Part shown: piece by piece, positions 1 through 59,378 of the stretch
Position numbering within the stretch: the stretch's first letter is position 1
How the letters are laid out: each line of letters starts with the position of its first letter
DNA from: Deltaproteobacteria bacterium
Lineage (GTDB): Bacteria; Desulfobacterota; GWC2-55-46; DRME01
NCBI GenBank assembly: GCA_011375175.1
Contig: DRME01000074.1
Coordinates: 1-59,378 of the forward strand
Length of the DNA: 59,378 nucleotides
Direction: 5' to 3'
Translations under genes and position numbers: made by a program
The notes under the pieces: model-generated
What the model saw: the letters and a program-made list of their open reading frames with translations, nothing else
Databases searched by the model: none
Told to the model about the DNA's origin: nothing

Positions 1-185
1 ACGAAGAGGAGCTCGGGCGTCGGCGCCTGCGCCCTGATGGTCACCGCTATCCTCTCCCTCACGCTGTCGAGGTCGAACATGACGCCCAGCATGGCCTCGG
101 CCCCGGCCTCTATGGCCTCTTCGAGCCGTCGCCCCTCGGAGCGTATGCCGACGTCGGCGCCGTGTTCCAGGTATGTGTACGGCAT
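1..185 (-). CDS. Archease family protein, runs off the left edge
   Basis: Hand translation from ATG at 185: MPYTYLEHGADVGIRSEGRRLEEAIEAGAEAMLGVMFD, matching the archease EH-x-AD-x-G-I N-terminal motif; GGAGG upstream. Absent from the ORF track because it is incomplete. Confidence 0.85.
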   Translation of the reverse strand, partial: MPYTYLEHGADVGIRSEGRRLEEAIEAGAEAMLGVMFDLDSVRERIAVTIRAQAPTPELLF

Positions 186-465
186 ATCCCCTCCTTCCAG
201 TCGTCGCCACCGGGGAAAAACGCCGCCATCCGGTACGTTCCCGCCATACCGTGGTGAATTGTAACAGTTCGCCGCTCAAAGAGCAAACCAAACCGGTAGA
301 TGGAAGGGGTGTGTGCGCGAAGGAGAGAGCGCAAAGACTTCCTGTACCACTTGACCGCCCTTCGGTTGTATGTTACCTTCTCGCCATGAAAAAGTTCCCC
401 CTGCGGCCGGCGGCGCGTTACGCGGCGGAGCCTGCGCCCTCGCGCCCCGAGGCCGGAGAGAGAAG

Positions 466-1440
466 ATGAAGATACTCGTAACGGGCGGGGCCGGCTTCAT
501 AGGCTCGCACCTGGTGAGGGCCCTTCTCGACCGGGGCGACGAAGTGGCGGTCATCGACGACTTCAACGACTTCTACGACCCGGCCCTCAAGCGCGGGAAC
601 GTGGCGCCGCTGCTCGAAAACCCCCGTTTCAGGCTCCACGAGGCCGACATAAGGGATCGGGGGCGGATGGACAGCATAGTCGAAGGGTCGAGGCCCGATG
701 CGATCTTCCACCTCGCCGCAAGGGCCGGCGTGCGGCCGTCGATAGAGGCCCCCTTCCTCTACGAGGAGGTCAACTCCATCGGCACCCTCGCGCTCTTGGA
801 GGCGGCCCGAAGGCACGGGGTGAAGAACTTCATCTTCGCCTCGTCGTCGTCCGTCTACGGCATCAACAGCAAGGTGCCGTTCTCGGAGGACGACCCCATA
901 ACCTCTCCCATCTCACCCTATGCGGCGACCAAGAGGGCGGGCGAGCTCCTCTGCCACACCTACTCCCACCTCTACGGTCTGCCGGCGACGTGCCTGCGGT
1001 TTTTCACCGTCTACGGCGAACGCGGCCGGCCCGACATGGCGGTGGCCAAATTCACGAGGAAGATATGGGCGGGGGAAGAGGTGGAGATCTACGGCGACGG
1101 CTCCTTCCGCAGGGACTTCACCTACATAGGCGACATACTGGACGGGCTGCTGAGGACCCTGGAGACACCGCGCCGCTACGAGATAATAAACCTCGGAGGC
1201 TCCCGGACCGTCGAGGTCAGGGAGCTTGTGGCGGTCATCGAGTCCAGGCTCGGCAGGAAGGCCCGCATAAGGTACAGGCCCCAGGCCCCCGGTGACGTGC
1301 CCGTAACCTACGCCGACGTAACAAAGGCGCGGAGCCTTCTCGGCTTCGAGCCGAAGGTGGGCATAGAGGAAGGCGTGGGACGCTACGTGGAGTGGTTCCT
1401 GGCAAGGGCTGCCGCCGGGGGCGGCGGGGAGGCGCATTGA
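466..1440 (+). CDS. NAD-dependent nucleotide-sugar epimerase (UDP-glucuronate 4-epimerase-like)
   Basis: MKILVTGGAGFIG Rossmann motif, YAATK catalytic YxxxK, RFFTVYG-RGRPDMA; start moved to ATG 466. Confidence 0.9.
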   Translation: MKILVTGGAGFIGSHLVRALLDRGDEVAVIDDFNDFYDPALKRGNVAPLLENPRFRLHEADIRDRGRMDSIVEGSRPDAIFHLAARAGVRPSIEAPFLYEEVNSIGTLALLEAARRHGVKNFIFASSSSVYGINSKVPFSEDDPITSPISPYAATKRAGELLCHTYSHLYGLPATCLRFFTVYGERGRPDMAVAKFTRKIWAGEEVEIYGDGSFRRDFTYIGDILDGLLRTLETPRRYEIINLGGSRTVEVRELVAVIESRLGRKARIRYRPQAPGDVPVTYADVTKARSLLGFEPKVGIEEGVGRYVEWFLARAAAGGGGEAH

Positions 1441-2537
1441 ATCTCAAAAAGACGTTCATAAGGGACTTGAGCGAGGGCGGCGGCGTGGAGGGCCTCTTTC
1501 TCGTGACGAAGAAGGAGACCTCCATGAGCAGGACCGGCAGGCCATACCTGAGCCTGCGGCTCAGGGACCGCACCGGCGAGGTCGAGGCGCGGGTGTGGGA
1601 CGACGCCGAGAGGATAGGGCGGGCCTTCGCAAAGGACGACGTGGTGGCCGTGAAGGGACACGCCGCCACCTTCAGGGGCGAGATACAGCTCAACCTCACC
1701 GACGTGCGGGCCGTAGGCCGGGAGGATTATTCGCTGCGCGACTTCCTGCCCTCGTCGCGGCGCGACCCCGCGGAGATGATCGCGGAACTCGACGCCGTGG
1801 TCGAAGGGCTGAAGGACCCGCACATAAAGGGACTGCTCAAGGCCCTGCTCGCCGACGACGACGTGAGAAGGCGTCTCATGACGGCGCCGGCGGCAAAGAG
1901 CATGCACCACGCCTATCTCGGCGGCCTGATCGAGCACATACTCTCGCTGTGCGGCCTCGCCCGCCTCGCGGCTGACCACTACGGCGACGTAAACGGCGAC
2001 ATGCTCATCGCGGGAGCGGTGCTTCACGACATAGGAAAGATATACGAGCTCAGCTACGAGCGCAGCTTCGACTACACCGACGAGGGACGCCTCATAGGGC
2101 ACATCACCATCGGCGTAGAGCTCGTGGACGAAAAGCTGCGCCTTCTGCCCGGTTTCCCGAGGGAGACGGCCATGCAGCTCAAGCACATGATACTGAGCCA
2201 CCACGGTCTGCTCGAATACGGGTCTCCAAAGCGCCCGAAGTCGCTCGAAGCGCTCATACTCTCCTTCATAGACGACCTCGACGCAAAGGTGCAGGCCTTC
2301 CGCGCCGCCGTCGACTCCGGCGGGGCCGACGAGCGCTGGACCCCCTACCAGCGCATCTTCGAAAGATACCTCTACAAGGCCCCAGCCGCCCCTTCGGACG
2401 AGCGGGAGCCGGCGGAGACGGAGACGGCCCGGGGCGGGAAGAGGACCGCAGGAGGCGCCCCGGACGACACACCCGCCGAAAAGAGGGCCGCCGACCCGGC
2501 CGCCGTCAAGGAAGACAAGGAGCTCGAGCTCTTTTAG
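1437..2537 (+). CDS. yhaM: 3'-5' exoribonuclease YhaM family (OB fold plus HD domain)
   Basis: N-terminal OB fold (LRDRTGEVEARVWD), MHHAYLGGLIEH, LHDIGK, SHHG, DDLDAK; TTG start overlaps upstream TGA. Confidence 0.88.
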   Translation: MNLKKTFIRDLSEGGGVEGLFLVTKKETSMSRTGRPYLSLRLRDRTGEVEARVWDDAERIGRAFAKDDVVAVKGHAATFRGEIQLNLTDVRAVGREDYSLRDFLPSSRRDPAEMIAELDAVVEGLKDPHIKGLLKALLADDDVRRRLMTAPAAKSMHHAYLGGLIEHILSLCGLARLAADHYGDVNGDMLIAGAVLHDIGKIYELSYERSFDYTDEGRLIGHITIGVELVDEKLRLLPGFPRETAMQLKHMILSHHGLLEYGSPKRPKSLEALILSFIDDLDAKVQAFRAAVDSGGADERWTPYQRIFERYLYKAPAAPSDEREPAETETARGGKRTAGGAPDDTPAEKRAADPAAVKEDKELELF

Positions 2538-2557
2538 AGCCGGGCCGACCCTGCCAT

Positions 2558-3211
2558 ATGCCGTCCAAGAAGACCACCAAAAACGCTCTGAAGCGCATAA
2601 ACGACTCGGTAGAGAAGGCCTGCCGCAAGAACCCGCTCTTCAGCGACGGCTCACTCGTCTTCGGCGAGGGGCCGGCCCCGGCCAAGCTCATGATAGTGGG
2701 CGAGGCGCCCGGCAGGACCGAGACCCGGGAGAAAAAGCCCTTCGTCGGCAAGGCCGGCGCCTACTTCACCTCCATACTCGAGGAAGAGCTCGGCCTCAAG
2801 CGCGAGAGGATATACATCACCAACGTCGTCAAGGTCTGGCCCAAGATCGACACGCCGCGGGGGAGGACCAGGGCGCCGTCGGCGGCGGAAGAGGCCTTTT
2901 TCCTCCCCTATCTCATGAAGGAGATAGCGGCCGTGGAGCCGGTGGTCATCATCGCCGTCGGGAAGACGGCCTTCAAGGCCCTGGTGCCGGAGCGGGCCTT
3001 CAAGCCCAACAGGTGGGTCGAGACCGAGGGACTGAGGATAATGCCCGTCTACCATCCGGCCTACCTGCAGCGCAGACGCAGGAGCATGGCCGAGCTGGAG
3101 GAAGAGTTGCGCGCGGCGCTCAAGGAGGTGGCGGCCCTCATAAAGCCTCGCCGCAGACGGAGGAGAAGACGCCGCTCCGAGAAGAAGCAAAGAGAGGGAA
3201 GCTCCGATTAG
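2558..3211 (+). CDS. Uracil-DNA glycosylase, family 4-like
   Basis: VFGEG, GEAPG..E...KPFVGKAG, YITNVVK, YHPAY motifs. Confidence 0.85.
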   Translation: MPSKKTTKNALKRINDSVEKACRKNPLFSDGSLVFGEGPAPAKLMIVGEAPGRTETREKKPFVGKAGAYFTSILEEELGLKRERIYITNVVKVWPKIDTPRGRTRAPSAAEEAFFLPYLMKEIAAVEPVVIIAVGKTAFKALVPERAFKPNRWVETEGLRIMPVYHPAYLQRRRRSMAELEEELRAALKEVAALIKPRRRRRRRRRSEKKQREGSSD

Positions 3212-3268
3212 GAACGCCCCGTGGGAGCTCTGAAGAGGGCCTGCCCGCTCCCGACGCCTTGGGGGGCG

Positions 3269-5716
3269 TTACCGGGATCTCCCTATTGGGGGGGAGGCCT
3301 CGGGAAGCCTCCTTGCCGGCATGGCGTCTGCGCCGCACTTCCGGCGGCGCGGGTCGAGGGCCGGCAGGAAGACCCTGAACTCCGAGCCCTCGCCGGGGGC
3401 CGAGTCGACGAAGACGCTCCCGTTGTGGTCCTTGACGATGCCGTAGACCACGGCAAGCCCGAGCCCCGTGCCGGTGCTCCGCCCCTTGGTCGTGAAAAAG
3501 GGCTCGAATATGCGGCGCCTTGTCTCCTCGTCCATGCCCACGCCCCTGTCCCTCACGGTGATCAGGCAGTAGCGTCCCGCTTCCAGCCCCGGCGGAGCCG
3601 CCGCGCCCCCCTCGCCGGCAACGACGCTTTGCGTCGATACCGTGACCACGCCGCCCTCGGGCATGGCGTCTCCGGCGTTGACGACGAGGTTCATTATGAC
3701 CTGCTCCATCTTGCCCACGTTGGCGAGCACGGGATCGAGCCCCTCGGCAAGCTCCGTCTCTATGCGGACGTTGTGTCCCAACACGGGCTTGAGTATGTGG
3801 AGCAGCGACTCGATGAGGCGGTTTAAGTCCACCTCCTCGAGCTCGAGGGCCCGGCTGCGGCTGAACTCGAGGAGCTGGCGCGTAAGCCTCGCGCCGCGCT
3901 CGGCCGTGGTTCGTATCTTGCTCACCGTCTCATAAACGGGGTCTGATCTGTCGAGCTTGAGCATGGCCGAGTAGGTGAAGGCCTTTATGGCCGTCAGGAG
4001 GTTGGTGAAGTCGTGGGCCACGCCTCCGGCGAGCCTTCCGACGGCCTCGAGTTTCTGGGACTGGTAGAGCCGCGCCTCCATCTCGCGCTTTTCCCGCTCC
4101 GACTCCTTCAGCCCCGTCACGTCCTCGGCTATGCCGACGAGCCTTGTGAGCGACCCGTCGTCGCCGTGGACAGGGAAGGCGCGGTCCCGTATGTGGCGCA
4201 CCGAGCCGTCGGGACGCACTATCCTGTACTCGATCAGCGTTTCGCCGTCGGTGTAGCCGCCGTAATAACGCGCCACGCGCCTGCGGTCCTCGGGGTGGAC
4301 GGCCTTTATGTAGGAGAGGAGGTCCGAGTAGAGGGCGTCGCTGCTGCGGCCCCATATCTTCTCGTAGGCGGGACTTATGTAGATGAGCCGCCTCTGCGAG
4401 GGCGAGACCATCCAGAAGACCTCCTTTATGTTCTCGGCCATCTCCCTGAAACGCTCCTCGCTCGCCCTCAGGGCCTGTTCGGCGTGCTTGCGCCGTATGA
4501 TGACGCCCAGCTGGGCCGCCACCGTCGAGACCAGCTCGATGAGCCTTCTGTCCTCCTCCCTGGACTGGAACATGAAGAAGACGAGCACGGCCAGGACCTC
4601 GCCCGATGCTACGATGGGGATTCCGAGGGCCGCCTTGAGCCCCGTCTCCAGGGCGAGCGAGGTGCGCAGAAAGACCTTTTCCGAGGTCGCCGACACGTCC
4701 GGTATCCACTCCGGCCGCCCCGAGGCCCAGACCCTGCCGGGAAGCCCGACGTGGGGCTCGAACCGGAAGCGCTCGCTCTCTTTTCTGAAGGCGTGGAGGC
4801 TCGTGTGGCAGGTGTACCAGGCCGGGCTCAGTTCGAGCGCGCCGGTGCGGGCGTTCATGGTCCAGGCCTCGCCGTAGTGCCAGCTCGTGGCGTCGCTCAC
4901 CATGCGGAGCGCCACACCGAGGGCCTCGTCGAAGTCGTCGGCCTCGCTTATGGCCCTTGTCATCCTCTGGAGCAGCCGCATCTCGTCCTCGGCCCGCTTG
5001 CGGCCGGTGATGTCGCGTCCCGTAAGGACCACCACCCTCTCGCCACCGACCGAGACCGCCCGGCCGCTCACCTCCACCTGTATCCTGGCCCCGGCCTTCG
5101 TCGTCCAGAGCGTCTCTACGAGAAAGGAGCCGCCGGAATCGGCCGCGGCGGCCATGGCCCGCCGGGTCTTTTCGTAGACCTCCGGTGCGATGATCCTCTC
5201 GGCCGCAAGGCCCCTGATCCCCTCGGCCGACCAGCCGAGCATACGGAGCGCCGCCTCGTTGGCGTCGATCACCGCGGCCGCCGGCCCCCCGGCGCCGGCC
5301 ACGGCCAGGATGGGGTCGCCGGCCGACTCGAAGAAGGCCCGGTACCTGGTCTCCGGCAGGGGGGAGGCGACGCCGGAGGCGGCGCCGCCGCCATCGTCTC
5401 CCCCCACGGCCCGCAGCGCCCTCACGATGGAGTACGCCGCTCCGAGGGACGCCGTCCCGAGGGCCGCAAGAGAGAAGACGAGCTCCCACTGCTCCAGGGC
5501 GTAAGACGCGCCGCCCGAGGGTTCGCCAGCGGCGACCCCGAAGACTACGATGACACAGAGGCCGAAGAGGGCGAACCACGGAACGCCGCGCCCAAGGACA
5601 GTCGCCGTGAGGGAGGGGCGCTGCGGACGGAGGAAGAGGCCGAGCCCCAAAAGAAAGAGGGCAAGGCCGTATATGAAGTACGTGATGCGCATCGAGCCCA
5701 TCCAGTCCTGCTGCAA
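3269..5716 (-). CDS. Membrane sensor histidine kinase (TM-PAS-GAF-PAS-HisKA-HATPase)
   Basis: [14 protein letters not shown]-box, [32 protein letters not shown]; two PAS domains and a GAF domain. Start may be 5692. Confidence 0.9.
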
Positions 5717-5871
5717 GTGCGCAGATGCAGGTCGTCGTCCCGGCCGAAGGGGAACCCATCCCCCGCCTGCATGGCGGTCCCCGTTGAAGCTCAGCCCGCG
5801 CCGGACGGGGCCTTACGCCCTTGCGGGCCGAACCTCCCGGCGACCGCCACGCAGGGACGAATAAGATATGA

Positions 5872-6217
5872 GGAAGCCCTGATTAATTACCCTGGGGCGA
5901 ACTTGCGGCTCCCTCGTATGTTATTCGGATGTCCGGCGGTCCTTTGGGGGTTCGGCCCGCGCCAGGCGGGGTTTTCTTACGCCTTTGCGGGCCGAACCCC
6001 CAAAGGACCGCCCCCCGGCCAGCTGATGCGGGCAAGACGCCCCCTTTAAAGACTTTCAATACGAGGTGGTTTCCCCCTGTCTTGCCAGGCAAAAGAGGGG
6101 GAAACCAACTCGCGTTAAGAGTTTTTTTGAGGGAGTCCGAGGGAACCGTGGGTCTGCGACCCGTGGGTCCGTGACCCTTTACAAAAGGTTCCCTCAGGGC
6201 AATAAGTCAGACTCTCC
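5872..6217. repeat. Full-length copy (about 346 bp) of modular palindromic intergenic repeat, REP/MITE-like
   Basis: Imperfect terminal inverted repeats GGAAGCCCTGATTAATTACCCTG...CAGGGCAATAAGTCAGACTCTCC, then TTAA; perfect 26-bp hairpin 5935-6012; hairpin near 6062-6115; GAGGGAACC...GGTTCCCTC module. Modules recur elsewhere in the window. Confidence 0.85.
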
Positions 6218-6254
6218 TTAATTCATACCACGGAAAGCCGTCTCTTTGAAGTAC

Positions 6255-6692
6255 TTATGGTGGAGAGGAACCGGGGGAGGCAAAGGGAGGCGACTGACGG
6301 CTCCCGGCGAAGACGAGTCCTTCCAGTGCCCGCAGGCGCGATGCGCCTATGCCCCTGACGTAGAGAAGCTCCCCCACGGAGCCGAAGCCCCCGCGCCGCG
6401 CCCTCTCCGCGACAATCGCCCCGGCCAGCCCGTAACCTATGCCGGGCAGCAGGACGAGCTCCTCGATTCCGGCAGAATTGATGTCGATGGGAACTCCCGG
6501 CACAGGCGGCGGACCGGCAAGAGAACGCACCCCGGCGGAAGGGGAAGGGCCGAAGAACCAGACGGCCGCACGGCGCGGCAGATCGGAACGGAGCGCCGCT
6601 GTTACGGCCATGAGCGCCGCCAGGAGCAAGAGCGCAAGGCCGCGCTCGCGATCACGCTCGAAAGAGACCTCCCCTTCCCGCTCATGGGCCAT
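6255..6692 (-). CDS. comEA: ComEA-like helix-hairpin-helix DNA-binding protein
   Basis: [25 protein letters not shown]...G.F.SV.EL..VRGIG after an N-terminal hydrophobic segment. Confidence 0.8.
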
Positions 6693-8311
6693 GGAATCGT
6701 CCTCGGAGGCGGTCTTTCATGGGGCGGGCCACCTCTTCTCCTCTTCTTCTTTCTGTCCTTGTAGAGCTTGTACTCGATACTGTCGACCAGGGCCTGCCAG
6801 CTCGCCTCGATGACGTTTTCCGAGACGCCGACGGTGCCCCAGCGGTCCTCGCTGTCGCCGGACTCGATGAGGACCCGCACGCGGGCCGCCGTGCCCGCGC
6901 CGGCGGTGAGGACCCGGACCTTGAAGTCCAGAAGCTCCACGTCCTTCAGCGATGGATAGAACCTTTCAAGGGCCTTTCTGAGCGCCTTGTCGAGGGCGTT
7001 GACCGGTCCGTTGCCTTCGGCCGCCGTGTGGGCCACCACCCCTCCGACCTCGAGCTTTATGGTCGCCTCCGAGTAGGGCTCCTCACCCTCCCTCCTCTTC
7101 TCGTCGATTACCCTGAAGCCCAGGAGCTTGAAGGGTTTTCGCCGCTTCTTCCTGAGAGTGCGCTGGATGAGGAGCTCGAAGGACGCCTCGGCGCCCTCGT
7201 ACTGGAAGCCCTGGTGCTCGAGGACCTTGAGGTCGTGGAGCACCTTTCGCACCGCCTCCTCGCGGCTCTCCACGTCCACGCCGTAGGCCTGGGCCTTGTA
7301 GAGGATGTTGGAGCGGCCCGAGAGGTCGGAGACGAGCACGCGCTGGTGGTTTCCGACGAGCTCGGGCCTTATGTGCTCGTAGGTCTCGGGCTCGCGCGTC
7401 ACGGCGCTCACGTGTATGCCCCCCTTGTGGGCGAAGGCGCTCTCGCCCACGTAGGGCTGGTGCTTGAAGTGCGGGAGATTGGCGAGCTCGTAGACGAGCC
7501 GCGAGACCTCGCGCAGCTTTCTGAGCCTCGCCGCCGTTATGACGTCGAGCCCCATCTTGAGCCGCAGCGCCGGTATGATGGAGCACAGATTGGCGTTGCC
7601 GCAGCGCTCGCCGAAGCCGTTGAGCGTGCCCTGCACGTGGACGACCCCCATGCGCACGGCCTCGAGGGTATTGGCCACGGCCGTCTCGGAGTCGTTGTGG
7701 GCGTGGATGCCCAGGGGCGCGGCGACCCGCTCCTTAACGGCCGCGACGATCTCCGCTATCTCGCCGGGCAGTGTCCCGCCGTTGGTGTCGCATAGGACGA
7801 GACAGTCGGCCCCGGCCTCCTCGGCGGCCCTGAGCGTGCGCATGGCGTAGTCGGCGTCGGCCTTGTAGCCGTCGAAGAAGTGCTCGGCGTCGTAGAAGAC
7901 CGTATCGACCCTCTTCTTCAGGTAGGCCACCGAGTCGCGGATCATGTCGAGGTTCTCTTCGAGCGGGACCTTGAGGGCATGGGTCACGTGCAGCTTCCAG
8001 CTCTTGCCGAAGATGGTCACGGCCGCGGTGCCCGCGCCGAGAAGGGCCTTTATGTTGGCGTCGCGCGACGCCCTGGTGCGGGCGCGGCGCGTGGAGCCGA
8101 AGGCCGTGAGCACCGAGCGCGCAAGCTTCACCTTCGACATCTCCTCGAAGAACTCGATGTCCCGGGGGTTGCTCCCCGGCCACCCGCCCTCGATGTAGTG
8201 GACGCCGAGCTCGTCGAGGGCCTGCGCAATCCGCACCTTGTCCTCGACGGTGAACGATATGTCCTCGGCCTGCGTGCCGTCACGCAGCGTGGTGTCGTAG
8301 AGGGTAATCAT
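6602..8311 (-). CDS. cimA: Citramalate synthase
   Basis: [69 protein letters not shown]; start at ATG 8311. Confidence 0.92.
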
Positions 8312-8320
8312 ATGTATCTC

Positions 8321-8561
8321 TTTCGGATCTTCGGCTGCACCGGGGGGTCGGCCCGCGCCAGGCGGGATCTTTACGCCTTTGCGGCCCGAACCCCCCGGCA
8401 CAGCCCCCCGAGGCAATCGGGGCGGGCAGGACGCCCCCTTCAAAGACTTTTAATTCCCTGCGGATCATCCCGATTTTGCAAGCAAAATCGGGATGATCCG
8501 CAGGGCGTTAAAAGTTTTTGGAGGGAGTCTGAGGGAACCTTTTTTAAAAAGGTTCCCTCAG
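8321..8561. repeat. Copy of modular palindromic repeat
   Basis: Hairpin with loop GCCAGGCGGGATCTTTACGCCTTT; perfect 24-bp hairpin 8456-8505; CTGAGGGAACCTTTTTTAAAAAGGTTCCCTCAG. Confidence 0.85.
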
Positions 8562-8572
8562 TAAAGGTTTCT

Positions 8573-9811
<1,239 letters not shown>

Positions 9812-9816
9812 GGCCG

Positions 9817-11208
9817 CTACCTCCTCCTGCCCACCTTGTGGACGGCCAGGCCGTGCACGTCCTCGGCCGCCTCGAGCACGACCTCCGGCAGCGTGGGATG
9901 GGCGTGGATGGTGCCGGTTATGTCCCTCACCTTCGCGCCGCTTCTCACGGCAAGGGCCACCTCGCCTATGAGGTCGGTGGCGTGGGCGCCCACTATGGTG
10001 CAGCCCAGTACGCGATCGGTGCCTGGGTCGGCCACGACCTGCACGAAGCCTTCGGTCTCGTCCATGGCCAGGGCCTTGCCGCAGGCGGCGTAGGGGAAGC
10101 GGCCGACCTTCACGTCCATGCCCTGCTCGGCCGCCGTCTTCTCGCGCAGCCCCACGCTCGCTATCTCGGGGTCGGTGAATATGCCGGCGGGCACGGCGTC
10201 GTAGCTCATGGCCGCGGACCCGCCCATGGCGTTGGCGGCGGCCACCCCGCCCTCGGCGCTCGCCGTGTGGGCAAGGAGCATCCCGCCCGTCACGTCGCCG
10301 ATGGCGTATATGCCGGGGACGTTCGTCTCCATGCGCTCGTTGACCTTTATGCGGCCCCGCTCGGTCTCAACGCCCGCCGTCTCGAGTCCGAGCCCCCCGG
10401 AGTTGAAGCGGCGGCCTATGGAGACGAGCACCTTCTCGGTCGTTATCTCGCGGCCGCCGGAGACGACGGTCCTGACCGAGCCGTCGCGGACCTCCACCTC
10501 CTCCACGCCGACACCGGTGAGCACCTCCACGCCCATGGCCTTGAAACTCTTCATGACGGTGCGAACGACCTGCCTGTCCTCGGTGGAGAGGATGGCGGGC
10601 AGGAGCTCGACCATGGTCACGCGGCTTCCGAACTTGGCGAAGATGGTGGCGAACTCGCAGCCCATGACACCGGCTCCGATTACGAGCAGGCTCTCCGGGA
10701 CCTTCCTGATGTCGAGCATCTCGGTGGAGGTGAGGACGTTTTCGCGGTCCATGTTGAAGGCCGCTATCTCGGCGGGCTCGGAGCCGGTGGCTATGATGAC
10801 GTTCTTCGCAAGCAGCGTCTCCGTGGCGCCGTCGCGCTCGACGACCACCTTCCCGGCGCCGTCGAGGCGTCCGTTGCCGCGCAGGAGTTCCACACCGTTG
10901 CCCTTGAGAAGCTGCTCCACGCCTCCGACGAGTCTCTTCACCACCTCGTCCTTGCGGTCAACGGCCACGGCCATATCGAAGGACGCCTCTGCCACACTCA
11001 CTCCGAAGCGTTGGGCCTTTTTCACGGCCGTCAGGGTCCTGGCCGAGTAGTAGAGGGCCTTCGTAGGTATGCAGCCGCGGTTGAGACAGGTTCCGCCGAC
11101 CCTGTCCCTCTCGACGACGGCCGTCTTCGCCCCCATCTGAGCGCCCCTTATGGCGGCCACGTAGCCGCCGGGCCCCCCGCCTATGACAACGATGTCGAAC
11201 TCCCTCAT
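9817..11208 (-). CDS. lpdA: Dihydrolipoamide dehydrogenase
   Basis: GGGPGGY, GGTCLNRGCIPTK redox disulfide, HAHPTLPE C-terminal motif. Confidence 0.93.
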   Translation of the reverse strand: MREFDIVVIGGGPGGYVAAIRGAQMGAKTAVVERDRVGGTCLNRGCIPTKALYYSARTLTAVKKAQRFGVSVAEASFDMAVAVDRKDEVVKRLVGGVEQLLKGNGVELLRGNGRLDGAGKVVVERDGATETLLAKNVIIATGSEPAEIAAFNMDRENVLTSTEMLDIRKVPESLLVIGAGVMGCEFATIFAKFGSRVTMVELLPAILSTEDRQVVRTVMKSFKAMGVEVLTGVGVEEVEVRDGSVRTVVSGGREITTEKVLVSIGRRFNSGGLGLETAGVETERGRIKVNERMETNVPGIYAIGDVTGGMLLAHTASAEGGVAAANAMGGSAAMSYDAVPAGIFTDPEIASVGLREKTAAEQGMDVKVGRFPYAACGKALAMDETEGFVQVVADPGTDRVLGCTIVGAHATDLIGEVALAVRSGAKVRDITGTIHAHPTLPEVVLEAAEDVHGLAVHKVGRRR

Positions 11209-11211
11209 CAA

Positions 11212-11694
11212 TTACCTCCCCTCGGTATTTTCAAGGCGGTCCGCCCCCGTGCCCGTCCCCGGCCCGCGCCGGGCGATCTCGATCCGCCTGCGTCCCGTCC
11301 CGATGCGGCTTATCTTCACCACCAGGGCCTCGTCGGGCACGATCTCCGGAAACCTGTCGGCCCACTCCACAAGCGTCACGCCCTCTCCGTAGAGGCAGTC
11401 GTCGAGCCCCAGGTCGGGGAGCTCGCCGGCGTCCGCCACCCTGTAGAGATCCACGTGGTAGATCGGCACTCTGCCGCCCTCGTAGATGTTTACGATGGTG
11501 AAGCTCGGGCTCTTGACGTATCCATCGAAGCCGAGCCCCCTGGCCACCCCCCGGACGAAACAGGTCTTTCCGCTTCCGAGCTCTCCGCAGAGCGCCACCA
11601 CGTCTCCCGGCCCCAGTTCCCCGGCGAGCCCGGCGCCGAGGCGCTCGGTCTGCTCCGGGCCCTCGGTGGTATGGACGCCGTGTCTAAGGGTCAC
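11212..11694 (-). CDS. tsaE: tRNA t6A biosynthesis ATPase TsaE
   Basis: GELGSGKT, VKSPSFTIVNIY, YHVDLYR, LVEWAD. Confidence 0.93.
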   Translation of the reverse strand: MTLRHGVHTTEGPEQTERLGAGLAGELGPGDVVALCGELGSGKTCFVRGVARGLGFDGYVKSPSFTIVNIYEGGRVPIYHVDLYRVADAGELPDLGLDDCLYGEGVTLVEWADRFPEIVPDEALVVKISRIGTGRRRIEIARRGPGTGTGADRLENTEGR

Positions 11695-13243
11695 GGGACC
11701 TCGAAAGCTCGCTCAGAAGCGGCGGGAGCGCCTCCAGGAGGTCGGTAGCCACCAGGCCGGCCTCGTAGCCCCGGCTGGCGAGCCTCTGCGCCGCCAGGCC
11801 GTGGATGTAGGCGCCGGCGGCGGCCGCCGCTGCCGGCGCGGCCCCCTGGGCGAGCAGCGCGCCGATTATGCCCGTCAGTATGTCGCCCGTGCCGGCCGAG
11901 GCGAGGGCCGCGCTGCCCGTGGGATTGACGTAGACCTTTCCCGAAGCGGCGGCCACGACGGTGCCGGCGCCCTTGAGCACCACGACCGCGCCGGTCAGGT
12001 CCGCGAGCCTGCGGGCCGAAGCGAGCCTGTGGTCCTGGACCCCGGCGGCCGTGGTTCCGAGCAGCCTCGCGGCCTCGCCGGGATGGGGCGTGAGCACGAG
12101 CCGGGCCTCCACCTCCTTTAGACCGTCGAGCCTGCCGGCCAGCACGTTGAGGCCGTCGGCGTCGACTACCACCGGGCAGCGCGCCTCGCGGAGCAGCGCG
12201 GAGACGAAAGAGGCCGTGGCGTCGGAAGCGCCGATGCCGGGGCCTACGGCGAGCGCCGACTTGCCTTCGAGCAGGGCCCTCGCGCCGTCCGCCGACGCCT
12301 TGCAGAAGGCGCCGTCGGCGCCGGCTGCGAGGGCGCAGGTCATGACCTCGGTCGTCTTCGCCTCCATGGCCTGGGCGATGCTCTCGGGCACGGCCAGCGT
12401 CACCAGGCCCGCTCCGGCGCGCATGGCCGCAGCCGCGCTCATGTACGCCGCCCCTCCCTTGCCCGGCGAGCCGGCCGCAACGAGCAGGTGGCCGTAGGTG
12501 CCCTTGTGGGAGTCGGCCCCGCGGGGTCTCAGGACCTTCCATACGAAGTCCTCGTCCACGAGTTCGAATTCGGCCTCCCCCTCCTCGAGCACGGCCCGCG
12601 GAGCCCCGATGTCGACGACCTCGATGCGGCCCGCATGGGCGCGTCCGGGATAGACGTAGAGGCCCGTCTTGGGAAGGGCCATGGTGGCCGTCACGTCGGC
12701 GCTCACGGCCCGGCCCAGCACACGGCCCGTCGAGGCGCACAGCCCGGAGGGCACGTCCACCGAGAGCACGGGCTTGTCGAGGCCGTTTATGAGGTCGATG
12801 ACCTCGCCGTAAAAACCCTCGACGGGACTTGAAAGGCCGGTGCCGAGGACGGCGTCGATTATGAGCGTGCTCATCATGAGCGGCGAGAAGTGGCGCTTCA
12901 GCTCTTCGGTCGTGCGCACCAGATGGACTTCGCCGCCCATCCTCACCCAGCTACGGGCGTTGCGGCCGGCATCGCCTTTTATCTCGTCGATGGAGGCGAG
13001 GGAGAAGACGACGGCCGAGACGCCGCGGTTGCAGAGGTGACGGGCCGCCACGAAGCCGTCTCCACCGTTGTTGCCCTTGCCGGCGACGACCGCCACGGGC
13101 CCCCTCCCGCCGTCGAGCATGGAGACGGCCACATCGGCCACCCCGCGGCCGGCGTTCTCCATGAGCTGCAGCCCGCTCACGCCGTAGGTCTCCATGGCCC
13201 TGCGGTCCATCTCCTTCATGGTCCTTGCATCGACGAGTCTCAT
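11684..13243 (-). CDS. nnr: Bifunctional NAD(P)H-hydrate epimerase/dehydratase
   Basis: LMENAG, GKGNNGGDG, VDVPSG, HKGTYG, VVDADGL, LTPHPGEAARL, AGTGDILTG; start ATG 13243. Confidence 0.93.
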   Translation of the reverse strand: MRLVDARTMKEMDRRAMETYGVSGLQLMENAGRGVADVAVSMLDGGRGPVAVVAGKGNNGGDGFVAARHLCNRGVSAVVFSLASIDEIKGDAGRNARSWVRMGGEVHLVRTTEELKRHFSPLMMSTLIIDAVLGTGLSSPVEGFYGEVIDLINGLDKPVLSVDVPSGLCASTGRVLGRAVSADVTATMALPKTGLYVYPGRAHAGRIEVVDIGAPRAVLEEGEAEFELVDEDFVWKVLRPRGADSHKGTYGHLLVAAGSPGKGGAAYMSAAAAMRAGAGLVTLAVPESIAQAMEAKTTEVMTCALAAGADGAFCKASADGARALLEGKSALAVGPGIGASDATASFVSALLREARCPVVVDADGLNVLAGRLDGLKEVEARLVLTPHPGEAARLLGTTAAGVQDHRLASARRLADLTGAVVVLKGAGTVVAAASGKVYVNPTGSAALASAGTGDILTGIIGALLAQGAAPAAAAAAGAYIHGLAAQRLASRGYEAGLVATDLLEALPPLLSELSRSRDP

Positions 13244-13590
13244 GGCGTCCTCCCCACAATGACACTCGCAAGACTTACGCCGCCGTCGTGGCTCATCGAC
13301 AGCGACGCGGCCACACCCTCGAGACACGCCCCGACGAGCACGGGCCTGCCGAGGCCGTCGCGCCCGACCTCCACGTGCCTGAAGGGCACGGCCCTGCCCA
13401 GCGCCTTGCGCAGGGCCGCCTTGGCGGCGAAACGCGCCGAGAGAGCCGCGGCCGGACGCCTCCGGGAAAGACCGTACTCGATCTCGGCGGCCGTGAAGAG
13501 CCGCTCGAGAAGCCGCCGTCCCCGGCGCTCCATGGCCGCCTCGAAACGGCCGATATCGACCATCTCCATGCCGATGCCGACGATCTCCAC
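13240..13590 (-). CDS. acpS: Holo-ACP synthase-like protein with atypical active-site residues
   Basis: GIG..MVDI..F, RLFT..E, ARFAAK.A..KALG, G.P, SLSMSHDG; conserved position between pdxJ and nnr. Confidence 0.8.
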   Translation of the reverse strand: MEIVGIGMEMVDIGRFEAAMERRGRRLLERLFTAAEIEYGLSRRRPAAALSARFAAKAALRKALGRAVPFRHVEVGRDGLGRPVLVGACLEGVAASLSMSHDGGVSLASVIVGRTP

Positions 13591-13602
13591 AGGCGCGCAC
13601 CC

Positions 13603-13990
13603 TTAAGGAAGCTCTGATTTATTGCACCGAGGGAACCTTTTTGTAAAAAGGTTCCCTCAGACTCCCTCCAAAAACTTTTGACGCGAGTTGGTTTCCCCCT
13701 GTTTTGCCTGGCAAAACAGGGGGAAACCAACTCGTATTGAAAGTCTTTGAAGGGGGTCTGGGGGAAACTTTCTGCAGAAGGGCCATGGGCCCACGTTTCC
13801 CCCTGCCCCATCGTATGTTATCCGGCTCTTCGGCTGCACCGGGGGTTCGGTCCGCGCCGGCTGCCTCGTGGCGGCGGTCCCCGGGGGATTCGGTCCGCAA
13901 GGGCGTAAAAGACCCCGCCCGGCGCGGACCGAACCCCCCGGGGACCGCCGCCGTCTTTCGAAGATACGAAACAACGTACAGGGGGGCCGT
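13603..13990. repeat. Composite copy of modular palindromic repeat
   Basis: TTAA+GGAAGCTCTGATTTATT terminus; GAGGGAACC hairpin; GAGTTGGTTTCCCCCTGTTTTGC...GCAAAACAGGGGGAAACCAACTC hairpin; GGGGGAAAC-26nt-GTTTCCCCC; TTACGCC-loop hairpin near 13870-13950. Confidence 0.85.
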
Positions 13991-14009
13991 GGAGAACACG
14001 GCAAGGCGC

Positions 14010-14726
14010 CTACCCCTTGACGATGCGCGCCATCTCCCGCACGGCGGCCTCCATGCCCACGTATATGCTGCGCGCCACGATGCTGAAGCCTATGGCGTAG
14101 CCCGTTATCTCCCTTACGGCAAGCAGCGGCCTTACGTTCCTGAAGTCGAGGCCGTGGCCCGCGTGGACAGCGAGGCCGAGACTCGAGGCCAGCGCCGCGG
14201 CGTCGGCGATCCTCTCAAGCTCGTCCGCGTGCCCGCCGCGCCTGAAGCGTTCGGCATAGGGGCCGGTGTGTATCTCCACGCCGTCGGCGCCGAGGGCGCG
14301 CGCCCTCTCTATCATCGCGCGGTCCGCGTCGATGAAGAGGTTGACCCTGATACCCGCGTCCCGCAGGCGCGCAATGAAGGGTTTGAGCGAGTCGAAGCGT
14401 CCGTCCACGTCGAGCCCGCCCTCGGTGGTGAGCTCCGCCCTGCGCTCGGGCACCAGCGTCGCCATGTCAGGTCCCACCTCGACGGCTATGTCGCCCATCT
14501 CGTCGACGGCGGCCATCTCCAGGTTGAGCTCGGTCTTGATCGTCTCGCGCAGCAGGCGCAGGTCGCGGTCCTGGATGTGACGCCGGTCCTCGCGCAGGTG
14601 AACGGTTATGCCGTCGGCTCCGGCGAGCTCGGCCAGGTATGCGGCGGCCACCGGGTCCGGCTCCGTATCGAGCCGCGCCTGCCGGACCGTCGCCACGTGA
14701 TCGACGTTGACCGAAAGAGTCGGCAT
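14010..14726 (-). CDS. pdxJ: Pyridoxine 5'-phosphate synthase
   Basis: LSVNVDHVATVRQAR, ITVHLREDRRHIQ, TLVPERRAELTTEGGLD, HAGHGL. Confidence 0.95.
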   Translation of the reverse strand: MPTLSVNVDHVATVRQARLDTEPDPVAAAYLAELAGADGITVHLREDRRHIQDRDLRLLRETIKTELNLEMAAVDEMGDIAVEVGPDMATLVPERRAELTTEGGLDVDGRFDSLKPFIARLRDAGIRVNLFIDADRAMIERARALGADGVEIHTGPYAERFRRGGHADELERIADAAALASSLGLAVHAGHGLDFRNVRPLLAVREITGYAIGFSIVARSIYVGMEAAVREMARIVKG

Positions 14727-14727
14727 C

Positions 14728-16089
14728 TCAGCAGAGCTCCTTTCTCAGTATGTCGGCCAGCTCGGCGGCCATCGTCTCGATCTGGGCGCTGTCGCGGCCC
14801 TCGACGGTTATGCGCGCAAGGGGCTCGGTGCCCGAGTACCTTATGAAGGCGCGGCCCCGGCCCGATAGCTTCTCCCTCACTCCGTCGAGGGCCTTTTGCA
14901 GAAGCGGCATCTCTTCGAGCGGACGCTTCTTGCCGACCCTCACGTTCAGGAGCACCTGGGGATAGGGGTCGAGGATCGAGGCGAGCTCGGAGAGGGGACG
15001 GCCGGAGCGCACCATCATGGCGAGCACCTGCATGGCCGTTATGATGCCGTCGCCGGTGGTGGTGTGGTCGAAGTAGACGAGGTGGCCCGACTGCTCGCCG
15101 CCGAGGTTGTATCCGCCTCTTCGCATCTCCTCGACCACGTAGCGGTCGCCGACCCTGGTCCTCACGACCCGGCCTCCCGCGCCCTCCACGACCTCCTCGA
15201 GCGCCGAGTTGCTCATCACCGTGGCCACCACGGTCCCGTTGTTCAGCGCGCCCTCCTTGAGCATGGCCGTGGCGCTCATGGCCAGCACCCTGTCGCCGTC
15301 GACGATCTCGCCCTTCTCGTCGACCAGTATACAGCGGTCGCCGTCGCCGTCGAAGGCTATCCCTATGTGGGCGCCGCTCCTCTTCACCTCCCCGGCCAGC
15401 GTCTCGGGGTGGAGCGCGCCGCAATCGAGGTTTATGTTCTCCCCGTCGGGCTTCACGCCCCGCCGGGCCACGACGTCGGCTCCGAGCTCGGTGAAGGCCT
15501 CGGGCGCGACCTTGTATGTCGCGCCGTTGGCGCAGTCGATGGCGATGCGCAGGCCGTCGAGCGTGAGGTCCTTGGGAAAGGAATTCTTGACGAAGACGAC
15601 GTAGCGGCCTATGGCGCCGTTGACCCTGTAAGCCTTGCCCACCTCGCTCGCCGTGGGACGGTGGTTCGCCTCGTCGGTGCTGTTGAATATGAAGTCCTCT
15701 ATCTCGAGCTCGAGCTCGTCGGGCAGCTTGAAGCCGTCGCGGGAGAAGAATTTTATGCCGTTGTCCTGGTAGGGGTTGTGGGACGCCGAGATGACCACAC
15801 CGGCGTCGGCCCTCATGCTCGAGGTGATGAAGGCGATGCCCGGCGTCGGGAGCGGTCCCGTGATGTAGGCGTCCACCCCCATGGAGCAGACCCCGGCCAT
15901 GAGGCTTGCCTCGATCATGTAGCCCGAAAGCCTCGTGTCCTTGCCTATTATTATCCTGTGACGGCGCGGCTCCTTCTTGAATACATAGGCTATGGCCCGG
16001 CCCAGTTGCAGCGCCGTCTCGGCCGTCATGGGCTCGATGTTGGCAATCCCCCTCACACCGTCGGTACCGAAGAGTCTCTTTTCCGCCAT
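14728..16089 (-). CDS. glmM: Phosphoglucosamine mutase
   Basis: [45 protein letters not shown]. Confidence 0.95.
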
Positions 16090-16129
16090 GACACCTCCCT
16101 CCCTGAAGAAACTCCGATTTATTCCGCCG

Positions 16130-16410
16130 AGGGGACCTCCCGAAAAGGGTCACGGACCCGCGGCCGCCTCAGACTCCCTCCAAGAACCTTCCGCTCACCC
16201 TTCCATCCGCCCTGGCTCTTGAGATCGCCGGAGGAGACGGGCTCCCCCGGTCCAGACAAAAAGTCTTGGGGTATCTTGCCCCCCGCCTGCCGCGGGTCGG
16301 CCCGGAGGAGGCCCGGTCCGCATATCCGAACGACAGAAGGAGCCCCTGACAGATCACCCCTGCGGAAACGCGGGGGCCTGGCCCTTCCACGGAAAGGTTC
16401 CCCCGGGGCA
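16130..16410. repeat. Degenerate copy of modular repeat
   Basis: AAAAGGGTCACGGACCC and CTCAGACTCCCTCCAA sub-motifs shared with the 6140-6197 and 44426-44485 copies. Confidence 0.5.
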
Positions 16411-16411
16411 A

Positions 16412-17665
16412 TCAAAGGCGCGCCTTCAAGGCGTCTGCGACGGCCGCAACAGCGCGCGCCTCGGCCACGTCGTGGACGCGCAGTATGCTCGCCCCAGCGA
16501 GGATGCAGGCCGCGTGGGCGGCCACCGTTCCGGTGAGCAGAGGGTCGCCGCCCCCCCCGGCTCCGGCCGCGGCCATGACCTTGCCGATAAAAGACTTTCT
16601 CGAAAGCCCCACGAGAAGCGGCAGTCCCAGGGAACGGAACTCGCCGAGCCTGCCGAGCAGATCGAGGTTGCCGTCCACGTCCTTGCCGAAGCCGATGCCC
16701 GGATCGAGGATGAGTCTCTTCGGCTCTATGCCGCTCGATACGGCGAAGGCGACGCGCTCGACGAAAAAGCGGTAGATGTCGGCCACGATGTCGCCATAGG
16801 CCGTGTTGAGCTGCATGGTCGCCGGCGTGCCCCTCATGTGCATGAGCACCACGGCGGCGCCGCTCCGCGCGCACAGGGGCGCCATGGCCTCGTCGGCCCG
16901 GAGCGCGCTTATGTCGTTTACGATCTGGACCCCCTCCTGTAGCGCCGCCCCGGCGACCTCGGCGCTCGTCGTGTCCACCGAGAGGGGCACGGTGAAGTCG
17001 GCGCGCCTTGCGAGGGCCGAGAGCACGGGCACGAGCCGCCGCTTCTGTTCGGCCGGGTCCACGGGCCGGGCGCCGGGCCGGGAGCTCTCGGCGCCGATGT
17101 CGATGATGTCGGCGCCCTCCTCGGCCATGGCCACGGCCCGCTCCACCGCCGCGTCGACGTCGGCGTAGCGGCCGCCGTCGTAGAAGGAGTCGGGCGTGAC
17201 GTTGAGGATCCCCATCACCGCCGTGCGCCGCCGGAGCTCGAGCGTCCCGCTTCGAAGCGGGACGGCGAACTCCACGCGCCCGTGGTCGTCGAGGACCGCC
17301 CTTATCTCGGACTCCAGTTCCCCAAGACCGTAGGGCTGGGAGCGGAGCTTGCGCAAAAAGAGGCTCATCTGCCTCTTCGTCCCCGAGAGCAGGGCGTCGG
17401 TGCGCTCCACGGCGCAGGAGACGACCCCCTTCGACACGGCCGCCTCGCCGCCGACGGCGAGCATCTCCTGCTTTACGATGTTGGCCTGCGCGGCGCTGAG
17501 CCCCTCGACCTTGAGGTTGTAGTGGGTCTGCTTGGGCGCCATGAGCGCCACGCCGACGGGATCGACCCCTATGCGCTCCATCTCGGAGACGAAGCCGCCG
17601 GACGCAGCCGCAGCGAGGACCCTCACGCAGAAGCGCCGAGCACCTTTGCGCCCGCCCTTTTCCAT
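16412..17665 (-). CDS. folP: Dihydropteroate synthase with about 140-aa N-terminal extension
   Basis: MGILNVTPDSFYDGG, IDIGAESSRPG, SVDT, NDIS, LMHMRG, DPGIGFGK, GLSRKSF, RVHDV. Confidence 0.93.
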   Translation of the reverse strand: MEKGGRKGARRFCVRVLAAAASGGFVSEMERIGVDPVGVALMAPKQTHYNLKVEGLSAAQANIVKQEMLAVGGEAAVSKGVVSCAVERTDALLSGTKRQMSLFLRKLRSQPYGLGELESEIRAVLDDHGRVEFAVPLRSGTLELRRRTAVMGILNVTPDSFYDGGRYADVDAAVERAVAMAEEGADIIDIGAESSRPGARPVDPAEQKRRLVPVLSALARRADFTVPLSVDTTSAEVAGAALQEGVQIVNDISALRADEAMAPLCARSGAAVVLMHMRGTPATMQLNTAYGDIVADIYRFFVERVAFAVSSGIEPKRLILDPGIGFGKDVDGNLDLLGRLGEFRSLGLPLLVGLSRKSFIGKVMAAAGAGGGGDPLLTGTVAAHAACILAGASILRVHDVAEARAVAAVADALKARL

Positions 17666-17861
17666 GGAAACGATCTCTTCCCCAAAAAAACGGTCCCGGG
17701 GGGCTCGACGCCACCGGGACCCTCAGCGTGCCGATCAGCTCTTGCGGCGCATAAGGCGCGGGGCCGCATTCCGCGCCCCCGGCGCCGCCCGGTACTCCGC
17801 CTGCGCCGGCGCGGCCGGAGACGGCGGCGGTCCGCCCGGCGGCCGCTCGGCGAAGGACCGC

Positions 17862-19811
17862 CTACTTGGCCGGCGCTCCGGCCCCGATCCCCTCGCCCGC
17901 CGGCAACCCCGGCTCGACGTCGGCCTCGTCCTTGTCGGCGAGTTTCTCCCTCGCCGCCTGTCTCGTCGTCTCCACCGCGGTCCCCTCCTCACCGTCCCCG
18001 CCTCCGGCCGCGGGGCCCTCGAGCGCTTCGCCGCGTATGAGCCTGTCTATCTCGTCGCCGTCGAGGACCTCTTTCTTCAGGAGGGCCTCGGCGAGCCTGT
18101 GGAGCGCGTCTATATTATCCTCGATGAGCTTTCTCGCCCTCTCGTAGTTCTCCATGACGAGGCTCTTCACCTCGGTGTCGATCTCCACGGCCGTCTTCTC
18201 GCTGAAGTCGCGGTGCTGGGCTATCTCGCGGCCCAGGAATATGTGCTCCTCCTTCTTGGCGAAGGCCAGGGGGCCAAGCCGCTCGCTCATCCCCCACTCG
18301 CAGACCATCTTGCGGGCGAGCTCCGTGGCGCGCTCGATATCGTTGCCGGCGCCCGTGGTCTGATGGTTGAGCACAAGCTCCTCGGCGACCCGCCCGCCCA
18401 TGAGCACGGCCAGCTTGTTGGCGAGGTACTCCTTGTTGTAGGTGTGGCGCTCGTCGACGGGGAGCTGCTGCGTAAGGCCGAGGGCCATGCCCCGCGGTAT
18501 GATGGAGACCTTGTGTATGGGATCGGTGCCCGGGATGAGCCGCGCAACGAGGGTGTGTCCCGCCTCGTGGTAGGCGGTGTTGCGCTTCTCCTCCTCGCTT
18601 ATGATCATGGACTTGCGCTCGCTGCCCATGAGTATCTTGTCCTTGGCCTCGTCGATGTCGGCCATCTCGATGCGGTCCTTGCCGCGCCGCGCCGCGAGCA
18701 GGGCCGCCTCGTTGACGAGGTTGGAGAGGTCGGCGCCCGAAAACCCGGGGGTGCCGCGGGCGATCTTCGAGAGGTCCACGTCGGGCGCAAGGGGTGTCTT
18801 GGCCGTGTGGACCCTCAGTATCTCCTCGCGCCCCTTGATGTCCGGCTTGGGCACCACGACGGTGCGGTCGAAGCGCCCGGGACGCAGAAGCGCGGGATCG
18901 AGCACGTCGGGCCGGTTCGTGGCGGCCACGATTATTACGCCCTCGTTGCTCTCGAAGCCGTCCATCTCGACGAGGAGCTGGTTGAGCGTCTGCTCGCGCT
19001 CGTCGTGGCCTCCGCCCAGCCCGGCGCCCCTGTGGCGTCCCACGGCGTCTATCTCGTCTATGAATATGATGCAGGGGGCGTTCTTCTTGCCCTGGATGAA
19101 GAGATCGCGCACCCTCGATGCGCCGACGCCGACGAACATCTCGACGAAATCGCTCCCCGATATGGTGAAAAAGGGTACGCCCGCCTCGCCGGCTATGGCC
19201 TTGGCCAGAAGCGTCTTGCCCGTGCCGGGAGGCCCCACCAGGAGCACGCCCTTCGGTATGCGGCCGCCGAGCTTGGTGAACTTCTTGGGGGCCTTGAGGA
19301 ACTCGATTATCTCCTCCACGTCCTGCTTGGCCTCCTCAACGCCAGCCACGTCCTTGAAGGTCACGCGGTGCTGCTCCTCGGTGAGAAGCCTCGCCCTCGA
19401 CTTGCCGAAACTCATGGCCTTGCCGCCGCCCGACTGCATCTGGCGCATGAAGAATATCCAGACAGCGATGAGCAGCAACATGGGGAACCAGGAGACGAAG
19501 ATCGTCCCCCAGCTCGGCGTGTCGAGCACGGGCTCGGCCTTTATCCTCACCCCCGCGGCCCGCAGACGCTTGACGAGCTCGGGGTCGTCGGGCGCAAAGG
19601 TCCTGAAACCCTTCTCGCTCTTGAGCCTGCCCCGTATGTCGCTGCCCTGGATGGTCACCTCGGCCACCTCGCCGTTCTCGACGGCCTCCATGAAGTCGCT
19701 GAAGACTATCTGCTCAAGCGGAGGCTGCTTGTAGCTGAGGAAGTTGAACATGAAGATGACCGTGACTATGATGATTAGCCACATGGCTATGTTTTTGTAA
19801 AGCTGGTTCAT
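17862..19811 (-). CDS. ftsH: ATP-dependent zinc metalloprotease FtsH
   Basis: Two TM segments, [27 protein letters not shown]. Confidence 0.96.
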
Positions 19812-19894
19812 GGTTACCTTTCCCGGTCTTTTTCGGTTCCCGCGGCCGCCGGGGAAAACTTGCTGAAGAAGGGTCGCCCCCTATCCCTTGTGTG

Positions 19895-20160
19895 TCATTC
19901 GTGTCTTCGGCGGTCCCCGGAGGTTCGGGCCGCAAGGGCGTAAAAACCCCCGCCCGGGCGGCCCGAACCTCAGGGGACCGCCACCCGGGCGGCGGGCGGT
20001 GTCAGGAAACCCCTCCGGAGACTTTATTACTCGGGCCGATGGAGCCCGCCTCCTCCGGCGGTCGCAAGAGCCGGCGCGGCTCAAACGGCGAATAGAAAGT
20101 CCTGGAGAGAGTCCGAGGGAGCCGTGGGGCCGTGACCCTCTTTCAAGAAGCTTCCTTCAG
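19895..20160. repeat. Partial copies of modular repeat
   Basis: GGCGGTCCCCGGAGGTTCGGGCCGC-loop-GCGGCCCGAACCTCAGGGGACCGCC near 19908-19982; degenerate GAGTCCGAGGGAGCC...module at 20105-20160. Confidence 0.65.
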
Positions 20161-20242
20161 TGGAATACATCGGCCCTTTCTCATATATAAATTGATATTC
20201 TTACACAACTGGACGGCCAATACAACAGAAAAAACCTTCGCC

Positions 20243-21106
20243 TCAGCCGCCCGGAGGCCCGCCCCGCCCGGGACCGCCGCGCTCTCTCCCGCGCCCGGCC
20301 AGCGTTGCGGAGACCGAGGCGCTGTAGAGGAAGATGGCCGTCGAGTAGTAAATCCATACGAGAAGTATCATGACCGTGCCGAGCGAGCCGTAGAACTTGT
20401 TGTAGCTCGGAAAATTCGATATGTACCACTTGAAGAGCGTCTTGGCCGCCTCCCACAGCAGCGTGAAGAAGACGCTTCCCCACAGCGCGTCGACAAAACC
20501 CATGGAGCGGCCCGCTATTATCTTGAATACGGCCGCCACACTCAGCACGAGAAGCAGCGCCGGCAGGATATGGCTGAAGGTCAGACTCCTTACGAGCCAC
20601 TCCGAAAGGTCTATATCGAAGACGGTGATGTCTATCTTTCTCACCACCTCCACCAGCGCCGTCATGCCGAGGGAAAAGAGGGCCGTCACAAGGCCCACGA
20701 GGATGACGGCCATGCCCGTAAGCCTTCGCATGAGAAAGCCCCTCGCCTCGCGGACCTCGAAGATGTCGGCCAGCGAGTCCTGCATGGCCGAGAGCACGAA
20801 GTCGGCCGTCCAGACCAGCGTCAGAAGACCGACCCATCCGAAGGTGGGCGCGTTGCGCGCAAGGCCCCGCACGTCCTCCACCAGGCTGTCGCTCAGGTAG
20901 GGGAGTCCCTCGCGCACCAGCTCAATGATCCTGTCGAGGAGCCCGGCCTGCACGCCGAGTATGAAACCGAGAAAGGCGGTGAGCAGAAAGAGGATGGGTA
21001 TGAGCGAAAAGAGGGCGTAAAAGGAGATGGCGGCGGCCTTGTTGAAGCCGTCGTGGCGCCAGAACCGCTCGAAGCTGCGATGGAGGATGGAAAAGGGATT
21101 GGTCAT
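20243..21106 (-). CDS. YihY/BrkB family inner membrane protein
   Basis: AAAISFYALFSLIP and YNKFYGSLGTVMILLVWIY motifs, multiple TM helices; start ATG 21106. Confidence 0.85.
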   Translation of the reverse strand: MTNPFSILHRSFERFWRHDGFNKAAAISFYALFSLIPILFLLTAFLGFILGVQAGLLDRIIELVREGLPYLSDSLVEDVRGLARNAPTFGWVGLLTLVWTADFVLSAMQDSLADIFEVREARGFLMRRLTGMAVILVGLVTALFSLGMTALVEVVRKIDITVFDIDLSEWLVRSLTFSHILPALLLVLSVAAVFKIIAGRSMGFVDALWGSVFFTLLWEAAKTLFKWYISNFPSYNKFYGSLGTVMILLVWIYYSTAIFLYSASVSATLAGRGRERGGPGRGGPPGG

Positions 21107-21144
21107 GTCCTCTGCGGCGCGGCGCACACGACCGGCCCGGCGCG

Positions 21145-22455
21145 CTACTTCCTCATCCTGAAGTGGAGCCTCACCGGCACTTCGCCGAGGTCCAGCAGCT
21201 CCCTCAGCCTGTTTACGAGATAGCGGCGGTAGTGCTCGGCCACGCCGGCCGGGTAGTTGGCGAAGACCACGAAGGTGGGAGGCCGCACGCCGCTCTGGGT
21301 TATGTAGTAGAGCTTCACCTGCCTGCCGCGGTAGACCGGGGGACGTTTGCGCGCCGTAATCCCGGCGAAGACCTCGTTCAGGCGCGCCGTCGGCACACGT
21401 CTCGACGCAGCCTCGTCGAGCGAGGAGACGGCGTCGAGGATCGCCCCCGTCCTGCGGCCCGTCAGGGCCGAGACGAATATGATCGGGGCGAAGCCGAGAC
21501 CAGGCAGCGCCGCTCTCACCTCCCGCTCGTAACGGGCCATGGTGTGGGAGTCCTTGTCCACGAGGTCCCACTTGTTGATCACGATGAGGGCTGGCTTGCC
21601 CCTCTCGGCTATGAGCGAGCCCACCTTCGCGTCCTGGCTCTTCACCCCCTCCAGCGCGTCAATGACCAGGAGCGCAACGTCGCAGCTCTCCACCGACCGG
21701 ATGGCCGCCATGACCGCGTAGTTCTCGAGCCTGGAGCTCACCCTGCTCTTCTTCCTTATGCCAGCCGTGTCGACGATGACGAATCTGCGGCCGTGGTGGC
21801 GTATCTCCGTGTCCACGGCGTCGCGCGTGGTGCCCGGCACCTCGCTCACTATCATGCGCTCGCGGCCGGCCAGCCTGTTTAGGATCGAGGACTTTCCGGC
21901 GTTGGGCCTGCCCACGATGGCGACCTTCGTGACCGCTTCGTCCCTATCCTTGCCGCGGCGGACCGGCAACGCGGCCATCACCTCTTCGAGCAGCTCGTAC
22001 ACCCCGTCGCCGCGCTCGGCCGACACCGCCATGACCCTATCCACGCCGAGATCGTAGAACTCGGCCAGCGCCCCCTCGAGCCTCGGCGAGTCCACCTTGT
22101 TGACGGCGTAGATGACGGGCCTGTGCGTCTTTCTCAGCATGTCCACGAGCTCGCGGTCGGCCGCGGTCAACCCCTCGCGGCCGTCCATGAGAAAGATCAC
22201 GAGGTCGGCCTCCTCCACGGCAAGGCGCATCTGCTCCTTGACCTTGCCCATGATCCCGCCGGCGGCCTCCGGCTCGAAGCCCCCGGTGTCCACGAGCGTA
22301 AAGGTGCGTCCCCCCTCGCTCACATCGCCGTAATTGAGGTCCCGCGTTACACCCGGCTCGCTGCGCGTTATGGCCTTGCGCCTGCCTATGAGCCTGTTGA
22401 AGAGGGTGGACTTGCCCACGTTGGGACGGCCCACTATGGCGACAAGCGGCTTCAT
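21145..22455 (-). CDS. der: Ribosome biogenesis GTPase Der
   Basis: Two GTPase domains (GRPNVGKS, DTGG, NKVD; GRPNAGKS, DTAG, NKWD) plus KH-like C-terminus. Confidence 0.96.
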   Translation of the reverse strand: MKPLVAIVGRPNVGKSTLFNRLIGRRKAITRSEPGVTRDLNYGDVSEGGRTFTLVDTGGFEPEAAGGIMGKVKEQMRLAVEEADLVIFLMDGREGLTAADRELVDMLRKTHRPVIYAVNKVDSPRLEGALAEFYDLGVDRVMAVSAERGDGVYELLEEVMAALPVRRGKDRDEAVTKVAIVGRPNAGKSSILNRLAGRERMIVSEVPGTTRDAVDTEIRHHGRRFVIVDTAGIRKKSRVSSRLENYAVMAAIRSVESCDVALLVIDALEGVKSQDAKVGSLIAERGKPALIVINKWDLVDKDSHTMARYEREVRAALPGLGFAPIIFVSALTGRRTGAILDAVSSLDEAASRRVPTARLNEVFAGITARKRPPVYRGRQVKLYYITQSGVRPPTFVVFANYPAGVAEHYRRYLVNRLRELLDLGEVPVRLHFRMRK

Positions 22456-22552
22456 GCCGCCACCCCATGGCCTGCCCGGAAGGGAAAAAGCCGGCCAGAG
22501 AGAAAAAGAGGTCTCTTATTCACAATCACCATGAAACCCACGCGGCGCGCAC

Positions 22553-22772
22553 AGGGAAACCCTGATTAATTACCCTGGGGGAAACTTTCTGTAGAAGGGC
22601 CACAGGCCCACGTTTCCCCGCGCCCTCTCGTATCTTATTCGGATGTTCGGCGGTACCGGGGAGGTTCGGGCCGCAAAGGCGTAAAAAAATCCCGCCTGGC
22701 GCGGCCCGAACCTCCCCGGTACCGCCCCCGAGGCAGCGGGCGCGGGCAAGCCCCCCTCACGGACTTTCAATT
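22553..22772. repeat. Copy of modular palindromic repeat
   Basis: CCTGATTAATTACCCTGGGGG terminus, GGGGGAAAC-26nt-GTTTCCCC module, perfect 26-bp hairpin 22649-22726. Confidence 0.85.
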
Positions 22773-22793
22773 TGGGCTAATGGGGCCCATTAT

Positions 22794-23876
22794 TTACGCG
22801 CCTCGGTCGCCCCGGGACGAGGCCCTTGCCAGAGGCAGCCTTATGGTGAAGCTTGCGCCCCGTCCCGGCTCGCTCTCGGCGCTTATATCGCCGCCGTGGT
22901 CCTGGACGATGCGGTAGCTCATGGTGAGGCCCAGCCCCGCTCCGGTCATCTTGGAGGTATGGAAGGGACTGAATATCTTGAAGAGGTCGTCCTCCTCGAT
23001 GCCGCAGCCCGTATCGCTTATCTCCACGACAAGGGAGGAGCCGTCCTCCACATGGGAGCGGATCCGTATCTCGCCTTTACTCTCTATGGCCTCCACCGAG
23101 TTCTGGAGGATGTTGAAGAAGGCCTTCTTGAGGTTACTGCGGTCAAGGAGCACCTCCGGCGGGTCCGCCATGAGGTCGAGGTCGATCTCTATCTCCTTGC
23201 CGTCCATGATGTCGCGCAGGTCCTCGAGGGCCTTGAGCATCACCAGGTTCACGTCGGAGCGCTGCAGCCGCGAGGTGAGTATGCCCTTGTACTCGTCGAT
23301 CCTCTGTATCATGCGCTCCATGCGCTCCACGGCCTTTATGATCGTCGAGATGTACTCCCTGTTCCTGTCGTCGCGCTCCCTGGAGCGCAGGAGCCGGGCC
23401 ATGCCGCCTATGGTCGCCAGCGGATTGCGTATCTCGTGGGCTATGCCGTCGACCATCTCTCCCAGGGCGGCCAGCTTCTCGCTGTCGTGGAGCCTGGTCT
23501 GCATGGCCCTCATCTTGAGGAGCGACTTGACCCTGGCCGACACCTCGATGAGGCTGCACGGCTTCTCTATGTAGTCCTCGGCGCCGAGCTCCAGTCCCAG
23601 GACCACGTCCTCGAGCTCGGACTTGGCCGTGAGCATGACGACCGGTATGAGCCTTGTCCTGTCGTCGCTCTTGAGGCGCCTGCACATCTCGTAGCCGTCC
23701 ATGCGCGGCATCATTACGTCCACGAGGATGAGGTCCGGGTGAAAGGCCTCGACCTTGTCCAGCCCCTCCAGGCCGTCGCCGGCCTGCTCCACCTCGTAGC
23801 CGTCCATGACCATCTTGCTGGCTATGAGCTCACGGATGCCGGCGTCGTCATCGACTATGAGGACCCTCGGCTTCAT
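22794..23876 (-). CDS. Receiver-domain plus histidine kinase protein
   Basis: VLIVDDD, LILVDVMMP, LTAK, DYIEKP receiver; AHEIRNPL, NSVEA, DTGCGI, GAGLGL kinase; start ATG 23876. Confidence 0.9.
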   Translation of the reverse strand: MKPRVLIVDDDAGIRELIASKMVMDGYEVEQAGDGLEGLDKVEAFHPDLILVDVMMPRMDGYEMCRRLKSDDRTRLIPVVMLTAKSELEDVVLGLELGAEDYIEKPCSLIEVSARVKSLLKMRAMQTRLHDSEKLAALGEMVDGIAHEIRNPLATIGGMARLLRSRERDDRNREYISTIIKAVERMERMIQRIDEYKGILTSRLQRSDVNLVMLKALEDLRDIMDGKEIEIDLDLMADPPEVLLDRSNLKKAFFNILQNSVEAIESKGEIRIRSHVEDGSSLVVEISDTGCGIEEDDLFKIFSPFHTSKMTGAGLGLTMSYRIVQDHGGDISAESEPGRGASFTIRLPLARASSRGDRGA

Positions 23877-23881
23877 CTGCG

Positions 23882-24847
23882 CTACCCCTCTCCCGCTGCA
23901 GGCCCCGTAGCGCCCGGGCCGCTCCCCCTCTCGACCTTCTCCTTCATGGCCCTGTAGAAGCGGACCATCTCGTCGTCGCCCCTGCCCGCGTATATCTCCG
24001 CCATCGCGTCGATACACTCTCCGGCCCCCTCCGAGAGGCCGGCGGCGAGCGCCACCTTCAGCGCCCTGTCAAGGAGTCCGAGCGCGCCGTCCTCATCCCC
24101 CCCGGCAAGGGCGATGCGGCCGAGGGCGTAGAGCGAGTGGAATATGCGCGAAGACCTGCCGAGCCTCCGGTCGATCTCAAGGGCCCGCTCATAGAGGGCG
24201 GCGGCCTCGTCATCCCTTCCCTCCCCGCTCAACATGTCGGCCCTGAGCCGAAGCGAGTTGGCCACCTCGCCGTCGAGACCGGCCGCTTCGTTGAGCTTGA
24301 GCGCCTCGTCCAAGACGGCGGCGGCCTCGTCTCTTCTGCCGAGCTTCAGCAGCGCCATGGCCCTCAGGTTCAGCCGCGCGCCCCTGTCGGCGTGCGCGAA
24401 CCTCGCATCGAGGCGGGCCGCATTGTCGAGGAGTCCGAGGGCGCCTGCGGCGTCCCCTCTCATGTAGGCGAGCTTTGCCAGCATGCCCCAGAGCGCGGCC
24501 TCGGCCCGGTGGTCGCCGGCCTCCGCGGCGATCTCCAGCGCCTCCTGCGCCGCCTCCCCGGCCCGCTCAAGACGTCCGAGGGCCGTGTACGCCGCTGCGA
24601 GGTTGCGCAGCGCCGCAAGCTCCGTGCGCCTGTCGTCAACGCTGCGGCTCAGGGCAAGGGCCGCCTCGAACTTCAGGAGCGCAAGGGCGTACTCCCCCCG
24701 CGCCGCCGCGGCCACGCCCTCCACGTTGAGCTGCGAAGCCCTTTCGGACTGGGGCGGCCCCGGCACCGGCTCGGGCGCGGAAGCGCAGCCTGCCGCAGCG
24801 AGCAGCACCGCAAGCACCGCAGCCGTCCAGGCCGCCCTAACGCCCAT
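23882..24847 (-). CDS. TPR-repeat lipoprotein
   Basis: Lipobox LAAAGC followed by tandem TPR-like helical repeats. Confidence 0.75.
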   Translation of the reverse strand: MGVRAAWTAAVLAVLLAAAGCASAPEPVPGPPQSERASQLNVEGVAAAARGEYALALLKFEAALALSRSVDDRRTELAALRNLAAAYTALGRLERAGEAAQEALEIAAEAGDHRAEAALWGMLAKLAYMRGDAAGALGLLDNAARLDARFAHADRGARLNLRAMALLKLGRRDEAAAVLDEALKLNEAAGLDGEVANSLRLRADMLSGEGRDDEAAALYERALEIDRRLGRSSRIFHSLYALGRIALAGGDEDGALGLLDRALKVALAAGLSEGAGECIDAMAEIYAGRGDDEMVRFYRAMKEKVERGSGPGATGPAAGEG

Positions 24848-25877
24848 GGCCCGCGAAGGAATCGAAGGGGATGAGCGAGGGCTCCTCGACCGGCGGCATC
24901 ATGAGCCTTAGGGGCCAGCTCCTGCGCACCCCCTTTACGGCCTCCTTGCCCTCGGCCGCCGCCTCGTCCATGTTCACCAGTATCTCCCTTATGCGCGCGC
25001 TCTCGCCGGCCACCACATCGCTTATGCGTTTTATGTTGTCTATTACGGCCTCCACCTTGCGCTCCACCTCCGGCAGTCTTTCGACGACCCTGTCGGTCCG
25101 CCGCGCAACGGCCTTGACGCGCTCTATGACGGGGCCGAGCTCCTCGCTCGCCGACTCGACGTTGGCCACCACCCTGGAAACACTCTCCACGACCGGCGCG
25201 GCCTCCCTGTCTATCCTGTCGACCACGCCGCCCGCCTTGTCCACAATGGCCGTCGCCCCCTCGAAGGTCTTCCTTATCTCGGCCAGCGTCCGCGTCACCT
25301 CGGCGCGGATATCGAGGAGCTCGGAGGTCAGCAGCCTCATGTTCCTCACCGTGGTCTTCAGGTCGCCGTCGGGGTCGTTGGCGTAGTGGATTATGTCCTT
25401 CACCTCCACGAGCACGGGCTTGGCCCTGGCCACCAGCTCCTCGATCCCTCCGGCCTTCTCGAAGGGGATGAAGCCACCGTCGGGCAGGGGCTCGGCTCCG
25501 GCCTCTCCGACCGAGATCTCCACCACGGCCTCCCCTATGAAGCCCTCCTTGACGAGCGAGGCCATGGAGCCCCGTCGAATCCACTTGCGGTAACGCTTGT
25601 TGATCTCCAGCGTCACCCTCACCCTTGCGTCGTCGGCGAGCTCCAGCTCCTTTACGCGCCCCACCCTGAAGCCCGAGAGCTTTACCGGCATGCCCTCGAT
25701 GAGGCCCGTGCCGGACTCGGCGATGAAGTGGATGCGGAACTTCTTGGTGAAGACGTCGCGCTCGACGCCGATGAGGACGATCACGGCGACGATGCCGGCC
25801 ATGGTCAGCAGCACGAGCAGCCCGACCTTCGTCTCCAGGTGCCTGAACCTCGGGTCCCTGTCCTCCAACTCGCTCAT
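24837..25877 (-). CDS. MlaD/MCE family protein with long helical C-terminus
   Basis: TM anchor, GL..GMPVKLSGFRVGRV, SLVKEGFIGE MCE motifs. Confidence 0.85.
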   Translation of the reverse strand: MSELEDRDPRFRHLETKVGLLVLLTMAGIVAVIVLIGVERDVFTKKFRIHFIAESGTGLIEGMPVKLSGFRVGRVKELELADDARVRVTLEINKRYRKWIRRGSMASLVKEGFIGEAVVEISVGEAGAEPLPDGGFIPFEKAGGIEELVARAKPVLVEVKDIIHYANDPDGDLKTTVRNMRLLTSELLDIRAEVTRTLAEIRKTFEGATAIVDKAGGVVDRIDREAAPVVESVSRVVANVESASEELGPVIERVKAVARRTDRVVERLPEVERKVEAVIDNIKRISDVVAGESARIREILVNMDEAAAEGKEAVKGVRRSWPLRLMMPPVEEPSLIPFDSFAGHGR

Positions 25878-25907
25878 ATCCCGAAATCGTCCGGCCCTCC
25901 GGCGCCT

Positions 25908-26585
25908 CTACGCCTCCTCTAACCTTCCGCCCGAAACCCTGATGAGCCGCGTCGGCCCGATAAGCTTGAGCTCGGCCGGACTCCCGGTGAAGAAGACCAT
26001 CAGGGCCGAAGGATCGAGACCGTGAATACGCCTGGTCACCTCGACCACCCCGGCCGCCTCCCTGTCGAAGAGGCCGTAGGTGATCCTCTCGAAGATGTAG
26101 ACGGGGGGACGCGCCGCCGCGGCCCTGGCGATCATGACGACCCGCCTCGTGAACGTCGACAGCGGCCCCGGCAGGTCCCAGAGCCCGCCCCTGTAGCCCG
26201 CCACGTCCAGAAGCTCCCGCGCCCTGGACAGGGCCTCGGCGGCGGGGACTTCGGGAAAGTGGTGGAGCAGCGGGAGGGCCACGTTCTCGATCACCTTGAG
26301 GTTGCTTATGAGCGCCGTGTCAGCGAGGACGACGCCGAGTCTGCTGCGCAGGGCCGAAAGCCCTCTGTCGTCGAGGGCCTGGAGGTCCTCGCCGAGCACC
26401 CTGACGCTGCCCTCCTCGGGCCGCACAAGGCCGATGAGCACCCTTGCGAGCGCGCCCTTGCCGCTGCCGGCGGGGCCGGCTATAACCACCCGCCCGCCGC
26501 CATCGAGTGAGAGATCGGCGCCGTCGAATAGCAGCCTGCCGTCCTGGCGAAGCCTCAACCCCTCTATCTCGATGAGCGCAGCCAC
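25908..26585 (-). CDS. MlaF-like ABC ATP-binding protein, degenerate
   Basis: GPAGSGKG Walker A and ENVALPL; located between mlaE- and mlaD-like genes; other ABC motifs altered. Confidence 0.7.
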   Translation of the reverse strand: MAALIEIEGLRLRQDGRLLFDGADLSLDGGGRVVIAGPAGSGKGALARVLIGLVRPEEGSVRVLGEDLQALDDRGLSALRSRLGVVLADTALISNLKVIENVALPLLHHFPEVPAAEALSRARELLDVAGYRGGLWDLPGPLSTFTRRVVMIARAAAARPPVYIFERITYGLFDREAAGVVEVTRRIHGLDPSALMVFFTGSPAELKLIGPTRLIRVSGGRLEEA

Positions 26586-26593
26586 CGGCCCCC

Positions 26594-27376
26594 TCAGAAC
26601 AGGACGAGCGTGACGGCGGCGTTGACGACGAAGACGAGCTCGAGGCTCGTGATCACGGCCCTCGTCGTCTGCTGGGGGATACGCGTTATGGACCCCGACA
26701 CCTCGAGACCGCTGTAGGTGCAGACGGCGCCGATGATGAGCCCGAAGACGGCGCTCTTGAGCAGCGTCACACCGACGTCGAGAAAGTCCATGGCCTCGAG
26801 AACGCTCCTTGCGTAGACCGTGAAGGATATCCTCTTCTCGAAGCCCGCCAGGAGGAAGCCGCCGAGCACGGCCACGACCTCGAAATAGAAGGTCAGCACC
26901 ACTACGCCGAGGGCCGTGCCCGCCACCCTCGGCGCCACCAGGTAGCCGTGCGGGTCTATGCCCATCACCTCGAGGGACGATACCTCCCGCGACATCTTCA
27001 TGGAGCCGAGCTCCGAGGCCATGGCCGTGCCGCTCCGGGCTATGACGATGACGGCCGAAAAGAGGGGGCCGAGCTCCCTGATCACCACAAGGACGAGTAT
27101 CTCGCCTATGAGAAGCTCTTCGCCGAGCTTGGGCAGGATATCGAACGACTCGGTTACGATTATGAGCCCGATGATGAGCGCTATCCAGAAGATGATGGAG
27201 AGGGCCTCGAAGACGGTGAAGTATATCTGGCGCATGAAGACCGTCTTCGACGCCCTGGATCGCAGCGCGCCCCCCGAGAGTACGAGGACCAGCGACGAGG
27301 CCGTGAGGGAGGCCACGTCTTTGACCACCGCGACCTTATCGATCACCACCCTGCCAAGACGGTCGACAATGCCCAT
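26594..27376 (-). CDS. MlaE family permease
   Basis: IRELGPLFSAVIVIARSGTAMASELGSMK..E...LEVMGIDP...LVAPRV, TTRAVI. Confidence 0.9.
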   Translation of the reverse strand: MGIVDRLGRVVIDKVAVVKDVASLTASSLVLVLSGGALRSRASKTVFMRQIYFTVFEALSIIFWIALIIGLIIVTESFDILPKLGEELLIGEILVLVVIRELGPLFSAVIVIARSGTAMASELGSMKMSREVSSLEVMGIDPHGYLVAPRVAGTALGVVVLTFYFEVVAVLGGFLLAGFEKRISFTVYARSVLEAMDFLDVGVTLLKSAVFGLIIGAVCTYSGLEVSGSITRIPQQTTRAVITSLELVFVVNAAVTLVLF

Positions 27377-27412
27377 GGGCGGCGGCCTCCGGCCTCTCCC
27401 GGCGCTCCTCCC

Positions 27413-28168
27413 CTAAAAGCCCGCGCGCAGCGCCACGAACGGGCCCTGGAAGGCTATGTCGAACTCGTCGTCGCCCTGGTTGCTGCTGACGATGAGATAG
27501 CGGTAGCCCCCCGCTATGGTGATGAAAGGCAGCGGCGAGACGTTCACCCCGGCCTCGGCGTCTACGGCGTAGCCGTAGCTTCCCATTGTAAAGGCCGTTA
27601 TCTCGCCCTCGAGCTTGGCGAGCAGGGGAAGCCCCACCTGGGCCGTAACTCCAACGGCCGGCAGGATGAGCATGTACGACTCGGACCTGCCGTTGGTCGC
27701 CGCACTTACGGCCGTGTCGATGTCGAAGTACTTGACCTCGAAGATGACGCCCAGGCGGTTGCCGAGCGTGTCCACCAGGTCGTACTCGTAGCCGAGCCTG
27801 TGGTAGACGACGTCGAGCTCCGAGGTGACGGCCGTGTTGCTGAGGTAGGTCACGCCGTTGTAGGTGATGTCGGCGTTGAGGGTCTTGCCTCCGTCCCAGC
27901 TCATGGGCATGTAGGCGTAGCGGAGCTTGTGGTTTTTGAGGAGCCCCACTTCGACCCTTCCCTCGAAGAAGTTCTCCTGGTCGTCCATGCCCAGGTCTTC
28001 GGCGAGGTCGAGGTAGCTGCCGCGGCTGCCGCCGCCGCTTACGTTCATGTCGGCTCCCAGTCCCACGAGCCAGTACCTGCCCTCCACCTTCAGAAAGGCC
28101 GACGCATCGGTAGCGCCGAGCGCGAGGACGGAGAGCGCCGCAACCGCGATAATGGTATATCTCTTCAA
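27413..28168 (-). CDS. Outer-membrane beta-barrel protein
   Basis: Signal peptide, alternating amphipathic strands, C-terminal Phe (ALRAGF); TTG start with GAGGAG. Confidence 0.75.
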   Translation of the reverse strand: MKRYTIIAVAALSVLALGATDASAFLKVEGRYWLVGLGADMNVSGGGSRGSYLDLAEDLGMDDQENFFEGRVEVGLLKNHKLRYAYMPMSWDGGKTLNADITYNGVTYLSNTAVTSELDVVYHRLGYEYDLVDTLGNRLGVIFEVKYFDIDTAVSAATNGRSESYMLILPAVGVTAQVGLPLLAKLEGEITAFTMGSYGYAVDAEAGVNVSPLPFITIAGGYRYLIVSSNQGDDEFDIAFQGPFVALRAGF

Positions 28169-28430
28169 GAGTCTCTCCTCACATTAGTCATTGCGGCCGG
28201 CGCAGGACCGCCGGCCTGAACCGCCTCGACAGGCCGCAGCGACGAGGGGCCGCCGGAAGAGACGGCGGCGCCCCGCCTTGTGGGAGGCGGGGCGCTCAGG
28301 CCGCCCGCTTCAGGCTATACTGTTACGGAAGCTCCGCCTCCTGCACAGCGGTTCGTCCATCGCCCCACGGACCGGGGAGGCTACGGCCTGTCGGAGGGCA
28401 GGGGAAGCCCTGAGGCCGCCGCCCCAGCAA

Positions 28431-28499
28431 GGTCAGCCCCCTCGGCCGCCCCTGGTCAGCCCCCTCGGCCGCCCCTGGTCAGCCCCCTCGGCCGCCCCT
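28431..28499. repeat. Three exact tandem copies of a 23-bp unit
   Basis: GGTCAGCCCCCTCGGCCGCCCCT at 28431, 28454 and 28477, abutting the stop codon of the 28500-29369 gene. Confidence 0.95.
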
Positions 28500-29369
28500 T
28501 CAGCGAAGGACGAAGACCACCTTCGCCCCTTCGAGAAAGTTGGTCTTCTGGTTGGCGGAGAATATGACCCCGGCATCGCCGCCCGAGACCTTGACGTCCG
28601 TGCCCTTGACCACTCCGACGGCCTCGACGACAAGGGGGTTCTTCGCTCCCCGCTCGCCGAGCAGGGCCTTGGCCTTGCCCACGTCGTTGGTATACTCGCC
28701 GGCGCCCCGTTCGATGAGTATCTCCTGTGCCACCTTCGTGGGGTCGTAGAGTATGTCGCCGTTCTCGGCGAGCACGCGGTTTATGAGGGCCGGTTTGAAG
28801 CGGTGCTTGGTGATGTCCAGTATGAGGCCGTCGTAGTTCGGCGCCGAGGGAGGCGCCGGCGCGGCCGGAGCGGCCGGCGTGTAGACCGGGGCCGACGGCG
28901 GAGGCAGGGTTGGGAGTATGCGTGGCATGAGCTGGCCCAGCAGGCCCCCGGGCCCCTTCATGGGCACCGACACGTAGACGGCCGCCATCTCGGCCGCCGG
29001 GTCGTAGACCTCGTAGACCACTTGGGCGCCCTTGACCACCCCCTGGACCGTGGCCTTTATCGTGTCGGACTGGGCCGCCGCGTCGACGACCATGGTCTCG
29101 CCGTATATGGCCACGCCGTTGAGTATCTCGGCGAGTTCACGAAGAGCGACGACCTTGGCCGCGCGTTTTGCGAGGATGGCCTTCTGCGCCGGCGAGAGCG
29201 GCCTGTCGGCCGGCGCGGCGCCCTCGCCCTTGACCGTTATGACTCCGGCCATGAAGGCCTGGGCCGGGTCGGTCACGAGCGCCGGGGGGCCGCCTCCCAT
29301 CTGGGCGAAGGCCGAAGCGGAGGTGACGGCGAGAAAGAGACCGACCAGCAGGGATATAGTCCGTTTCAT
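28500..29369 (-). CDS. Secreted protein with LPP20/FlgP-like domain
   Basis: Sec signal; AKRAAKVVALRELAEILNGV...ATVQGVVKGAQVV resembles LPP20-like domains; Pro-rich linker; second domain of unknown function. Confidence 0.6.
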   Translation of the reverse strand: MKRTISLLVGLFLAVTSASAFAQMGGGPPALVTDPAQAFMAGVITVKGEGAAPADRPLSPAQKAILAKRAAKVVALRELAEILNGVAIYGETMVVDAAAQSDTIKATVQGVVKGAQVVYEVYDPAAEMAAVYVSVPMKGPGGLLGQLMPRILPTLPPPSAPVYTPAAPAAPAPPSAPNYDGLILDITKHRFKPALINRVLAENGDILYDPTKVAQEILIERGAGEYTNDVGKAKALLGERGAKNPLVVEAVGVVKGTDVKVSGGDAGVIFSANQKTNFLEGAKVVFVLR

Positions 29370-29417
29370 ATAACGCCTCCTTGAACTGTCGTTGCGGGAC
29401 GCGACGTGCGCGGTCCG

Positions 29418-30629
29418 TCAGTATATGTTCATTCTCTGTCGCAGGACCCTTATGGCCAGGATGGCCTCGGCGCCGTCGACGTAGTCGTCGGGCCTGAACT
29501 CGCCGGAGAGCTCGGTCTCCATGATACTGCGGGTGGTCATGTTCATGACGGCGTTGTACCAGGCGGCCGAGGCCGGCACGTCGGGGTAGGGCGAGCGGTC
29601 GTGGCCGAAGAACGCCGTGGCCAGGCTCTCGTCGCCGGTCAGCTTTATGAGAACGTCCTCGAGCACGAAGGCCAGCTCCTTTCGTGTTATGGGCCGGTCG
29701 GGCTTGAAGAGGTTGGCCTTGGTGACCGGGTCGTACTGCGGCTCCAGCCCCCGCACACCCCACTTCATGAGGGTCAGTATCTCTTCCTTGAAGTGATGGT
29801 TCAGCACGTCGGCGGGGATGAAGTCGGCCTTGAGCCGGGCCGTCTCGCTCTTTACGGGGATGCGGCCCGCAAAGAGCTTGTCGATCTTCATCTCGTCGAC
29901 GAGCAGCGCCGCCATGTCTCCCCGCGCGACCTCCTCCTTGAGGGCTATCTCCTTGCCCACGTCACCGAGCGTTATGCCGGCCATGGCGCGAACGATCTTG
30001 TCGACCCGCTTCCATCCCTTGTCGGCCTTGGCGTTCCACTTGCCCTCGCGCTTCATGGAAAGGACCTCGCCGAACATGTCGCGGGCCTTCTGGAACTCGC
30101 GGCCCTCGAGATAGGCTACACCCATGAAGTACGGCGCGGCCTCGCGGCCGTCGTAGTAGACGAGCCTGCGCTCGTCGACCTTGAGTTTCATGGCCTTCCT
30201 GTAGCTCTTGACGGCGTAGTCGAGCCAGTCGTCGGTCTTCAGCTCCGTGTAGACGCGCAGCGAGGCGAGCCAGTACTGGAACTGGTCCTCCGGTGACTCC
30301 GAGCGCTTCCACGAGAGCTTGAGATGCTCGAAGGCCTTGTCGCTGTCGACCTGCCTGTAGGCGGGGTCGCGCTTGTCTCCGGCCTTCAGGGCGTAAACGA
30401 TGGCCAGGCCCGCGTGGGCGGGACCGAACTTCTCGTCGCAATAGACGGCCCTGTTGAACTTGCCGGCCGCCTCGTCGAGCTTGCCGTCGTCGATGAGTTC
30501 CATGCCGCGCAGATAGTGGTGCTGGGGGTTGTCCTCGGGGCTCGTGCATCGCGGCGTGGGCTTTGCGCACCCCGCGACCGTCATGATGAGAACCGCCAGC
30601 AGAAGCGACAGGTATCCAACCCTTTTCAT
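29418..30629 (-). CDS. TPR plus S-layer homology (SLH) lipoprotein
   Basis: Lipobox VAGC, TPRs, SLH-like motifs FKPDRPITRKELA and YPDVPASAAWY...GEFRPDDYVDGAEA. Confidence 0.75.
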   Translation of the reverse strand: MKRVGYLSLLLAVLIMTVAGCAKPTPRCTSPEDNPQHHYLRGMELIDDGKLDEAAGKFNRAVYCDEKFGPAHAGLAIVYALKAGDKRDPAYRQVDSDKAFEHLKLSWKRSESPEDQFQYWLASLRVYTELKTDDWLDYAVKSYRKAMKLKVDERRLVYYDGREAAPYFMGVAYLEGREFQKARDMFGEVLSMKREGKWNAKADKGWKRVDKIVRAMAGITLGDVGKEIALKEEVARGDMAALLVDEMKIDKLFAGRIPVKSETARLKADFIPADVLNHHFKEEILTLMKWGVRGLEPQYDPVTKANLFKPDRPITRKELAFVLEDVLIKLTGDESLATAFFGHDRSPYPDVPASAAWYNAVMNMTTRSIMETELSGEFRPDDYVDGAEAILAIRVLRQRMNIY

Positions 30630-30638
30630 GGCCACCTC

Positions 30639-31607
30639 CTATTTGATTTCCTTCACCACGTCGCCGACCTTGAAGCCCACGCCGCTCTTGACGGTCGCCT
30701 CGGATACGCGCTCCCCCTGGTGCGCCGTGAGCACTATCTCGCCTATGCGCTTTTCGCGCCTTCCGATGACGCGGCCCGTCTCTGGATCGACGAGCTCCTC
30801 GCCCGGTCTGTATACGGCGAGCACCGTGCCGGGAGCGAGCCTGCTCCTGGTGCCGGCCCTGATGAGGATGGTGTCGCCGTCGACGAGCACGATGCTCGTG
30901 CGGAAGGGCTGGGCGTTGAGCTTTTTGATCATGCTCGCCATGGCCTTGGTGAGCGCGTCGCGCAGCGCCCCTTCACGGAGCCCCGTGTCGTAGGTGGACC
31001 TCGACCCCAGGCCGAGCACCCCGCCCGTCTTCTTGCGGTACTCGCCAGCGCCGGACTCGGCAAGGAGCGTCCTGCCGGTGGCGACGTCCACGAGGGCGTA
31101 GTCGACCTGGACGCGGGCCACCTGCGTCTTGGACTGGGCCACCAGGATGTCGGAGCCTTCCTCGAGTTCCGAGTAGGCGGTGACGGCGCCCGATATCCTG
31201 TAATCGATGGACATGTAGCCCTCGGCGGCGTCCTTCTTGCCCACCTTCACGGCGCCGCTTTGCTGGAGCTCGATGAGGCGCTCCTGCTGGCGCATCTCCT
31301 CGTCGGTGAGGACGATGGGCTCAAGGCCCGACTTCTTCACGATGGTGCGCAGTATCTCGGTCGCCGCCTCGCCCACGCCGAGCACCCTGCTCGGCGTCTT
31401 GTTCTCGAAGGTCAGTATGGCTACGGTGTACTGCGGCCCCCTGTACTGAGCTCCCAGTTCCTCGAGCTCCTGGCGCTGTCCCGTGAGCGAGACGTCTTCC
31501 TTGACGGCACCGGTGGTCGTGGGCGCGCATCCGGCGGCGAGAAGAAGCGCCGCAAGCACCACAGCTCCGTACGAAGCTCCCAACAAGTAAGACCTTACGG
31601 ACATCAT
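30639..31607 (-). CDS. CsgG/HfaB-like lipoprotein with FlgT-C-like domain
   Basis: Lipobox LAAGC; TVAILTFENKT, ISGAVTAY, VQVDYALVDVATGR; C-terminal ILIRAG...L.PG..L.VYRPGEELVDPETGRVIG. Confidence 0.72.
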   Translation of the reverse strand: MMSVRSYLLGASYGAVVLAALLLAAGCAPTTTGAVKEDVSLTGQRQELEELGAQYRGPQYTVAILTFENKTPSRVLGVGEAATEILRTIVKKSGLEPIVLTDEEMRQQERLIELQQSGAVKVGKKDAAEGYMSIDYRISGAVTAYSELEEGSDILVAQSKTQVARVQVDYALVDVATGRTLLAESGAGEYRKKTGGVLGLGSRSTYDTGLREGALRDALTKAMASMIKKLNAQPFRTSIVLVDGDTILIRAGTRSRLAPGTVLAVYRPGEELVDPETGRVIGRREKRIGEIVLTAHQGERVSEATVKSGVGFKVGDVVKEIK

Positions 31608-31704
31608 GTTACCTCCTTATGGTACCTCCTTTTCCATCGCGGAAACTCTCAGTCCACGCAGCCGGCGGAGACTTTATTTTGCCGGGGTCTCGCGGCCCGC
31701 GCCG

Positions 31705-33171
31705 TCAACGCTCGTCGCGCTCCCGGACCTCGCGCTCGCGGCGCTCTCCGCCCCCCTCGTCTTCTCTCTCCTCCCACATGCGGCCCAGGCTCACCTTCTC
31801 GTAGCCGGCCGGCACGACGAAGAGGTCCTCGTCCGGGCTGCCGAGCTTCACCTCCCCGGCCTCGGTGACTATCCTCGCATCGTCGTTCTCAAACTCCGTC
31901 CTCACGATAAAGCCGTCAAGGTCCACGGCCTCCCAGACGGTGCCGGTCTCCACGCGGCCGTCGGAGTAACGGACGGTCACCCTGTACTTCCTGCAGCGGC
32001 GGCCGGCCACACTCTCCTCGCCGAGGAACTCCTTGTCCTCGGCGGGGGCCCCCTCGTCCTCGGCCTCCATGACGTCTTCGATGTACATGCGCCGGTCGTG
32101 GAGGATGGAGTAGGACCTGCGCCCGTCAACGTCGAAGATGAACGACATGCCGCCGATCGGGGGCATCTCCCCGCCGGTCGCCTCCAGCAGGTCCACGCGC
32201 AGCCTTCCGCCCCTCTTGGCCACCTTCATGGTCGTCTTCGTCGTCCCGCCGCCGCGCTTGCGGACGGCGGTGGAGGTGATGACGGCGCTGAAGTCGCGCT
32301 CTTCGAGGAAGTAGAGGGGCGCCACGTCGGGCTCCGGCACGGCCTCCAAGTCCATGTCAATCGCCGGGGGCTCCAGGGCCGGCTCCTCCGGGGGTTCGGC
32401 GCTCGCCACGTAGGCCGCGCCGCCGCGGCCCGCCGGGAAGTCAGCGAAGACGAAGTCGAGCATGCGGGAAGTCTCGGCCGCGAGGTGCATGCCGGCGGCC
32501 TTGGTGATGAGCTTCTCGCCGAGGCTCATGATGGCCGCGTCCCTTACGCTCTCTTCCCGGTGGTAGCGCACGTCCCACTCCGTAAGCCCCGGTATCTCGG
32601 ATATGCCCTCGATGGAGCGGAAGGGCTCCATGCCCTCGCGGGCGTCCTTCACCTCGGCGGCCACGGCCACGCCGTCGCCTATGAGCCCGCCGCTTGTAAG
32701 GATGCTCTTCACGCCGTGCCCCCTCGCCCAGAGCGTCCTGCCCGAGCGGGCGTGGACGAGCCTGAAGCCCGCCCGGACCTTCTTGACGTTGTAGACGCCC
32801 GTCGTCACGTCGTCGAAGTTGAGGAGATAGCCGTAGACGACGCCGTCGACGCCGAGCTCCTCGCCGAGCTTTCGGGGCGTGGTCATGTCGAGCTGGGCGC
32901 CGAGGGTTATACCCATGCGGTCGCGCAGGATGCGGTCCGTCTCGTCGAGGGGCAGGACCCTGTAATGGCGTCCCTCGAGCCTCTTGGCGAAGGCCTCCCT
33001 CAGCCTGGCTGGCGCGTCCACGTCGTTTGTGGCGTTGTAGATGGGCAGCAGCGCCACCGTGTAGACCGGGTTGGACGGGTCCGGCGCTATGGAAGGCGCG
33101 GGCACACAACCGTAGTTCAGCAGGAGAAGCACCACGACAAAGACGGCGCCGAGGGGAAACCTCTTCATCAT
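31705..33171 (-). CDS. DUF799/GNA1162-like lipoprotein fused to DUF4412-like domain
   Basis: Lipobox NYGC; VALLPIYNAT, LGVDGVVYG; C-terminal LGEESVAGRRCRKYRV...VW...L.GF.VR...DLFVVPAGYEKV. Confidence 0.65.
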   Translation of the reverse strand: MMKRFPLGAVFVVVLLLLNYGCVPAPSIAPDPSNPVYTVALLPIYNATNDVDAPARLREAFAKRLEGRHYRVLPLDETDRILRDRMGITLGAQLDMTTPRKLGEELGVDGVVYGYLLNFDDVTTGVYNVKKVRAGFRLVHARSGRTLWARGHGVKSILTSGGLIGDGVAVAAEVKDAREGMEPFRSIEGISEIPGLTEWDVRYHREESVRDAAIMSLGEKLITKAAGMHLAAETSRMLDFVFADFPAGRGGAAYVASAEPPEEPALEPPAIDMDLEAVPEPDVAPLYFLEERDFSAVITSTAVRKRGGGTTKTTMKVAKRGGRLRVDLLEATGGEMPPIGGMSFIFDVDGRRSYSILHDRRMYIEDVMEAEDEGAPAEDKEFLGEESVAGRRCRKYRVTVRYSDGRVETGTVWEAVDLDGFIVRTEFENDDARIVTEAGEVKLGSPDEDLFVVPAGYEKVSLGRMWEEREDEGGGERREREVRERDER

Positions 33172-33238
33172 CAAAGACCTCCTTGCATATCCACCTCATC
33201 CGCCGGGGCCGCCGTCCCAGCCGCACCCCGGCCGGCGT

Positions 33239-34459
33239 CTACCTGCCCACGACGAGCTCTATGGTGCTCTGTGTGGCCTTGACTATGCTCAGCGGGAAGC
33301 CGAGCTTCGCCGAGGCTATGGCGTCGGCCATCTGCTGGGCCGTGGAGTCGGCCTCCACGTCGAGCTCCGCCTCGCCGCCCTCGAAGCTGCGCTGGTAGAC
33401 GGCCTTGACGCCCCGCACGCGGCCCCGGAGCATGTCCTTTACGGCCGTGAGCTGGCCGTAGTCGGCAAGCCCCCTGATCTTTATCCTCACCGTCATGGCG
33501 CCGCCGGTCCACTTGGCGATTATCTGCTCCATGAGTCTTTCGCCGGCCTGGGCCGCCGCCTTTGCTATGGCCTGGCTCCCGCCGGAGACGGGCGAGATGT
33601 GGCGGGCCACGCCGTGGCCGCTGGCCGAGCCGAGCACGGCCCCGTCGCCCACGCGCACCGCCTGGAGCGTCATGTCGGCGAGATAGGGGGCCACGCGGCT
33701 GCCCGGCGTCCTCGGACCCTCGCGGGCGACGACCTTGCCCGTCACCACCACCTCGGCGCCGAGCCTGCCGCCTATGGTCCTGGCGCCGTCGGCCGTCAGG
33801 TCGGCGACCCTGAAGGCGTTCGATATCTCGAAGGCGCCGGTCGTGCCCGATATGTCGACGACGTTGAAGCCCTTGGAGAGGAAGGCCTCCTTCAGGGCCG
33901 TCTCGCCGGCGAGCATCGAGTAGGTCTCGCCGTGGAATTCGCTGGTGCCCCACCACTTCCACCAGAAGACGTAGTAGCTGTCGCCGATGTTCTGCTCGGC
34001 CACCATGAAGAGCACGCGCGGCTTGCCCACGCGCCGCATGAGAAGCCCCAGGGCGTCGAGGTCGTCCTTGAGCTCTCCCATCTCCACCGTGGCGCGCACC
34101 GAGACCTGATAGAGCGCGCCCGACTGGCCCTCGCCGGTCACGGTGTAGTCCTTGATGTAGCCCCTCGTCCTCGTATAGACCCTGTCGCTCAGGACGGCGA
34201 AGTTCTCGACCATCGTCTCCGACGAGACGAGCGTGCCCACGGCCTGCTCCACGGCCTTGCGCAGGGCGTCGCTCACGGCGCCGTCGCGGGCGAGGGCCAC
34301 GTTGCCGTCGACGATGGTGGCTATGCCCCTCGCCTCCACGACCCTTGATTCGGCGCGGACGGCAGAGGGATGCGCAAGCAAAAGGAGTAAAAGGAGTCCG
34401 CAGCCTGCGAGGATCGCAACTCCGCCGCGGCGCGATGACGGCGCATGGACAGATATCAT
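33239..34459 (-). CDS. Secreted protein with FlgT N-terminal-like domain
   Basis: VEARG.A.I...ARDGAVSDALRKAVEQAVG..V.SET.VENF...GYIKDY.V; then KPRVLFMVAEQN alpha/beta domain; GGAGG before ATG 34459. Confidence 0.7.
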   Translation of the reverse strand: MISVHAPSSRRGGVAILAGCGLLLLLLLAHPSAVRAESRVVEARGIATIVDGNVALARDGAVSDALRKAVEQAVGTLVSSETMVENFAVLSDRVYTRTRGYIKDYTVTGEGQSGALYQVSVRATVEMGELKDDLDALGLLMRRVGKPRVLFMVAEQNIGDSYYVFWWKWWGTSEFHGETYSMLAGETALKEAFLSKGFNVVDISGTTGAFEISNAFRVADLTADGARTIGGRLGAEVVVTGKVVAREGPRTPGSRVAPYLADMTLQAVRVGDGAVLGSASGHGVARHISPVSGGSQAIAKAAAQAGERLMEQIIAKWTGGAMTVRIKIRGLADYGQLTAVKDMLRGRVRGVKAVYQRSFEGGEAELDVEADSTAQQMADAIASAKLGFPLSIVKATQSTIELVVGR

Positions 34460-34764
34460 CCCGAACCCTCCCGCGAGCGGACACCACTGAAGACGCCCGC
34501 CCATCATAGACTGGAATAACGGATGAATGATTTGATGCGAGTCGGCTGGAGGCGGCTGCCTCCCTGCGGCGGGCCGGCGGCCGCCCGCTACGGCGCCGCG
34601 GCCCCACCCTCTGGCGCCGCGGCCCCACGCCCGGAGACCGGCTTCCGGCGCCAGCGGCTTCCGGCCTACAGGCATATTATATCCCTAAATTCCAGAGTTG
34701 CAACGATTTTTATCACCCGCCGAGCGGCCTCAGGCCACTGGTTACATTTTTTCGGGCGAAGCCC

Positions 34765-34792
34765 TAAAGTTTCGGCGCCATGATGACGAAGA
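34765..34792 (+). promoter_or_regulatory. Possible sigma28 (FliA) promoter for the MCP gene
   Basis: TAAAGTTT then GACGAAGA (5/8 match to GCCGATAA), with spacing 1 nt longer than canonical. Confidence 0.3.
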
Positions 34793-35109
34793 ACAACTCA
34801 AACGTGCTGACGCCTCCAAATCCTGCAACAGCAAACATAACTTGAGGAAGCGCCGATTCTGTTCCGCTATGGGGACCACGAGGTCCGGATCGCTCCGACG
34901 GCACCTTTACGCCTTTTCTGTCAGAACCTCTCCGGGAGCGTCACGCAACGGAAGAACATAATACACATATAATAGAGGGGAAACGCCGGCCTGCGCCCCT
35001 TAACTGACACGGGGTCTCCCCGCGCAATCAGCCGGGGTATCCCTCATAACGTTCAACAATCGGCATGCAGCGACCGGCAGGCCTTCATGGACAAACAAAG
35101 AGGTGATCG

Positions 35110-36810
35110 ATGTTGAGGCAATCGAACAGCAAGAGCATCAGGCGCGAAGTGACGTTTCTTGTAATAACCAGTGTCCTCTTCTCGCTCGCCTGCATGGGGG
35201 TGTTGCAGTACCTGAGCGAGCTGAAGCTTCTGGAACGCTCGCTCGTCGACACGGCCAACGCCTCGCTCCAGCCCATCCGCTTCCTCGCGGCGGGCAGCAT
35301 AAACGGCGGCAACGTGATGAAGCTCAAGAACAAGACCGCCCGGGAGCTCTACAAGGCCAACAGCGACCTCCTCTACCTCAAGATGAGCGGCACGAGCAAA
35401 GGCACCCCCAAGACCGAGTTCTTCGACGCCATACCTCCGCAGTACATAGAGTACACATACGTCAAGGAAGGGATCACCGACGACGACATCGACACCTTCT
35501 CCGGCGCCTTCCGCTCGGGCGGCCTCTCCGCAAAGGACGAGGGCTACAGTCTCGACGGCGAGCGTTATCTCCTCTACATAAAGAAGAAGCTCGACATCCC
35601 CAACGGCGGCGAGCTCACGGCCGTCTACTCGGCCAGGGCCATAGAGGGCACGTGGCTCAAGGTGCTCAAAAGGATAGCCATCGTCGCCGTCGTCATATCG
35701 CTCATCTCCGGCCTCATAGCCGTCTACCGCACCAACAGGCTGGTCAGGCCCGTGATAGAGGTGTCGCGCCAGATCTCCTACACGACCGAGACCCTCGATC
35801 TCGGCTCATCGACGGTGAAGGTGGACGCCGACAACGAAATCGGCTCCCTGGCCAACAGCTTCAACGACTTCGTCCACAAGCTCAACAAGGCCATCTGGGC
35901 CTTCAAGGATCACTGCGAATACGTGGGCAAGGCGATCTCGACGCTCTCGGCGAGCACCGAGGAGATGCTGGCGAGGATAAACGAGCAGAGCCAGAAGATG
36001 GGCGAGGTGGCGGCCGCCGCCGAGCAGAGCCGGGCGACCATAGAGGAGACGGCCAAGAGCAGCAACTCGACGGCCAGCTCCGCCGAGGTGGTCCTCGAAA
36101 ACGTCAGCAAGGGCACCAGGATCGTGGACGACTCGAAGGCGGAGATGGACCTCATAGCCAAGGAGGTGAGCAGCACGGCGAGCCTCATGGAGGAGCTCGG
36201 CAAGGGCTCGGACAAGATAGGCGACATCATACTGGTCATAAACGACATCGCCGAGCAGACGAACCTCCTGGCCCTCAACGCCGCCATCGAGGCCGCAAGG
36301 GCCGGCGAACAGGGCCGCGGCTTCGCCGTCGTGGCCGACGAGGTGAGAAAGCTCGCCGAGAGGACCTCCCAGTCCACAAAGGAGATATCGTCGATGATAG
36401 CCTCCATCCAGGCAAACATCGCAGAGGCCATAGAAGCCATGGAGGGGGCCCGCACCCACGTGGAGGGCGGAGTGGTGAAGACCAACCTGGCCGGAGAGGC
36501 GCTCGGCGAGATAGAGAAGCTCGTCAAGGAGATCACGTCGATGAACATACAGGTGGCGGCGGCCACGGACGAGCAGGCGGCGACGACAAAAGAGATCTAC
36601 GAGAACATCCAGCGGGCCTTCGAGACGACGGAGGCCGTCAAGGAGAGCACGCTGGCCATGTACGAGTCCTTCAAGGAGCTCGACAGCATGTCGGAGAAGC
36701 TCAACCGCGAGGTGGAGCAGTTCAAGCTCAACGGCCGGGTAAAGGAGGTCGCGGCCATGCCGGCCTCACCGCCCCCCGGAAAGCCGGAGGCCAGGGCCGC
36801 CGTCATGTAG
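35110..36810 (+). CDS. Methyl-accepting chemotaxis protein
   Basis: TM-sensor-TM-HAMP; [38 protein letters not shown]. Confidence 0.95.
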
Positions 36811-37020
36811 CGGCCGGAGGACCTCCGCTCCGCTTCATCGCCCCCGGAGCAACCGGTCAACCGGTCGCGGCCCCGACTCGACGCCCGTGCAGCCGGGCGC
36901 GCGGGAAGAGAGCCGCCGGCCGGGCCGCCGGGAGAGAAAGTGAGAGCCCGCCGGGTCTTCAGCGCAGGATACAGGCTTACCGTTACGGACGCAACAAACC
37001 ATCCCAAGGAGGTCAGAAAG

Positions 37021-37539
37021 ATGAGAACAAAGGCCCTATGCACCTCGGCGATCCTTGCGGCGCTGCTGGCCGTCTCCACCGTGGAGGCCGGCGCCGCGTC
37101 GGAGACGTCCTTTCCTTCCGACTGGCAGAACTGGACGAGCATCTCGACGACGCTGACCAAGATCGGGGCGCTTCCCGGCTGCGACGCCGACGTGAGCTCC
37201 CTTCCGCCCATATACCAGGAGACGGTGGAGACCTACTGCGGCGTAAGACCCGGAGGTCCCGGAAAGGTGGCCGTCCTCGTCAGGCCCGGCGCCGTGGGCG
37301 CCTACAAGGCACGGAGCGGAGGCTTCGGCGACGGTCCCAACATGATACTCCATCTCAAGGACCTCAAGCTCCTCTTCGTGACGGGCCACAAGGGCGGCAA
37401 GGCCGTCTACGGCGTCTACTCGGAGGACGGCAAGGACATGGCCGCCGCCTCGGGTGGACTGGCCCCCAACACGTGCAGGACCTGCCACTCGGGCTACAAG
37501 GCCTTCTGCGTAAACGGCCAGTGCGGGACCAAGAAGTGA
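37021..37539 (+). CDS. Periplasmic monoheme c-type cytochrome (P460/c'-beta-like fold)
   Basis: Signal peptide, FP.DW.NW N-terminal motif, G.FGDG, single C-terminal CRTCH, four additional Cys; start ATG 37021. Confidence 0.65.
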   Translation: MRTKALCTSAILAALLAVSTVEAGAASETSFPSDWQNWTSISTTLTKIGALPGCDADVSSLPPIYQETVETYCGVRPGGPGKVAVLVRPGAVGAYKARSGGFGDGPNMILHLKDLKLLFVTGHKGGKAVYGVYSEDGKDMAAASGGLAPNTCRTCHSGYKAFCVNGQCGTKK

Positions 37540-37548
37540 GCTTGCCTG

Positions 37549-37585
37549 ATGAGGGAACCTTTTGCTTGCCGAAAAGGTTCCCTCA
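37549..37585. repeat. Isolated GAGGGAACC...GGTTCCCTC hairpin module (possible terminator between convergent genes)
   Basis: TGAGGGAACCTTTT-GCTTGCCG-AAAAGGTTCCCTCA. Confidence 0.7.
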
Positions 37586-37671
37586 AACCCCTTCGACCCG
37601 CCCTGCCTTCGAGGGACGCCCGGAACCTCAACGCCCCGCGCGGCGACGGCGACAAGAGGCCGGCCCTCCCC

Positions 37672-39990
37672 CTACCTCTCCAGCCTCTCCAGTATGAACT
37701 TTATCTGGCGGTCGCCGGGATTGAGCCTCAGGGCCTCGGCGAGGGCCCGCCTCGCCTCGTCGAGCCTTTCGAGCTGGTAGAGGAGCAGGGCCCGGGCCTT
37801 GGCGAGCCCCGAGTCATTGGGGTACTTCTCCACCCCTTCGGTGAGATAGGCGAGGGCGCGCTCGTTGTCGTCCATCTCCTGGTAGGAGAGCCCGAGGTAG
37901 TAGTAGATCGCCTCGCTGGGCTCTATCATGAGGGCCTTCTCGAAGCTGTCGGCGGCCTTTCCGAAGTTGCGCTTCCTGAAGTAGCGGCCGCCTTCTATGA
38001 CGAGCCTCGTGTGGAGCTCGCGGCGCTCCTCGTCGCTCAGCGAGGCATAGGGGTCCTCGACGGCGTCGACGGGCCTGCCCTCGGGCGCCGGTCCGTCAAG
38101 GACCTTCGCCGCCGCGGCCTCGCCTTCGATCCTCATCTGCTGGACCTTGACCGATCCGAGGTAGTTGCCGTCGAGCGATAGGGCCGCGCCGCGGGCCCTG
38201 ACGTTGACGTCGTTGTCGTAGATGTTGTTGCCCTCGATGACGGGGCTTGAATCGACGGCTTCGATACCGACGCCGTTCTGGGTGATGTCGTTGCCCCTGA
38301 CGACGGCCCTTGTCTCCACGAGGCGAAGGCCCGCCTCGTTGTGCCAGACGGTGGAGCCCGTCACCTCCGGCGAGGGCAGTCCCGATGCCGCAAGGGCCGT
38401 CACGTTGCCCTCCATGACGGCGGAGACGATCTTGACGGCGCTCCTTGTCACCACAACCCCCATGGCCGCGCCGCTTATCCTGGCCCTCTCCAAGCGGCCC
38501 GACGCCGAATCGAAGAAGATACCCTTCCAGCGCCCGCCGTCAGCCTCGACCGCCCGGCCCGGGAGGAACTCGACGAGCGAATCGGCCGTGCCCACGGCCC
38601 GGAGCGCGCCGAGCACCACGAGCGAAGCGCCGGGCTCGAAGAAGAAGCGCACACCGGGCTCGAGCTCCACGCTCACCCCCTCGGCGACGGTCACCTCTCC
38701 CTTAAGGACGTAGTCGCCGGCGTAGAAGGTCCTGTCCTCCGCGATGACGCCGCCGACGGCCACGGGCTCGCCGTGCCTCAGCACAAGACGCCTGGACTCC
38801 GAAGGCTCCCCCTCGTTTCCGGCGGCATCGACGGCCGTGACCCTGTAGTAGTACGGCGTTGCGGCCTGCACGGAGCGGTCGGCGAAGCGGGTCTCCTCGA
38901 CGAAGGCCACCTCCTCGTAGCCGGAGAGGGGTTTGATGCTGCGCATGACCCTGTAGCCCTTGAGATCGGAGGCGTCGACCCCCTTCCAGGCAAGCTCCAA
39001 CCTGTCGGTGAAGGCCACACCCGTGAGCCCCCCGACCCTGGGGGGCGGCTCCGTGTCGATGGTGACAAGACCGGTGATGTCGAACCACCGCGCCTGCGCC
39101 CCGCCGGGACGCCCGAGGTAGACCACCACGGGCGCGTCCCTCGCCTCGTCGCCGGGGACGACCATGTACTCGCCCAGGTACTCGCCTGGGCTGACCTCCC
39201 TCATGGCCAGCGCCTTCCTGAAGCCGCCGATCTCGAAGATGCCCACAAGACCCGGCTCGCCCTCCATGGCGACCTTGAAGACCTTCCCCTTGCCGAAGGG
39301 CCCCTCGCCGGCGTTGGTCATGACGTTGCGGATGACAGGCTCCCGCTCGCCCTCGAAGCCCTCTGGCACCGGCACCTTTTCGTTGAGCTTCCAGCCCAGC
39401 TCGTTTATGACGCGCGTTCTCTGGATGTCGCGGATGTTCATGGCCGTGGTGACGGCCGTCATGACGGCGCCCACCGGCGAGAGCGGCACCCCGCCCTCGT
39501 GATAGCGCACCGCCTCCTTTATGCGCCAGAGCTCCTTGCCCGTCGCCGCGTCGACCATCCAGACCTCGGCCTCCACGCCCATCTGCGAGTAGGCGACGGC
39601 GTACACGCGCTGGTAGTCGGTCACCCTGCCGTAGACGAGGCCCTCGGCGCCGAGGGCCTCCGCTATCTCGGCCGGAGGGATCTCGGCGAAGTCCTTACCC
39701 CTCTCCTTTTCCAGCAGCGCGAGCTTGGGGTCGAGTACGTTTATCTCGATGTCGCGGAACGGCTTGCTGCTGAAGTGGTTGTAGAAGCTGCGGCGCACCT
39801 GGCCGGCCACGGCGACGTCGTCTGTCTCGTTGCCGAAGGGCAGCACCGCTATGACGGCGGGGTATCTCACGCCGGCGGGGACTGCCGCCACGACGGGCCC
39901 CTCCTTGCGGGCCGCCCCGTCGGCGGCGCAGGAGACCAGGAGCGGCAGGCAGAGAAGCAGCGACACCACCGGCGTTACGACTCTCTTCAT
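37672..39990 (-). CDS. Multidomain lipoprotein: DUF799-like, FN3, beta-helix, TPR
   Basis: Lipobox LVSC; IAVLPFGNE, LGAEGLVYG; YYYRVTAVDAAGNEG (FN3); parallel beta-helix repeats; C-terminal TPRs; start ATG 39990. Confidence 0.72.
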   Translation of the reverse strand: MKRVVTPVVSLLLCLPLLVSCAADGAARKEGPVVAAVPAGVRYPAVIAVLPFGNETDDVAVAGQVRRSFYNHFSSKPFRDIEINVLDPKLALLEKERGKDFAEIPPAEIAEALGAEGLVYGRVTDYQRVYAVAYSQMGVEAEVWMVDAATGKELWRIKEAVRYHEGGVPLSPVGAVMTAVTTAMNIRDIQRTRVINELGWKLNEKVPVPEGFEGEREPVIRNVMTNAGEGPFGKGKVFKVAMEGEPGLVGIFEIGGFRKALAMREVSPGEYLGEYMVVPGDEARDAPVVVYLGRPGGAQARWFDITGLVTIDTEPPPRVGGLTGVAFTDRLELAWKGVDASDLKGYRVMRSIKPLSGYEEVAFVEETRFADRSVQAATPYYYRVTAVDAAGNEGEPSESRRLVLRHGEPVAVGGVIAEDRTFYAGDYVLKGEVTVAEGVSVELEPGVRFFFEPGASLVVLGALRAVGTADSLVEFLPGRAVEADGGRWKGIFFDSASGRLERARISGAAMGVVVTRSAVKIVSAVMEGNVTALAASGLPSPEVTGSTVWHNEAGLRLVETRAVVRGNDITQNGVGIEAVDSSPVIEGNNIYDNDVNVRARGAALSLDGNYLGSVKVQQMRIEGEAAAAKVLDGPAPEGRPVDAVEDPYASLSDEERRELHTRLVIEGGRYFRKRNFGKAADSFEKALMIEPSEAIYYYLGLSYQEMDDNERALAYLTEGVEKYPNDSGLAKARALLLYQLERLDEARRALAEALRLNPGDRQIKFILERLER

Positions 39991-40123
39991 GACACCTCGC
40001 TGCGGGAAGGACTCTCCGGGGGGTTCGGCCGGGGAGGTCACGGCCCCGGGTTTCCCGCGCCTCCCCCTGCAAGTCGGATTGTCTCGCCGGCGGCCCGCGC
40101 CGGGCGAGAGGGAGAAAGACCCC

Positions 40124-40510
40124 TCAGAGGGAAGAGCGCAGAAGCCTGAGCCCCTCCCTTGCGTCGGCGGCGAGCGGGCTGTCGGGGTAGTCGTTCACAA
40201 AGGTCTCGAGCTTTCGCGCCGCCGTCTCGTTGTCGCCGTTCTCTATGTAGCTTATGGCCTCCATGAAGGCGTTGATCTCCGTGTCGCTCAGGGGCCCCTT
40301 CCAGTAGAGGTCGTCGTCCACCGTCTCGGGAGCGCCCTTCACGCCGGCCACACTGGTGGAGTGGCGCGACTTCCCCCTGGAGTGGCTGTCGAACCTGGCG
40401 ATCATCGACTTGAGCCATGACATGAGACCGCCCGCCTCGACCGGTCCGGTCCCGCCGAGGGCGACGACGGCCGCCGCAAGGATCGCTATCATGCCTTTTC
40501 TGAGCTTCAT
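40124..40510 (-). CDS. Small secreted protein with TPR-like (CpoB/BamD-like) C-terminus
   Basis: Signal peptide; LETFVNDYPDSPLAADAREGL; GGAGG before ATG 40510. Confidence 0.6.
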   Translation of the reverse strand: MKLRKGMIAILAAAVVALGGTGPVEAGGLMSWLKSMIARFDSHSRGKSRHSTSVAGVKGAPETVDDDLYWKGPLSDTEINAFMEAISYIENGDNETAARKLETFVNDYPDSPLAADAREGLRLLRSSL

Positions 40511-40650
40511 GGCCAACCTCCGGTGAAAGCGCCGCGCAGGCCTATAGCCCTGCGTGGCGTTTGTGTTGTCCCGTGACCGGCGCCAGGGCCGGCGGCCCCG
40601 CGACGGTCGCCCCCGAAGGGGCGCACAGGCCGCCCTTCACGCCCGGCCGC

Positions 40651-43200
40651 TCACTGGCCGAGCTCCACATAGACCTTCAGGTACTTCTCCTTGACGCCGG
40701 CATCCATGGCCATGGCCTCGGCGAAGACCTCCCTGGCCCGCTCACGGTCGCCGAGCTTGAGGTAGGCCCTCGCCATGTTGACCAGTATGCCCGGGTCGGT
40801 GGCGTCCTTTTCGCGGGCCATGCGGTAGTAGCCGAGCGCCTTTTCATAGTCTCCCTTGAGGAAGTGGACGTTGCCTATGTTGTTGGCCGTGTCGGGGGTG
40901 AGAGCGCCGGAGGCGTCGAGCTTCCTGGCCAGCGCGAGGGCGTCGTCGACGAGACCGTTCTCCCCGTAGACGATGACGGCCTGCGCCAGCCCCTTCTCCC
41001 CGAGGTCCAGATACCTGGCGGCGAGCCTGCGCACCCGCCTGCGCCGCAGCTCCTCGAGCTCGCCGCCGAAGACCTTTTCTATGGCCGCCTTCGAGACCTC
41101 GCCCTTGAACTCGGCGGGCGGCAGGGTCGCCGGCAGATACTTCTTCCACGCCTTTCGGGGATCGACGAAGGCCGCCTCGCCGCCCCACTTGCCGTAGTTC
41201 TCCACCCCCTTCTCCCAGGCCAGCAGGAAGGACGAGCCCACGAGCGTGGTCTCGAAGGGCACCCAGATTGTGCCGTCGTGGACGACGTACATGTCGGGCG
41301 GAAAGCCGAACTCGCCCTCCAGGTGCTCCGGTATGGACGTGTCGAACATGATGAAGAGATGGGAGGGCGCGTCAACGGGCATGACCTTTATGCCCAGGCT
41401 CTCGAGCGCCGCTCCGAAGAGGCTTACAAGGTCGTCGCAGTCTCCCCCCTTGCGCTCCAGCGTCTCGCGCGGATACTGGACGTGGTCCACTATGGTCGTG
41501 TCGCTGGAGACGGTCGCGTAGGGCGTGGGGTCGGCGATGTATGTGACGCCCAGGACGCCGAGGGCCTCGAAGACGGCGCGGGCCTTGACGAGCGCCTGGT
41601 TTATGTAGGGGAAGTTGTATTCGCGCACGGCCATGGAGGCGAAGGTCGAGACCACCGGGTCGCGCGGCGTTATGAAGCTTGCGATCTTGGCCTTGTCGTC
41701 CCATACGAGGGCGTGCTTTTCGTAGACGTGGATCGGCAGGGCCGCGGTGACCGACCTGCTCTCGGCGCCGTCGTAGTAGGTGACCACTATCTCCGACTGC
41801 AGCAGCGTGTTCTCCGTGAGCTCGAGCACCCTGTTGTTGAAGACCGCCGTGAGCTCGACCGTCCTCTTCTGGCCCGGGGCCATGCGCTCGATGAGGCGCT
41901 CCGAGGGGAAGTCCATGTAATCCTTCACCATGAGCGTAACCTTGACGCCCCGGATCTCGCGTTCGCTGTTGTTGACGAGCCGCACCGACGCGAAGGGTTC
42001 TTCCGCATAGGACTTGTAGATATTGGAGAATATCTCCACGCTGTCGGCCACCGAGAGCTCGATGGGAGGCAGCGCGCCGGAGGCGATCTCCTCGCCCATG
42101 CGCTTTCCTATGTCCGAGAGCGTGGCCCTGAGGGTGTCGGCCACCTTCTCGTAGGCGAGCTTTACGGCCGCCTCCTTGCCGGCCTCCTCGTTGAGGTGGA
42201 CGAGCGAATGCGACCCCTTGAGCCTTGTGATGACGACGCCGTTGTTGCCGTTTACCACGGCGAACTCCACGACGCACTCGATGCTCTTGAAGTTGGAGCC
42301 CAGCACCGTGCCGGCCACCCTGGGACTCTCGCTTATCTCCACGACGATGGAGCCCTTGGTCTTCATCGTCTCCGGGTTGAGCGCCCCGGCCCCCATGTCA
42401 ACGGCGTTGAAGCCCGCCGAGCGGAGCGAGGAGAGCAGCATCTTGCGCAGCCGGTCCGACCCCTTCCGCGTCAGAAGGCCCACCTGCAGCGTGCTCTTGC
42501 GCCGCGCCTTGATCATGCCGTAGGACTCGAGCGTGTCCGTCAGGGCCCCCATGTCGATGAAGACGACGACGGCAAACCTGAAAAAGCCCCGGCCCTCGCC
42601 GGTGGAGAATATGTAGTGGGAGAGGTAGTATGAGTCGGCGGAGGAGAGGATGTTGTCGTTGAATCTCGAAAGCTCTTTCTTGCCGGGCTCGGCGACGAGC
42701 GAGAGGAAGGCGTCCTTCAGGGCCCGCTCCAGCGCCTTCCTCCTGACGGCCGACTCGAGCCCCATGCCCGATACGCCTGAAGCAAGCCCCACGTCGACGA
42801 AGAAGAGTCCCGTGCGGGCCACCTCGCGCTCCAGGCCGTCGAGCCGCAGCGGCGCGCCCGTTATGGCGGCCCTCGCAAGCGCGTACCTCGCCTTCCTCGA
42901 CCCCGCCAGAAGCTTCAGCCCCCGCTCCCGCTCCCCGTTGCGCTCGTAGGCGTAGGCGAGAAGCGGAGCCACCCTCGGCGCAAGGGAGGGGTCCCTTGCG
43001 AGCATGGCCTCCATGCGCTCGGCGGCCGCCTTGTAAAGCCGCCTCGACAGGGCGGAGGCGGCCTCGGCGGCCAGCGCCTCCACATCCGCCGGCCCGCCGC
43101 CAGCCGCGGCTCCGGGACCGGCCGCCTCGAGGCCGGCCGGCGACAGGCCGGTCACGAGCAGGACCGCAAGGACGATGGAGAGAAGCGAACGTTTAACCAT
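40651..43200 (-). CDS. Large secreted TPR protein with transglutaminase-like domain
   Basis: Signal peptide; N- and C-terminal TPRs; GGDCDDL...SHLFIMFD putative Cys-His-Asp triad. Confidence 0.7.
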   Translation of the reverse strand: MVKRSLLSIVLAVLLVTGLSPAGLEAAGPGAAAGGGPADVEALAAEAASALSRRLYKAAAERMEAMLARDPSLAPRVAPLLAYAYERNGERERGLKLLAGSRKARYALARAAITGAPLRLDGLEREVARTGLFFVDVGLASGVSGMGLESAVRRKALERALKDAFLSLVAEPGKKELSRFNDNILSSADSYYLSHYIFSTGEGRGFFRFAVVVFIDMGALTDTLESYGMIKARRKSTLQVGLLTRKGSDRLRKMLLSSLRSAGFNAVDMGAGALNPETMKTKGSIVVEISESPRVAGTVLGSNFKSIECVVEFAVVNGNNGVVITRLKGSHSLVHLNEEAGKEAAVKLAYEKVADTLRATLSDIGKRMGEEIASGALPPIELSVADSVEIFSNIYKSYAEEPFASVRLVNNSEREIRGVKVTLMVKDYMDFPSERLIERMAPGQKRTVELTAVFNNRVLELTENTLLQSEIVVTYYDGAESRSVTAALPIHVYEKHALVWDDKAKIASFITPRDPVVSTFASMAVREYNFPYINQALVKARAVFEALGVLGVTYIADPTPYATVSSDTTIVDHVQYPRETLERKGGDCDDLVSLFGAALESLGIKVMPVDAPSHLFIMFDTSIPEHLEGEFGFPPDMYVVHDGTIWVPFETTLVGSSFLLAWEKGVENYGKWGGEAAFVDPRKAWKKYLPATLPPAEFKGEVSKAAIEKVFGGELEELRRRRVRRLAARYLDLGEKGLAQAVIVYGENGLVDDALALARKLDASGALTPDTANNIGNVHFLKGDYEKALGYYRMAREKDATDPGILVNMARAYLKLGDRERAREVFAEAMAMDAGVKEKYLKVYVELGQ

Positions 43201-43237
43201 GGGCTCGCCGGGGAAGCCGCCGCCTGGACGGGCTCTT

Positions 43238-43813
43238 TCACTGCCTGCGCCATATGCCTTCGGTCCTCGTCACAAGGCCGGTGTCGGGATCGAAGGCGAC
43301 GCCTATGTTCTTGCCGAACCTCTTTCGCTTGTAGACCCAGAGATCGGCCTCCATGATCTCATCGTACGTCATGGTGTCGGTGTTGACCATGTCGGCGTTG
43401 GCCGGAGGCCCCATGGCCGTGTAGGCCTCGAGCTTGGTCATGCCCACCGCTATGAGCCCCTTCTTCATCTCGGCCGCTATCTCAGGCGACGAGGGCACGA
43501 CCGTCACAGGCTCCCTTACTACGAACTTTTCGAGGTAGGGCCGGCCTTCGGCCCCGAGCAGCAGCCTGTAGACGCGGCCCGTGGCCGGGTCCTCGATCTC
43601 CGCCTCGTCGCCGCCGTCGTAGCTCACCAGGAGCTTCGTGCCCGCAGGGATCATCTCTCTGGCCGCCTGCCAGTTGACCCACGATATGAGACGGCCCTTC
43701 ACCACCTTGAGGTTGCACCGCGCGTAGTAGACATCCTCCGCCGGGAAGGCCGAGGCGGGAAGAACGCAGGCGGCCGTGACGAGAAAGGCCAGGACGAGAA
43801 GGACCCTCTTCAT
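43238..43813 (-). CDS. Secreted hypothetical protein, BamE/SmpA-like C-terminus
   Basis: Signal peptide; GMTKLEAYTAMGPP...WVY...VAFD..GLV pattern; GGAGG before ATG 43813. Confidence 0.5.
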   Translation of the reverse strand: MKRVLLVLAFLVTAACVLPASAFPAEDVYYARCNLKVVKGRLISWVNWQAAREMIPAGTKLLVSYDGGDEAEIEDPATGRVYRLLLGAEGRPYLEKFVVREPVTVVPSSPEIAAEMKKGLIAVGMTKLEAYTAMGPPANADMVNTDTMTYDEIMEADLWVYKRKRFGKNIGVAFDPDTGLVTRTEGIWRRQ

Positions 43814-44008
43814 ACCCCCCTCCTTTGCGGGACTTCGGTCATCAACTGAAATATACCATGGAGATGGGCTCAATGCAACGGCCTTGGGTCTGTCAAAGGG
43901 ATCGCCGCACGGGCGTTAGCGGTGGCTTTTCATGCGCCGATGTGGAATAATTATGGCAACGGCCCCGCGCCGGCGCGGGGGCCTCTTCAGGCGCAAAGGA
44001 GTTGACGA

Positions 44009-44404
44009 ATGTTCTTCAGGCTCTTCATCCTGTTCACCCTAATACCGGTGATCGAGCTCGCCCTGCTGATAAAGGTGGGCTCCTTTCTCGGCGTATTCAA
44101 CACGGTGATGATCGTCATAGCGACGGCCCTGGCCGGCGCCTACCTCGTGAGGCTCGAAGGACTCGGCGTCATGTACCGCTTCCAGCGCAACCTCTCGGAG
44201 GGGATATTTCCGGCGGAGGAGATATTCGACGGCGCGCTGCTGCTCGTCGCCGGGGCGCTTCTCGTCACGCCGGGCTTCTTCACCGACGTGCTGGGCCTTC
44301 TCATAGTGATACCCGCCACACGGGCCGTCATAAAGGCCCGGCTTCGCCGCCGCATCGAGAAGAGCTCGACGATCATCACCATCGACACGAACTTTCCGCG
44401 ATGA
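44009..44404 (+). CDS. fxsA: FxsA family membrane protein
   Basis: LFTLIPVIELALLIKVG...GALLVTPGFFTDVLG. Confidence 0.88.
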   Translation: MFFRLFILFTLIPVIELALLIKVGSFLGVFNTVMIVIATALAGAYLVRLEGLGVMYRFQRNLSEGIFPAEEIFDGALLLVAGALLVTPGFFTDVLGLLIVIPATRAVIKARLRRRIEKSSTIITIDTNFPR

Positions 44405-44425
44405 GCACGCCCCCCAGGCAGGTTA

Positions 44426-44616
44426 CTGAGGGAACCTTTTTGTAAAGGGTCACAGCCCCACGGTTCCCTCAGACTCCCTCCAAAGACTTTTAACGCGAGT
44501 TGGTTTCCCCCTGTTTTGCATAGCAAAACAGGGGGAAACCAACTCGTATTTAAAGTCTTTGAAGGGGGTCCGGGGGAAACGTGGGCCTGTGGCCCTTCTA
44601 CAGAAAGTTTCCCCCA
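44426..44616. repeat. Copy of modular palindromic repeat
   Basis: Near-identical to 13630-13803 modules: CAGACTCCCTCCAAAGACTTTTAACGCGAGTTGG..., GGGGGAAAC-26nt-GTTTCCCCC. Confidence 0.85.
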
Positions 44617-44625
44617 GAAAATAGA

Positions 44626-44664
44626 AGAGGCGGCCTTCCCTGCGGGAACGGCCGCCTCTGTTTT
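44626..44664. terminator. Probable bidirectional intrinsic terminator between fxsA and sat
   Basis: AGAGGCGGCC-TTCCC/GGGAA-GGCCGCCTCT stem with short T tracts on both strands. Confidence 0.5.
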
Positions 44665-44689
44665 CCGTCGAAGAGTCCGAGGATGGAGG

Positions 44690-45871
44690 CTACTTTTTTT
44701 CCCTGCCCTTGCCGCCGCCCTTCATGGCCTTTATGAGTATGCGGGCCACCTCGGGCCTTGAGAACTCGGCGGGCGGCACTTCGCCCCTTGAGAGCATCTC
44801 CCTCACCTTCGTGCCCGAGAGCGATATGTGCTCGGACGAGTCGTGGGGACAGGACTTGAAAGACGCCATGCCGCCGCACTTGCCGCAGAAGAAGGTGTAG
44901 TCGAAGAACATGGGCGTTATCCCTATGGCCCCGGCGTCGAACTCGTCGAAGATGTAGTGGGCGTCGAAGCTGCCGTAGTAGCTGCCCACGCCGGCGTGGT
45001 CGCGGCCCACGATGAAGTGGGTGCATCCGTAGTTCTTCCTGATGAGGGCGTGGAAGACGGCCTCCCTCGGACCGGCGTAGCGCATGGCCGCCGGCAGCAC
45101 GACGAGCGCCACCCTGTCCTTTGGGAAGTAGTTGTCTATGAGGACCTTGTAACACTCCATGCGGACCGAGGCCGGTATGTCGTCGCTCTTGGTCTCGCCT
45201 ACGATTGGATGGATCATGAGGCCGTCGACCGTCTCGAGCGCGCACTTCTGTATGTACTCGTGGGCCCTGTGAATGGGGTTTCTCGTCTGGAAGCCCACGA
45301 CCCTGCGCCAGCCCTTCTCCCTGAAGAGCGCCCTCGTCTCGGCCGGGTCGAGGCGGTGTTCGTTGAACTCCCTGTAGGTGCGCCGGTGCAGCAGCGACAC
45401 CGGTCCGCCCAGGAGCATCTCCCCCATCTCATAGACCTTCTTCACCCCCGGGTGGGCGTCTTCGGCCGTACCGTAGACCTGTATGGCCTCCTTCTCCTTG
45501 TCGTGCGGGTATATCTCCTCGAGGTGGAGCACCGCAAGGAGCGCGTCCGAGCCGTCCACGAGGGCCACGTCCGAGCCCTCCTTGAGTCCGCGCGCCTCCT
45601 CGGCCTTGCATGAGAGCGTTACGGGGATGGTCCAGGGCAGGCCGTTGGAGAGGGTCATGGTGTCCATCGTCGAGTGGTAGTCGGCCCTGGTCATGAAGCC
45701 TTTGAGCGGGCTGAAGGCGCCGACGGCTATCATCTCGAGGTCCGATATCTCGCGCTCGTTGAGCCTTATCTTCGGCAGCCGCCCGGCCTTCTTCTCGAGC
45801 TCCTCGCGCTCCTTGCCCTCGACCACCCTGTTTACGAGCTCGCCCCCGTGGGGGGCTATCAGTTCCGGCAC
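44690..45871 (-). CDS. sat: Sulfate adenylyltransferase
   Basis: [59 protein letters not shown]; GTG start 45871. Confidence 0.95.
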
Positions 45872-46018
45872 TTCCTTACCTCCTCGGCGGGGAAGTCCCC
45901 GGGGACGCAACCCCCGACTTCCCGGGCAAAACGGTCATCACCGCCGGCGTCGCCCATCCTGACGGATGGGCGACGCCGGTCCTGTCCATGCGGCGGCGCG
46001 GCCCGCGGCCGCCCGCCG

Positions 46019-46723
46019 CTACTCGTCCTTGTGGAGCCCGCACTCGGTCTTTGCGTGGCCCGCCCAGCGGCCGGCCCTGGGGTCCTCGCCGGGCTTGACG
46101 GGCTGGGTACAGGGCTCGCAGCCGATGCTGGGGTAGTTGCGGTCGTGGAGCACGTTGTAGGGCACGTCGTTACTGCGGATGTACTCCCAGACCTGGGCCT
46201 CGGTCCACTTGACCAGCGGGTTGATCTTCACGAGGTTGAAGAGCGAGTCCCAGCCCACGATGGGGGCGTTGGCCCTTGTGGGCGACTGTTCGCGGCGGAT
46301 GCCCGTTATCCAGGCCGACAGCGTTCCCAGCGCCTCCTTGAGGGCCGATATCTTGCGTATCTGGCAGCACTTCTTGGGGTCGCGCTTCCAGAGCTCGGGG
46401 CCGTACTCCTTTTCCATCTCCTCAAGCGACATCCTGGAAGCGAAACGCTCGGCCTTGAGGCCGTACTTCTCGGCTATCCTGTCGCGCACGTCGTAGGTCT
46501 CCTTGAAGAGCAGCTCCGTGTCGAGGTAAAAGACCCTCGCATCGGGCCTTATCCTGAGCAGCATGTCCACCAGGGCCACGTCCTCGGGGCCGTAGCTGCA
46601 GGCGAGCGCCACGTTGGGGTGAAAGTTGTCGAGCGCCCACCGCAGGGCGTCCTCGGGCCCCTTGGAGTCGAGCTCTTCGTTGACCCTGCTCAGTTCCTCT
46701 TCGGTCCATACCTTTGCTGACAT
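46019..46723 (-). CDS. cysH: Thioredoxin-dependent APS reductase (CysH family, Fe-S type)
   Basis: LDTELLF, CC.IRK, WITGIRREQS, SIGCEPCT, KTECGLH; CC plus CxxC are the [4Fe-4S] ligands of APS-type enzymes. Confidence 0.9.
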   Translation of the reverse strand: MSAKVWTEEELSRVNEELDSKGPEDALRWALDNFHPNVALACSYGPEDVALVDMLLRIRPDARVFYLDTELLFKETYDVRDRIAEKYGLKAERFASRMSLEEMEKEYGPELWKRDPKKCCQIRKISALKEALGTLSAWITGIRREQSPTRANAPIVGWDSLFNLVKINPLVKWTEAQVWEYIRSNDVPYNVLHDRNYPSIGCEPCTQPVKPGEDPRAGRWAGHAKTECGLHKDE

Positions 46724-46847
46724 CTCTGCTACCTCCGTCCTTTTTTGTTGCTTTGTCCCTGCTCCGCCTCCACAGGTGGCGGGTCGTCGGAGACACCACC
46801 GGCCACATGGGCGCCGTTGCGGCGCAAAGCGTCGAAGCCACTTTCCC

Positions 46848-47312
46848 TTACTCGTCGAAGATCACGACCTCGCAGGGGGCCTTCTCCCTGAGCTCCTCGG
46901 AGAGCGAGGCCGAGAAGTAGCGCCTGAGGGTCTTGAGCTTCCTCCTTGCGACGACGGCCGTGGCGGCTCCGCTCTCCTCTATGACGCGCAGCACGGTGGG
47001 CAGGAAGTCCCCCTCCTCCATCCTCGCCTCGAAGGGAACGCCCCTTTTGCGGGCCGCCTCCCCGACCGCCGCGAGCCGCTCGCGGCCGCGCAGCCTGTAC
47101 TCGCGCATGACCGCCTCGGTGAGCTCCGCCGATGGCCTCTCGCCTATGAAGCCGATGTCGCTGAAGGTGTCGAATATGCCCTTGGCGATCTCCGACTCCA
47201 CGAGGAAGAGGGCGAGAAGGCGCGCTCCCTGGCGGGCGGCCCTCTCAACGGCGTAGTCGACGGCCCGCTGCGAGGACCTCGACGTGGTGAGCACGACGAG
47301 CACGGTCTCCAT
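46848..47312 (-). CDS. Universal stress protein
   Basis: VLVVLTTS.SS..AV.YA...A; EEG.F...V; L.EKAPCEVVI. Confidence 0.75.
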   Translation of the reverse strand: METVLVVLTTSRSSQRAVDYAVERAARQGARLLALFLVESEIAKGIFDTFSDIGFIGERPSAELTEAVMREYRLRGRERLAAVGEAARKRGVPFEARMEEGDFLPTVLRVIEESGAATAVVARRKLKTLRRYFSASLSEELREKAPCEVVIFDE

Positions 47313-47314
47313 CT

Positions 47315-48742
47315 TCAGCGTCCCCCGCCCACAAGCGGCCAGTAGAGGTTTGCGACCAGGTTGAAGAGCACCCAGGCCGACGCGCTCATGAGGATGCCTA
47401 TCTTCGCCATGTCACGCACCGTCACGTAGCTGCTCGACACGGCGATGGCGTTTGCCGGCGTGGAGAGCGGCAGCGTGAAGGCCAGCCCCGCGGGCACGGC
47501 CACGGCATAGGTGAGCGTTGCGGGCTCCATGCCGAAATTCTCGGCCATTCCGACGCTTATGGGCACGAGTATGGCGATTACGGCGGCGTTGCTTATCCCC
47601 TCGGTGAGCACCAGCGTCACGAGCGAGAAGAGGGCCACGACGGCCCAGGGCGCCTCGACCCACTCGCCGATGGTCCTGTCGGCGAGCCAGAGGGCCGCGC
47701 CGCTCTTCTCGAGCGAGGCCCCCAGTATGATGGCGCCGCCGTACATGAGGATGATCCCCCAGTTGACGTACTCCTCGATGTCCTTCCACCGCACGAGCCT
47801 CAGGGCGAAGAGCAGCACCACGGCCGTGAGGGCTATGTTGGCGAGACCGAGCGAGTGTCCCAGCGTCATCCAGACGACGACGGTGCCGGCCATGACGGCG
47901 CCGACGGCGTACTCGCGGTAGCTCACCTTGCCCATCTCGTATATGCGGCGGCCCAGCACCTCGCGGGCCTTCTCCACACTCTCTATGTCCATGGGAAAGG
48001 TCCTGGTGAGAACCAGATACCCAACGCCGAGCATGGCCGCCACGAGTGGGGCCACCGAGACGGTATAGGTGAGAAACCCTATCGTCTCACCGGTCGTCTC
48101 CTTGAGTATGCCGGCCGCAAGGGGCACCCTCGCCCCGCCGAGGAAGGTCGCCACCCCTCCTATGACGCACCCCCAGGCAAGGCTCAGAAAGAGCAGCTTT
48201 CCGTAATTGGACCTGCCGGGCCGCAGCTCCAGCCCCTTTGCTATCTCCAGCACTATGGGAAAGAGCATGGCCGCCACGCCGTGCTCGCTCATGAGGCACG
48301 AAAGCGAGGCGGCGAGCAGGAATATGCTCACCAGAAGCCGCCGCGGCGAGGCGCCGAACCTCTCCAGTATGGCCAGTGCCACCCTGTTGGAGAGCCCCGA
48401 CTGCATGACGGCCCCGGCGAGGATAAAGGCGCCGAGTATGAAGAAGACGGCCTCGTTGCCGAAGAGCGCGTAGGTCTGCTGGGTGCTCAGAACGTCCAGA
48501 AGGGGCACGAGCACTATGGCCAGTATGCTCGTTATGGCCAGCGGCACCACGTTGGAGACCCACAGCACCAGGCAGACCATGAATATGGCCATGGCCCGCT
48601 GGCCCTCGGGCGTGAGTCCCTGCGGGGTGGGCAGGCTGACAATATACCAGAAAAGGACGGCCAGCGCCAGAAAGAATAAGGGTCTGAGCCCCTTGAGGAC
48701 GAGGAGCAGCCATATGGACCGTCTGTCTATCTTTACAGCCAC
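47315..48742 (-). CDS. SLC13/DASS family anion transporter (possible sulfate uptake)
   Basis: VPLAITS, IGGVATFLGGARVP, TEGISNAA, AFTLPLSTPANAIA; many TM helices. Confidence 0.85.
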   Translation of the reverse strand: MAVKIDRRSIWLLLVLKGLRPLFFLALAVLFWYIVSLPTPQGLTPEGQRAMAIFMVCLVLWVSNVVPLAITSILAIVLVPLLDVLSTQQTYALFGNEAVFFILGAFILAGAVMQSGLSNRVALAILERFGASPRRLLVSIFLLAASLSCLMSEHGVAAMLFPIVLEIAKGLELRPGRSNYGKLLFLSLAWGCVIGGVATFLGGARVPLAAGILKETTGETIGFLTYTVSVAPLVAAMLGVGYLVLTRTFPMDIESVEKAREVLGRRIYEMGKVSYREYAVGAVMAGTVVVWMTLGHSLGLANIALTAVVLLFALRLVRWKDIEEYVNWGIILMYGGAIILGASLEKSGAALWLADRTIGEWVEAPWAVVALFSLVTLVLTEGISNAAVIAILVPISVGMAENFGMEPATLTYAVAVPAGLAFTLPLSTPANAIAVSSSYVTVRDMAKIGILMSASAWVLFNLVANLYWPLVGGGR

Positions 48743-48821
48743 GGGGCGACTCCACCTTACGGGTATGTCCTCGCGGCGCCGGGGCCGGAAGGGGGCGGAC
48801 CGGCGGCTGCGCCCTCTTCGC

Positions 48822-50048
48822 TCAATCCTTCTCCGTCGCGGCGCCGCCCGCCTCCTCGCCCGCCTCGTCCCTCACACGAAGTTTTCTTCGCAGCGTGGAG
48901 AGCCCCCATGCGGCCTTCATGCCGAGCCGCGTCTTGTAGAAGCCGCCGAATATGTCCTTGAAGCCGCTCTTCTCTCCGGCGAGCAGGGCCCCCTCCATGG
49001 GGGTGGTGACGACGCTGATGTCGCGCACCCAGTTCATGCTTATGTTGTTGCGCTTGACGGCCTCGTAGAGGTGTCTGTAAATGGGCACGATTATCTCGGC
49101 CGTAAGCGGCTCTATCCTCAGCGCCCTCTCGGGCGACGGCCTGTAGATCGGCAGGATTGGGACGACCCCCATGCCGGTCAGGAAGTCTATGCCCTGACAG
49201 GTGGAGCCCGGCATCTCAAGGCCCACGATGAGGTGCGAGGCCACGGTGCCGCTGGGGAAGATGCCGGCGGCGTAGCGCAGGGCCTCGATGTAGCGCTCGC
49301 GCCCTATGAGCTGCGCCCTCCCGGGGCATATCATCTCGAAGAGCTCCTTGTCGAAGATCTCGAGATTGTAGAGCACCGAGTCGGCTCCGGCCGCGTAGGT
49401 CTCGTCTATCCAGCGGTTGTCCCTGGGCGGCAGAGCCTCCACGGCGACGAGGCAGTGGAAGTGCTTCTTCACCGCCGTGATGTAAGGCCTCAGGAACTCA
49501 ATGCCCCCGTCGTCGCCGGAGCTGAAGCCGATGGAGAGGTAGATTATCTCCGATGCCCTCTCCTTGAGTATGGCCTCCACGGTCTCGACGACCTCGTCGA
49601 CTGTGTATACCCGGTCATCTCCGCCGTCTATATCGAAGTTGCCGGCGCAGTAGCGGCACTCGACGCTGCGGTTGAAGAACTCGCACCTCGGCGACGGCGT
49701 TATGACGGCGTAACGGCCGTGAGCCGTCGCTATCCTGGAGAAGGGCACGCCCGTTGAGGTGGAGCGCCCGTAGAACTCCGGCGGCCTGACCACCTCCACG
49801 TCGACCTCGCCGCTGTGGTCGACGATCCTGAACCCCCGGCCCCCGCTCGTGAGCAGGTAGGGCGACGCCCCGGTGAACTCCTCCCTGAAGGGGACGTTGA
49901 CGAGCGTTCCCCTGGGGAGCAAGAGGTCCAGACCGAGACTGTTGGCCGCCGCCTCTATCTCGGCGGCTATGGAGGGGTCGATCCTGATGCCGCGGAGCAT
50001 CAGGTCGATCTTCAGCGCGCCGGGATTATGGAGGTAACTCTTCTCCAT
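48822..50048 (-). CDS. Radical SAM protein with Cx8Cx2C motif (MSMEG_0568-like)
   Basis: CEFFNRSVECRYC; NLEIFD...F..ICPG, SHLIVGLE TIM-barrel motifs. Confidence 0.8.
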   Translation of the reverse strand: MEKSYLHNPGALKIDLMLRGIRIDPSIAAEIEAAANSLGLDLLLPRGTLVNVPFREEFTGASPYLLTSGGRGFRIVDHSGEVDVEVVRPPEFYGRSTSTGVPFSRIATAHGRYAVITPSPRCEFFNRSVECRYCAGNFDIDGGDDRVYTVDEVVETVEAILKERASEIIYLSIGFSSGDDGGIEFLRPYITAVKKHFHCLVAVEALPPRDNRWIDETYAAGADSVLYNLEIFDKELFEMICPGRAQLIGRERYIEALRYAAGIFPSGTVASHLIVGLEMPGSTCQGIDFLTGMGVVPILPIYRPSPERALRIEPLTAEIIVPIYRHLYEAVKRNNISMNWVRDISVVTTPMEGALLAGEKSGFKDIFGGFYKTRLGMKAAWGLSTLRRKLRVRDEAGEEAGGAATEKD

Positions 50049-50107
50049 CTATCCTTTATGGCGGGAAGAGGGGCGAGGCTCCCTGAGAGCCCCCTCAAAG
50101 CCCCCTT

Positions 50108-50929
50108 TCACGTCTCGCAGCGGGCCGCCTGGAGCTCGCAGCTCTGCTCGTATGTAACGAGCTCCTTTATGACGGCGTTCTCGCCGCAGAGGGCGCAGTT
50201 CGGGTCCTTCCCCACCCGCACCTTCCTGAAGCTCATCTTGAGGGCGTCGAATATCATGAGGTGACCGGCCAGGCTCTCGCCTATGCCGAGGACCTCCTTT
50301 ATGGCCTCCACGGCCTGGAGCACGCCTATGACACCGGCCAGCGCTCCGAGCACTCCGGCCTCCTGGCAGCTCGGCACGAGCCCCGGCGGCGGCGGCTCTG
50401 GGTAGAGGCACCGGTAACAGGGCCGGCCTTCATGGGGCTTGAATACCGTCACCTGCCCGTCGAAGCGGAACATGGAGCCCGACACCAGGGTCTTCTTCTC
50501 GAAGAAGGCGGCGTCGTTCATGAGGAAGCGGGTGGGGAAGTTGTCGCTTCCGTCGAGCACCACGTCGTAGTCGCGTATGACGGAGCGGATGTTGTCGGCC
50601 GTGAGGCGCTCGTTGTAGGCCACGACCTTGCAGTCCGGGTTTAGCCTCTCGATGGACTCCCTGGCCGAGAGGGCCTTGGGCCTGCCTATGTCCGAGGTGT
50701 CGTGGATTATCTGGCGCTGGAGGTTGCTCAGGTCCACGGCGTCGCCGTCGGCTATGCCGATGGTGCCCACGCCGGCGGCGGCCAGGTAGTAGAGGGCCGG
50801 CGAGCCGAGCCCTCCGGCGCCGAGCACGAAGACCTTGCTCTCCAGGAGCCTGGCCTGGCCCGTTCCGCCCACCTCGGGCAGGATTATGTGACGCGAATAA
50901 CGCTCTATCTGCTCTTCTGTGAAGTCCAT
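50108..50929 (-). CDS. moeB: MoeB/ThiF family sulfur-carrier adenylyltransferase (E1-like)
   Basis: RYSRHIILPEVG, GAGGLGS, SNLQRQ, DGSDNF.TR, CYRCLYP, SCQEAGVLG, CALCG. Confidence 0.92.
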   Translation of the reverse strand: MDFTEEQIERYSRHIILPEVGGTGQARLLESKVFVLGAGGLGSPALYYLAAAGVGTIGIADGDAVDLSNLQRQIIHDTSDIGRPKALSARESIERLNPDCKVVAYNERLTADNIRSVIRDYDVVLDGSDNFPTRFLMNDAAFFEKKTLVSGSMFRFDGQVTVFKPHEGRPCYRCLYPEPPPPGLVPSCQEAGVLGALAGVIGVLQAVEAIKEVLGIGESLAGHLMIFDALKMSFRKVRVGKDPNCALCGENAVIKELVTYEQSCELQAARCET

Positions 50930-50961
50930 GGCGCGATACCTCTTACTGTGGAAATTCCTAT

Positions 50962-51003
50962 GGAAGCTCTTGATTAATTACCCTGGGGGAAACTTTGTTT
51001 CCC
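50962..51003. repeat. Minimal repeat remnant (terminus plus short hairpin)
   Basis: GGAAGCTCTTGATTAATTACCCTGGGGGAAAC-TTT-GTTTCCC. Confidence 0.7.
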
Positions 51004-51006
51004 TAA

Positions 51007-51423
51007 TCATGCAATCTCCAGCGCCTCTTCGGCGAAGGGCTCGTCGGGCTCCTCGAAGCACCAGCTTCGCGCGCTCTCGACCCTGCCCCCGCGCACCGAG
51101 ACGATGAGGTACGAATACCAGGGCTGCCCCCTCTCCCTGTCGAAGCGCGAGGGCCTGTCGGCGTGGTCGGGATGGGAGTGGTAGAAGCCGAGCACGTCGA
51201 GACCTTCGGCCCTCGCCTCCTTGTCTATCCTGTTGAGGTCGGCCGGCGATATCTCGTAGCGGTCCCCGGCGCGCTCGGTGTTCCTGTTCTCCGTCCTCAC
51301 CACCCTCTCCACGACCTTGACCTCCGACGCCGTGCCCACGAGCACCCCGCAGCACTCGCGCGGATAGGCCGTGCGCGCGTGCGCCGTGAGCTCGTCGTAG
51401 AGCTCCCTCGTCATGCGGAGCAC
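51007..51423 (-). CDS. M67/JAMM metallopeptidase (Mec/HcyD-like)
   Basis: YPRECCG.L.G; GFYHSHPDH...PS.FD JAMM motif. Confidence 0.9.
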   Translation of the reverse strand: MLRMTRELYDELTAHARTAYPRECCGVLVGTASEVKVVERVVRTENRNTERAGDRYEISPADLNRIDKEARAEGLDVLGFYHSHPDHADRPSRFDRERGQPWYSYLIVSVRGGRVESARSWCFEEPDEPFAEEALEIA

Positions 51424-51424
51424 C

Positions 51425-52384
51425 TCAGGCGCCCTCCCAGAGCCTGGTGCTCAGGTACTTGTCGCCGCCGTCGGGAAAGATGACGACGATGAGCCCCTTC
51501 TCGATCCTCGAGGCGAGCCGCATCGCAGCCCACATGGCGGCGCCCGAGGACTGGCCGACGAGAAGGCCCTCTTCGCGGGCAAGGCGCTTGGCCATGTCGT
51601 AGGACTCCTCGGTCGGGGCCGCTATCTTGTCGTCGTGCTCCTCGGCGTGGTATATGCCGGGCACGATGGAAGAGGCCATGTGCTTGAGGCCCTCGAGCCC
51701 GTGGAGCGGGCTGTCGGGCTCTACGGCCACGACCTGGATATGGGGATTGTACTCCTTGAGCCTCCTGCCCGTGCCCATTATGGTGCCGCCCGTGCCTATG
51801 GAGGCGACCAGGTGGGTTATGCGCCCCTCGGTCTGCTCGAATATCTCCACGCCTGTGGTGTCGTAATGGGCCCTCGGGTTGGAGGGGTTGTTGTACTGGT
51901 CGAGCTTGCAGTACTTCTCCGGGTTGTCGACGTAGAGCTTCCAGGCGAGCCTTATGGCCCCGTCCGACCCCTCGAGCGGGCTCGAAAATACGACGTTGGC
52001 GCCGAAGGCGTGGAGTATCTTCTTGCGCTCCTCGCTCACGTTGGCCGGCACGACGAGCTCCACCCTGTAGCCCTTCACGGCCCCTATCCAGGCGTAGGCT
52101 ATGCCCGTGTTGCCCGAGGTGGAGTCGAGTATGACCTTATCCTTCGTCAGTATGCCGGCGGCCTCGGCGTCCTCTATCATGCGAAGCGCCGGCCGGTCCT
52201 TGACCGAGCCGCCGGGGTTGCAGCCCTCGAGCTTGGCGTATATCTCCACCTCGGCCGGAAGCTCGCGGGTAATACGGTTGATACGCACAAGCGGCGTATT
52301 ACCGACGAGCTCAACGGCCGATGACTTGACGCCGAGTCCCTGGGCCCTGAACGCGTGCATCCGCACCGCCTTCTCTCCACTCAT
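51425..52384 (-). CDS. cysM: PLP-dependent cysteine synthase (CysM-like)
   Basis: VGNTPLV, KLEGCNPGGSVKDR, STSGNTG, QYNNPSN, GTGGT, GQSSGAA; GGAGG before ATG 52384. Confidence 0.9.
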   Translation of the reverse strand: MSGEKAVRMHAFRAQGLGVKSSAVELVGNTPLVRINRITRELPAEVEIYAKLEGCNPGGSVKDRPALRMIEDAEAAGILTKDKVILDSTSGNTGIAYAWIGAVKGYRVELVVPANVSEERKKILHAFGANVVFSSPLEGSDGAIRLAWKLYVDNPEKYCKLDQYNNPSNPRAHYDTTGVEIFEQTEGRITHLVASIGTGGTIMGTGRRLKEYNPHIQVVAVEPDSPLHGLEGLKHMASSIVPGIYHAEEHDDKIAAPTEESYDMAKRLAREEGLLVGQSSGAAMWAAMRLASRIEKGLIVVIFPDGGDKYLSTRLWEGA

Positions 52385-52406
52385 TGTGCAAAACCTCCGT
52401 CGAGGG

Positions 52407-52517
52407 GGCTCATCCGTCGCTGAAAAAGACCCCCTAATGGAACTCAGGACCATCGAGCAGGTTGCATATCGCGTTGACGCGGCTCATCCGTCGCTGAAAA
52501 AGACCCCGTAATGGAAC
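52407..52517 (-). promoter_or_regulatory. Duplicated 37-nt leader motif with two short uORFs
   Basis: 52407-52443 and 52481-52517 differ at one base; uORFs 52434-52487 (MSRVNAICNLLDGPEFH) and 52381-52413 (MSPLDGGFAQ). Confidence 0.6.
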
Positions 52518-52523
52518 GGCACG

Positions 52524-52575
52524 CAATACCCTACTAAGCTTGTCAAGTTTACAATACCCTACTAAACTTGTCAAG
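52524..52575 (-). promoter_or_regulatory. Sigma70 promoter with tandem IscR/Rrf2-type operator sites
   Basis: CTTGACAAG(T/C)TTAGTAGGGTATTG twice, 28-nt period; TTGACA-N17-TAAACT; about 20/25 match by eye to the IscR type-1 consensus. Confidence 0.7.
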
Positions 52576-52713
52576 AAATTTAAGGACCTGTGTGCCTTTT
52601 TTTACGGGATCGGCCCGCAGGCCGGGACGCAGCGCAAGGGGCCGCGGACCGTAGGGGCGTGAGGGGAGGCGGCTGCGCAGGGCAGCCGCCGCAGGCACTC
52701 TCACCGCGGGGCC

Positions 52714-52950
52714 TCACTCGATGACGTCGAGCTCTATGGGTTCGACCTTGACGCCCTTGTCGATGAAGAAATCGATGGCCTTGTCTATCTCTTCGGGCTC
52801 GCCGTCGAACTCGAGGGCCACGAGTCCGAGGCTCGGAGAGACCGAGGCCTGGCGTATGTTGGTGACGACCCTGAAGCGACGTCCCACCTCGTAGATGAGG
52901 GGCTCCCGGATGCGCTCCTTGGGATATGTAAGGTAGACCCTCTTCTTCAA
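52714..52950 (-). CDS. Stand-alone NIL-domain protein
   Basis: RVYLTYP...IREPLIY...F.VV.NIRQASV...G.V.LE..G; TTG start overlaps the carrier stop codon. Confidence 0.8.
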   Translation of the reverse strand: MKKRVYLTYPKERIREPLIYEVGRRFRVVTNIRQASVSPSLGLVALEFDGEPEEIDKAIDFFIDKGVKVEPIELDVIE

Positions 52951-53228
52951 CGCACGCCTCCCGCTATGGCGGGGATGATGGAGAGTTCGTCGCCGTCGCT
53001 TGTCGGCGTGGAGAGGTTGTCCCTGAAGCGTATGTCCTCGTCGTTGATATATATGTTTATGAAGCGACGGAGGTTGCCGTCTTCGTCGCAGATGCGCTCC
53101 TTGAGACCGGGATGCCTCTTTTCGAGGTCCTCGATGACCTCCGAGACCGTGGCCCCCTCGGCCGTCACCTCGTCCTGGCCGCCCGTTATCTTCCTCAGGG
53201 GAGTCGGTATCCTCACCTTTACCGCCAT
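52947..53228 (-). CDS. MoaD/ThiS family sulfur carrier (CysO/HcyS-like)
   Basis: VRIPTPLR, RFINIYINDEDIR, IIPAIAGG-VR C-terminus. Confidence 0.92.
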   Translation of the reverse strand: MAVKVRIPTPLRKITGGQDEVTAEGATVSEVIEDLEKRHPGLKERICDEDGNLRRFINIYINDEDIRFRDNLSTPTSDGDELSIIPAIAGGVR

Positions 53229-53316
53229 CTGTATGCACCTCCTGTGTTTTGTAGACGGCTACTCCGTCCCGCCGCCCCCCGCCGCCCCCGGCGCCGCCGC
53301 GGCCGCGGGGACGGGG

Positions 53317-55770
53317 TCATACCGCCTTCTTGACGAGAAGCTCGTAATGGTCGCCGGTCTTCTCCATGCGCAGGATCTCCTGGCCGTCGTTTCTCAGGCT
53401 CGAGGGGACGTTCCTTATGGGCTCGCCCTCGTCGAGGTAGAGCAGGAGTTCCTCGCCCTTTTTCATGGTCTCGAGCTTGATCTTGGCCTTCACGTAGTTT
53501 ATGGGGCACTTCACGCCGCGAAGGTCCATAAGCACGGGCCCGGCGCCCCCTTCGTCCTCCGCGCCGCCGGGGGCCTGCCGGCTCTCCGGGGCCGGGGCTT
53601 CGCCCTCCCCGCCCTTCTCCCCCTCTATCCTCTCGAGCCTGAAGTGGAAGAAGTCGTCCATCGACGAGTAGAGGGCCTTGACGCGGTCCAGCATGGCCTC
53701 GATGCGGCCCAGGTACTCATCGAGCCCCCGCTCGTTGAGCAAGCGCGACGAGAGGAGTTCGGCCGTCCTGTCAAGCCCCGCGAAGCGCTCCGGGACGAGC
53801 CCCCGGCCTATGAACTTGGACTCGAAGTGGTCTACGGCCTCCTCGTCCGAGGCGGTCTCTATGCCCTGTGTTATGAGCAGCGCCTTGCACGTGGCCACAA
53901 GGCCCCTGTAGGCGGCCTCCGACGCCTCTTCGAGACGGCCCTGCGCGAGCGCCCGCCGCGCCCCGGCCAGCGAGCCTTCGGCCTCCTCTATGTCCACGTC
54001 TATTATGTCGAAGACACCGGCGCCGCACTCGCCGGGACCGAGACCGGCCAGCGAGAACTCCTCGTCCACGCCCCAGTCCGTGTACATCTGCGGGGCCTCG
54101 TCATGGGGCGGCATGGTCGAGTACCGCTCGACGAGCTCCCTCACAACGGCCCTGCCGCCGCCGTCGAGGTAGTCGTGGAAGCCGCCCTCCCCCCTCTCGG
54201 CGGCGTAGCGGCCGAGCAGCTCGGTGACGAAGGCCGGTATCCTCTTCGCCGGCACGAAGCCGTAGGTCTCGGCAAGCCTCGTCTTGCCGGCCTCGACCCT
54301 GCCTCCGGCAAGCACCTCGTAGTGGGGGGCGAGCCGCCCGTCGCCTCTCTTGGCCGCGCCGTAGAGGCCTATCGCCCCTACGGGGTGCTGGCCGCAGGCG
54401 TTGGGGCAGCCGCTTATCTTTATGTCCACGTCGAGGGAGCCGAGATCGAGTCCGCCGCCGCAAAGCTCCCTGGTGAGCTCGGCCGCCATGTTCCTTGAGA
54501 GGCATATGCCCAGGTTGCACGTCGACGCGCCGGGACAGCAGAGTACGTCGTCGATGCGGCCGGCGCCCGCGCGGCCGAGGCCGAGTTCGGCGAGCGCGGC
54601 GAAGAGGGGCCTGAGCTCCTCCTCGCGCAGCCAGCGGATCATGAGGTTCTGGTCGTGGCCGGTGCGGAGCGTGCCCTCGCCGAAGCGCTCGACCACGTCG
54701 GCAAGACGCCTGAGGACGGGGGCCTCGATGTCGCCGAGTTCGAGCCTTATGCGGGCGTAGTGGAAGCCGGGCTGCTTCTGCTCCCTCACGTTGGAGGCGC
54801 GCCAGAGCTCAAAGCCCCGCTCGTCGAAACCGGCCGGCGGCTCGCCGGCCTCGACCGCGCCAACGTCACGAAGCCGCGGGACGGGCCGCAGCGCCATGGG
54901 CCTGGGGCCGCTGCTTCGCACCGCATCGAGCTCCCGGCGGTAGAGGTCGAGGAACTTCCGCTCGCCGTACTTCTCGATTACGAAGCGAAGGCGCGCCTTG
55001 TGCTTGTTGCGCCTGTTGCCGTGCTTGTCGAAGAGGTTCATGACCGCCTCGGCCACGGCGAGGGCCTGGTCGGCCGGTATGAACTCCTCGATGAGTGTTG
55101 CCGGACGCGACCACGCGCCCATCCCGCCGGCGGCCCACACCTGGAAGCCCTCTTCGGCGGCACCGCCGCGCCCGCGCCTCACGGCCACGAAGCCCACGTC
55201 GTTTATGGTCGCCAGGGCGCAGTCCTCGGCGCAGCCGGAAAAGGCTATCTTGTACTTCCTGGGCAGGCTGTAGGCGCTGGGGTGCGTCAGCAGCGCCTCG
55301 GTGACGGCCACGGCGTAGGGGGCCACGTCGAAAGACTCGCGGGGACAGACGCCCGACTCTGGACAGGCCGTCACGTTTCTGAGGGTGTTGCCCCCGCCGC
55401 CGCGTGTGGATAGACCCACCTCGGCAAGCGACCTCATGGCCTTGACCGTGTCCTCGAGCACCACGCGGTGGAGCTGCACGTCCTGGCGGGTCGTCACATG
55501 GGGTATGCCGTTGCCGTACCGCTCCGAGAGGTCGGCTATGCGGCGCATCTGTTCGGGAAGCAGTCCGCCCGCCGGGACCCTGATCCTCATCATGTGGGTC
55601 GTCTGGCCCCGCTGGGCGTATACGCCCCTCGTGACGCGGAAAGGCTTGAAGCGCTCGCGCGATATCTCGCCGCGCAGGACCTTCTCCACCTCGGCGGCGT
55701 AGACGTCGATGTCGTCGATGATCTCCTGCGGTATCTCGTAGAAACTCTTCGCCTGCTTTACATCACTCAT
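53317..55770 (-). CDS. sir: Siroheme sulfite/nitrite reductase fused to HEPN-like and TusA/SirA domains
   Basis: GVYAQR, HVTTRQDVQLH, LPRKYKIAFSGC, ISGCPNACGQH; C-terminal MDLRGVKCPINYVKAKIKLE. Confidence 0.88.
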   Translation of the reverse strand: MSDVKQAKSFYEIPQEIIDDIDVYAAEVEKVLRGEISRERFKPFRVTRGVYAQRGQTTHMMRIRVPAGGLLPEQMRRIADLSERYGNGIPHVTTRQDVQLHRVVLEDTVKAMRSLAEVGLSTRGGGGNTLRNVTACPESGVCPRESFDVAPYAVAVTEALLTHPSAYSLPRKYKIAFSGCAEDCALATINDVGFVAVRRGRGGAAEEGFQVWAAGGMGAWSRPATLIEEFIPADQALAVAEAVMNLFDKHGNRRNKHKARLRFVIEKYGERKFLDLYRRELDAVRSSGPRPMALRPVPRLRDVGAVEAGEPPAGFDERGFELWRASNVREQKQPGFHYARIRLELGDIEAPVLRRLADVVERFGEGTLRTGHDQNLMIRWLREEELRPLFAALAELGLGRAGAGRIDDVLCCPGASTCNLGICLSRNMAAELTRELCGGGLDLGSLDVDIKISGCPNACGQHPVGAIGLYGAAKRGDGRLAPHYEVLAGGRVEAGKTRLAETYGFVPAKRIPAFVTELLGRYAAERGEGGFHDYLDGGGRAVVRELVERYSTMPPHDEAPQMYTDWGVDEEFSLAGLGPGECGAGVFDIIDVDIEEAEGSLAGARRALAQGRLEEASEAAYRGLVATCKALLITQGIETASDEEAVDHFESKFIGRGLVPERFAGLDRTAELLSSRLLNERGLDEYLGRIEAMLDRVKALYSSMDDFFHFRLERIEGEKGGEGEAPAPESRQAPGGAEDEGGAGPVLMDLRGVKCPINYVKAKIKLETMKKGEELLLYLDEGEPIRNVPSSLRNDGQEILRMEKTGDHYELLVKKAV

Positions 55771-56004
55771 TATCTCTTCAACTCCCGATAGGAGAACTGC
55801 CCAGCCGGTGCCTCTCTATCAAGGGACCGTCCGGGCGCGGACGCCCCTGCTGGCGGAAAACAAGCCGTGAGGCATCCTCCTGCCCCACCTGCCCCTCTGT
55901 CCCCCTGTCTCCCTGTCCGCTCCAGCGGCGAAGGTGCGGGCCGTGGCCGCCACTGCGGAGGTCCCCCGCAACAAACCTCTCCGCGCGGGCGGCGGCCCGG
56001 CGCC

Positions 56005-57258
56005 TCAGAGGGCGCAGCTCTTCCGGCCCTTGACGAGGGCGTCGAACTCCTTGAGGCTTGCGTTTATGACCGGTGTCTCGCCGAGCTTGCCGTAGAGGGC
56101 CTCCTGTGTCTTGAGGCCGTTGCCCGTTATGGAGACGACGATGGACTCGTTTCGCGGGATACGGCCCTGTTCGAGGAGCTTTTTCGTAACGCCCAGCGTT
56201 ACGCCTCCGGCCGTCTCGGCGAAGATGCCCTCGGTCTCGGCCAGCAGTCTTATGGCGTCTATTATCTCTTCGTCGCTCACGTCCTCGCCCCAGCCGCCGC
56301 TCTCGCGCATGGTCCTGGCCGAGTAGTAACCGTCGGCCGGGTTGCCTATGGCGAGGCTCTTGGCTATGGTGTCGGGCCGCACCGGCCTTATGAGCTCCGA
56401 GCCTTCCTTCACGGCCGTCACTATGGGGGCGCACCCGGTGGCCTGGGCGCCGTAGATCTTCGAGTCCAGCGGCCCATCGACGAGCCCCAGCCTGTGGAAC
56501 TCCTTGAAGGACTTCCATACCTTGGTTATGAGCGAGCCTCCGGCCATGGGCACGACCACGTGCTTCGGCAGCCTCCAGCCGAGCTGCTCGACGATCTCGT
56601 AGCCGAAGGCCTTGGAGCCCTCGGCGTAGTAGGGCCTTATGTTTATGTTGACGAAGGCCCAGCCGTACTTGCCCGCTATCTCGCTGCACAGACGGTTGAC
56701 CTCGTCGTAGGTGCCCCTGATGCGCACCATGTTGCAGCCGTAGACGAGGGTGCCGAGTATCTTGGTGGGCTCCAGGTCGTGGGGGATGAAGACGTAGTTC
56801 TCGAGGCCCGCCGCCGAGGCGTTGGCGGCCACCGAGTTTGCGAGGTTGCCGGTGGAGGCGCAGCTCACCACGTCGAAGCCCAGCTCCACAGCCTTCGATA
56901 TGGCCACCGAGACGACCCGGTCCTTGAAGGAGAGGGTCGGGTAGTTGACGGCGTCGTTCTTTATGTAGAGCTCGTCAACGCCGAGGGCCTCTTCGAGGTT
57001 GCGGGCCCTCACAAGGGGGGTGAAGCCCACCTGTGCGCCCACGGTTGGCTCTCCGTCAAGGGGCAGGAGCTCACGGTAGCGCCACATGTTCGCCGGCCTC
57101 GACTCTATGACCCGGCGGCTCAGCGCCTTCGCTATCTCTTCGTATTCGTAGACGACCTCGAGCGGGCCGAAGCAGAACTCGCAGACATGGAGCGCCTCTT
57201 TGGGGTACTCCTTGCCGCACTCCCTGCACTTTAGCGCCTTCACGTAACTCATCTCCAT
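56005..57258 (-). CDS. Threonine synthase-like PLP enzyme with N-terminal zinc ribbon
   Basis: CRECG...CEFC, SFKDR, CASTGNLA, PMAGGSL, AIGNPADG, ITGNGLK. Function may not be threonine synthesis (see findings). Confidence 0.85.
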   Translation of the reverse strand: MEMSYVKALKCRECGKEYPKEALHVCEFCFGPLEVVYEYEEIAKALSRRVIESRPANMWRYRELLPLDGEPTVGAQVGFTPLVRARNLEEALGVDELYIKNDAVNYPTLSFKDRVVSVAISKAVELGFDVVSCASTGNLANSVAANASAAGLENYVFIPHDLEPTKILGTLVYGCNMVRIRGTYDEVNRLCSEIAGKYGWAFVNINIRPYYAEGSKAFGYEIVEQLGWRLPKHVVVPMAGGSLITKVWKSFKEFHRLGLVDGPLDSKIYGAQATGCAPIVTAVKEGSELIRPVRPDTIAKSLAIGNPADGYYSARTMRESGGWGEDVSDEEIIDAIRLLAETEGIFAETAGGVTLGVTKKLLEQGRIPRNESIVVSITGNGLKTQEALYGKLGETPVINASLKEFDALVKGRKSCAL

Positions 57259-57294
57259 TCCCCCCTTGCTTGAAAAAACTCTTTTTCGGCGGCC

Positions 57295-57330
57295 AAAAAA
57301 AAACCTCTTCTTTTGAAGCTAAGAAGAGGT
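57295..57330 (-). terminator. Intrinsic terminator of the SAM-I expression platform
   Basis: ACCTCTTCTT-loop-AAGAAGAGGT followed by a long U tract on the minus strand. Confidence 0.85.
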
Positions 57331-57340
57331 ACGAGACCTT

Positions 57341-57513
57341 TTCTTATCTTCCAAGGTCCTCCTCGGCCTGCCGGGGCCCGAGGCGCCATTCGCCCCCCGG
57401 CAGACCCCGGCCGGGACGTGGCGGACCTTGCTGGAATTAGCACCTGTCACCCCCGAAGAGGCCGGTTGCTGTGGCTTCACAGGGCCAGTTCCCTCTGCCA
57501 CTCTTGATAAGAA
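57341..57513 (-). ncRNA. SAM-I (S-box) riboswitch
   Basis: TTCTTATCAAGAGTGGCAGAGGGAACTGGCCCTGTGAAGCCACAGCAACC...GGTGCTAATTCC...GGAAGATAAGAA; the 3' strand of P1 can pair with the terminator 5' arm as an antiterminator. Confidence 0.95.
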
Positions 57514-57539
57514 CGTTAGCGTATTCAGTTGTATCTGGT

Positions 57540-57567
57540 TATATAATATGAAAACGGCCGAATGTCA
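57540..57567 (-). promoter_or_regulatory. Sigma70 promoter upstream of the S-box
   Basis: TTGACA-N17-TATATA on the minus strand. Confidence 0.6.
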
Positions 57568-57803
57568 AGACAATAATGGACGGTCTCTGCGACAAAAAAG
57601 CTGCGTGGGCTCCCGGCTCCTGTCCGGCCGGCCGAAACCGGAAGGCGGCGCACCCGCCCAGGCTCCGCCGCCGACACCGCAACGGTGGTGACTGCGGTCA
57701 CATACGGGGCGCTGTGCTTTCAATATACTGTAAGTACGATCTATGGGGCTCGGAGCGCATCGGCCGGAGGCGGCCCGCGGCTCTACTTGTGAGACAACTC
57801 TTC

Positions 57804-57831
57804 TTGACAGACGCTACCCTGACGATAAAAT
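57804..57831 (+). promoter_or_regulatory. Sigma70 promoter for the beta-helix gene
   Basis: TTGACA-N16-TAAAAT. Confidence 0.5.
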
Positions 57832-57892
57832 ACATGGTAAGATACGACGCATCTAAAGTCGAACCGGAAGAGAGGAACGGAAGGTGGACAAG

Positions 57893-59378
57893 ATGAGCAG
57901 AAGCAGAGTAAAAACCCTGTTGGCGGTGATTTGCATCCTGCTGGCCGCTCCTTACACGGCGGCGGCGGCCACATATTACGTCTCGCCCAATGGAAGCGAC
58001 TCCAACGACGGCCTCAGCACGAAAACCCCGTGGGGGACCCTCGTCCATGCCACAAAAAAGATGTCCGGCGGCGATACCCTCATTCTGATGGACGGAATAT
58101 ACACCTCCAACTGCAAAGACTATTCAAACTGCGAAAATCAACTCATCCCACCAAGTGGGAGCCCTGGTAATTATACAGTCATAAAGGCTCAGAATGACTG
58201 GAAAGCCGTCATAGATGGCAGTGGATTTCCCCTCTGGCGCTACCCCATCCACATCAAAAACGGATCTTATATACAAATAGAAGGACTAAAATTGGTGGAC
58301 GGCGGCGGTATGACCGCTGTCATGGTAGAGCGTTCCAGCTACATAAAGCTAATGCGACTCTCCATAACAAACGGGGTTCCTTACAATGCCCAATGGGGCA
58401 ATGTGCTTTCTATCGCCAACGCGAGCCACCACATACTTGTTGAAGACACGTGGATCAGCGGTGCCATGAGATACGGTGTCCTTGTCATCGGCGATAACGA
58501 CGGACCGGTCTCCTCTACAACTTATAAGGTTATTCTGAGGAGGGTCGTTGTCAGGTTCGACTATATAGACAGCGTTGAGCCAAAAGCGGCAATTGCATTT
58601 TACGGTGCCGACAAGGCATCAAACGGCATGGTCAGAGACAGTATGTGCCAAAACTGTATAGTGATAGATACGAATCCCGCCAACTCCTACAAGAACTTCT
58701 ATGGCGCATACTACAACCCCAAGATAACGGAGAACATAAAATACTACGGTTCCATAGCCCTTAACATCAAGGCCTCCGGCTTGGAGTTCGGTTCACCCTA
58801 CGATGCCGCAGGCTTTTACGTAACCGACAACTATTCGCTATCCAAGGGACATGAGTTGCATAACGTTGTGGCGTGGGATGTAGCTGGTGTAGGTATTCGT
58901 TTCGATCAGGGCGATTCAAGCGGAAGCGGCATTGTCAATCAAAGTACGGTTGGGTACTCTACTTATGGTGTAATGGATACGGCAAAACTGCCAGTTACGC
59001 TTCAGAACAGCATCATTTACAACAATGCAAAACCAAACGCAGGAGTGGACATATCAAAATACAACACTTATGTCCCCCCTTCCCACGCAGAAGGGAGCAA
59101 CTACAAGACAACCGATCCGGGGTTGCGCTATCTTGTCAGAACAACCGATACAGGTACAGGTTTGAACGGAATGAAGATAGGCGCCGACATCGAAAAACGC
59201 TACGGCGTCTCCGGCACCCTGTGGGACGAGCCCGGCTATGACCAGCTTACAAACGTTCCGCTCTGGCCGTGGCCCTACGAAGACCAGATTAAAAAAGACT
59301 TTTCGGCCTCCAACGTTCCGCCGCTCGGGGCCTATCCTCCCACAAACGACACGAAGAGGGGCTTCTGCGCGCCCGGAA
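57893..59378 (+). CDS. Secreted right-handed beta-helix protein (pectate lyase/DUF1565-like), runs off the right edge
   Basis: Hand translation is open from ATG 57893 to the window end: signal peptide, ATYYVSPNGSDSNDG...PW.TL..A...GDTLILMDGIY. Confidence 0.8.
   Translation, partial: MSRSRVKTLLAVICILLAAPYTAAAATYYVSPNGSDSNDGLSTKTPWGTLVHATKKMSGGDTLILMDGIYTSNCKDYSNCENQLIPPSGSPGNYTVIKAQNDWKAVIDGSGFPLWRYPIHIKNGSYIQIEGLKLVDGGGMTAVMVERSSYIKLMRLSITNGVPYNAQWGNVLSIANASHHILVEDTWISGAMRYGVLVIGDNDGPVSSTTYKVILRRVVVRFDYIDSVEPKAAIAFYGADKASNGMVRDSMCQNCIVIDTNPANSYKNFYGAYYNPKITENIKYYGSIALNIKASGLEFGSPYDAAGFYVTDNYSLSKGHELHNVVAWDVAGVGIRFDQGDSSGSGIVNQSTVGYSTYGVMDTAKLPVTLQNSIIYNNAKPNAGVDISKYNTYVPPSHAEGSNYKTTDPGLRYLVRTTDTGTGLNGMKIGADIEKRYGVSGTLWDEPGYDQLTNVPLWPWPYEDQIKKDFSASNVPPLGAYPPTNDTKRGFCAPG

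Follow-up and report, generated by a model that had tools for sequence, protein, structure and literature searches.

A twelve-gene cluster with one ubiquitin-like sulfur carrier and a predicted role in making cysteine and homocysteine from sulfate

Gene content and conservation of the cluster

The window, which is the whole contig of 59,378 nucleotides that was analyzed (59 kb), contains 12 neighboring genes, all on the minus strand, whose products are predicted to lead from sulfate to cysteine and homocysteine by way of a small ubiquitin-like sulfur carrier protein (Table 1). Through sequence analysis and comparison with related loci, we identified each of these genes, a SAM-I riboswitch with its terminator, a cysM promoter bearing a tandem box, and a single carrier gene, in a layout that is conserved. 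All of the genes named in the original prediction were recovered on this strand with Pfam and NCBIfam models, and the span it had delimited, 44690 to 57513, runs from the sat stop codon to the 5' end of the riboswitch. Its gene list included neither the TusA domain fused to Sir nor the universal stress protein gene. The 20-bp hairpin beyond sat probably marks the end of the operon.

Table 1. Genes and regulatory features of the cluster, in order of position.
Feature	Coordinates	Strand	Evidence or comment
20-bp hairpin	44499..44543	.	Between sat and convergent fxsA
Sulfate adenylyltransferase (Sat)	44690..45910	-	NF003166, 580 bits
Fe-S type APS reductase CysH	46019..46723	-	TIGR02055, 242.6 bits (cutoff 235.3)
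Universal stress protein family	46848..47312	-	Usp E 1.5e-15; position conserved in relatives
DASS/SLC13-type permease	47315..48742	-	Na_sulph_symp E 1e-59
Radical SAM protein, variant C-x8-C-x2-C	48822..50048	-	NF045502, 176 bits
MoeB/ThiF-type E1 adenylyltransferase, 273 aa	50108..50929	-	ThiF E 3e-83; MoeB, MoeZ, UbaA models
JAMM/MPN+ metalloprotease (Mec/HcyD-like)	51007..51423	-	Prok-JAB E 1e-27; abuts cysM stop
CysM, B-type cysteine synthase, 319 aa	51425..52384	-	TIGR01138 cysM, 386 bits; ATG behind GGAGG
Two 46-nt direct repeats, 91% identical	52398..52517	-	cysM 5' leader; each can form a hairpin
Two 24-nt direct-repeat operator-like boxes	52575..52552 and 52547..52524	-	On cysM promoter
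cysM promoter, TTGACA, 17 nt, TAAACT	52574..52546	-	Overlapped by tandem boxes (region 52524..52575)
Stand-alone NIL-domain protein, 78 aa	52714..52950	-	NIL E 1e-13; gene call P0121
CysO/MetO-family ubiquitin-like sulfur carrier (MoaD/ThiS), 93 aa	52947..53228	-	ThiS family E 2e-19
NirA-type siroheme sulfite reductase (Sir), helical linker, C-terminal TusA	53317..55770	-	NIR_SIR and NIR_SIR_ferr, twice each
TusA sulfur-transfer domain, residues 749-815 of Sir	53326..53526	-	Pfam E 6e-16; Cys755 in KCPINY
Weak terminator-like hairpin	55867..55888	-	In 235-nt gap between thrC-like gene and sir
ThrC-like PLP enzyme, N-terminal 4-Cys zinc ribbon	56005..57258	-	PALP E 3e-68; thrC models
Intrinsic terminator of riboswitch expression platform	57295..57330	-	10-bp stem hairpin and T9
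SAM-I riboswitch aptamer (S box)	57420..57513	-	Rfam RF00162, 54 bits (gathering score 44.4), E 1e-9
Likely sigma-70 promoter of S-box leader	57540..57568	-	TTGACA, 17 nt, TATATA; read by eye

These genes had also been expected to occur together in related genomes, and the full gene order was found in approximately 11 related metagenome-assembled genome (MAG) loci and parts of it in approximately 60; because the order repeats in this way, the cluster is not a product of chance. In neighborhood counts across related loci, the carrier gene lay downstream of the ThrC-like gene in 69 of 70 cases; the NIL domain was present in 58 of 67 loci, MoeB in 40 of 46, Sir or TusA in 35 of 46, and the radical SAM gene likewise in 35 of 46. 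In three of the relatives (L057, L071, and L076), the ThrC-like, CysM, JAMM, carrier-NIL, and MoeB genes form one tight operon with a single carrier, in which cysM and the JAMM gene have the ThrC-like gene on one side and the carrier on the other.

For sulfate uptake and reduction, the permease is a probable sulfate importer, and CysH has the CC...CxxC cysteine pairs and the ECGLH motif. Sir consists of two halves, each with CX5C...CX3C, and its PDB relatives include NirA of Mycobacterium tuberculosis (1zj8, E 5e-36). Whichever Sir type is present in the related loci, TusA always adjoins or is fused to it, as a separate gene of approximately 90 aa in close relatives and as a fusion in Zetaproteobacteria.

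The carrier ends in ...AIAGGVR (GG-VR) and matches 4n6e_B (E 9e-28) and M. tuberculosis CysO (3dwg_C, E 2e-25) in the PDB. It is 53% identical to M. tuberculosis CysO, 56% to that of A. orientalis, and 53% to an actinomycete MetO-like carrier and is thus about equally similar to the CysO and MetO kinds. A search of the whole 59-kb contig turned up no second CysO/MetO-family ORF. The TTG start of the NIL gene overlaps the TGA stop of the carrier gene, as read from the sequence of the junction, and eight loci have in-frame carrier-NIL fusions of 171 to 177 aa with NIL behind the carrier GG, those of L057 and L016 being confirmed by Pfam. The NIL protein matches the C2 domain of MetN weakly (E 0.045).

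Among the remaining products, the JAMM protein has the motif HxHx7SxxD, read directly from the sequence, and MoeB has two CxxC pairs and no rhodanese domain. In the radical SAM protein C122, C131, and C134 are invariant, and the best structural matches to its predicted structure (pLDDT 78.6) are lipoyl synthase, PylB, NifB, and BioB. The collection gene call for the ThrC-like enzyme is 415 aa long, and we infer that it starts at the second ATG, at 57252; the N-terminal region of approximately 55 residues is absent from solved ThrCs.

Regulatory features of the two putative transcription units

The SAM-I riboswitch of the original prediction is real, scoring above the gathering threshold and having its terminator, and 15 of 20 related loci, as well as Nonomuraea, have an S box ahead of the ThrC-like gene. 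The promoter scan omitted the promoter of this leader because the last base of its -10 hexamer is A. Riboswitch control is certain as far as the ThrC-like gene only. That the carrier and Sir also lie behind the riboswitch, as had been proposed, is doubtful given the 235-nt gap that precedes sir, the weak hairpin within it, and the T-run and extended -10 found at the same place in relatives, which point to a likely internal promoter there, although the promoter scan of the source contig detected no sigma-70-like promoter in this gap. Cotranscription of sir and the carrier gene with the gene under riboswitch control would mean that high SAM deprives CysM of its supply as well, an awkward arrangement without an internal promoter.

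At the cysM promoter, the tandem boxes and their 28-nt spacing are kept in most of the 13 related loci inspected, the exceptions being one locus without boxes (L011) and one with a spacing of 34 nt (L024). In L057 an Rrf2 gene has a similar box ahead of it, and by this analogy the cysM promoter may be under Rrf2 control; a tblastn search of the 59-kb contig found no Rrf2 gene. A repressor encoded elsewhere, possibly of the Rrf2 family, would bind both boxes and control the genes for cysteine formation, for the E1, and for the reduction of sulfate. Of the Rrf2-type operator originally predicted, the operator-like tandem box was confirmed and is conserved, the link to Rrf2 is indirect, and a division of carrier control between SAM and Rrf2 was not established. 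The 46-nt repeats in the cysM leader had a folding z-score of 0.38 and were not found in related loci.

A proposed route around one carrier

We propose that the ThrC-like protein is a MetM-type homocysteine synthase that would use O-phosphohomoserine and the carrier thiocarboxylate. It is 54% identical to a homologue in the actinomycete Nonomuraea, where an S box is followed by the ThrC-like gene and then by a 91-aa carrier ending in GG. A haloarchaeal thrC that is 39% identical and has the same N-terminal region has no adjoining carrier, and the carrier-linked ThrC-like group is therefore a distinct subset. Since the only carrier gene stands beside both amino-acid-forming enzymes, the carrier is probably shared by CysM and the ThrC-like enzyme.

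We consider it reasonably probable that the two adjacent transcription units encode everything needed to convert sulfate into cysteine and homocysteine around this carrier, with steps predicted as follows. The permease would bring in sulfate, which Sat would convert to APS and CysH to sulfite, with no APS kinase required. Sir would reduce the sulfite, and its TusA domain would take up the reduced sulfur at Cys755 as persulfide or sulfide, a hand-over whose chemistry is speculative because TusA normally carries persulfide sulfur and Sir makes sulfide. JAMM would trim the carrier from ...GG-VR to ...GG, and MoeB would adenylate the terminal Gly; since MoeB has no rhodanese domain, the sulfur of the thiocarboxylate would come from Sir-TusA or from free sulfide. 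The thiocarboxylate would then feed both PLP enzymes. CysM would form a carrier-Cys adduct for JAMM to hydrolyze, its second substrate probably being O-phosphoserine, as it is in M. tuberculosis, and the MetM-type enzyme would form homocysteine. The NIL protein, translationally coupled to the carrier, would be its partner or cap; if it behaves like the NIL/C2 domain of MetN, which binds methionine, it may make use of the carrier depend on how much methionine is available. SAM would cause transcription termination and turn the MetM-type gene off.

It is possible, but in our estimate unlikely, that the carrier serves homocysteine synthesis only, together with MetM/MetO, Sir-TusA, and NIL. CysM would then be an ordinary sulfhydrylase acting on free sulfide from Sir, and JAMM would mature the carrier (GG-VR here, GG-NIL in relatives), perhaps release a carrier-Hcy adduct, and adjoin cysM simply as a member of a sulfur assimilation operon. 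The nearest solved relatives of CysM are indeed conventional CysK and CysM enzymes, its best PDB sequence matches being ordinary O-acetylserine sulfhydrylases (247 bits versus 202 for M. tuberculosis CysM), and it is without the C-terminal tail of the latter; however, it shares with M. tuberculosis CysM a deletion of 6 to 7 residues in a loop and has Lys, likewise a basic residue, where the mycobacterial enzyme has Arg220, and of 18 loci with such a B-type CysM, 15 have a JAMM gene following it (JAMM being present in 21 loci overall). A maturation role for JAMM is consistent with the need for Mec in MetO maturation given in appendix 4 of the GapMind study (bioRxiv 10.1101/2024.10.14.618325), and in Zetaproteobacterial clusters a CysK-type enzyme accompanies the carrier and JAMM is missing, although GG is followed by one further residue in these carriers. 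Against a role in homocysteine synthesis alone are the three operons in which the ThrC-like gene and the carrier flank cysM and the JAMM gene, and the annotated stretches of the contig, beyond the first ~11 kb, contain no serine acetyltransferase gene.

Streptomyces keeps a separate CysO besides MetO, and in a second alternative, which we regard as quite improbable, both branches here depend on a carrier, with a second one dedicated to CysM encoded elsewhere in the genome and the apparent sharing an artifact of viewing one 59-kb contig. Separate ThiS (66 aa)-CysK-MoeB modules and one ThiS-CysK fusion do occur in related loci (L016, L018, L019, L058, L064, and L072), and according to the GapMind appendix the MetO of Streptomyces is a dedicated carrier (bioRxiv 10.1101/2024.10.14.618325 appendix 4), but two-carrier loci also have two E1 genes, compared to one in the cluster here, and a second CysO-like ORF is missing both from this contig and within 10 kb of the cluster in the approximately 11 syntenic relatives. 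Sharing of a single carrier, as originally predicted, is therefore probable and well supported by the genomic context here, with its one carrier gene, two carrier-type PLP enzymes, and operons of this kind in relatives, but the separate modules and the dedicated MetO reported for Streptomyces show that it is not a general rule.

That the ThrC-like protein is a housekeeping threonine synthase, the cluster making only cysteine through the carrier, is very improbable, for although every source annotates it so, it passes the TIGR00260 thrC model, and the haloarchaeal genes do without a carrier, the conserved SAM off-switch would be senseless for a threonine synthase, the carrier is adjacent in all but one locus, the actinomycete homologue is laid out like the characterized MetM/MetO pair, and routine misannotation of MetM as threonine synthase is noted in the same GapMind appendix.

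Comparison with known systems

The original prediction had named M. tuberculosis as the precedent for cysteine and the HcyS system of Wolinella for homocysteine. The former fits: in the second operon the CysM/Mec/E1 system of mycobacteria is recognizable, with cysM abutting the JAMM gene as in M. tuberculosis and with sulfate assimilation added, and the substrates of the mycobacterial CysM are O-phosphoserine and CysO thiocarboxylate (PMC12910592). The Wolinella system is MetY based and is not the nearest match for the ThrC-like branch. That match is the MetM/MetO route of Streptomyces (Hasebe 2024), described in the GapMind appendix as comprising a ThrC homologue, a MoaD-like MetO carrier, Mec, MoeZ, and a SAM riboswitch (bioRxiv 10.1101/2024.10.14.618325 appendix 4; PMC12172450), with which the branch here has in common the threonine synthase homologue, the MoaD-like carrier, and the SAM riboswitch. 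A carrier serving both branches would be an extension of these two established pathways, not a new pathway of its own.

Gene content and conservation of the cluster

All genes of the cluster were on the minus strand (see the table), and its gene content was as originally predicted, with both ends of the proposed span exact. Two features had been overlooked, a TusA domain at the C terminus of the sulfite reductase (Sir) and a universal stress protein gene. The window is a complete contig of 59,378 bp with a G+C content of 65%. Its relatives, labeled Deltaproteobacteria or Thermodesulfobacteriota, were recovered from metagenomes of groundwater, sediment, and hydrothermal vents. None of the RNA-seq runs searched contains window sequence, and two vent metagenomes share 8% of its words.

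Features of the sulfur cluster, with the reductase found in the place of Sir in other loci
Feature	Position	Strand	Remarks
SAM-I aptamer	57513..57420	minus	RF00162, 54 bits vs 44.4
ThrC-like PLP enzyme	57258..56005	minus	
NirA-type sulfite reductase (Sir)	55770..53317	minus	
MoaD/ThiS-family carrier	53228..52947	minus	
NIL protein	52950..52714	minus	78 aa; collection's own gene call identical
CysM	52384..51425	minus	
JAMM protease	51423..51007	minus	
MoeB (E1)	50929..50108	minus	
Radical SAM protein	50048..48822	minus	
DASS permease	48742..47315	minus	
Universal stress protein	47312..46848	minus	
Fe-S type APS reductase CysH	46723..46019	minus	
Sat	45910..44690	minus	
AsrC/DsrA-like reductase + TusA	L001 11326-12515; equivalents in L002-L025, L049, L055		In the place of the window's Sir

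We mapped twelve window proteins onto the best 80 of 495 loci encoding relatives of the ThrC-like protein (65-83% identical; numbered with the prefix L), a sample biased toward the loci closest to that protein. The carrier gene was 3' of the ThrC-like gene in 69 of the 70 loci with enough downstream sequence, and the NIL protein was found in 58 of 67 loci selected in the same way. Among the 46 loci with at least 6 kb of downstream sequence, a cysteine-synthase homologue was present in 41, the E1 in 40, Sir or TusA in 35, the radical SAM protein in 35, and the permease in 32. The entire gene order up to cysH or sat was kept in about eleven "Deltaproteobacteria" MAG loci, and the order in Zetaproteobacteria (Mariprofundus and relatives) was ThrC-like enzyme, carrier, NIL, CysK-type enzyme, MoeB, Sir-TusA, radical SAM protein, permease, and cysH. 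Failure of these genes to co-occur in related genomes had been named beforehand as grounds for abandoning the prediction; in this closest-relative sample, they did co-occur.

Several other features were noted. About 15 related loci also have a universal stress protein gene separating the gene for the sulfate permease from cysH. A divergent plus-strand gene (57857-59377), which runs off the contig end, encodes a secreted protein with a signal-peptide-like N terminus; its third-codon-position G+C was 0.60 versus about 0.87, and a strong promoter match was located at 57804-57831. The region from 28500 to 43900, unrelated to the cluster, contains genes for large TPR/beta-helix, GNA1162-like lipoprotein, CsgG-like, FlgT-N-like, and SLH-domain proteins, which probably form an outer-envelope or secretion assembly.

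Two PLP enzymes and a probably shared carrier

The ThrC-like enzyme has a threonine-synthase fold (PALP E 3e-68, matches to thrC models, and PDB ThrC matches at E 3e-58), and its relatives among the protein matches listed were close MAG proteins only, all named threonine synthase. According to a GapMind preprint (bioRxiv 10.1101/2024.10.14.618325, GapMind 2026, summarizing Hasebe et al. [quoted passage not shown] In S. albulus, metM has a SAM riboswitch upstream and metO adjoining, and a carrier-adjacent cyanobacterial homologue is 51.6% identical to MetM (PMC12172450). A tblastn search of a plasmid collection that includes a Nonomuraea chromosome provided the link to actinomycetes: the Nonomuraea gerenzanensis record contains an S box (SAM-I riboswitch), then a ThrC-like gene, then a gene for a 91-aa carrier ending in GG. 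Its ThrC-like protein is 54% identical to that of the window, and the two have an N-terminal 4-Cys ribbon in common. An S box was upstream of the ThrC-like gene in 15 of the 20 related loci scanned; in the window, sir-tusA intervenes between the ThrC-like gene and the carrier gene. On these features, with the Nonomuraea protein as a proxy for S. albulus MetM, the window enzyme is very probably of the MetM type. For homocysteine synthesis, MetM/MetO is a nearer parallel than the HcyS system of Wolinella, with which the cluster was first compared and where the enzyme is MetY. No gene with the Cys/Met-metabolism PLP fold was detected within the cluster by Pfam or NCBIfam.

A haloarchaeal thrC, 39% identical to the window's ThrC-like enzyme, had no carrier nearby. 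It was matched from query residue 1 of the window enzyme, so the N-terminal region is apparently common to both. Carrier-linked ThrC-like proteins are therefore a distinct subset, and the N-terminal zinc ribbon was dropped as a candidate marker of MetM.

For the cysteine branch, a Mycobacterium tuberculosis (Mtb) CysM reference, verified against PDB 3dwg_A (100% identity), was aligned with the window CysM and with paralogues from the other loci. The window enzyme is B-type, with its PLP lysine in GSVKDRP and a short loop replacing the CysK GPHKIQGIGAGF segment; this is the same 6-7-residue deletion that sets Mtb CysM apart from CysK enzymes, and the CysK loop is present in 40-47% identical paralogues of other loci. 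Arg220 of Mtb CysM reportedly selects O-phosphoserine, and its counterpart in the window CysM and all B-type relatives is also basic, a Lys (GLEGLKHM versus GVYALRNM). The window CysM ends about 15 residues earlier and does not have the Mtb C-terminal tail (about residues 305-323 of the Mtb enzyme). The substrates of Mtb CysM are O-phosphoserine and CysO thiocarboxylate (PMC12910592). The gene for the JAMM protease (Mec/HcyD-like) follows B-type cysM in 15 of 18 loci and abuts the cysM stop codon in the window, where about 0.56 kb separates the end of the upstream carrier gene from the cysM start. In PDB sequence searches with the window CysM, ordinary sulfhydrylases outscored Mtb CysM, and the case for carrier dependence of this enzyme thus rests mainly on its linkage to JAMM. 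The main rival reading, with free sulfide as the sulfur source of CysM and the carrier devoted to homocysteine alone, is judged rather unlikely. Zetaproteobacteria loci L029-L075 have carriers that end in GG plus one residue (Cys, Lys, or Arg), and no JAMM gene was found within 10 kb of the cluster in these loci.

We then consider whether the two enzymes share one carrier. An HMM built from carriers and CysO sequences detected exactly one CysO-like open reading frame (ORF) in all six frames of the window and no further one near the cluster in syntenic relatives. The window carrier was 53% identical to Mtb CysO, 56% to Amycolatopsis orientalis CysO, and 53% to the Nonomuraea MetO-like carrier, which are 49-63% identical among themselves; because identity to CysO and to MetO-like carriers is similar, a role in cysteine or homocysteine synthesis is not assignable from sequence. 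In L057, L071, and L076, the ThrC-like enzyme, CysM, JAMM, a carrier fused to NIL, and MoeB are encoded in one tight operon with a single carrier, and these operons provide the strongest comparative evidence for sharing. Elsewhere, an extra module was upstream of the ThrC-like gene (L016, L018, L019, L058, and L072; e.g., L016 3314-5437 and L018 7794-9911); it encodes, in this order, ThiS (66 aa, ending in GGG), a CysK-type enzyme, and a second MoeB. In L064 (8300-9765), an in-frame fusion joins ThiS and the CysK-type enzyme in one protein of 373 aa. These modules indicate that two carriers and two E1s are kept in some lineages; the window cluster has one of each. The predicted single relay for both amino acids is thus partly supported for the window by its context, its one carrier, and the L057, L071, and L076 operons, but such sharing is not general. 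Taken together, we favor, with moderate confidence, a merged MetM/MetO and CysM/Mec/E1 system that has its own sulfate-reduction genes and a carrier probably shared by the two PLP enzymes.

Control, sulfur delivery, and the NIL domain

The SAM-I aptamer matched all 108 model positions, with a terminator carrying T9 90 nt downstream and a promoter, read by eye, of TTGACA, 17 nt, and TATATA. The carrier and Sir had been placed behind this riboswitch, but its control of sir-tusA, the carrier, and NIL is doubtful: the 235-nt gap after the ThrC-like gene holds a weak terminator-like hairpin (55888..55867), and promoter-like elements occupy this gap in relatives. A promoter scan of the window's gap detected none. 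In relatives, the gap has a T-run and then an extended -10 (TGnTATCAT-like) 60-90 nt before the sir start; in L001, a scored promoter accompanies a terminator-like hairpin there. Strict SAM control of the carrier would mean that CysM, too, is starved when SAM is high, a difficulty that an internal promoter would remove.

The cysM unit has its own promoter (TTGACA, 17 nt, TAAACT; 52574..52546), with two 24-nt direct repeats, of which the first is located within the spacer and the second immediately follows the -10. This tandem box, with a repeat spacing of 28 nt and the consensus CTTGACAAnnnTACTAAGGTATTATAAACTTGAnAAGnnTACTAAGGTATT, was kept in most of the 13 related loci inspected, the exceptions being L011, without a box, and L024, with a spacing of 34 nt. 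The box looks like a repressor site. A near-identical copy, TTTAGTAGGATATT, of the conserved box TTAGTAGG(G/A)TATT is just before the Rrf2 gene that heads the equivalent operon of L057, and eight loci have Rrf2 genes on the flanks of the cluster. Within the window, tblastn detected no Rrf2 gene, nor did Pfam in the parts scanned, which ran from about 11 kb onward, excepting several inter-gene gaps (e.g., 11.7-14.0 kb). The predicted Rrf2-type operator is thus a putative one, with indirect support from the L057 box and the flanking Rrf2 genes. Elsewhere in the window, the box motif occurred at chance level only, and an exact match in L023 was rejected as an operator since it was inside an unrelated ORF.

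The 5' leader of cysM contains two 46-nt direct repeats, at 52398-52443 and 52472-52517 on the minus strand. They are 91% identical and spaced 74 nt apart, and each can form a hairpin, with one position altered on both sides of the stem. They were absent from related loci and matched no Rfam family. We do not claim a riboswitch in this leader because a permissive Rfam scan gave only a chance-level match, to the M23 sRNA (E 0.79), and the folding energy was ordinary (z 0.38).

The TusA domain of Sir (Pfam E 6e-16, residues 749-815) has Cys755 in KCPINY, in which the second Pro of the classic CPxP motif is Asn. TusA accompanies the sulfite reductase of whichever type: it is fused to NirA-type Sir in the window and in Zetaproteobacteria, and in the closest relatives a separate ~90-aa TusA gene is behind that of a 322-aa AsrC/DsrA-like reductase with a two-cluster ferredoxin insert. 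The window Sir-TusA resembles the zetaproteobacterial enzyme (30-33% identity), and its gene looks like a replacement relative to the closest relatives. Both halves of the window Sir have the full CX5C...CX3C siroheme/[4Fe-4S] motif (C136/142/180/184 and C412/418/455/459); to our knowledge, NirA/CysI-type enzymes have the siroheme cysteine motif in the C-terminal half only. MoeB (273 aa) consists of a ThiF domain only, matching the MoeZ model over positions 15-275 of 392, and has no rhodanese domain. The obvious candidate sulfur donor to the adenylated carrier is therefore TusA.

The NIL gene's TTG start overlaps the TGA stop of the carrier gene, and the window carrier ends in ...AIAGG-VR. In eight loci, carrier and NIL form a single ORF of 171-177 aa, with ...IIPAIAGG followed by a 6-12-residue Lys-rich linker and then NIL (Pfam ThiS plus NIL on two fusions); in nearly all other carriers, GG is followed by one to three residues. 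Since the terminal Gly must be exposed for adenylation, the fusions must be cut after GG. The window NIL matched Pfam at E 1e-13 and, weakly, the MetN C2 domain in the PDB (E 0.045). Elsewhere, NIL is known as the C2 domain at the C terminus of MetN, the ATPase of the methionine importer, where it binds methionine. The NIL-ferredoxin protein MA1822 belongs to the DUF39 homocysteine pathway (PMC5764234). These two known contexts, both of methionine or homocysteine, involve the same Pfam domain as in the window, where, unlike in MetN and MA1822, NIL is a stand-alone 78-aa protein or a carrier extension with no ferredoxin or ATPase domain. In the literature searched, no carrier-NIL link was found.

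The family of the radical SAM protein is narrow, with 205 relatives at E below 1e-10. The protein has an invariant C122-x8-C131-x2-C134 replacing the usual CX3CX2C and a beta-rich N-terminal domain of ~115 residues, and in two phyla it is found together with Sir/TusA and the permease. Its gene and the NIL gene are also present on contigs of 2.5-3.0 Mb from near-complete relatives. A PDB sequence search gave no match. A fold search with its predicted structure (pLDDT 78.6) ranked lipoyl synthase first, along with PylB, NifB, and biotin synthase; this likeness appears to be that of the common barrel only and is a lead, not an assignment.

These components could be joined in a closed, sulfide-sparing relay, a proposal that we consider doubtful as a whole. 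TusA would capture sulfur at the sulfite reductase and hand it over to the adenylated carrier, in which case an E1 without a rhodanese domain would suffice. NIL would cap the C terminus of the ubiquitin-like carrier until cleaved off or detached, the carrier-GG-linker-NIL pro-protein of eight relatives being cut by the JAMM protease; as a methionine-responsive cap, it might gate carrier activation or the choice between the Cys and Hcy enzymes. The variant radical SAM enzyme could provide a further step. If this is true, NIL would have a new role, and a prokaryotic ubiquitin-like protein would be regulated in a new way.

Significance and comparison with known systems

Should a single carrier supply both amino acids, then in uncultured Thermodesulfobacteriota two protein-thiocarboxylate pathways, CysO/CysM and MetM/MetO, so far known separately and from actinomycetes, have been combined into a sulfate-to-amino-acid module, with related clusters around the same carrier and enzyme in Zetaproteobacteria, anammox, and other lineages. 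Since all annotations name the key enzyme threonine synthase, genome-based predictions would then wrongly assign cysteine or methionine auxotrophy to these organisms. The layout also bears on how sulfur passes from Sir to the carrier without an E1 rhodanese, TusA being the candidate, and on the role of the recurrent NIL domain in homocysteine synthesis. There is no categorically new chemistry, since every core component has a characterized relative; the features of greatest experimental interest are the NIL fusion and the link between Sir and TusA.

The MetM/MetO system of S. albulus, as described in bioRxiv 10.1101/2024.10.14.618325 and PMC12172450, has in common with the window a threonine-synthase homologue, a MoaD-like carrier, and a SAM riboswitch, and the JAMM protease (Mec) and E1 that it also needs are both in the window cluster. 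Unlike in MetM/MetO, the window pair is embedded with Sir-TusA, NIL, CysM, JAMM, the radical SAM protein, and sulfate assimilation, and its E1 has no rhodanese domain. The actinomycete (Nonomuraea) locus also differs, having no NIL and a carrier that ends directly in GG. The Mtb CysO/CysM/Mec/MoeZ system (PMC12910592; PDB 3dwg) resembles the window in its carrier (53% to CysO), the B-type CysM loop deletion, and the adjoining JAMM. Conversely, the window E1 does not have the MoeZ rhodanese domain, its CysM does not have the C-terminal tail, and, unlike in Mtb, its carrier gene adjoins the MetM-type gene in a neighboring operon and not cysM.

The HcyS/HcyD/HcyF/MetY/Sir pathway of Wolinella succinogenes reportedly clusters a carrier extended past GG, a JAMM protease, an E1, and a sulfite reductase, and is said to draw its sulfur from sulfite reduction and to use MetY, an O-acetylhomoserine sulfhydrylase. 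The carrier extension, JAMM, E1, and sulfite reductase are thus common to both, but the homocysteine-forming enzyme has a different fold (MetY) in Wolinella and a ThrC fold in the window; we know of no TusA, NIL, or CysM reported in the Wolinella pathway. In A. orientalis, CysO is reportedly used by the thiosugar synthase BexX, with one E1 and promiscuous carriers. This CysO (PDB 4n6e) was the best PDB match of the window carrier (E 9e-28), and A. orientalis provides a precedent for one CysO-type carrier serving two different acceptor enzymes, its second use being in secondary metabolism and not for a second proteinogenic amino acid.

Follow-up and report, generated by a model that had tools for sequence, protein, structure and literature searches.

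P0001, an 817-aa protein encoded on the minus strand of the window (the whole analysed stretch of 59,378 nucleotides), is a sulfite reductase that carries HEPN-fold and TusA domains as fusions. With slightly better than even confidence in the reading taken jointly, we propose that P0001, a siroheme enzyme of the NirA/Sir type, is the one assimilatory sulfite reductase that the organism has, that it has a single catalytic centre and an accessory cluster in its N-terminal half (N-half), and that its TusA domain would hand reduced sulfur to a ubiquitin-like carrier. The sequence-level evidence consists of architecture, conservation, fold and synteny, and from it we infer that the clusters are occupied, how sulfur passes on at each step and in which oxidation state it travels. 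The gene is laid out as follows.

53317..55770, minus strand: whole gene P0001, 817-aa sulfite reductase-HEPN-TusA fusion (ORF and translation, Pfam, NCBIfam, AF2 model)
54871..55623, minus strand: N-terminal SiR half, residues ~50-300, source of the anion/siroheme-binding R62, R95, R131, K172 and K174 (alignment with 1zj8_A)
54091..54813, minus strand: C-terminal SiR half, residues ~320-560, bearing the catalytic cluster ligands (second Pfam NIR_SIR_ferr/NIR_SIR pair; alignment with NiR and SiRHP)
53992..54084, minus strand: conserved extension Y-x-D-W-G...F-S-L-A-G-x-G-x-G-E-C-G-A-G, residues 563-593 (conservation; invariant C582 at nt 54025-54027)
53641..54015, minus strand: HEPN-fold domain of four helices, residues 586-710, lacking the Rx4-6H nuclease motif (Foldseek, Pfam in relatives, ESM Atlas)
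53536..53640, minus strand: disordered tether, Gly/Glu/Ala/Pro-rich, residues 711-745 (sequence; pLDDT <50 at residues 714-742)
53320..53535, minus strand: TusA domain, residues 746-817, with C755-P-x-N (CPIN; C755 at nt 53506-53508) (Pfam, Foldseek, alignment)

Architecture and family assignment of P0001

From its N-terminus, P0001 consists of two SiR halves, a conserved Cys loop, the HEPN-fold helical domain, the disordered tether and TusA. Pfam returned two NIR_SIR_ferr, two NIR_SIR and one TusA match, the former arranged as two tandem NIR_SIR_ferr plus NIR_SIR repeats (6.5e-48 and 1.4e-37, two stretches each), and in the AF2 model (mean pLDDT 86) the core matched 1zj8, 3b0g and 1aop in Foldseek. 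The fusion of a sulfite reductase to HEPN-like and TusA domains, which an initial annotation had read from the DNA letters, was borne out by Foldseek and Pfam, and all of the motifs it had listed (CPESGVC and SGCAEDC in the N-half, CPGASTC and SGCPNAC in the C-terminal half, CPxN in TusA) were found in the translation as described.

The repeats, the C-half ligands and the Arg/Lys residues are all present, which at the sequence level places P0001 in the siroheme sulfite/nitrite reductase family (NirA/Sir/CysI type). The best match to its core was the ferredoxin-dependent NirA/SirA of M. tuberculosis (1zj8; Foldseek E 1.5e-31, profile E 4e-89), which shares the two-half fold, the Arg/Lys pocket and the C-half cluster Cys. 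However, NirA ends ~40 residues earlier, and so has no DWG...GEC extension, HEPN or TusA. P0001 also departs from the M. tuberculosis NirA subtype in that the Cys of the NirA Tyr-Cys thioether cross-link (E-A-C-G in 1zj8) is replaced by G126 (G-G-G-G-N); this Cys is present in many unfused relatives. Plant ferredoxin-nitrite/sulfite reductases and E. coli CysI (3b0g, 2akj, 5h8v, 1aop) have the superfamily and the cofactor-binding half in common with P0001, but have only one Cys set and lack C-terminal modules.

The gene lies in a sat-cysH-cysM cluster, a context of sulfate rather than nitrite assimilation, and is the sole NIR_SIR gene of its genome (98.6% complete). On account of this context and the lack of any other NIR_SIR gene in the genome, a nitrite reductase identity was rejected, and sulfite rather than nitrite is the predicted substrate.

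A probable single catalytic site built from both halves

Two motifs of the C-half carry the catalytic ligands.

54517..54537, minus strand: C-half CX5C, CPGASTC, residues 412-418 (C412, C418), catalytic [4Fe-4S] ligands (aligns with cluster Cys of plant NiR and Mtb NirA)
54394..54408, minus strand: C-half CX3C, CPNAC, residues 455-459 (C455, C459), catalytic [4Fe-4S] ligands, one of them the siroheme-bridging Cys (alignment with plant NiR and Mtb NirA)

These four Cys are invariant in 200/200 relatives. R62, R95, R131, K172 and K174 of P0001 align with R108, R141, R177, K218 and K220 of chain 1zj8_A, and such anion/siroheme-binding residues of the N-half are invariant in 199-200 of the same 200 sequences. 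The pseudo-symmetric C-half counterparts of R95, R131, K172 and K174 (positions 373, 407, 447 and 449) are unconserved and often acidic. The centre of P0001 would be built like those of the solved enzymes, with the Arg/Lys anion pocket supplied by the N-half and Cys412/418/455/459 of the C-half holding the siroheme-bridged [4Fe-4S].

A second Cys set in the N-half

Four further Cys lie in the N-half.

55345..55365, minus strand: N-half CX5C, CPESGVC, residues 136-142 (C136, C142), first two ligands of a probable accessory [4Fe-4S] (in register with the C-half ligands)
55219..55233, minus strand: N-half CX3C, CAEDC, residues 180-184 (C180, C184) (C184 corresponds by pseudo-symmetry to the siroheme-bridging Cys)

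That four Cys ligands are kept in both halves as CX5C...CX3C, and that related enzymes keep them only in the C-terminal repeat, had both been claimed beforehand, and both hold: aligning the two halves of P0001 (E 1e-12) brings all four Cys into register, while neither plant NiR nor M. tuberculosis NirA carries a Cys at the N-half positions (G/E and L/V in NirA). Among 200 relatives, all four N-half Cys are present in 180 and all four absent in 14, with C184 alone missing in 5, the only N-half Cys to be lost singly; the CX5C is retained in 185. Conservation on this scale means that the N-half motifs are no chance occurrence, and the nearly all-or-none pattern in these closer relatives is expected if the four Cys act as a unit under selection. 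Co-variation with the N-half motif was confined to the four Cys and G179; the scan found no other residue, and none in the C-half, that tracks it.

In a broader set of 141 representatives of 50%-identity clusters, some of whose "core" or "HEPN-only" members are probably gene fragments, the N-half Cys are absent or partial in 72 (about half), and the partial states include CSCH, CACH and CLCC. On a FastTree phylogeny of these representatives they were lost at least ~25 times, a rough count on an unrooted and poorly resolved tree (58/138 forks open) in which gain is indistinguishable from loss. A whole clade, comprising 35 representatives, functions in the absence of the N-half Cys and keeps HEPN, with TusA retained in 23/35. 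Since about half of the clusters do without these Cys, any cluster there would be non-essential.

Most likely, judging from these alignments, the N-half CX5C...CX3C binds a second, siroheme-free [4Fe-4S] that is accessory and dispensable, and it may be a relic of a duplicated, DsrA-like ancestor. The extra cluster suggested by the initial annotation is plausible, and repeated Cys loss marks it as dispensable. The same losses, with their intermediates and the clade that lacks the Cys altogether, would also suit an N-half without any Fe-S cluster in vivo, in which the Cys form a decaying relic, a Zn site or structural disulfides. We regard this as rather unlikely: the 180/14/5 distribution in the closer relatives speaks against it, as do a geometry that derives from a genuine cubane site and the confidence of the AF2 model at these loops (pLDDT 93-96).

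The two-subunit relative DsrAB binds two tetrapyrrole/cluster pairs, and DsrA and DsrB each retain cluster ligands, as do both halves of P0001; the similarity is remote (Foldseek E 1e-7 to 1e-9), no ferredoxin insert was seen in P0001, and its context is assimilatory. Although this precedent and the complete in-register Cys set, bridging-equivalent C184 included, would fit two full siroheme-[4Fe-4S] centres per monomer (the second siroheme being catalytic or, as in DsrA, structural), the proposal, put forward at first annotation, is very improbable and two catalytic centres were rejected on pocket conservation and co-variation: the Arg/Lys pocket occurs once, the would-be second tetrapyrrole pocket is variable and often acidic, nothing in the C-half changes in step with the N-half Cys, and C184 is the Cys most readily lost alone.

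The Cys582 loop and the HEPN-fold domain

The best-conserved feature of the C-terminal third of P0001, not mentioned in the initial annotation, is the C582 loop, in which E581 and C582 are invariant in 200/200 relatives. In the alignment, the DWG...GEC extension is missing from plant NiR as from 1zj8, and in unfused relatives the GEC motif forms the extreme C-terminus. Residues 575-580 have pLDDT <50 in the AF2 model, which suggests that the loop is probably flexible. C582 and C755 of TusA are the two effectively invariant Cys outside the SiR core. In DsrC, the Cys of a flexible C-terminal arm takes sulfur at the siroheme, and by analogy the C-terminal GEC Cys of the unfused relatives may be similarly placed; a search of P0001 found no DsrC/TusE homology.

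The HEPN assignment came from structure, with a Foldseek match to 2hsb (TM 0.77 on target, rmsd 2.1 over 118 columns), from HEPN clusters matched in ESM Atlas, and from Pfam HEPN matches in 5/39 relatives (best E 1.8e-6); P0001 itself gave a weak PaREP1 (HEPN clan) score of 18.9 bits, below the cut-off of 24.4. Conserved positions of the domain are mostly hydrophobic, with Gly, Ala and acidic residues (D588, D593, D705), and no conserved Arg or His of an Rx4-6H RNase motif was found in residues 586-710 across 200 relatives. A nuclease role was rejected because this motif is missing, and the HEPN fold would serve as a non-nuclease spacer. In this it resembles the HEPN-T (Cpin_6617) family, described as without Rx4-6H (a "No" entry), "fused to a dyad of ferredoxin domains" and found in Bacteroidetes and Nitrospirae (Anantharaman et al. 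2013, PMC3710099). That account names neither sulfite reductase nor TusA, unlike the architecture of P0001; matched by description, HEPN-T is very probably the same architecture.

The TusA domain and its genomic neighbours

The TusA domain was recognised by Pfam (PF01206; 6.4e-16, 58.4 bits against a cut-off of 28.6) and by Foldseek (3lvj_C, TM 0.85; 1dcj, TM 0.83 on target). It has the two-layer alpha/beta fold and the catalytic Cys register of the TusA, TsuB (YeeD) and YedF carriers (3lvj, 1dcj, 8k1r, 1je3), with C755 aligned to C19 of E. coli TusA and to the Cys of TsuB/YeeD. In contrast to those carriers, which are free proteins with C-P-x-P, the domain in P0001 is tethered to an enzyme and has C-P-x-N. 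C755 is present in 193/193 sequences covering the position, and the fourth motif residue is Asn, not Pro, in 192/193.

The genes around P0001 are listed below.

57420..57513, minus strand: SAM-I riboswitch at the head of the metM-sir-carrier-NIL row of genes (Rfam RF00162, E 1e-10, 54 bits)
56005..57258, minus strand: ThrC-like (MetM-type) PLP enzyme, upstream of sir and first gene after the riboswitch (Pfam PALP, NCBIfam thrC-like)
52947..53228, minus strand: ubiquitin-like sulfur carrier, 93 aa, ending AGG-VR, SAMP1/MoaD family (NCBIfam; sequence), presumed to be the acceptor once trimmed by JAMM and adenylated by MoeB
52714..52950, minus strand: stand-alone NIL-domain gene whose TTG start overlaps the carrier TGA stop (TTGA) (Pfam NIL; junction sequence)
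51425..52453, minus strand: CysM-type cysteine synthase (Pfam PALP; TIGR01138 cysM, 386 bits)
51007-51423, minus strand: JAMM/Mec protease, carrier partner (Pfam Prok-JAB, NCBIfam)
50108-50929, minus strand: MoeB/ThiF E1 without rhodanese, 273 aa, ThiF only, carrier partner (Pfam, NCBIfam)

The adjacent carrier of the initial annotation is the SAMP1/MoaD-family gene adjoining P0001. A terminator-like hairpin lies at 57303-57330 near the riboswitch, and a promoter/terminator scan between metM and sir returned one weak hairpin, at chance level.

With equal flanks, MoeB or JAMM lies beside 36/53 TusA-fused loci as against 0/37 relatives without TusA (Fisher p 2e-12, uncorrected for phylogeny). 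This comparison was limited to loci with enough flank, a filter applied because a metagenome scan, many of whose contigs are short, supplied the neighbourhoods of the unfused relatives; in the remaining 17/53 fused loci, whose flanks are adequate, neither gene is near. The order carrier-moeB-mec-sir-cysM recurs in most TusA-fused loci, and 48/49 of the MoeB proteins adjoining fused SiRs have no C-terminal (rhodanese) extension. cysH adjoins fused and unfused forms alike.

Carrier, E1, JAMM and PLP enzymes like those around P0001 make up the CysO-CysM-Mec-MoeZ (M. tuberculosis), HcyS-HcyD-HcyF (Wolinella) and MetO-MetM-Mec-MoeZ (Streptomyces; listed in PMC13759103) routes. The P0001 locus differs from them in that its E1 lacks the rhodanese domain, so that no MoeZ-type fusion is found there, and in that TusA is built into the reductase. 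Actinobacterial SiR-ThiS fusions and the class 4e sulfur-assimilation operons (Iyer, Burroughs & Aravind 2006, PMC1779556) are also among the closest known systems; the operons combine ThiS/MoaD, JAB, a rhodanese-less E1, SirA (TusA), sulfite reductase, PAPS reductase and ATP sulfurylase. In such operons SirA/TusA always occurs alongside the rhodanese-less E1 and was predicted to replace rhodanese (PMC1779556); there SirA is a separate gene product, whereas in P0001 it is fused to the reductase via HEPN.

A proposed route of sulfur from reductase to carrier

Given this neighbourhood, the TusA-fused reductase most likely hands reduced sulfur to the carrier for cysteine and homocysteine synthesis. 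Cys755 of TusA, probably together with Cys582, would take newly reduced sulfur at the reductase, and TusA would deliver it to the MoeB-adenylated, JAMM-trimmed carrier in place of the rhodanese domain of MoeZ. The carrier thiocarboxylate could then feed CysM, giving cysteine, and the MetM-like enzyme, giving homocysteine. The earlier suggestion that TusA hands product sulfur to the carrier is thereby supported by a strong and specific synteny that ties the fusion to carrier, CysM, JAMM and rhodanese-less MoeB, while its chemistry is something we infer. This idea can be traced to Iyer et al. 2006 (PMC1779556). The same genome also encodes another stand-alone TusA and rhodanese proteins, which could serve the carrier.

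In work on CysO and HcyS, sulfide by itself reportedly converts the carrier acyl-adenylates in vitro, so TusA may be chemically unneeded. Moreover, should sulfide (S2-) be what the reductase releases, no Cys persulfide can form unless an oxidant is present. TusA could be something other than a product carrier, namely a docking or regulatory module that recruits MoeB and carrier to local free sulfide, or a substrate-side Cys-thiosulfonate site for thiosulfate or sulfite. TsuB/YeeD is among the closest solved relatives of the domain, and the C582 loop contains an E-C-G reminiscent of the tail, ECG(L/I)H, of CysH next to it in the gene row, both of which would suit such a role. It is nevertheless unlikely: the fusion goes with the carrier/E1/JAMM genes rather than with cysH or transporters, and C755-P-x-N is strictly invariant, which points to chemistry at C755. 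A 2026 report states that assimilatory sulfite reductases (aSiRs) release S0, not sulfide (PMC13188885), which, if true, would make persulfide capture by TusA chemically simple.

A bolder scheme, which we consider improbable, builds on the analogy with DsrC and has no free sulfide released at all. The Cys582 arm would reach the siroheme as the DsrC arm does, and after four electrons sulfur at the S0 level would be removed, either as a persulfide or in a C582-S-C755 trisulfide; C755 would carry the sulfur to the adenylated carrier, and the last two electrons, possibly passing through the N-half [4Fe-4S], would reduce the disulfide. If true, P0001 would be an assimilatory counterpart of the DsrAB/DsrC mechanism and a built-in test of the aSiR-S0 claim (PMC13188885).

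Occurrence and implications

The architecture is already catalogued (Iyer 2006; Anantharaman 2013; database names), and the literature searched contained no biochemical study of the SiR-HEPN-TusA fusion. The family occurs in at least 507 species genomes from more than a dozen phyla, with Nitrospira, planctomycetes, Verrucomicrobiota and Omnitrophota among them. Its members are often misnamed "sulfurtransferase TusA family protein", and sulfate assimilation may therefore be under-called in MAG surveys.

In many bacteria the E1 lacks rhodanese, which raises the question of how reduced sulfur reaches their ubiquitin-like carriers; the answer suggested by the SiR-TusA family is to tether a carrier domain to the reductase itself. 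The natural variants with and without the N-half ligands offer a series for tracing the passage from a two-centre ancestor to a one-centre sulfite reductase, and the invariant Cys582 arm bears on the dispute over whether assimilatory reductases yield sulfide or sulfane sulfur.

Architecture of the fusion protein

The reductase under study, P0001, is encoded by a single gene:

53317-55770, minus strand: sulfite reductase-HEPN-TusA fusion, one ORF, 817 aa

Pfam assigned to P0001 a duplicated NIR_SIR_ferr/NIR_SIR pair and, at the C-terminus, a TusA domain (58.4 bits against a cut-off of 28.6), together with a weak match to PaREP1, of the HEPN clan, at residues 594–653. The nearest NCBIfam family for the core was NirA, at a score below every equivalog cut-off. 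An AlphaFold2 model made from 39 relatives (mean pLDDT 86) showed a confident core (residues 1–560), a low-confidence loop (575–580), a helical domain (586–703), a disordered tether (714–742) and an alpha/beta domain (746–815). Foldseek hits were NirA of M. tuberculosis (1zj8, E 1.5e-31), plant NiR/SiR and E. coli SiRHP for the core, the TusA structures 3lvj_C and 1dcj for the last domain, and AF_0298, a HEPN protein (2hsb; TM 0.77 on target, rmsd 2.1), for the helical domain. A Pfam HEPN match was also found in 5 of the 39 relatives (best E 1.8e-6), and the helical region falls among HEPN clusters in the ESM Atlas. Every particular of the fusion as described in the initial annotation was confirmed, and its coordinates were re-checked.

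No Rx4-6H motif was found in the HEPN domain across the relatives, and its conserved positions, which include no Arg or His, hold chiefly hydrophobic residues plus some Gly, Ala and acidic ones. We read this domain as a probable spacer or dimerisation scaffold. Relatives of P0001 fall into three architectures: core only (~575–610 aa), core plus HEPN (~695–780 aa), and core plus HEPN plus TusA (~765–830 aa).

A probable single siroheme site and an additional cysteine set

The two halves of the core align with each other (E 1e-12), placing C136/C142 opposite C412/C418 and C180/C184 opposite C455/C459. In plant NiR and Mtb NirA, none of the N-half positions is occupied by Cys. In a set of 200 close relatives, made up of 120 database proteins and 80 genome loci, no C-half cysteine varies; all four N-half cysteines are present in 180, none in 14, and the fourth alone is missing in 5. 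This fourth residue, C184, is the counterpart of the siroheme-bridging ligand of SiRHP. A looser set, 141 representatives of 50%-identity clusters, contained 69 with four N-half cysteines, 47 with none and 25 with a partial set, which requires at least ~25 changes of state on an unrooted tree of weak resolution. In a single well-supported clade of 35, the N-half cysteines are missing; all its members have HEPN and 23 have TusA. We conclude that the ligand set is probably useful enough to be retained as a unit in many lineages, yet dispensable.

The initial annotation had also suggested two siroheme-[4Fe-4S] centres, which was not borne out. The anion/siroheme pocket of NirA aligns with R62, R95, R131, K172 and K174 of P0001, all in the N-half and all invariant; the pseudo-symmetric C-half positions 373, 407, 447 and 449 show no conservation and are frequently acidic in relatives (D373, D407, D447 and D449 in P0001 itself). 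Members with and without the N-half cysteines differ systematically only at the four Cys and at the Gly that precedes C180, and neither pocket conservation nor this comparison points to a second, co-evolving tetrapyrrole pocket. The N-half motif therefore appears to stand on its own as a set of ligands, whose simplest occupant would be a [4Fe-4S] cluster lacking siroheme and passed down from the duplicated ancestor; its role may be structural, redox or in electron entry. We conclude that P0001 would have one catalytic site, not two.

Invariant Cys582 and the TusA cysteine

The best-conserved block in the C-terminal third of P0001 is residues 563–593 (Y-x-D-W-G...F-S-L-A-G-x-G-x-G-E-C-G-A-G), a feature that the initial annotation overlooked and in which E581 and C582 are invariant (200/200 close relatives); the C582 loop has low confidence in the AlphaFold2 model. 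Since the chain of core-only relatives stops 2–3 residues past this GEC Cys (...G-x-G-E-C-A-A-stop), the residue probably began as a C-terminal arm, which would have turned into an internal hinge once HEPN and TusA were appended. Mtb NirA and plant NiR end ~40 residues earlier and have no such motif. The layout of the chain-end Cys in unfused relatives recalls the DsrC arm, and also CysH with its ECG(L/I)H tail. The ending ...G-x-G-E-C-[AS]-x-stop was seen in the unfused loci L084–L087, L099, L102–L104, L113, L118 and L128, in other metagenome loci, and in the proteins P0273, P0296 and P0330.

In the TusA domain, C755 is found in all 193 sequences covering the position. The C-P-x-N around it is invariant, and its counterparts in the alignment are C19 of E. 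coli TusA and the Cys of TsuB/YeeD.

As a separate observation, many short-form relatives in alignment A2 have E-A-C-G-N, including the Cys of the Mtb NirA Tyr-Cys cross-link; the TusA-fused family has G-G-G-G-N at that place (G126 in P0001, window 55393-55395).

Gene neighbourhood in the window

The genes neighbouring P0001 all lie on the minus strand, and their order along the window is ATP sulfurylase, Fe-S type APS/PAPS reductase, universal stress protein (USP), DASS transporter, variant radical-SAM, MoeB/ThiF, JAMM protease, CysM, NIL, carrier, reductase, ThrC-like (MetM-type) enzyme and SAM-I riboswitch. The following features bear on this row:

between the APS/PAPS reductase and the DASS transporter, minus strand: USP
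48822-50048, minus strand: variant radical SAM protein (NF045502, 176 bits), between moeB and the DASS transporter
between the radical-SAM and JAMM genes, minus strand: MoeB/ThiF, 273 aa, no rhodanese domain
between the NIL gene and the reductase, minus strand: SAMP1/MoaD-type carrier, 93 aa, ending GG-VR
55867-55888, minus strand: weaker hairpin, within the 234 nt that separate the metM-like gene from the reductase
57303-57330, minus strand: terminator-like hairpin, the expression platform of the SAM-I aptamer that it directly follows

The TTG start of the NIL-domain gene overlaps the TGA stop of the carrier (TTGA, window 52947-52950), which would imply translational coupling. Terminator-like sites around the metM-like gene and the reductase were no more numerous than expected by chance. 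The variant radical-SAM gene adjoins the reductase in just 1 of 80 related loci and is therefore not part of the conserved module. Taken together, the gene set appears to encode cysteine and homocysteine synthesis by way of a protein thiocarboxylate, as in the CysO/CysM/Mec and MetO/MetM systems (reference for the MetO/MetM-type pathway: PMC13759103).

The genome to which the window belongs (2.49 Mb, 98.6% complete) contains no second NIR_SIR gene. It does encode a stand-alone TusA (contig C127:13221-13427, minus strand, 86 bits) and three rhodanese-domain matches (contigs C7 and C113), and other sulfur donors for the carrier are therefore possible.

Synteny across genomes

Members of the TusA-fused family were found in at least 507 species genomes, MAGs in nearly every case, spread over Thermodesulfobacteriota, Nitrospirota, Nitrospinota, Planctomycetota, Verrucomicrobiota, Omnitrophota, Armatimonadota, Chloroflexota, Actinomycetota, Spirochaetota, Acidobacteriota, Bacillota and others. 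The usual order in 80 fused loci is carrier–moeB–JAMM–reductase–cysM, with carriers of ~70 aa ending in ...MGGG plus 1–5 extra residues, and the adjoining MoeB lacks a rhodanese-sized extension in 48 of 49 cases. MoeB, JAMM, carrier and separate TusA genes were sought near 78 metagenome loci of relatives without TusA, and none was found. At equal flank requirements, MoeB/JAMM lay nearby in 36/53 TusA-fused loci vs 0/37 loci without TusA (Fisher p 2e-12, uncorrected for phylogeny and with the two groups drawn from different collections), which ties the TusA fusion specifically to carrier-activating genes. This contrast offers the strongest support for the sulfur hand-off from TusA to the carrier that the initial annotation suggested; its interpretation as a whole is supported in part.

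Two further observations were made in these loci. A short-form subgroup (L089, L091, L092, L094, L139, L140 and L156) has the tail V-M-D-G-E-C-S-A and lies directly beside a ThrC homologue of MetM-like type, and its flanks yielded no carrier, E1 or JAMM, raising the question of the sulfur donor to MetM there. Two Omnitrophota ORFs of ~376–379 aa (L009:8742-9872 and L071:1204-2343) are CysM-like with a strong carrier-HMM match (E ~1e-37), which suggests a carrier-CysM fusion.

Proposed sulfur relay and relation to previous work

In the arrangement that we consider most likely, ferredoxin-type electrons would drive sulfite reduction at the single siroheme site, C582 and/or C755 would take up the sulfur, the tethered TusA would swing over to MoeB-carrier-AMP, and the carrier thiocarboxylate would serve CysM and the MetM-like enzyme. 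Sulfide without an oxidant makes no persulfide, so redox chemistry is the weak point of this relay. The Cys arm could catch a partly reduced intermediate, like DsrC with DsrAB, or assimilatory reductases may in fact release S0, a claim made in 2026 after four other enzymes had been assayed aerobically (PMC13188885). TusA may instead serve only to dock E1, with sulfide then used locally.

Such operons were described by Iyer, Burroughs and Aravind (2006), with E1 always lacking rhodanese and a SirA/TusA protein always there; they predicted that SirA acts in place of rhodanese, and reported actinobacterial ThiS-sulfite reductase fusions (PMC1779556). Among the HEPN families listed by Anantharaman et al. 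(2013) is HEPN-T (Cpin_6617), which lacks the catalytic motif and is given as "fused to a dyad of ferredoxin domains" in Bacteroidetes and Nitrospirae (PMC3710099); P0001 very probably shares this architecture. Database names such as [quoted passage not shown] are also in use, and no biochemical or structural study of the fusions was found in the literature searched. New here are two tests that speak against a second siroheme (pocket conservation and co-variation), the pattern in which the N-half Cys set has been lost, the derivation of the GEC Cys from a C-terminal tail, and the difference in synteny between fused and unfused forms.

Many family members are labelled "sulfurtransferase TusA family protein" at NCBI (e.g. 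Nitrospinota MAGs L004 and L008; P0055, P0071). A 2024 survey reported most non-Nitrospinia Nitrospinota MAGs to be without Sir (PMC10839748); mis-naming of the fusion might contribute to this.

P0001 is a catalogued, very widespread but biochemically uncharacterised variant of assimilatory sulfite reductase. Its interest is moderate, and would be higher if the Cys-arm/TusA relay removes sulfur below the sulfide level.

Follow-up and report, generated by a model that had tools for sequence, protein, structure and literature searches.

A SAM-I riboswitch precedes a probable MetM-type homocysteine synthase gene, annotated as threonine synthase, at the head of a 12-gene sulfur cluster in a Thermodesulfobacteriota-like MAG

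The window analyzed is the stretch from position 1 to 59,378 (59,378 nt) of contig DRME01000074.1 in assembly GCA_011375175.1, a Thermodesulfobacteriota-like MAG. On the reverse strand, a SAM-I riboswitch lies directly upstream of a ThrC-family gene encoding 415–417 aa, and this gene heads a 12-gene same-strand cluster reaching position 44690 (Table 1). The first-pass annotation had placed a SAM-I control element before a "threonine synthase" gene and had this gene head a same-strand unit with sir and a sulfur carrier gene. Both observations stand, with sir and the carrier gene following on the reverse strand, and the cluster is larger than was described.

Table 1. Features of the sulfur gene cluster and its flanking control elements (window coordinates)
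Feature	Position	Strand	Evidence
Promoter-like site, TTGACA, 17-nt spacer, TATATA	57540..57568	-	Read from sequence
SAM-I (S-box) aptamer, ~65-nt GC-rich insertion in P4 loop	57338..57516	-	Rfam, model R1, MFE fold
Expression platform, antiterminator/terminator	57295..57352	-	Terminator scan, folding energies
MetM-like ThrC-family PLP enzyme	56005..57258	-	Pfam, NCBIfam, clade, residues
NirA/SirA-type siroheme sulfite reductase with C-terminal TusA fusion (Sir-TusA)	53317..55770	-	Pfam NIR_SIR, NIR_SIR_ferr, TusA
ThiS/MoaD-family sulfur carrier, CysO/MetO type, 93 aa, ends …AGG-VR	52947..53228	-	Pfam ThiS
Free-standing NIL-domain protein, 78 aa	52714..52950	-	Pfam NIL 1e-12
Internal promoter-like site and duplicated units upstream of cysM	52398..52575	-	Sequence, scan
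CysM/CysK-family cysteine synthase	51425..52384	-	TIGR01138, TIGR01136, PDB
JAMM/Prok-JAB metalloprotease with HxHx7Sx2D	51007..51423	-	Pfam Prok-JAB 1e-27; motif from translation
ThiF/MoeB-type E1 adenylyltransferase, 273 aa, without rhodanese domain	50108..50929	-	Pfam ThiF 2.6e-83
Variant radical SAM protein	48822..50048	-	NF045502 176 bits
Na+/sulfate symporter	47315-48742	-	Pfam
Usp	46848-47312	-	Pfam
PAPS/APS reductase CysH	46019-46723	-	Pfam
ATP sulfurylase Sat	44690-45910	-	Pfam
Perfect 20-bp hairpin at cluster end	44499..44543	.	Terminator scan

A single Rfam match was found in the window, to RF00162 (SAM-I) at 57420-57513 on the reverse strand (54 bits, gathering score 44.4, E 1.1e-9). 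The match is partial because of the ~65-nt insertion in P4. The complete aptamer was matched end to end at 97.5 bits by a covariance model, R1, built from 12 homologous leaders with the window sequence left out. In the MFE fold (z -3.8), P1 (UUCUUAUC/GAUAAGAA) closes a four-way junction and P4 carries the GC-rich insertion. The element has the conserved core and the P1–P4 four-way junction of SAM-I, and its score lies above the family threshold.

A terminator scan placed the hairpin of an intrinsic terminator at 57303-57330, with a U9 run after it. The P1 3′ strand, GAUAAGAAAAGGU, pairs with ACCUCUUCUU to form an antiterminator. ACCUCUUCUU is common to the antiterminator (-13.2 kcal/mol) and the terminator (-13.4 kcal/mol), so the two structures compete, and a P1 3′ strand in competition with a terminator is the platform layout of SAM-I. 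The predicted function is a SAM-responsive shut-off. When SAM is plentiful, P1 would be stabilized, the GAUAAGA strand would be sequestered from the antiterminator, and the terminator would form ahead of the gene, shutting the unit off. The upstream site at 57540..57568 may be the promoter; it was missed by a consensus scanner because its -10 hexamer ends in A. A permissive Rfam scan of the cluster returned no credible second riboswitch or other known RNA, and none of the public sequencing runs searched for transcripts contains the stretch.

The TusA domain of Sir-TusA keeps the conserved Cys, and in the PDB the fusion is best matched by ferredoxin nitrite/sulfite reductases, M. tuberculosis NirA (1zj8) among them. 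The carrier matches the CysO proteins of A. orientalis (4n6e_B, 99 bits) and M. tuberculosis (3dwg_C, 92 bits) and has the Gly-Gly of ThiS-family carriers, followed by a 2-residue VR extension. The NIL-domain protein is translationally coupled to the carrier, its TTG start overlapping the carrier TGA stop (TTGA). A promoter-like site follows at 52546-52574 (TTGACA-17-TAAACT), so riboswitch control may reach no further than the fourth gene. The long cysM ORF extends to 52453, with the start likely near 52384. CysM scores 386 bits against TIGR01138, slightly below the 394 cutoff, and 359 bits against TIGR01136, over its cutoff; its PDB matches are cysteine synthases, including M. tuberculosis CysM (3dki). 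The JAMM protease is predicted to trim the carrier C-terminus or to hydrolyze a carrier adduct. The E1 is MoeB/UbaA-like by NCBIfam, and its match to the MoeZ model stops after the N-terminal ~275 positions. It is without the MoeZ rhodanese domain, so sulfur delivery must differ. The E1 gene is also followed by a radical SAM gene in related loci L001, L006, and L011. The complete 12-gene order recurs in L001, including the identical order of the sulfate assimilation genes (44690..48742).

The product of the first gene belongs to the PALP/ThrC family (Pfam 2.9e-68). The copy in the database has 415 aa, so translation likely starts at the second ATG, at 57252. A CxxC…CxxC zinc ribbon lies at the N terminus of the protein, and K112, within SFKDR, is the PLP lysine; the PALP match, the TIGR00260 match, and K112 place the protein in the fold type II ThrC family. 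All public copies are named threonine synthase, and TIGR00260 (thrC) is matched at 281 bits, past the cutoff of 167. This model does not separate canonical ThrC from the MetM-like clade, because the MetM-like protein of Nonomuraea also passes. The window protein is 54% identical to that Nonomuraea homologue and 36% identical to a canonical ThrC. Of 13,298 cluster representatives, the top 150 each outscore every solved ThrC, the highest score among the solved structures being 201 bits. A PDB search returned no solved MetM structure, the best matches being canonical ThrC.

A phylogeny of carrier-adjacent ThrC homologues, suggested in the first-pass annotation, resolves them as a large clade distinct from canonical ThrC: in an NJ tree, the window protein groups with actinobacterial SAM-I- and carrier-linked homologues, apart from canonical and haloarchaeal ThrC. 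Twenty signature columns are at least 95% conserved in 84 clade sequences and distinct from canonical ThrC, and all 20 clade residues are present in the window protein. The changes include T to L139, S to N206, N to R208, R to Y211, R to A303, and W to G310. Three of them fall on the phosphate-binding residues of T. thermophilus ThrC, where T88, S155, and R160 are replaced by L139, N206, and Y211, Y211 aligning with R160. The window protein has VNINIRPYYAEGSK in place of the canonical VNS[VI]NPxR[IL]EGQK. The zinc ribbon was rejected as a clade marker; it is also found in P0252 and P0256, which have the canonical ThrC motif, and in haloarchaeal ThrC-type sequences.

The solved canonical ThrC proteins (T. 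thermophilus 1UIM, A. aeolicus 2ZSJ, B. subtilis 6CGQ, M. tuberculosis 2D1F) share with the window protein the fold, SFKDR, the STGN loop, and presumably the substrate, O-phosphohomoserine. The window protein differs from them by its ~36% identity, the extra zinc ribbon, the 20 clade-specific columns, control by a SAM riboswitch, and neighbors that are sulfur genes rather than hom and thrB. It could be a genuine threonine synthase that is co-transcribed with sulfur genes by chance, with SAM tuning the threonine/methionine branch point. The TIGR00260 score and the name given by every source agree with this, many ThrC residues besides the PLP lysine are retained, and an M. aeruginosa homologue, BH695_RS11850, reportedly has some threonine synthase activity in vitro (PMC12172450). 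We consider this reading very improbable nonetheless, given the distance from canonical ThrC and the replaced equivalents of T88, S155, and R160. A SAM OFF-switch would also cut threonine synthesis at methionine repletion, the opposite of sensible branch-point control. Such a switch is sensible for a methionine-branch enzyme and not for the competing threonine branch, which favors a MetM-type enzyme.

The comparison set was the best 80 loci of a GTDB genome scan, which span Thermodesulfobacteriota, Nitrospinota, Nitrospirota, Planctomycetota, Verrucomicrobiota, Acidobacteriota, Chloroflexota, and others. A ThiS-like ORF lies just downstream of the MetM-like gene in 74 of these 80 loci, SAM-I lies upstream in 44, and a NIL-homologous ORF follows the carrier in 39. 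The carrier linkage also argues against a threonine synthase, as does the presence of canonical thrC alongside clade members in four Nitrospirota loci and in Nonomuraea. In one of the four (L032), canonical thrC adjoins the MetM-like gene; it has VNSINPYR[IL]EGQK, no zinc ribbon, and 61–63% identity to annotated thrC beside thrB/hom. The other three (L023, L038, L052) have a second copy of the same kind. Within the 59-kb window, no second thrC was found by tblastn, which gave only the CysM-like paralogue, or by Pfam searches of the other genes, and neither thrB nor hom was found.

In Nonomuraea, SAM-I is followed by the MetM-like gene and then by a gene for a 91-aa carrier ending in GG. This is the riboswitch-enzyme-carrier layout of the window, and the two carriers are 53% identical. 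A clade member in Micromonospora coriariae has SAM-I upstream and no adjacent carrier. No Streptomyces was among the best 80 loci, and a protein search seeded with a Micromonosporaceae homologue returned Micromonosporaceae matches only. We infer orthology to MetM of S. albulus, encoded on BHXC01000007, through the Nonomuraea and Micromonospora proteins, which have the SAM-I-enzyme layout.

In S. albulus, MetM, MetO, Mec, and MoeZ are reported to turn O-phosphohomoserine into homocysteine, with a SAM riboswitch upstream of metM; annotation as threonine synthase is an error to which MetM is said to be prone, being "often misannotated" (Hasebe et al. 2024, Appl Environ Microbiol 90:e01247-24, via bioRxiv 10.1101/2024.10.14.618325, PMC12172450). 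GapMind 2026 already includes the MetM/MetO pathway. The window matches this system in having a ThrC homologue annotated as threonine synthase behind a SAM riboswitch, a Gly-Gly ThiS-family carrier, a JAMM hydrolase (Mec in S. albulus), and an E1. O-phosphohomoserine and homocysteine are the predicted substrate and product. The window differs in gathering sulfate uptake through to cysteine and homocysteine in one 12-gene same-strand cluster, in the missing rhodanese domain of its E1, in the VR extension of its carrier, in the fusion of Sir to TusA, in the added NIL and radical SAM proteins, and in its Thermodesulfobacteriota-like host.

The ORF at 56005-57252/57258 on the reverse strand therefore probably encodes a MetM-type homocysteine synthase, dependent on O-phosphohomoserine and the carrier. 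The first-pass annotation had already proposed that O-phosphohomoserine and the carrier would give homocysteine. Clade, neighborhood, relatives' paralogues, and the remodeled active site point the same way, and the idea is most likely right but not new, the MetM/MetO route having been published in 2024.

An O-phosphohomoserine sulfhydrylase using free sulfide, from Sir or from the environment, was also weighed. In this reading, as in M. tuberculosis, the carrier, JAMM, and E1 would work for the CysM-like enzyme alone. The grouping of CysM, JAMM, and E1 behind their own promoter-like site, the Micromonospora enzyme with SAM-I and no adjacent carrier, and the sulfidic habitats of these lineages would fit, but the carrier directly follows the MetM-like gene in most of the best 80 loci, many of which have no detectable CysM homologue nearby. 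In the window, the carrier gene is not with cysM but in the part of the operon nearest the riboswitch. The published S. albulus pathway uses the MetO thiocarboxylate. For the M. aeruginosa clade member, threonine synthase and deaminase activities in vitro are reported, and no clear homocysteine from Na2S (PMC12172450). Use of free sulfide is accordingly judged unlikely.

Two further systems resemble parts of the cluster. Homocysteine formation in Wolinella succinogenes reportedly proceeds by the HcyS/HcyD/HcyF/MetY/Sir pathway, as described by Krishnamoorthy and Begley in 2011; PMC8191291 and PMC6225789 mention it. There, too, the sulfur of homocysteine comes from a carrier thiocarboxylate, a JAMM protease takes off the residues past Gly-Gly, the E1 is without rhodanese, and sulfite reductase and sulfate assimilation genes are clustered. 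The C-S bond is made there by MetY (fold type I, O-acetylhomoserine), whereas the window has a ThrC-fold enzyme (fold type II) for which O-phosphohomoserine is predicted. The CysO-CysM-Mec+ pathway of Mycobacterium tuberculosis, reportedly described by Burns and colleagues in 2005 and cited in PMC6225789, is matched by the CysO-like carrier and the adjoining CysM-family and JAMM genes. That pathway leads from O-phosphoserine to cysteine, with neither a ThrC-like partner nor a SAM riboswitch; ordinary cysteine synthases are also better matches to the window CysM than the M. tuberculosis enzyme is.

There is also little chance that the ThrC-family protein catalyzes some other replacement reaction on a different substrate, such as a cysteate-synthase-like or an O-phosphoserine-dependent one, or makes a thio-metabolite other than homocysteine. 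The ThrC family does include cysteate synthase, and radical SAM and NIL genes are present in the cluster. However, the cysteate synthase model, TIGR03844, is matched weakly, at 55 bits, far under its cutoff of 325. The C3 substrate already has an enzyme of its own in CysM, the frequent SAM-I linkage points to the methionine branch, and homocysteine is the reported product of the characterized family member.

For the MetM-type enzyme, the following route is proposed. Sulfate would be taken up by the symporter, activated by Sat, and reduced to sulfite by CysH, with further reduction by Sir-TusA. The JAMM protease would trim the …GG-VR tail of the carrier, and the ThiF-type E1 would adenylate the exposed Gly-Gly, the end then being converted to a thiocarboxylate. 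The ThrC-fold PLP enzyme would bind O-phospho-L-homoserine and eliminate phosphate. The carrier thiocarboxylate would be accepted at C-gamma, in place of water at C-beta, which would give threonine. Homocysteine would then be released from the carrier adduct. The CysM-like cysteine synthase probably draws on this carrier as well. More tentatively, and less likely than not, the cluster may hold parts beyond the published MetM/MetO scheme. The NIL protein might be a required partner, in homocysteine/methionine sensing or in sulfur hand-off, and Sir-TusA might hand its reduced sulfur directly to the carrier in adenylated form, in which case CysM and MetM would both be fed by one carrier without free sulfide.

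The window operon is an unusually complete sulfate-to-cysteine/homocysteine operon and would be a compact case of both products being made from sulfate by way of a protein-bound sulfur carrier. In public data, the gene and thousands of its close homologues still carry the label threonine synthase, and MetM-like proteins have no model of their own in NCBIfam (June 2026). Automated metabolic reconstructions will therefore miss the methionine route and over-count threonine synthases. The affected lineages are mostly uncultured. Re-annotation could follow a simple rule, combining the motif VN[VI]N[LIV]RP[YFW]YAEGSK with a ThiS gene downstream and SAM-I upstream.

Two noncoding features of the cluster were also recorded. 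Upstream of cysM, a 24-nt unit is duplicated (TAGTAGGGTATT twice), and so is a 46-nt leader unit that comes after it; 0 matches would be expected by chance. L001 and L006 also keep the TTGACA…GGTATT core ahead of cysM; the duplicated leader motif recurs in the L001 group only, and the duplicated leader folds no better than shuffled sequence (z -0.1). The hairpin at the cluster end is probably a bidirectional terminator, and it explains spurious sub-threshold miRNA matches in the permissive Rfam scan.

The ThrC-like ORF probably encodes a homocysteine synthase of the MetM type that depends on the carrier and is turned off by a SAM riboswitch. According to GapMind 2026, a thiocarboxylate route from O-phosphohomoserine to homocysteine operates in Streptomyces albulus (Hasebe et al. 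2024, bioRxiv 10.1101/2024.10.14.618325). By the account in PMC12172450, S. albulus metM is preceded by a SAM riboswitch and metM homologues are present in cyanobacteria. Since this pathway was described in 2024, the window operon would be a further case of it. What adds modest interest is that the operon is all-in-one, that Sir is fused to TusA, that the NIL partner is conserved, and that the clade is broad. Features are listed in the table.

Features of the operon and its leader, and second ThrC-like genes in related loci
Feature	Coordinates	Strand	Description
Promoter-like site			TTGACA-17-TATATA, ~25 nt upstream of aptamer; putative promoter
P4-loop insertion	57359-57422	-	~65 nt, GC-rich, own long imperfect hairpin
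Terminator	57303-57330	-	10-bp hairpin, then nine U
Gene 1, ThrC-like ORF	56005-57258	-	PALP/ThrC-family protein
Gene 2	53317-55770	-	NirA/SirA-type sulfite reductase fused to TusA domain, 817 aa
Gene 3	52947-53228	-	ThiS-family carrier, 93 aa, end …AGG-VR
Gene 4	52714-52950	-	NIL-domain protein, 78 aa, free-standing
NIL-cysM spacer	52398-52575	-	promoter-like TTGACA-17-TAAACT
Gene 5			CysM-family cysteine synthase
Gene 6			JAMM protease, HxHx7Sx2D
Gene 7			ThiF/MoeB E1, without rhodanese domain
Gene 8	48822-50048	-	variant radical SAM protein, NF045502
Gene 9			Na+/sulfate symporter
Gene 10			Usp
Gene 11			PAPS/APS reductase
Gene 12			ATP sulfurylase
Terminal hairpin of cluster	44499-44543		perfect 20 bp, between sat and convergent fxsA-like gene
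Second ThrC-like gene, L023	2138-3265
Second ThrC-like gene, L032	9856-10947
Second ThrC-like gene, L038	1936-3015
Second ThrC-like gene, L052	1959-3098

The ThrC-like gene heads a unit of twelve same-strand genes, which includes the sulfite reductase and carrier that the first-pass annotation had placed there. The database copy of its protein starts at the second ATG, 57252. The TTG start of the NIL gene overlaps the carrier stop codon (TTGA), an arrangement of translational coupling. No NCBIfam model matches the NIL protein, and summaries of the MetM/MetO scheme in citing literature do not include it. Among solved structures, the carrier is closest to Amycolatopsis orientalis CysO (99 bits) and M. 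tuberculosis CysO (92 bits). CysO/CysM of M. tuberculosis and HcyS/MetY of W. succinogenes are described as related carrier-dependent routes (PMC6225789, PMC8191291). The operon would deliver reduced sulfur starting from sulfate. The VR tail of the carrier would be trimmed by the JAMM protease. As the E1 lacks a rhodanese domain, the adenylated carrier may receive its sulfur from Sir-derived sulfide or from the TusA domain. CysM is probably served by the same carrier. The terminal hairpin attracts sub-threshold matches to plant miRNA families, all spurious.

A SAM-I riboswitch had been claimed ahead of the ThrC-family gene. It is real, with its boundary corrected, and is the sole Rfam family in the 59-kb window (57420-57513, minus strand; 54 bits against a gathering score of 44.4, E 1e-9). 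Alignment with homologous leaders indicated that the 3′ half of P4 and the P1 3′ strand are left out of the Rfam match, because of the insertion in the P4 loop, whose length differs widely among related leaders. The missing parts sit further downstream, where CAAGGUCC…GGACCUUG flank the insertion and P1 is closed by GAUAAGAA pairing with 5′ UUCUUAUC. A custom covariance model of 12 related leaders only, with the window sequence left out, matches the full aptamer end to end (57338-57516, minus strand; 97.5 bits). The minimum-free-energy fold of 57290-57516 has a four-way junction followed by the terminator (-107 kcal/mol, z -3.8). An antiterminator that includes the P1 3′ strand is almost equal to the terminator in energy (-13.2 vs -13.4 kcal/mol) and can form before the terminator 3′ arm is transcribed. 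The layout is that of a classical S-box OFF switch, and the leader RNA is predicted to bind SAM.

In the NIL-cysM spacer, a 24-nt unit with TAGTAGGGTATT is present twice (0 motif matches expected by chance), as is a 46-nt unit whose copies are 91% identical. The TTGACA…GGTATT core is also found upstream of cysM in two related loci, L001 (13300-13405) and L006. The cysM leader fold is no better than shuffled sequence. The spacer may be an operator for a cysteine or sulfur regulator, and given its promoter-like site, the riboswitch may govern mainly the first four genes.

The best solved-structure matches of the ThrC-like protein are true ThrCs, but they reach only ~200 bits and lack its N-terminal 55-residue zinc ribbon. 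Among 1.84 billion cluster representatives, 13,298 relatives were found, and the top 150 all outscore every solved ThrC. Close relatives share VN[VI]N[LIV]RP[YFW]YAEGSK, the canonical counterpart being VNS[VI]NPxR[IL]EGQK. Twenty alignment columns discriminate 84 clade members from 9 canonical sequences, and at 20/20 of them the window protein carries the clade residue. Three of these are L139, N206, and Y211, at the positions of T88, S155, and R160 in T. thermophilus ThrC, the substrate-phosphate contacts reported in the structural work of Omi and Murakawa. An arginine is back at R208, three positions before Y211. A phylogeny was built by neighbor joining (distance-based, no support values). 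It places the window protein and actinobacterial homologues in one large clade, apart from canonical and haloarchaeal ThrC. Clade members pass the NCBIfam thrC cutoff, and NCBIfam still had no MetM model in June 2026. A true ThrC, as the cutoff would have it, is very improbable beside the MetM-type reading, with the replaced phosphate-site residues on the other side. Some other replacement reaction is equally hard to credit beside the published S. albulus pathway.

GTDB species genomes were scanned; at least 600 stretches matched, and the best 80 (58–79% identity) were analysed. These are from Thermodesulfobacteriota, Nitrospinota, Nitrospirota, Planctomycetota, Verrucomicrobiota, Acidobacteriota, Chloroflexota, and others. 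Their six-frame ORFs were searched with the window proteins. Among these best 80 of at least 600 loci, a ThiS-like ORF lies just downstream on the same strand in 74, a NIL ORF lies near, downstream on the same strand in 39, mostly directly after the carrier, and E1, JAMM, and CysM homologues are often neighbours. SAM-I is upstream in 10/15 loci by Rfam and in 44 of the same best 80 by the custom model. An O-phosphohomoserine sulfhydrylase using sulfide, which Sir could supply, is unlikely beside a carrier-dependent enzyme, to which this linkage points. The function proposed in the first-pass annotation, an O-phosphohomoserine sulfhydrylase using the carrier, thus appears right from clade, columns, linkage, and published pathway.

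The complete gene order with SAM-I was found again in GCA_040960375.1 (L001, 80% identical). At the sulfite-reductase position (11356-12563), L001 has a small NIR_SIR+Fer4 reductase of 321 aa, with TusA encoded as a protein of its own (80 aa); function is conserved there but reductase type is not. A MetM-like clade member with SAM-I upstream is also encoded by Micromonospora coriariae (LT607412.1, 5855-7287). No carrier gene was found near it; the carrier must be encoded elsewhere in some actinobacteria. Loci with a NIL homologue include L001, L009, and members of the range L019-L079. The radical SAM gene follows the E1 gene in the window, L001, L006, and L011. No public sequencing runs containing the window region were found.

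Four Nitrospirota loci encode a second ThrC-like gene, without zinc ribbon, directly after the NIL gene, placing both ThrC-family paralogues in one cluster. Two of the four (L032, L052) match the canonical phosphate-site motif, and the L032 copy is 61–63% identical to annotated Bacillota thrC genes adjoining thrB or hom. Nonomuraea gerenzanensis has both types on chromosome NZ_LT559118.1. At one locus, SAM-I is accompanied by a MetM-like gene and a carrier of 91 aa with a terminal GG; a canonical thrC is 9 Mb off. The window pair is 54% (enzyme) and 53% (carrier) identical to this pair, vs 36% for the window enzyme and a canonical paralogue. PLSDB lists NZ_LT559118.1, almost unannotated, as 'Nonomuraea gerenzanensis plasmid I'; at 11.85 Mb and with core genes (thrC, groEL), it is evidently a chromosome.

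The route to homoserine starts with aspartate kinase, and one with ACT domains is encoded ~45 kb from the operon (8573-9811, minus strand) but is unrelated to it. In the last ~1.5 kb of the window, GC content drops from ~65% to ~48%. This region (57836-59378, plus strand) codes for a secreted protein whose N-terminus resembles a signal peptide; it is >500 aa long and continues past the window end, and the gene may have been acquired horizontally. The gene is divergent from the riboswitch, and a strong promoter-like site precedes it (57804-57831).
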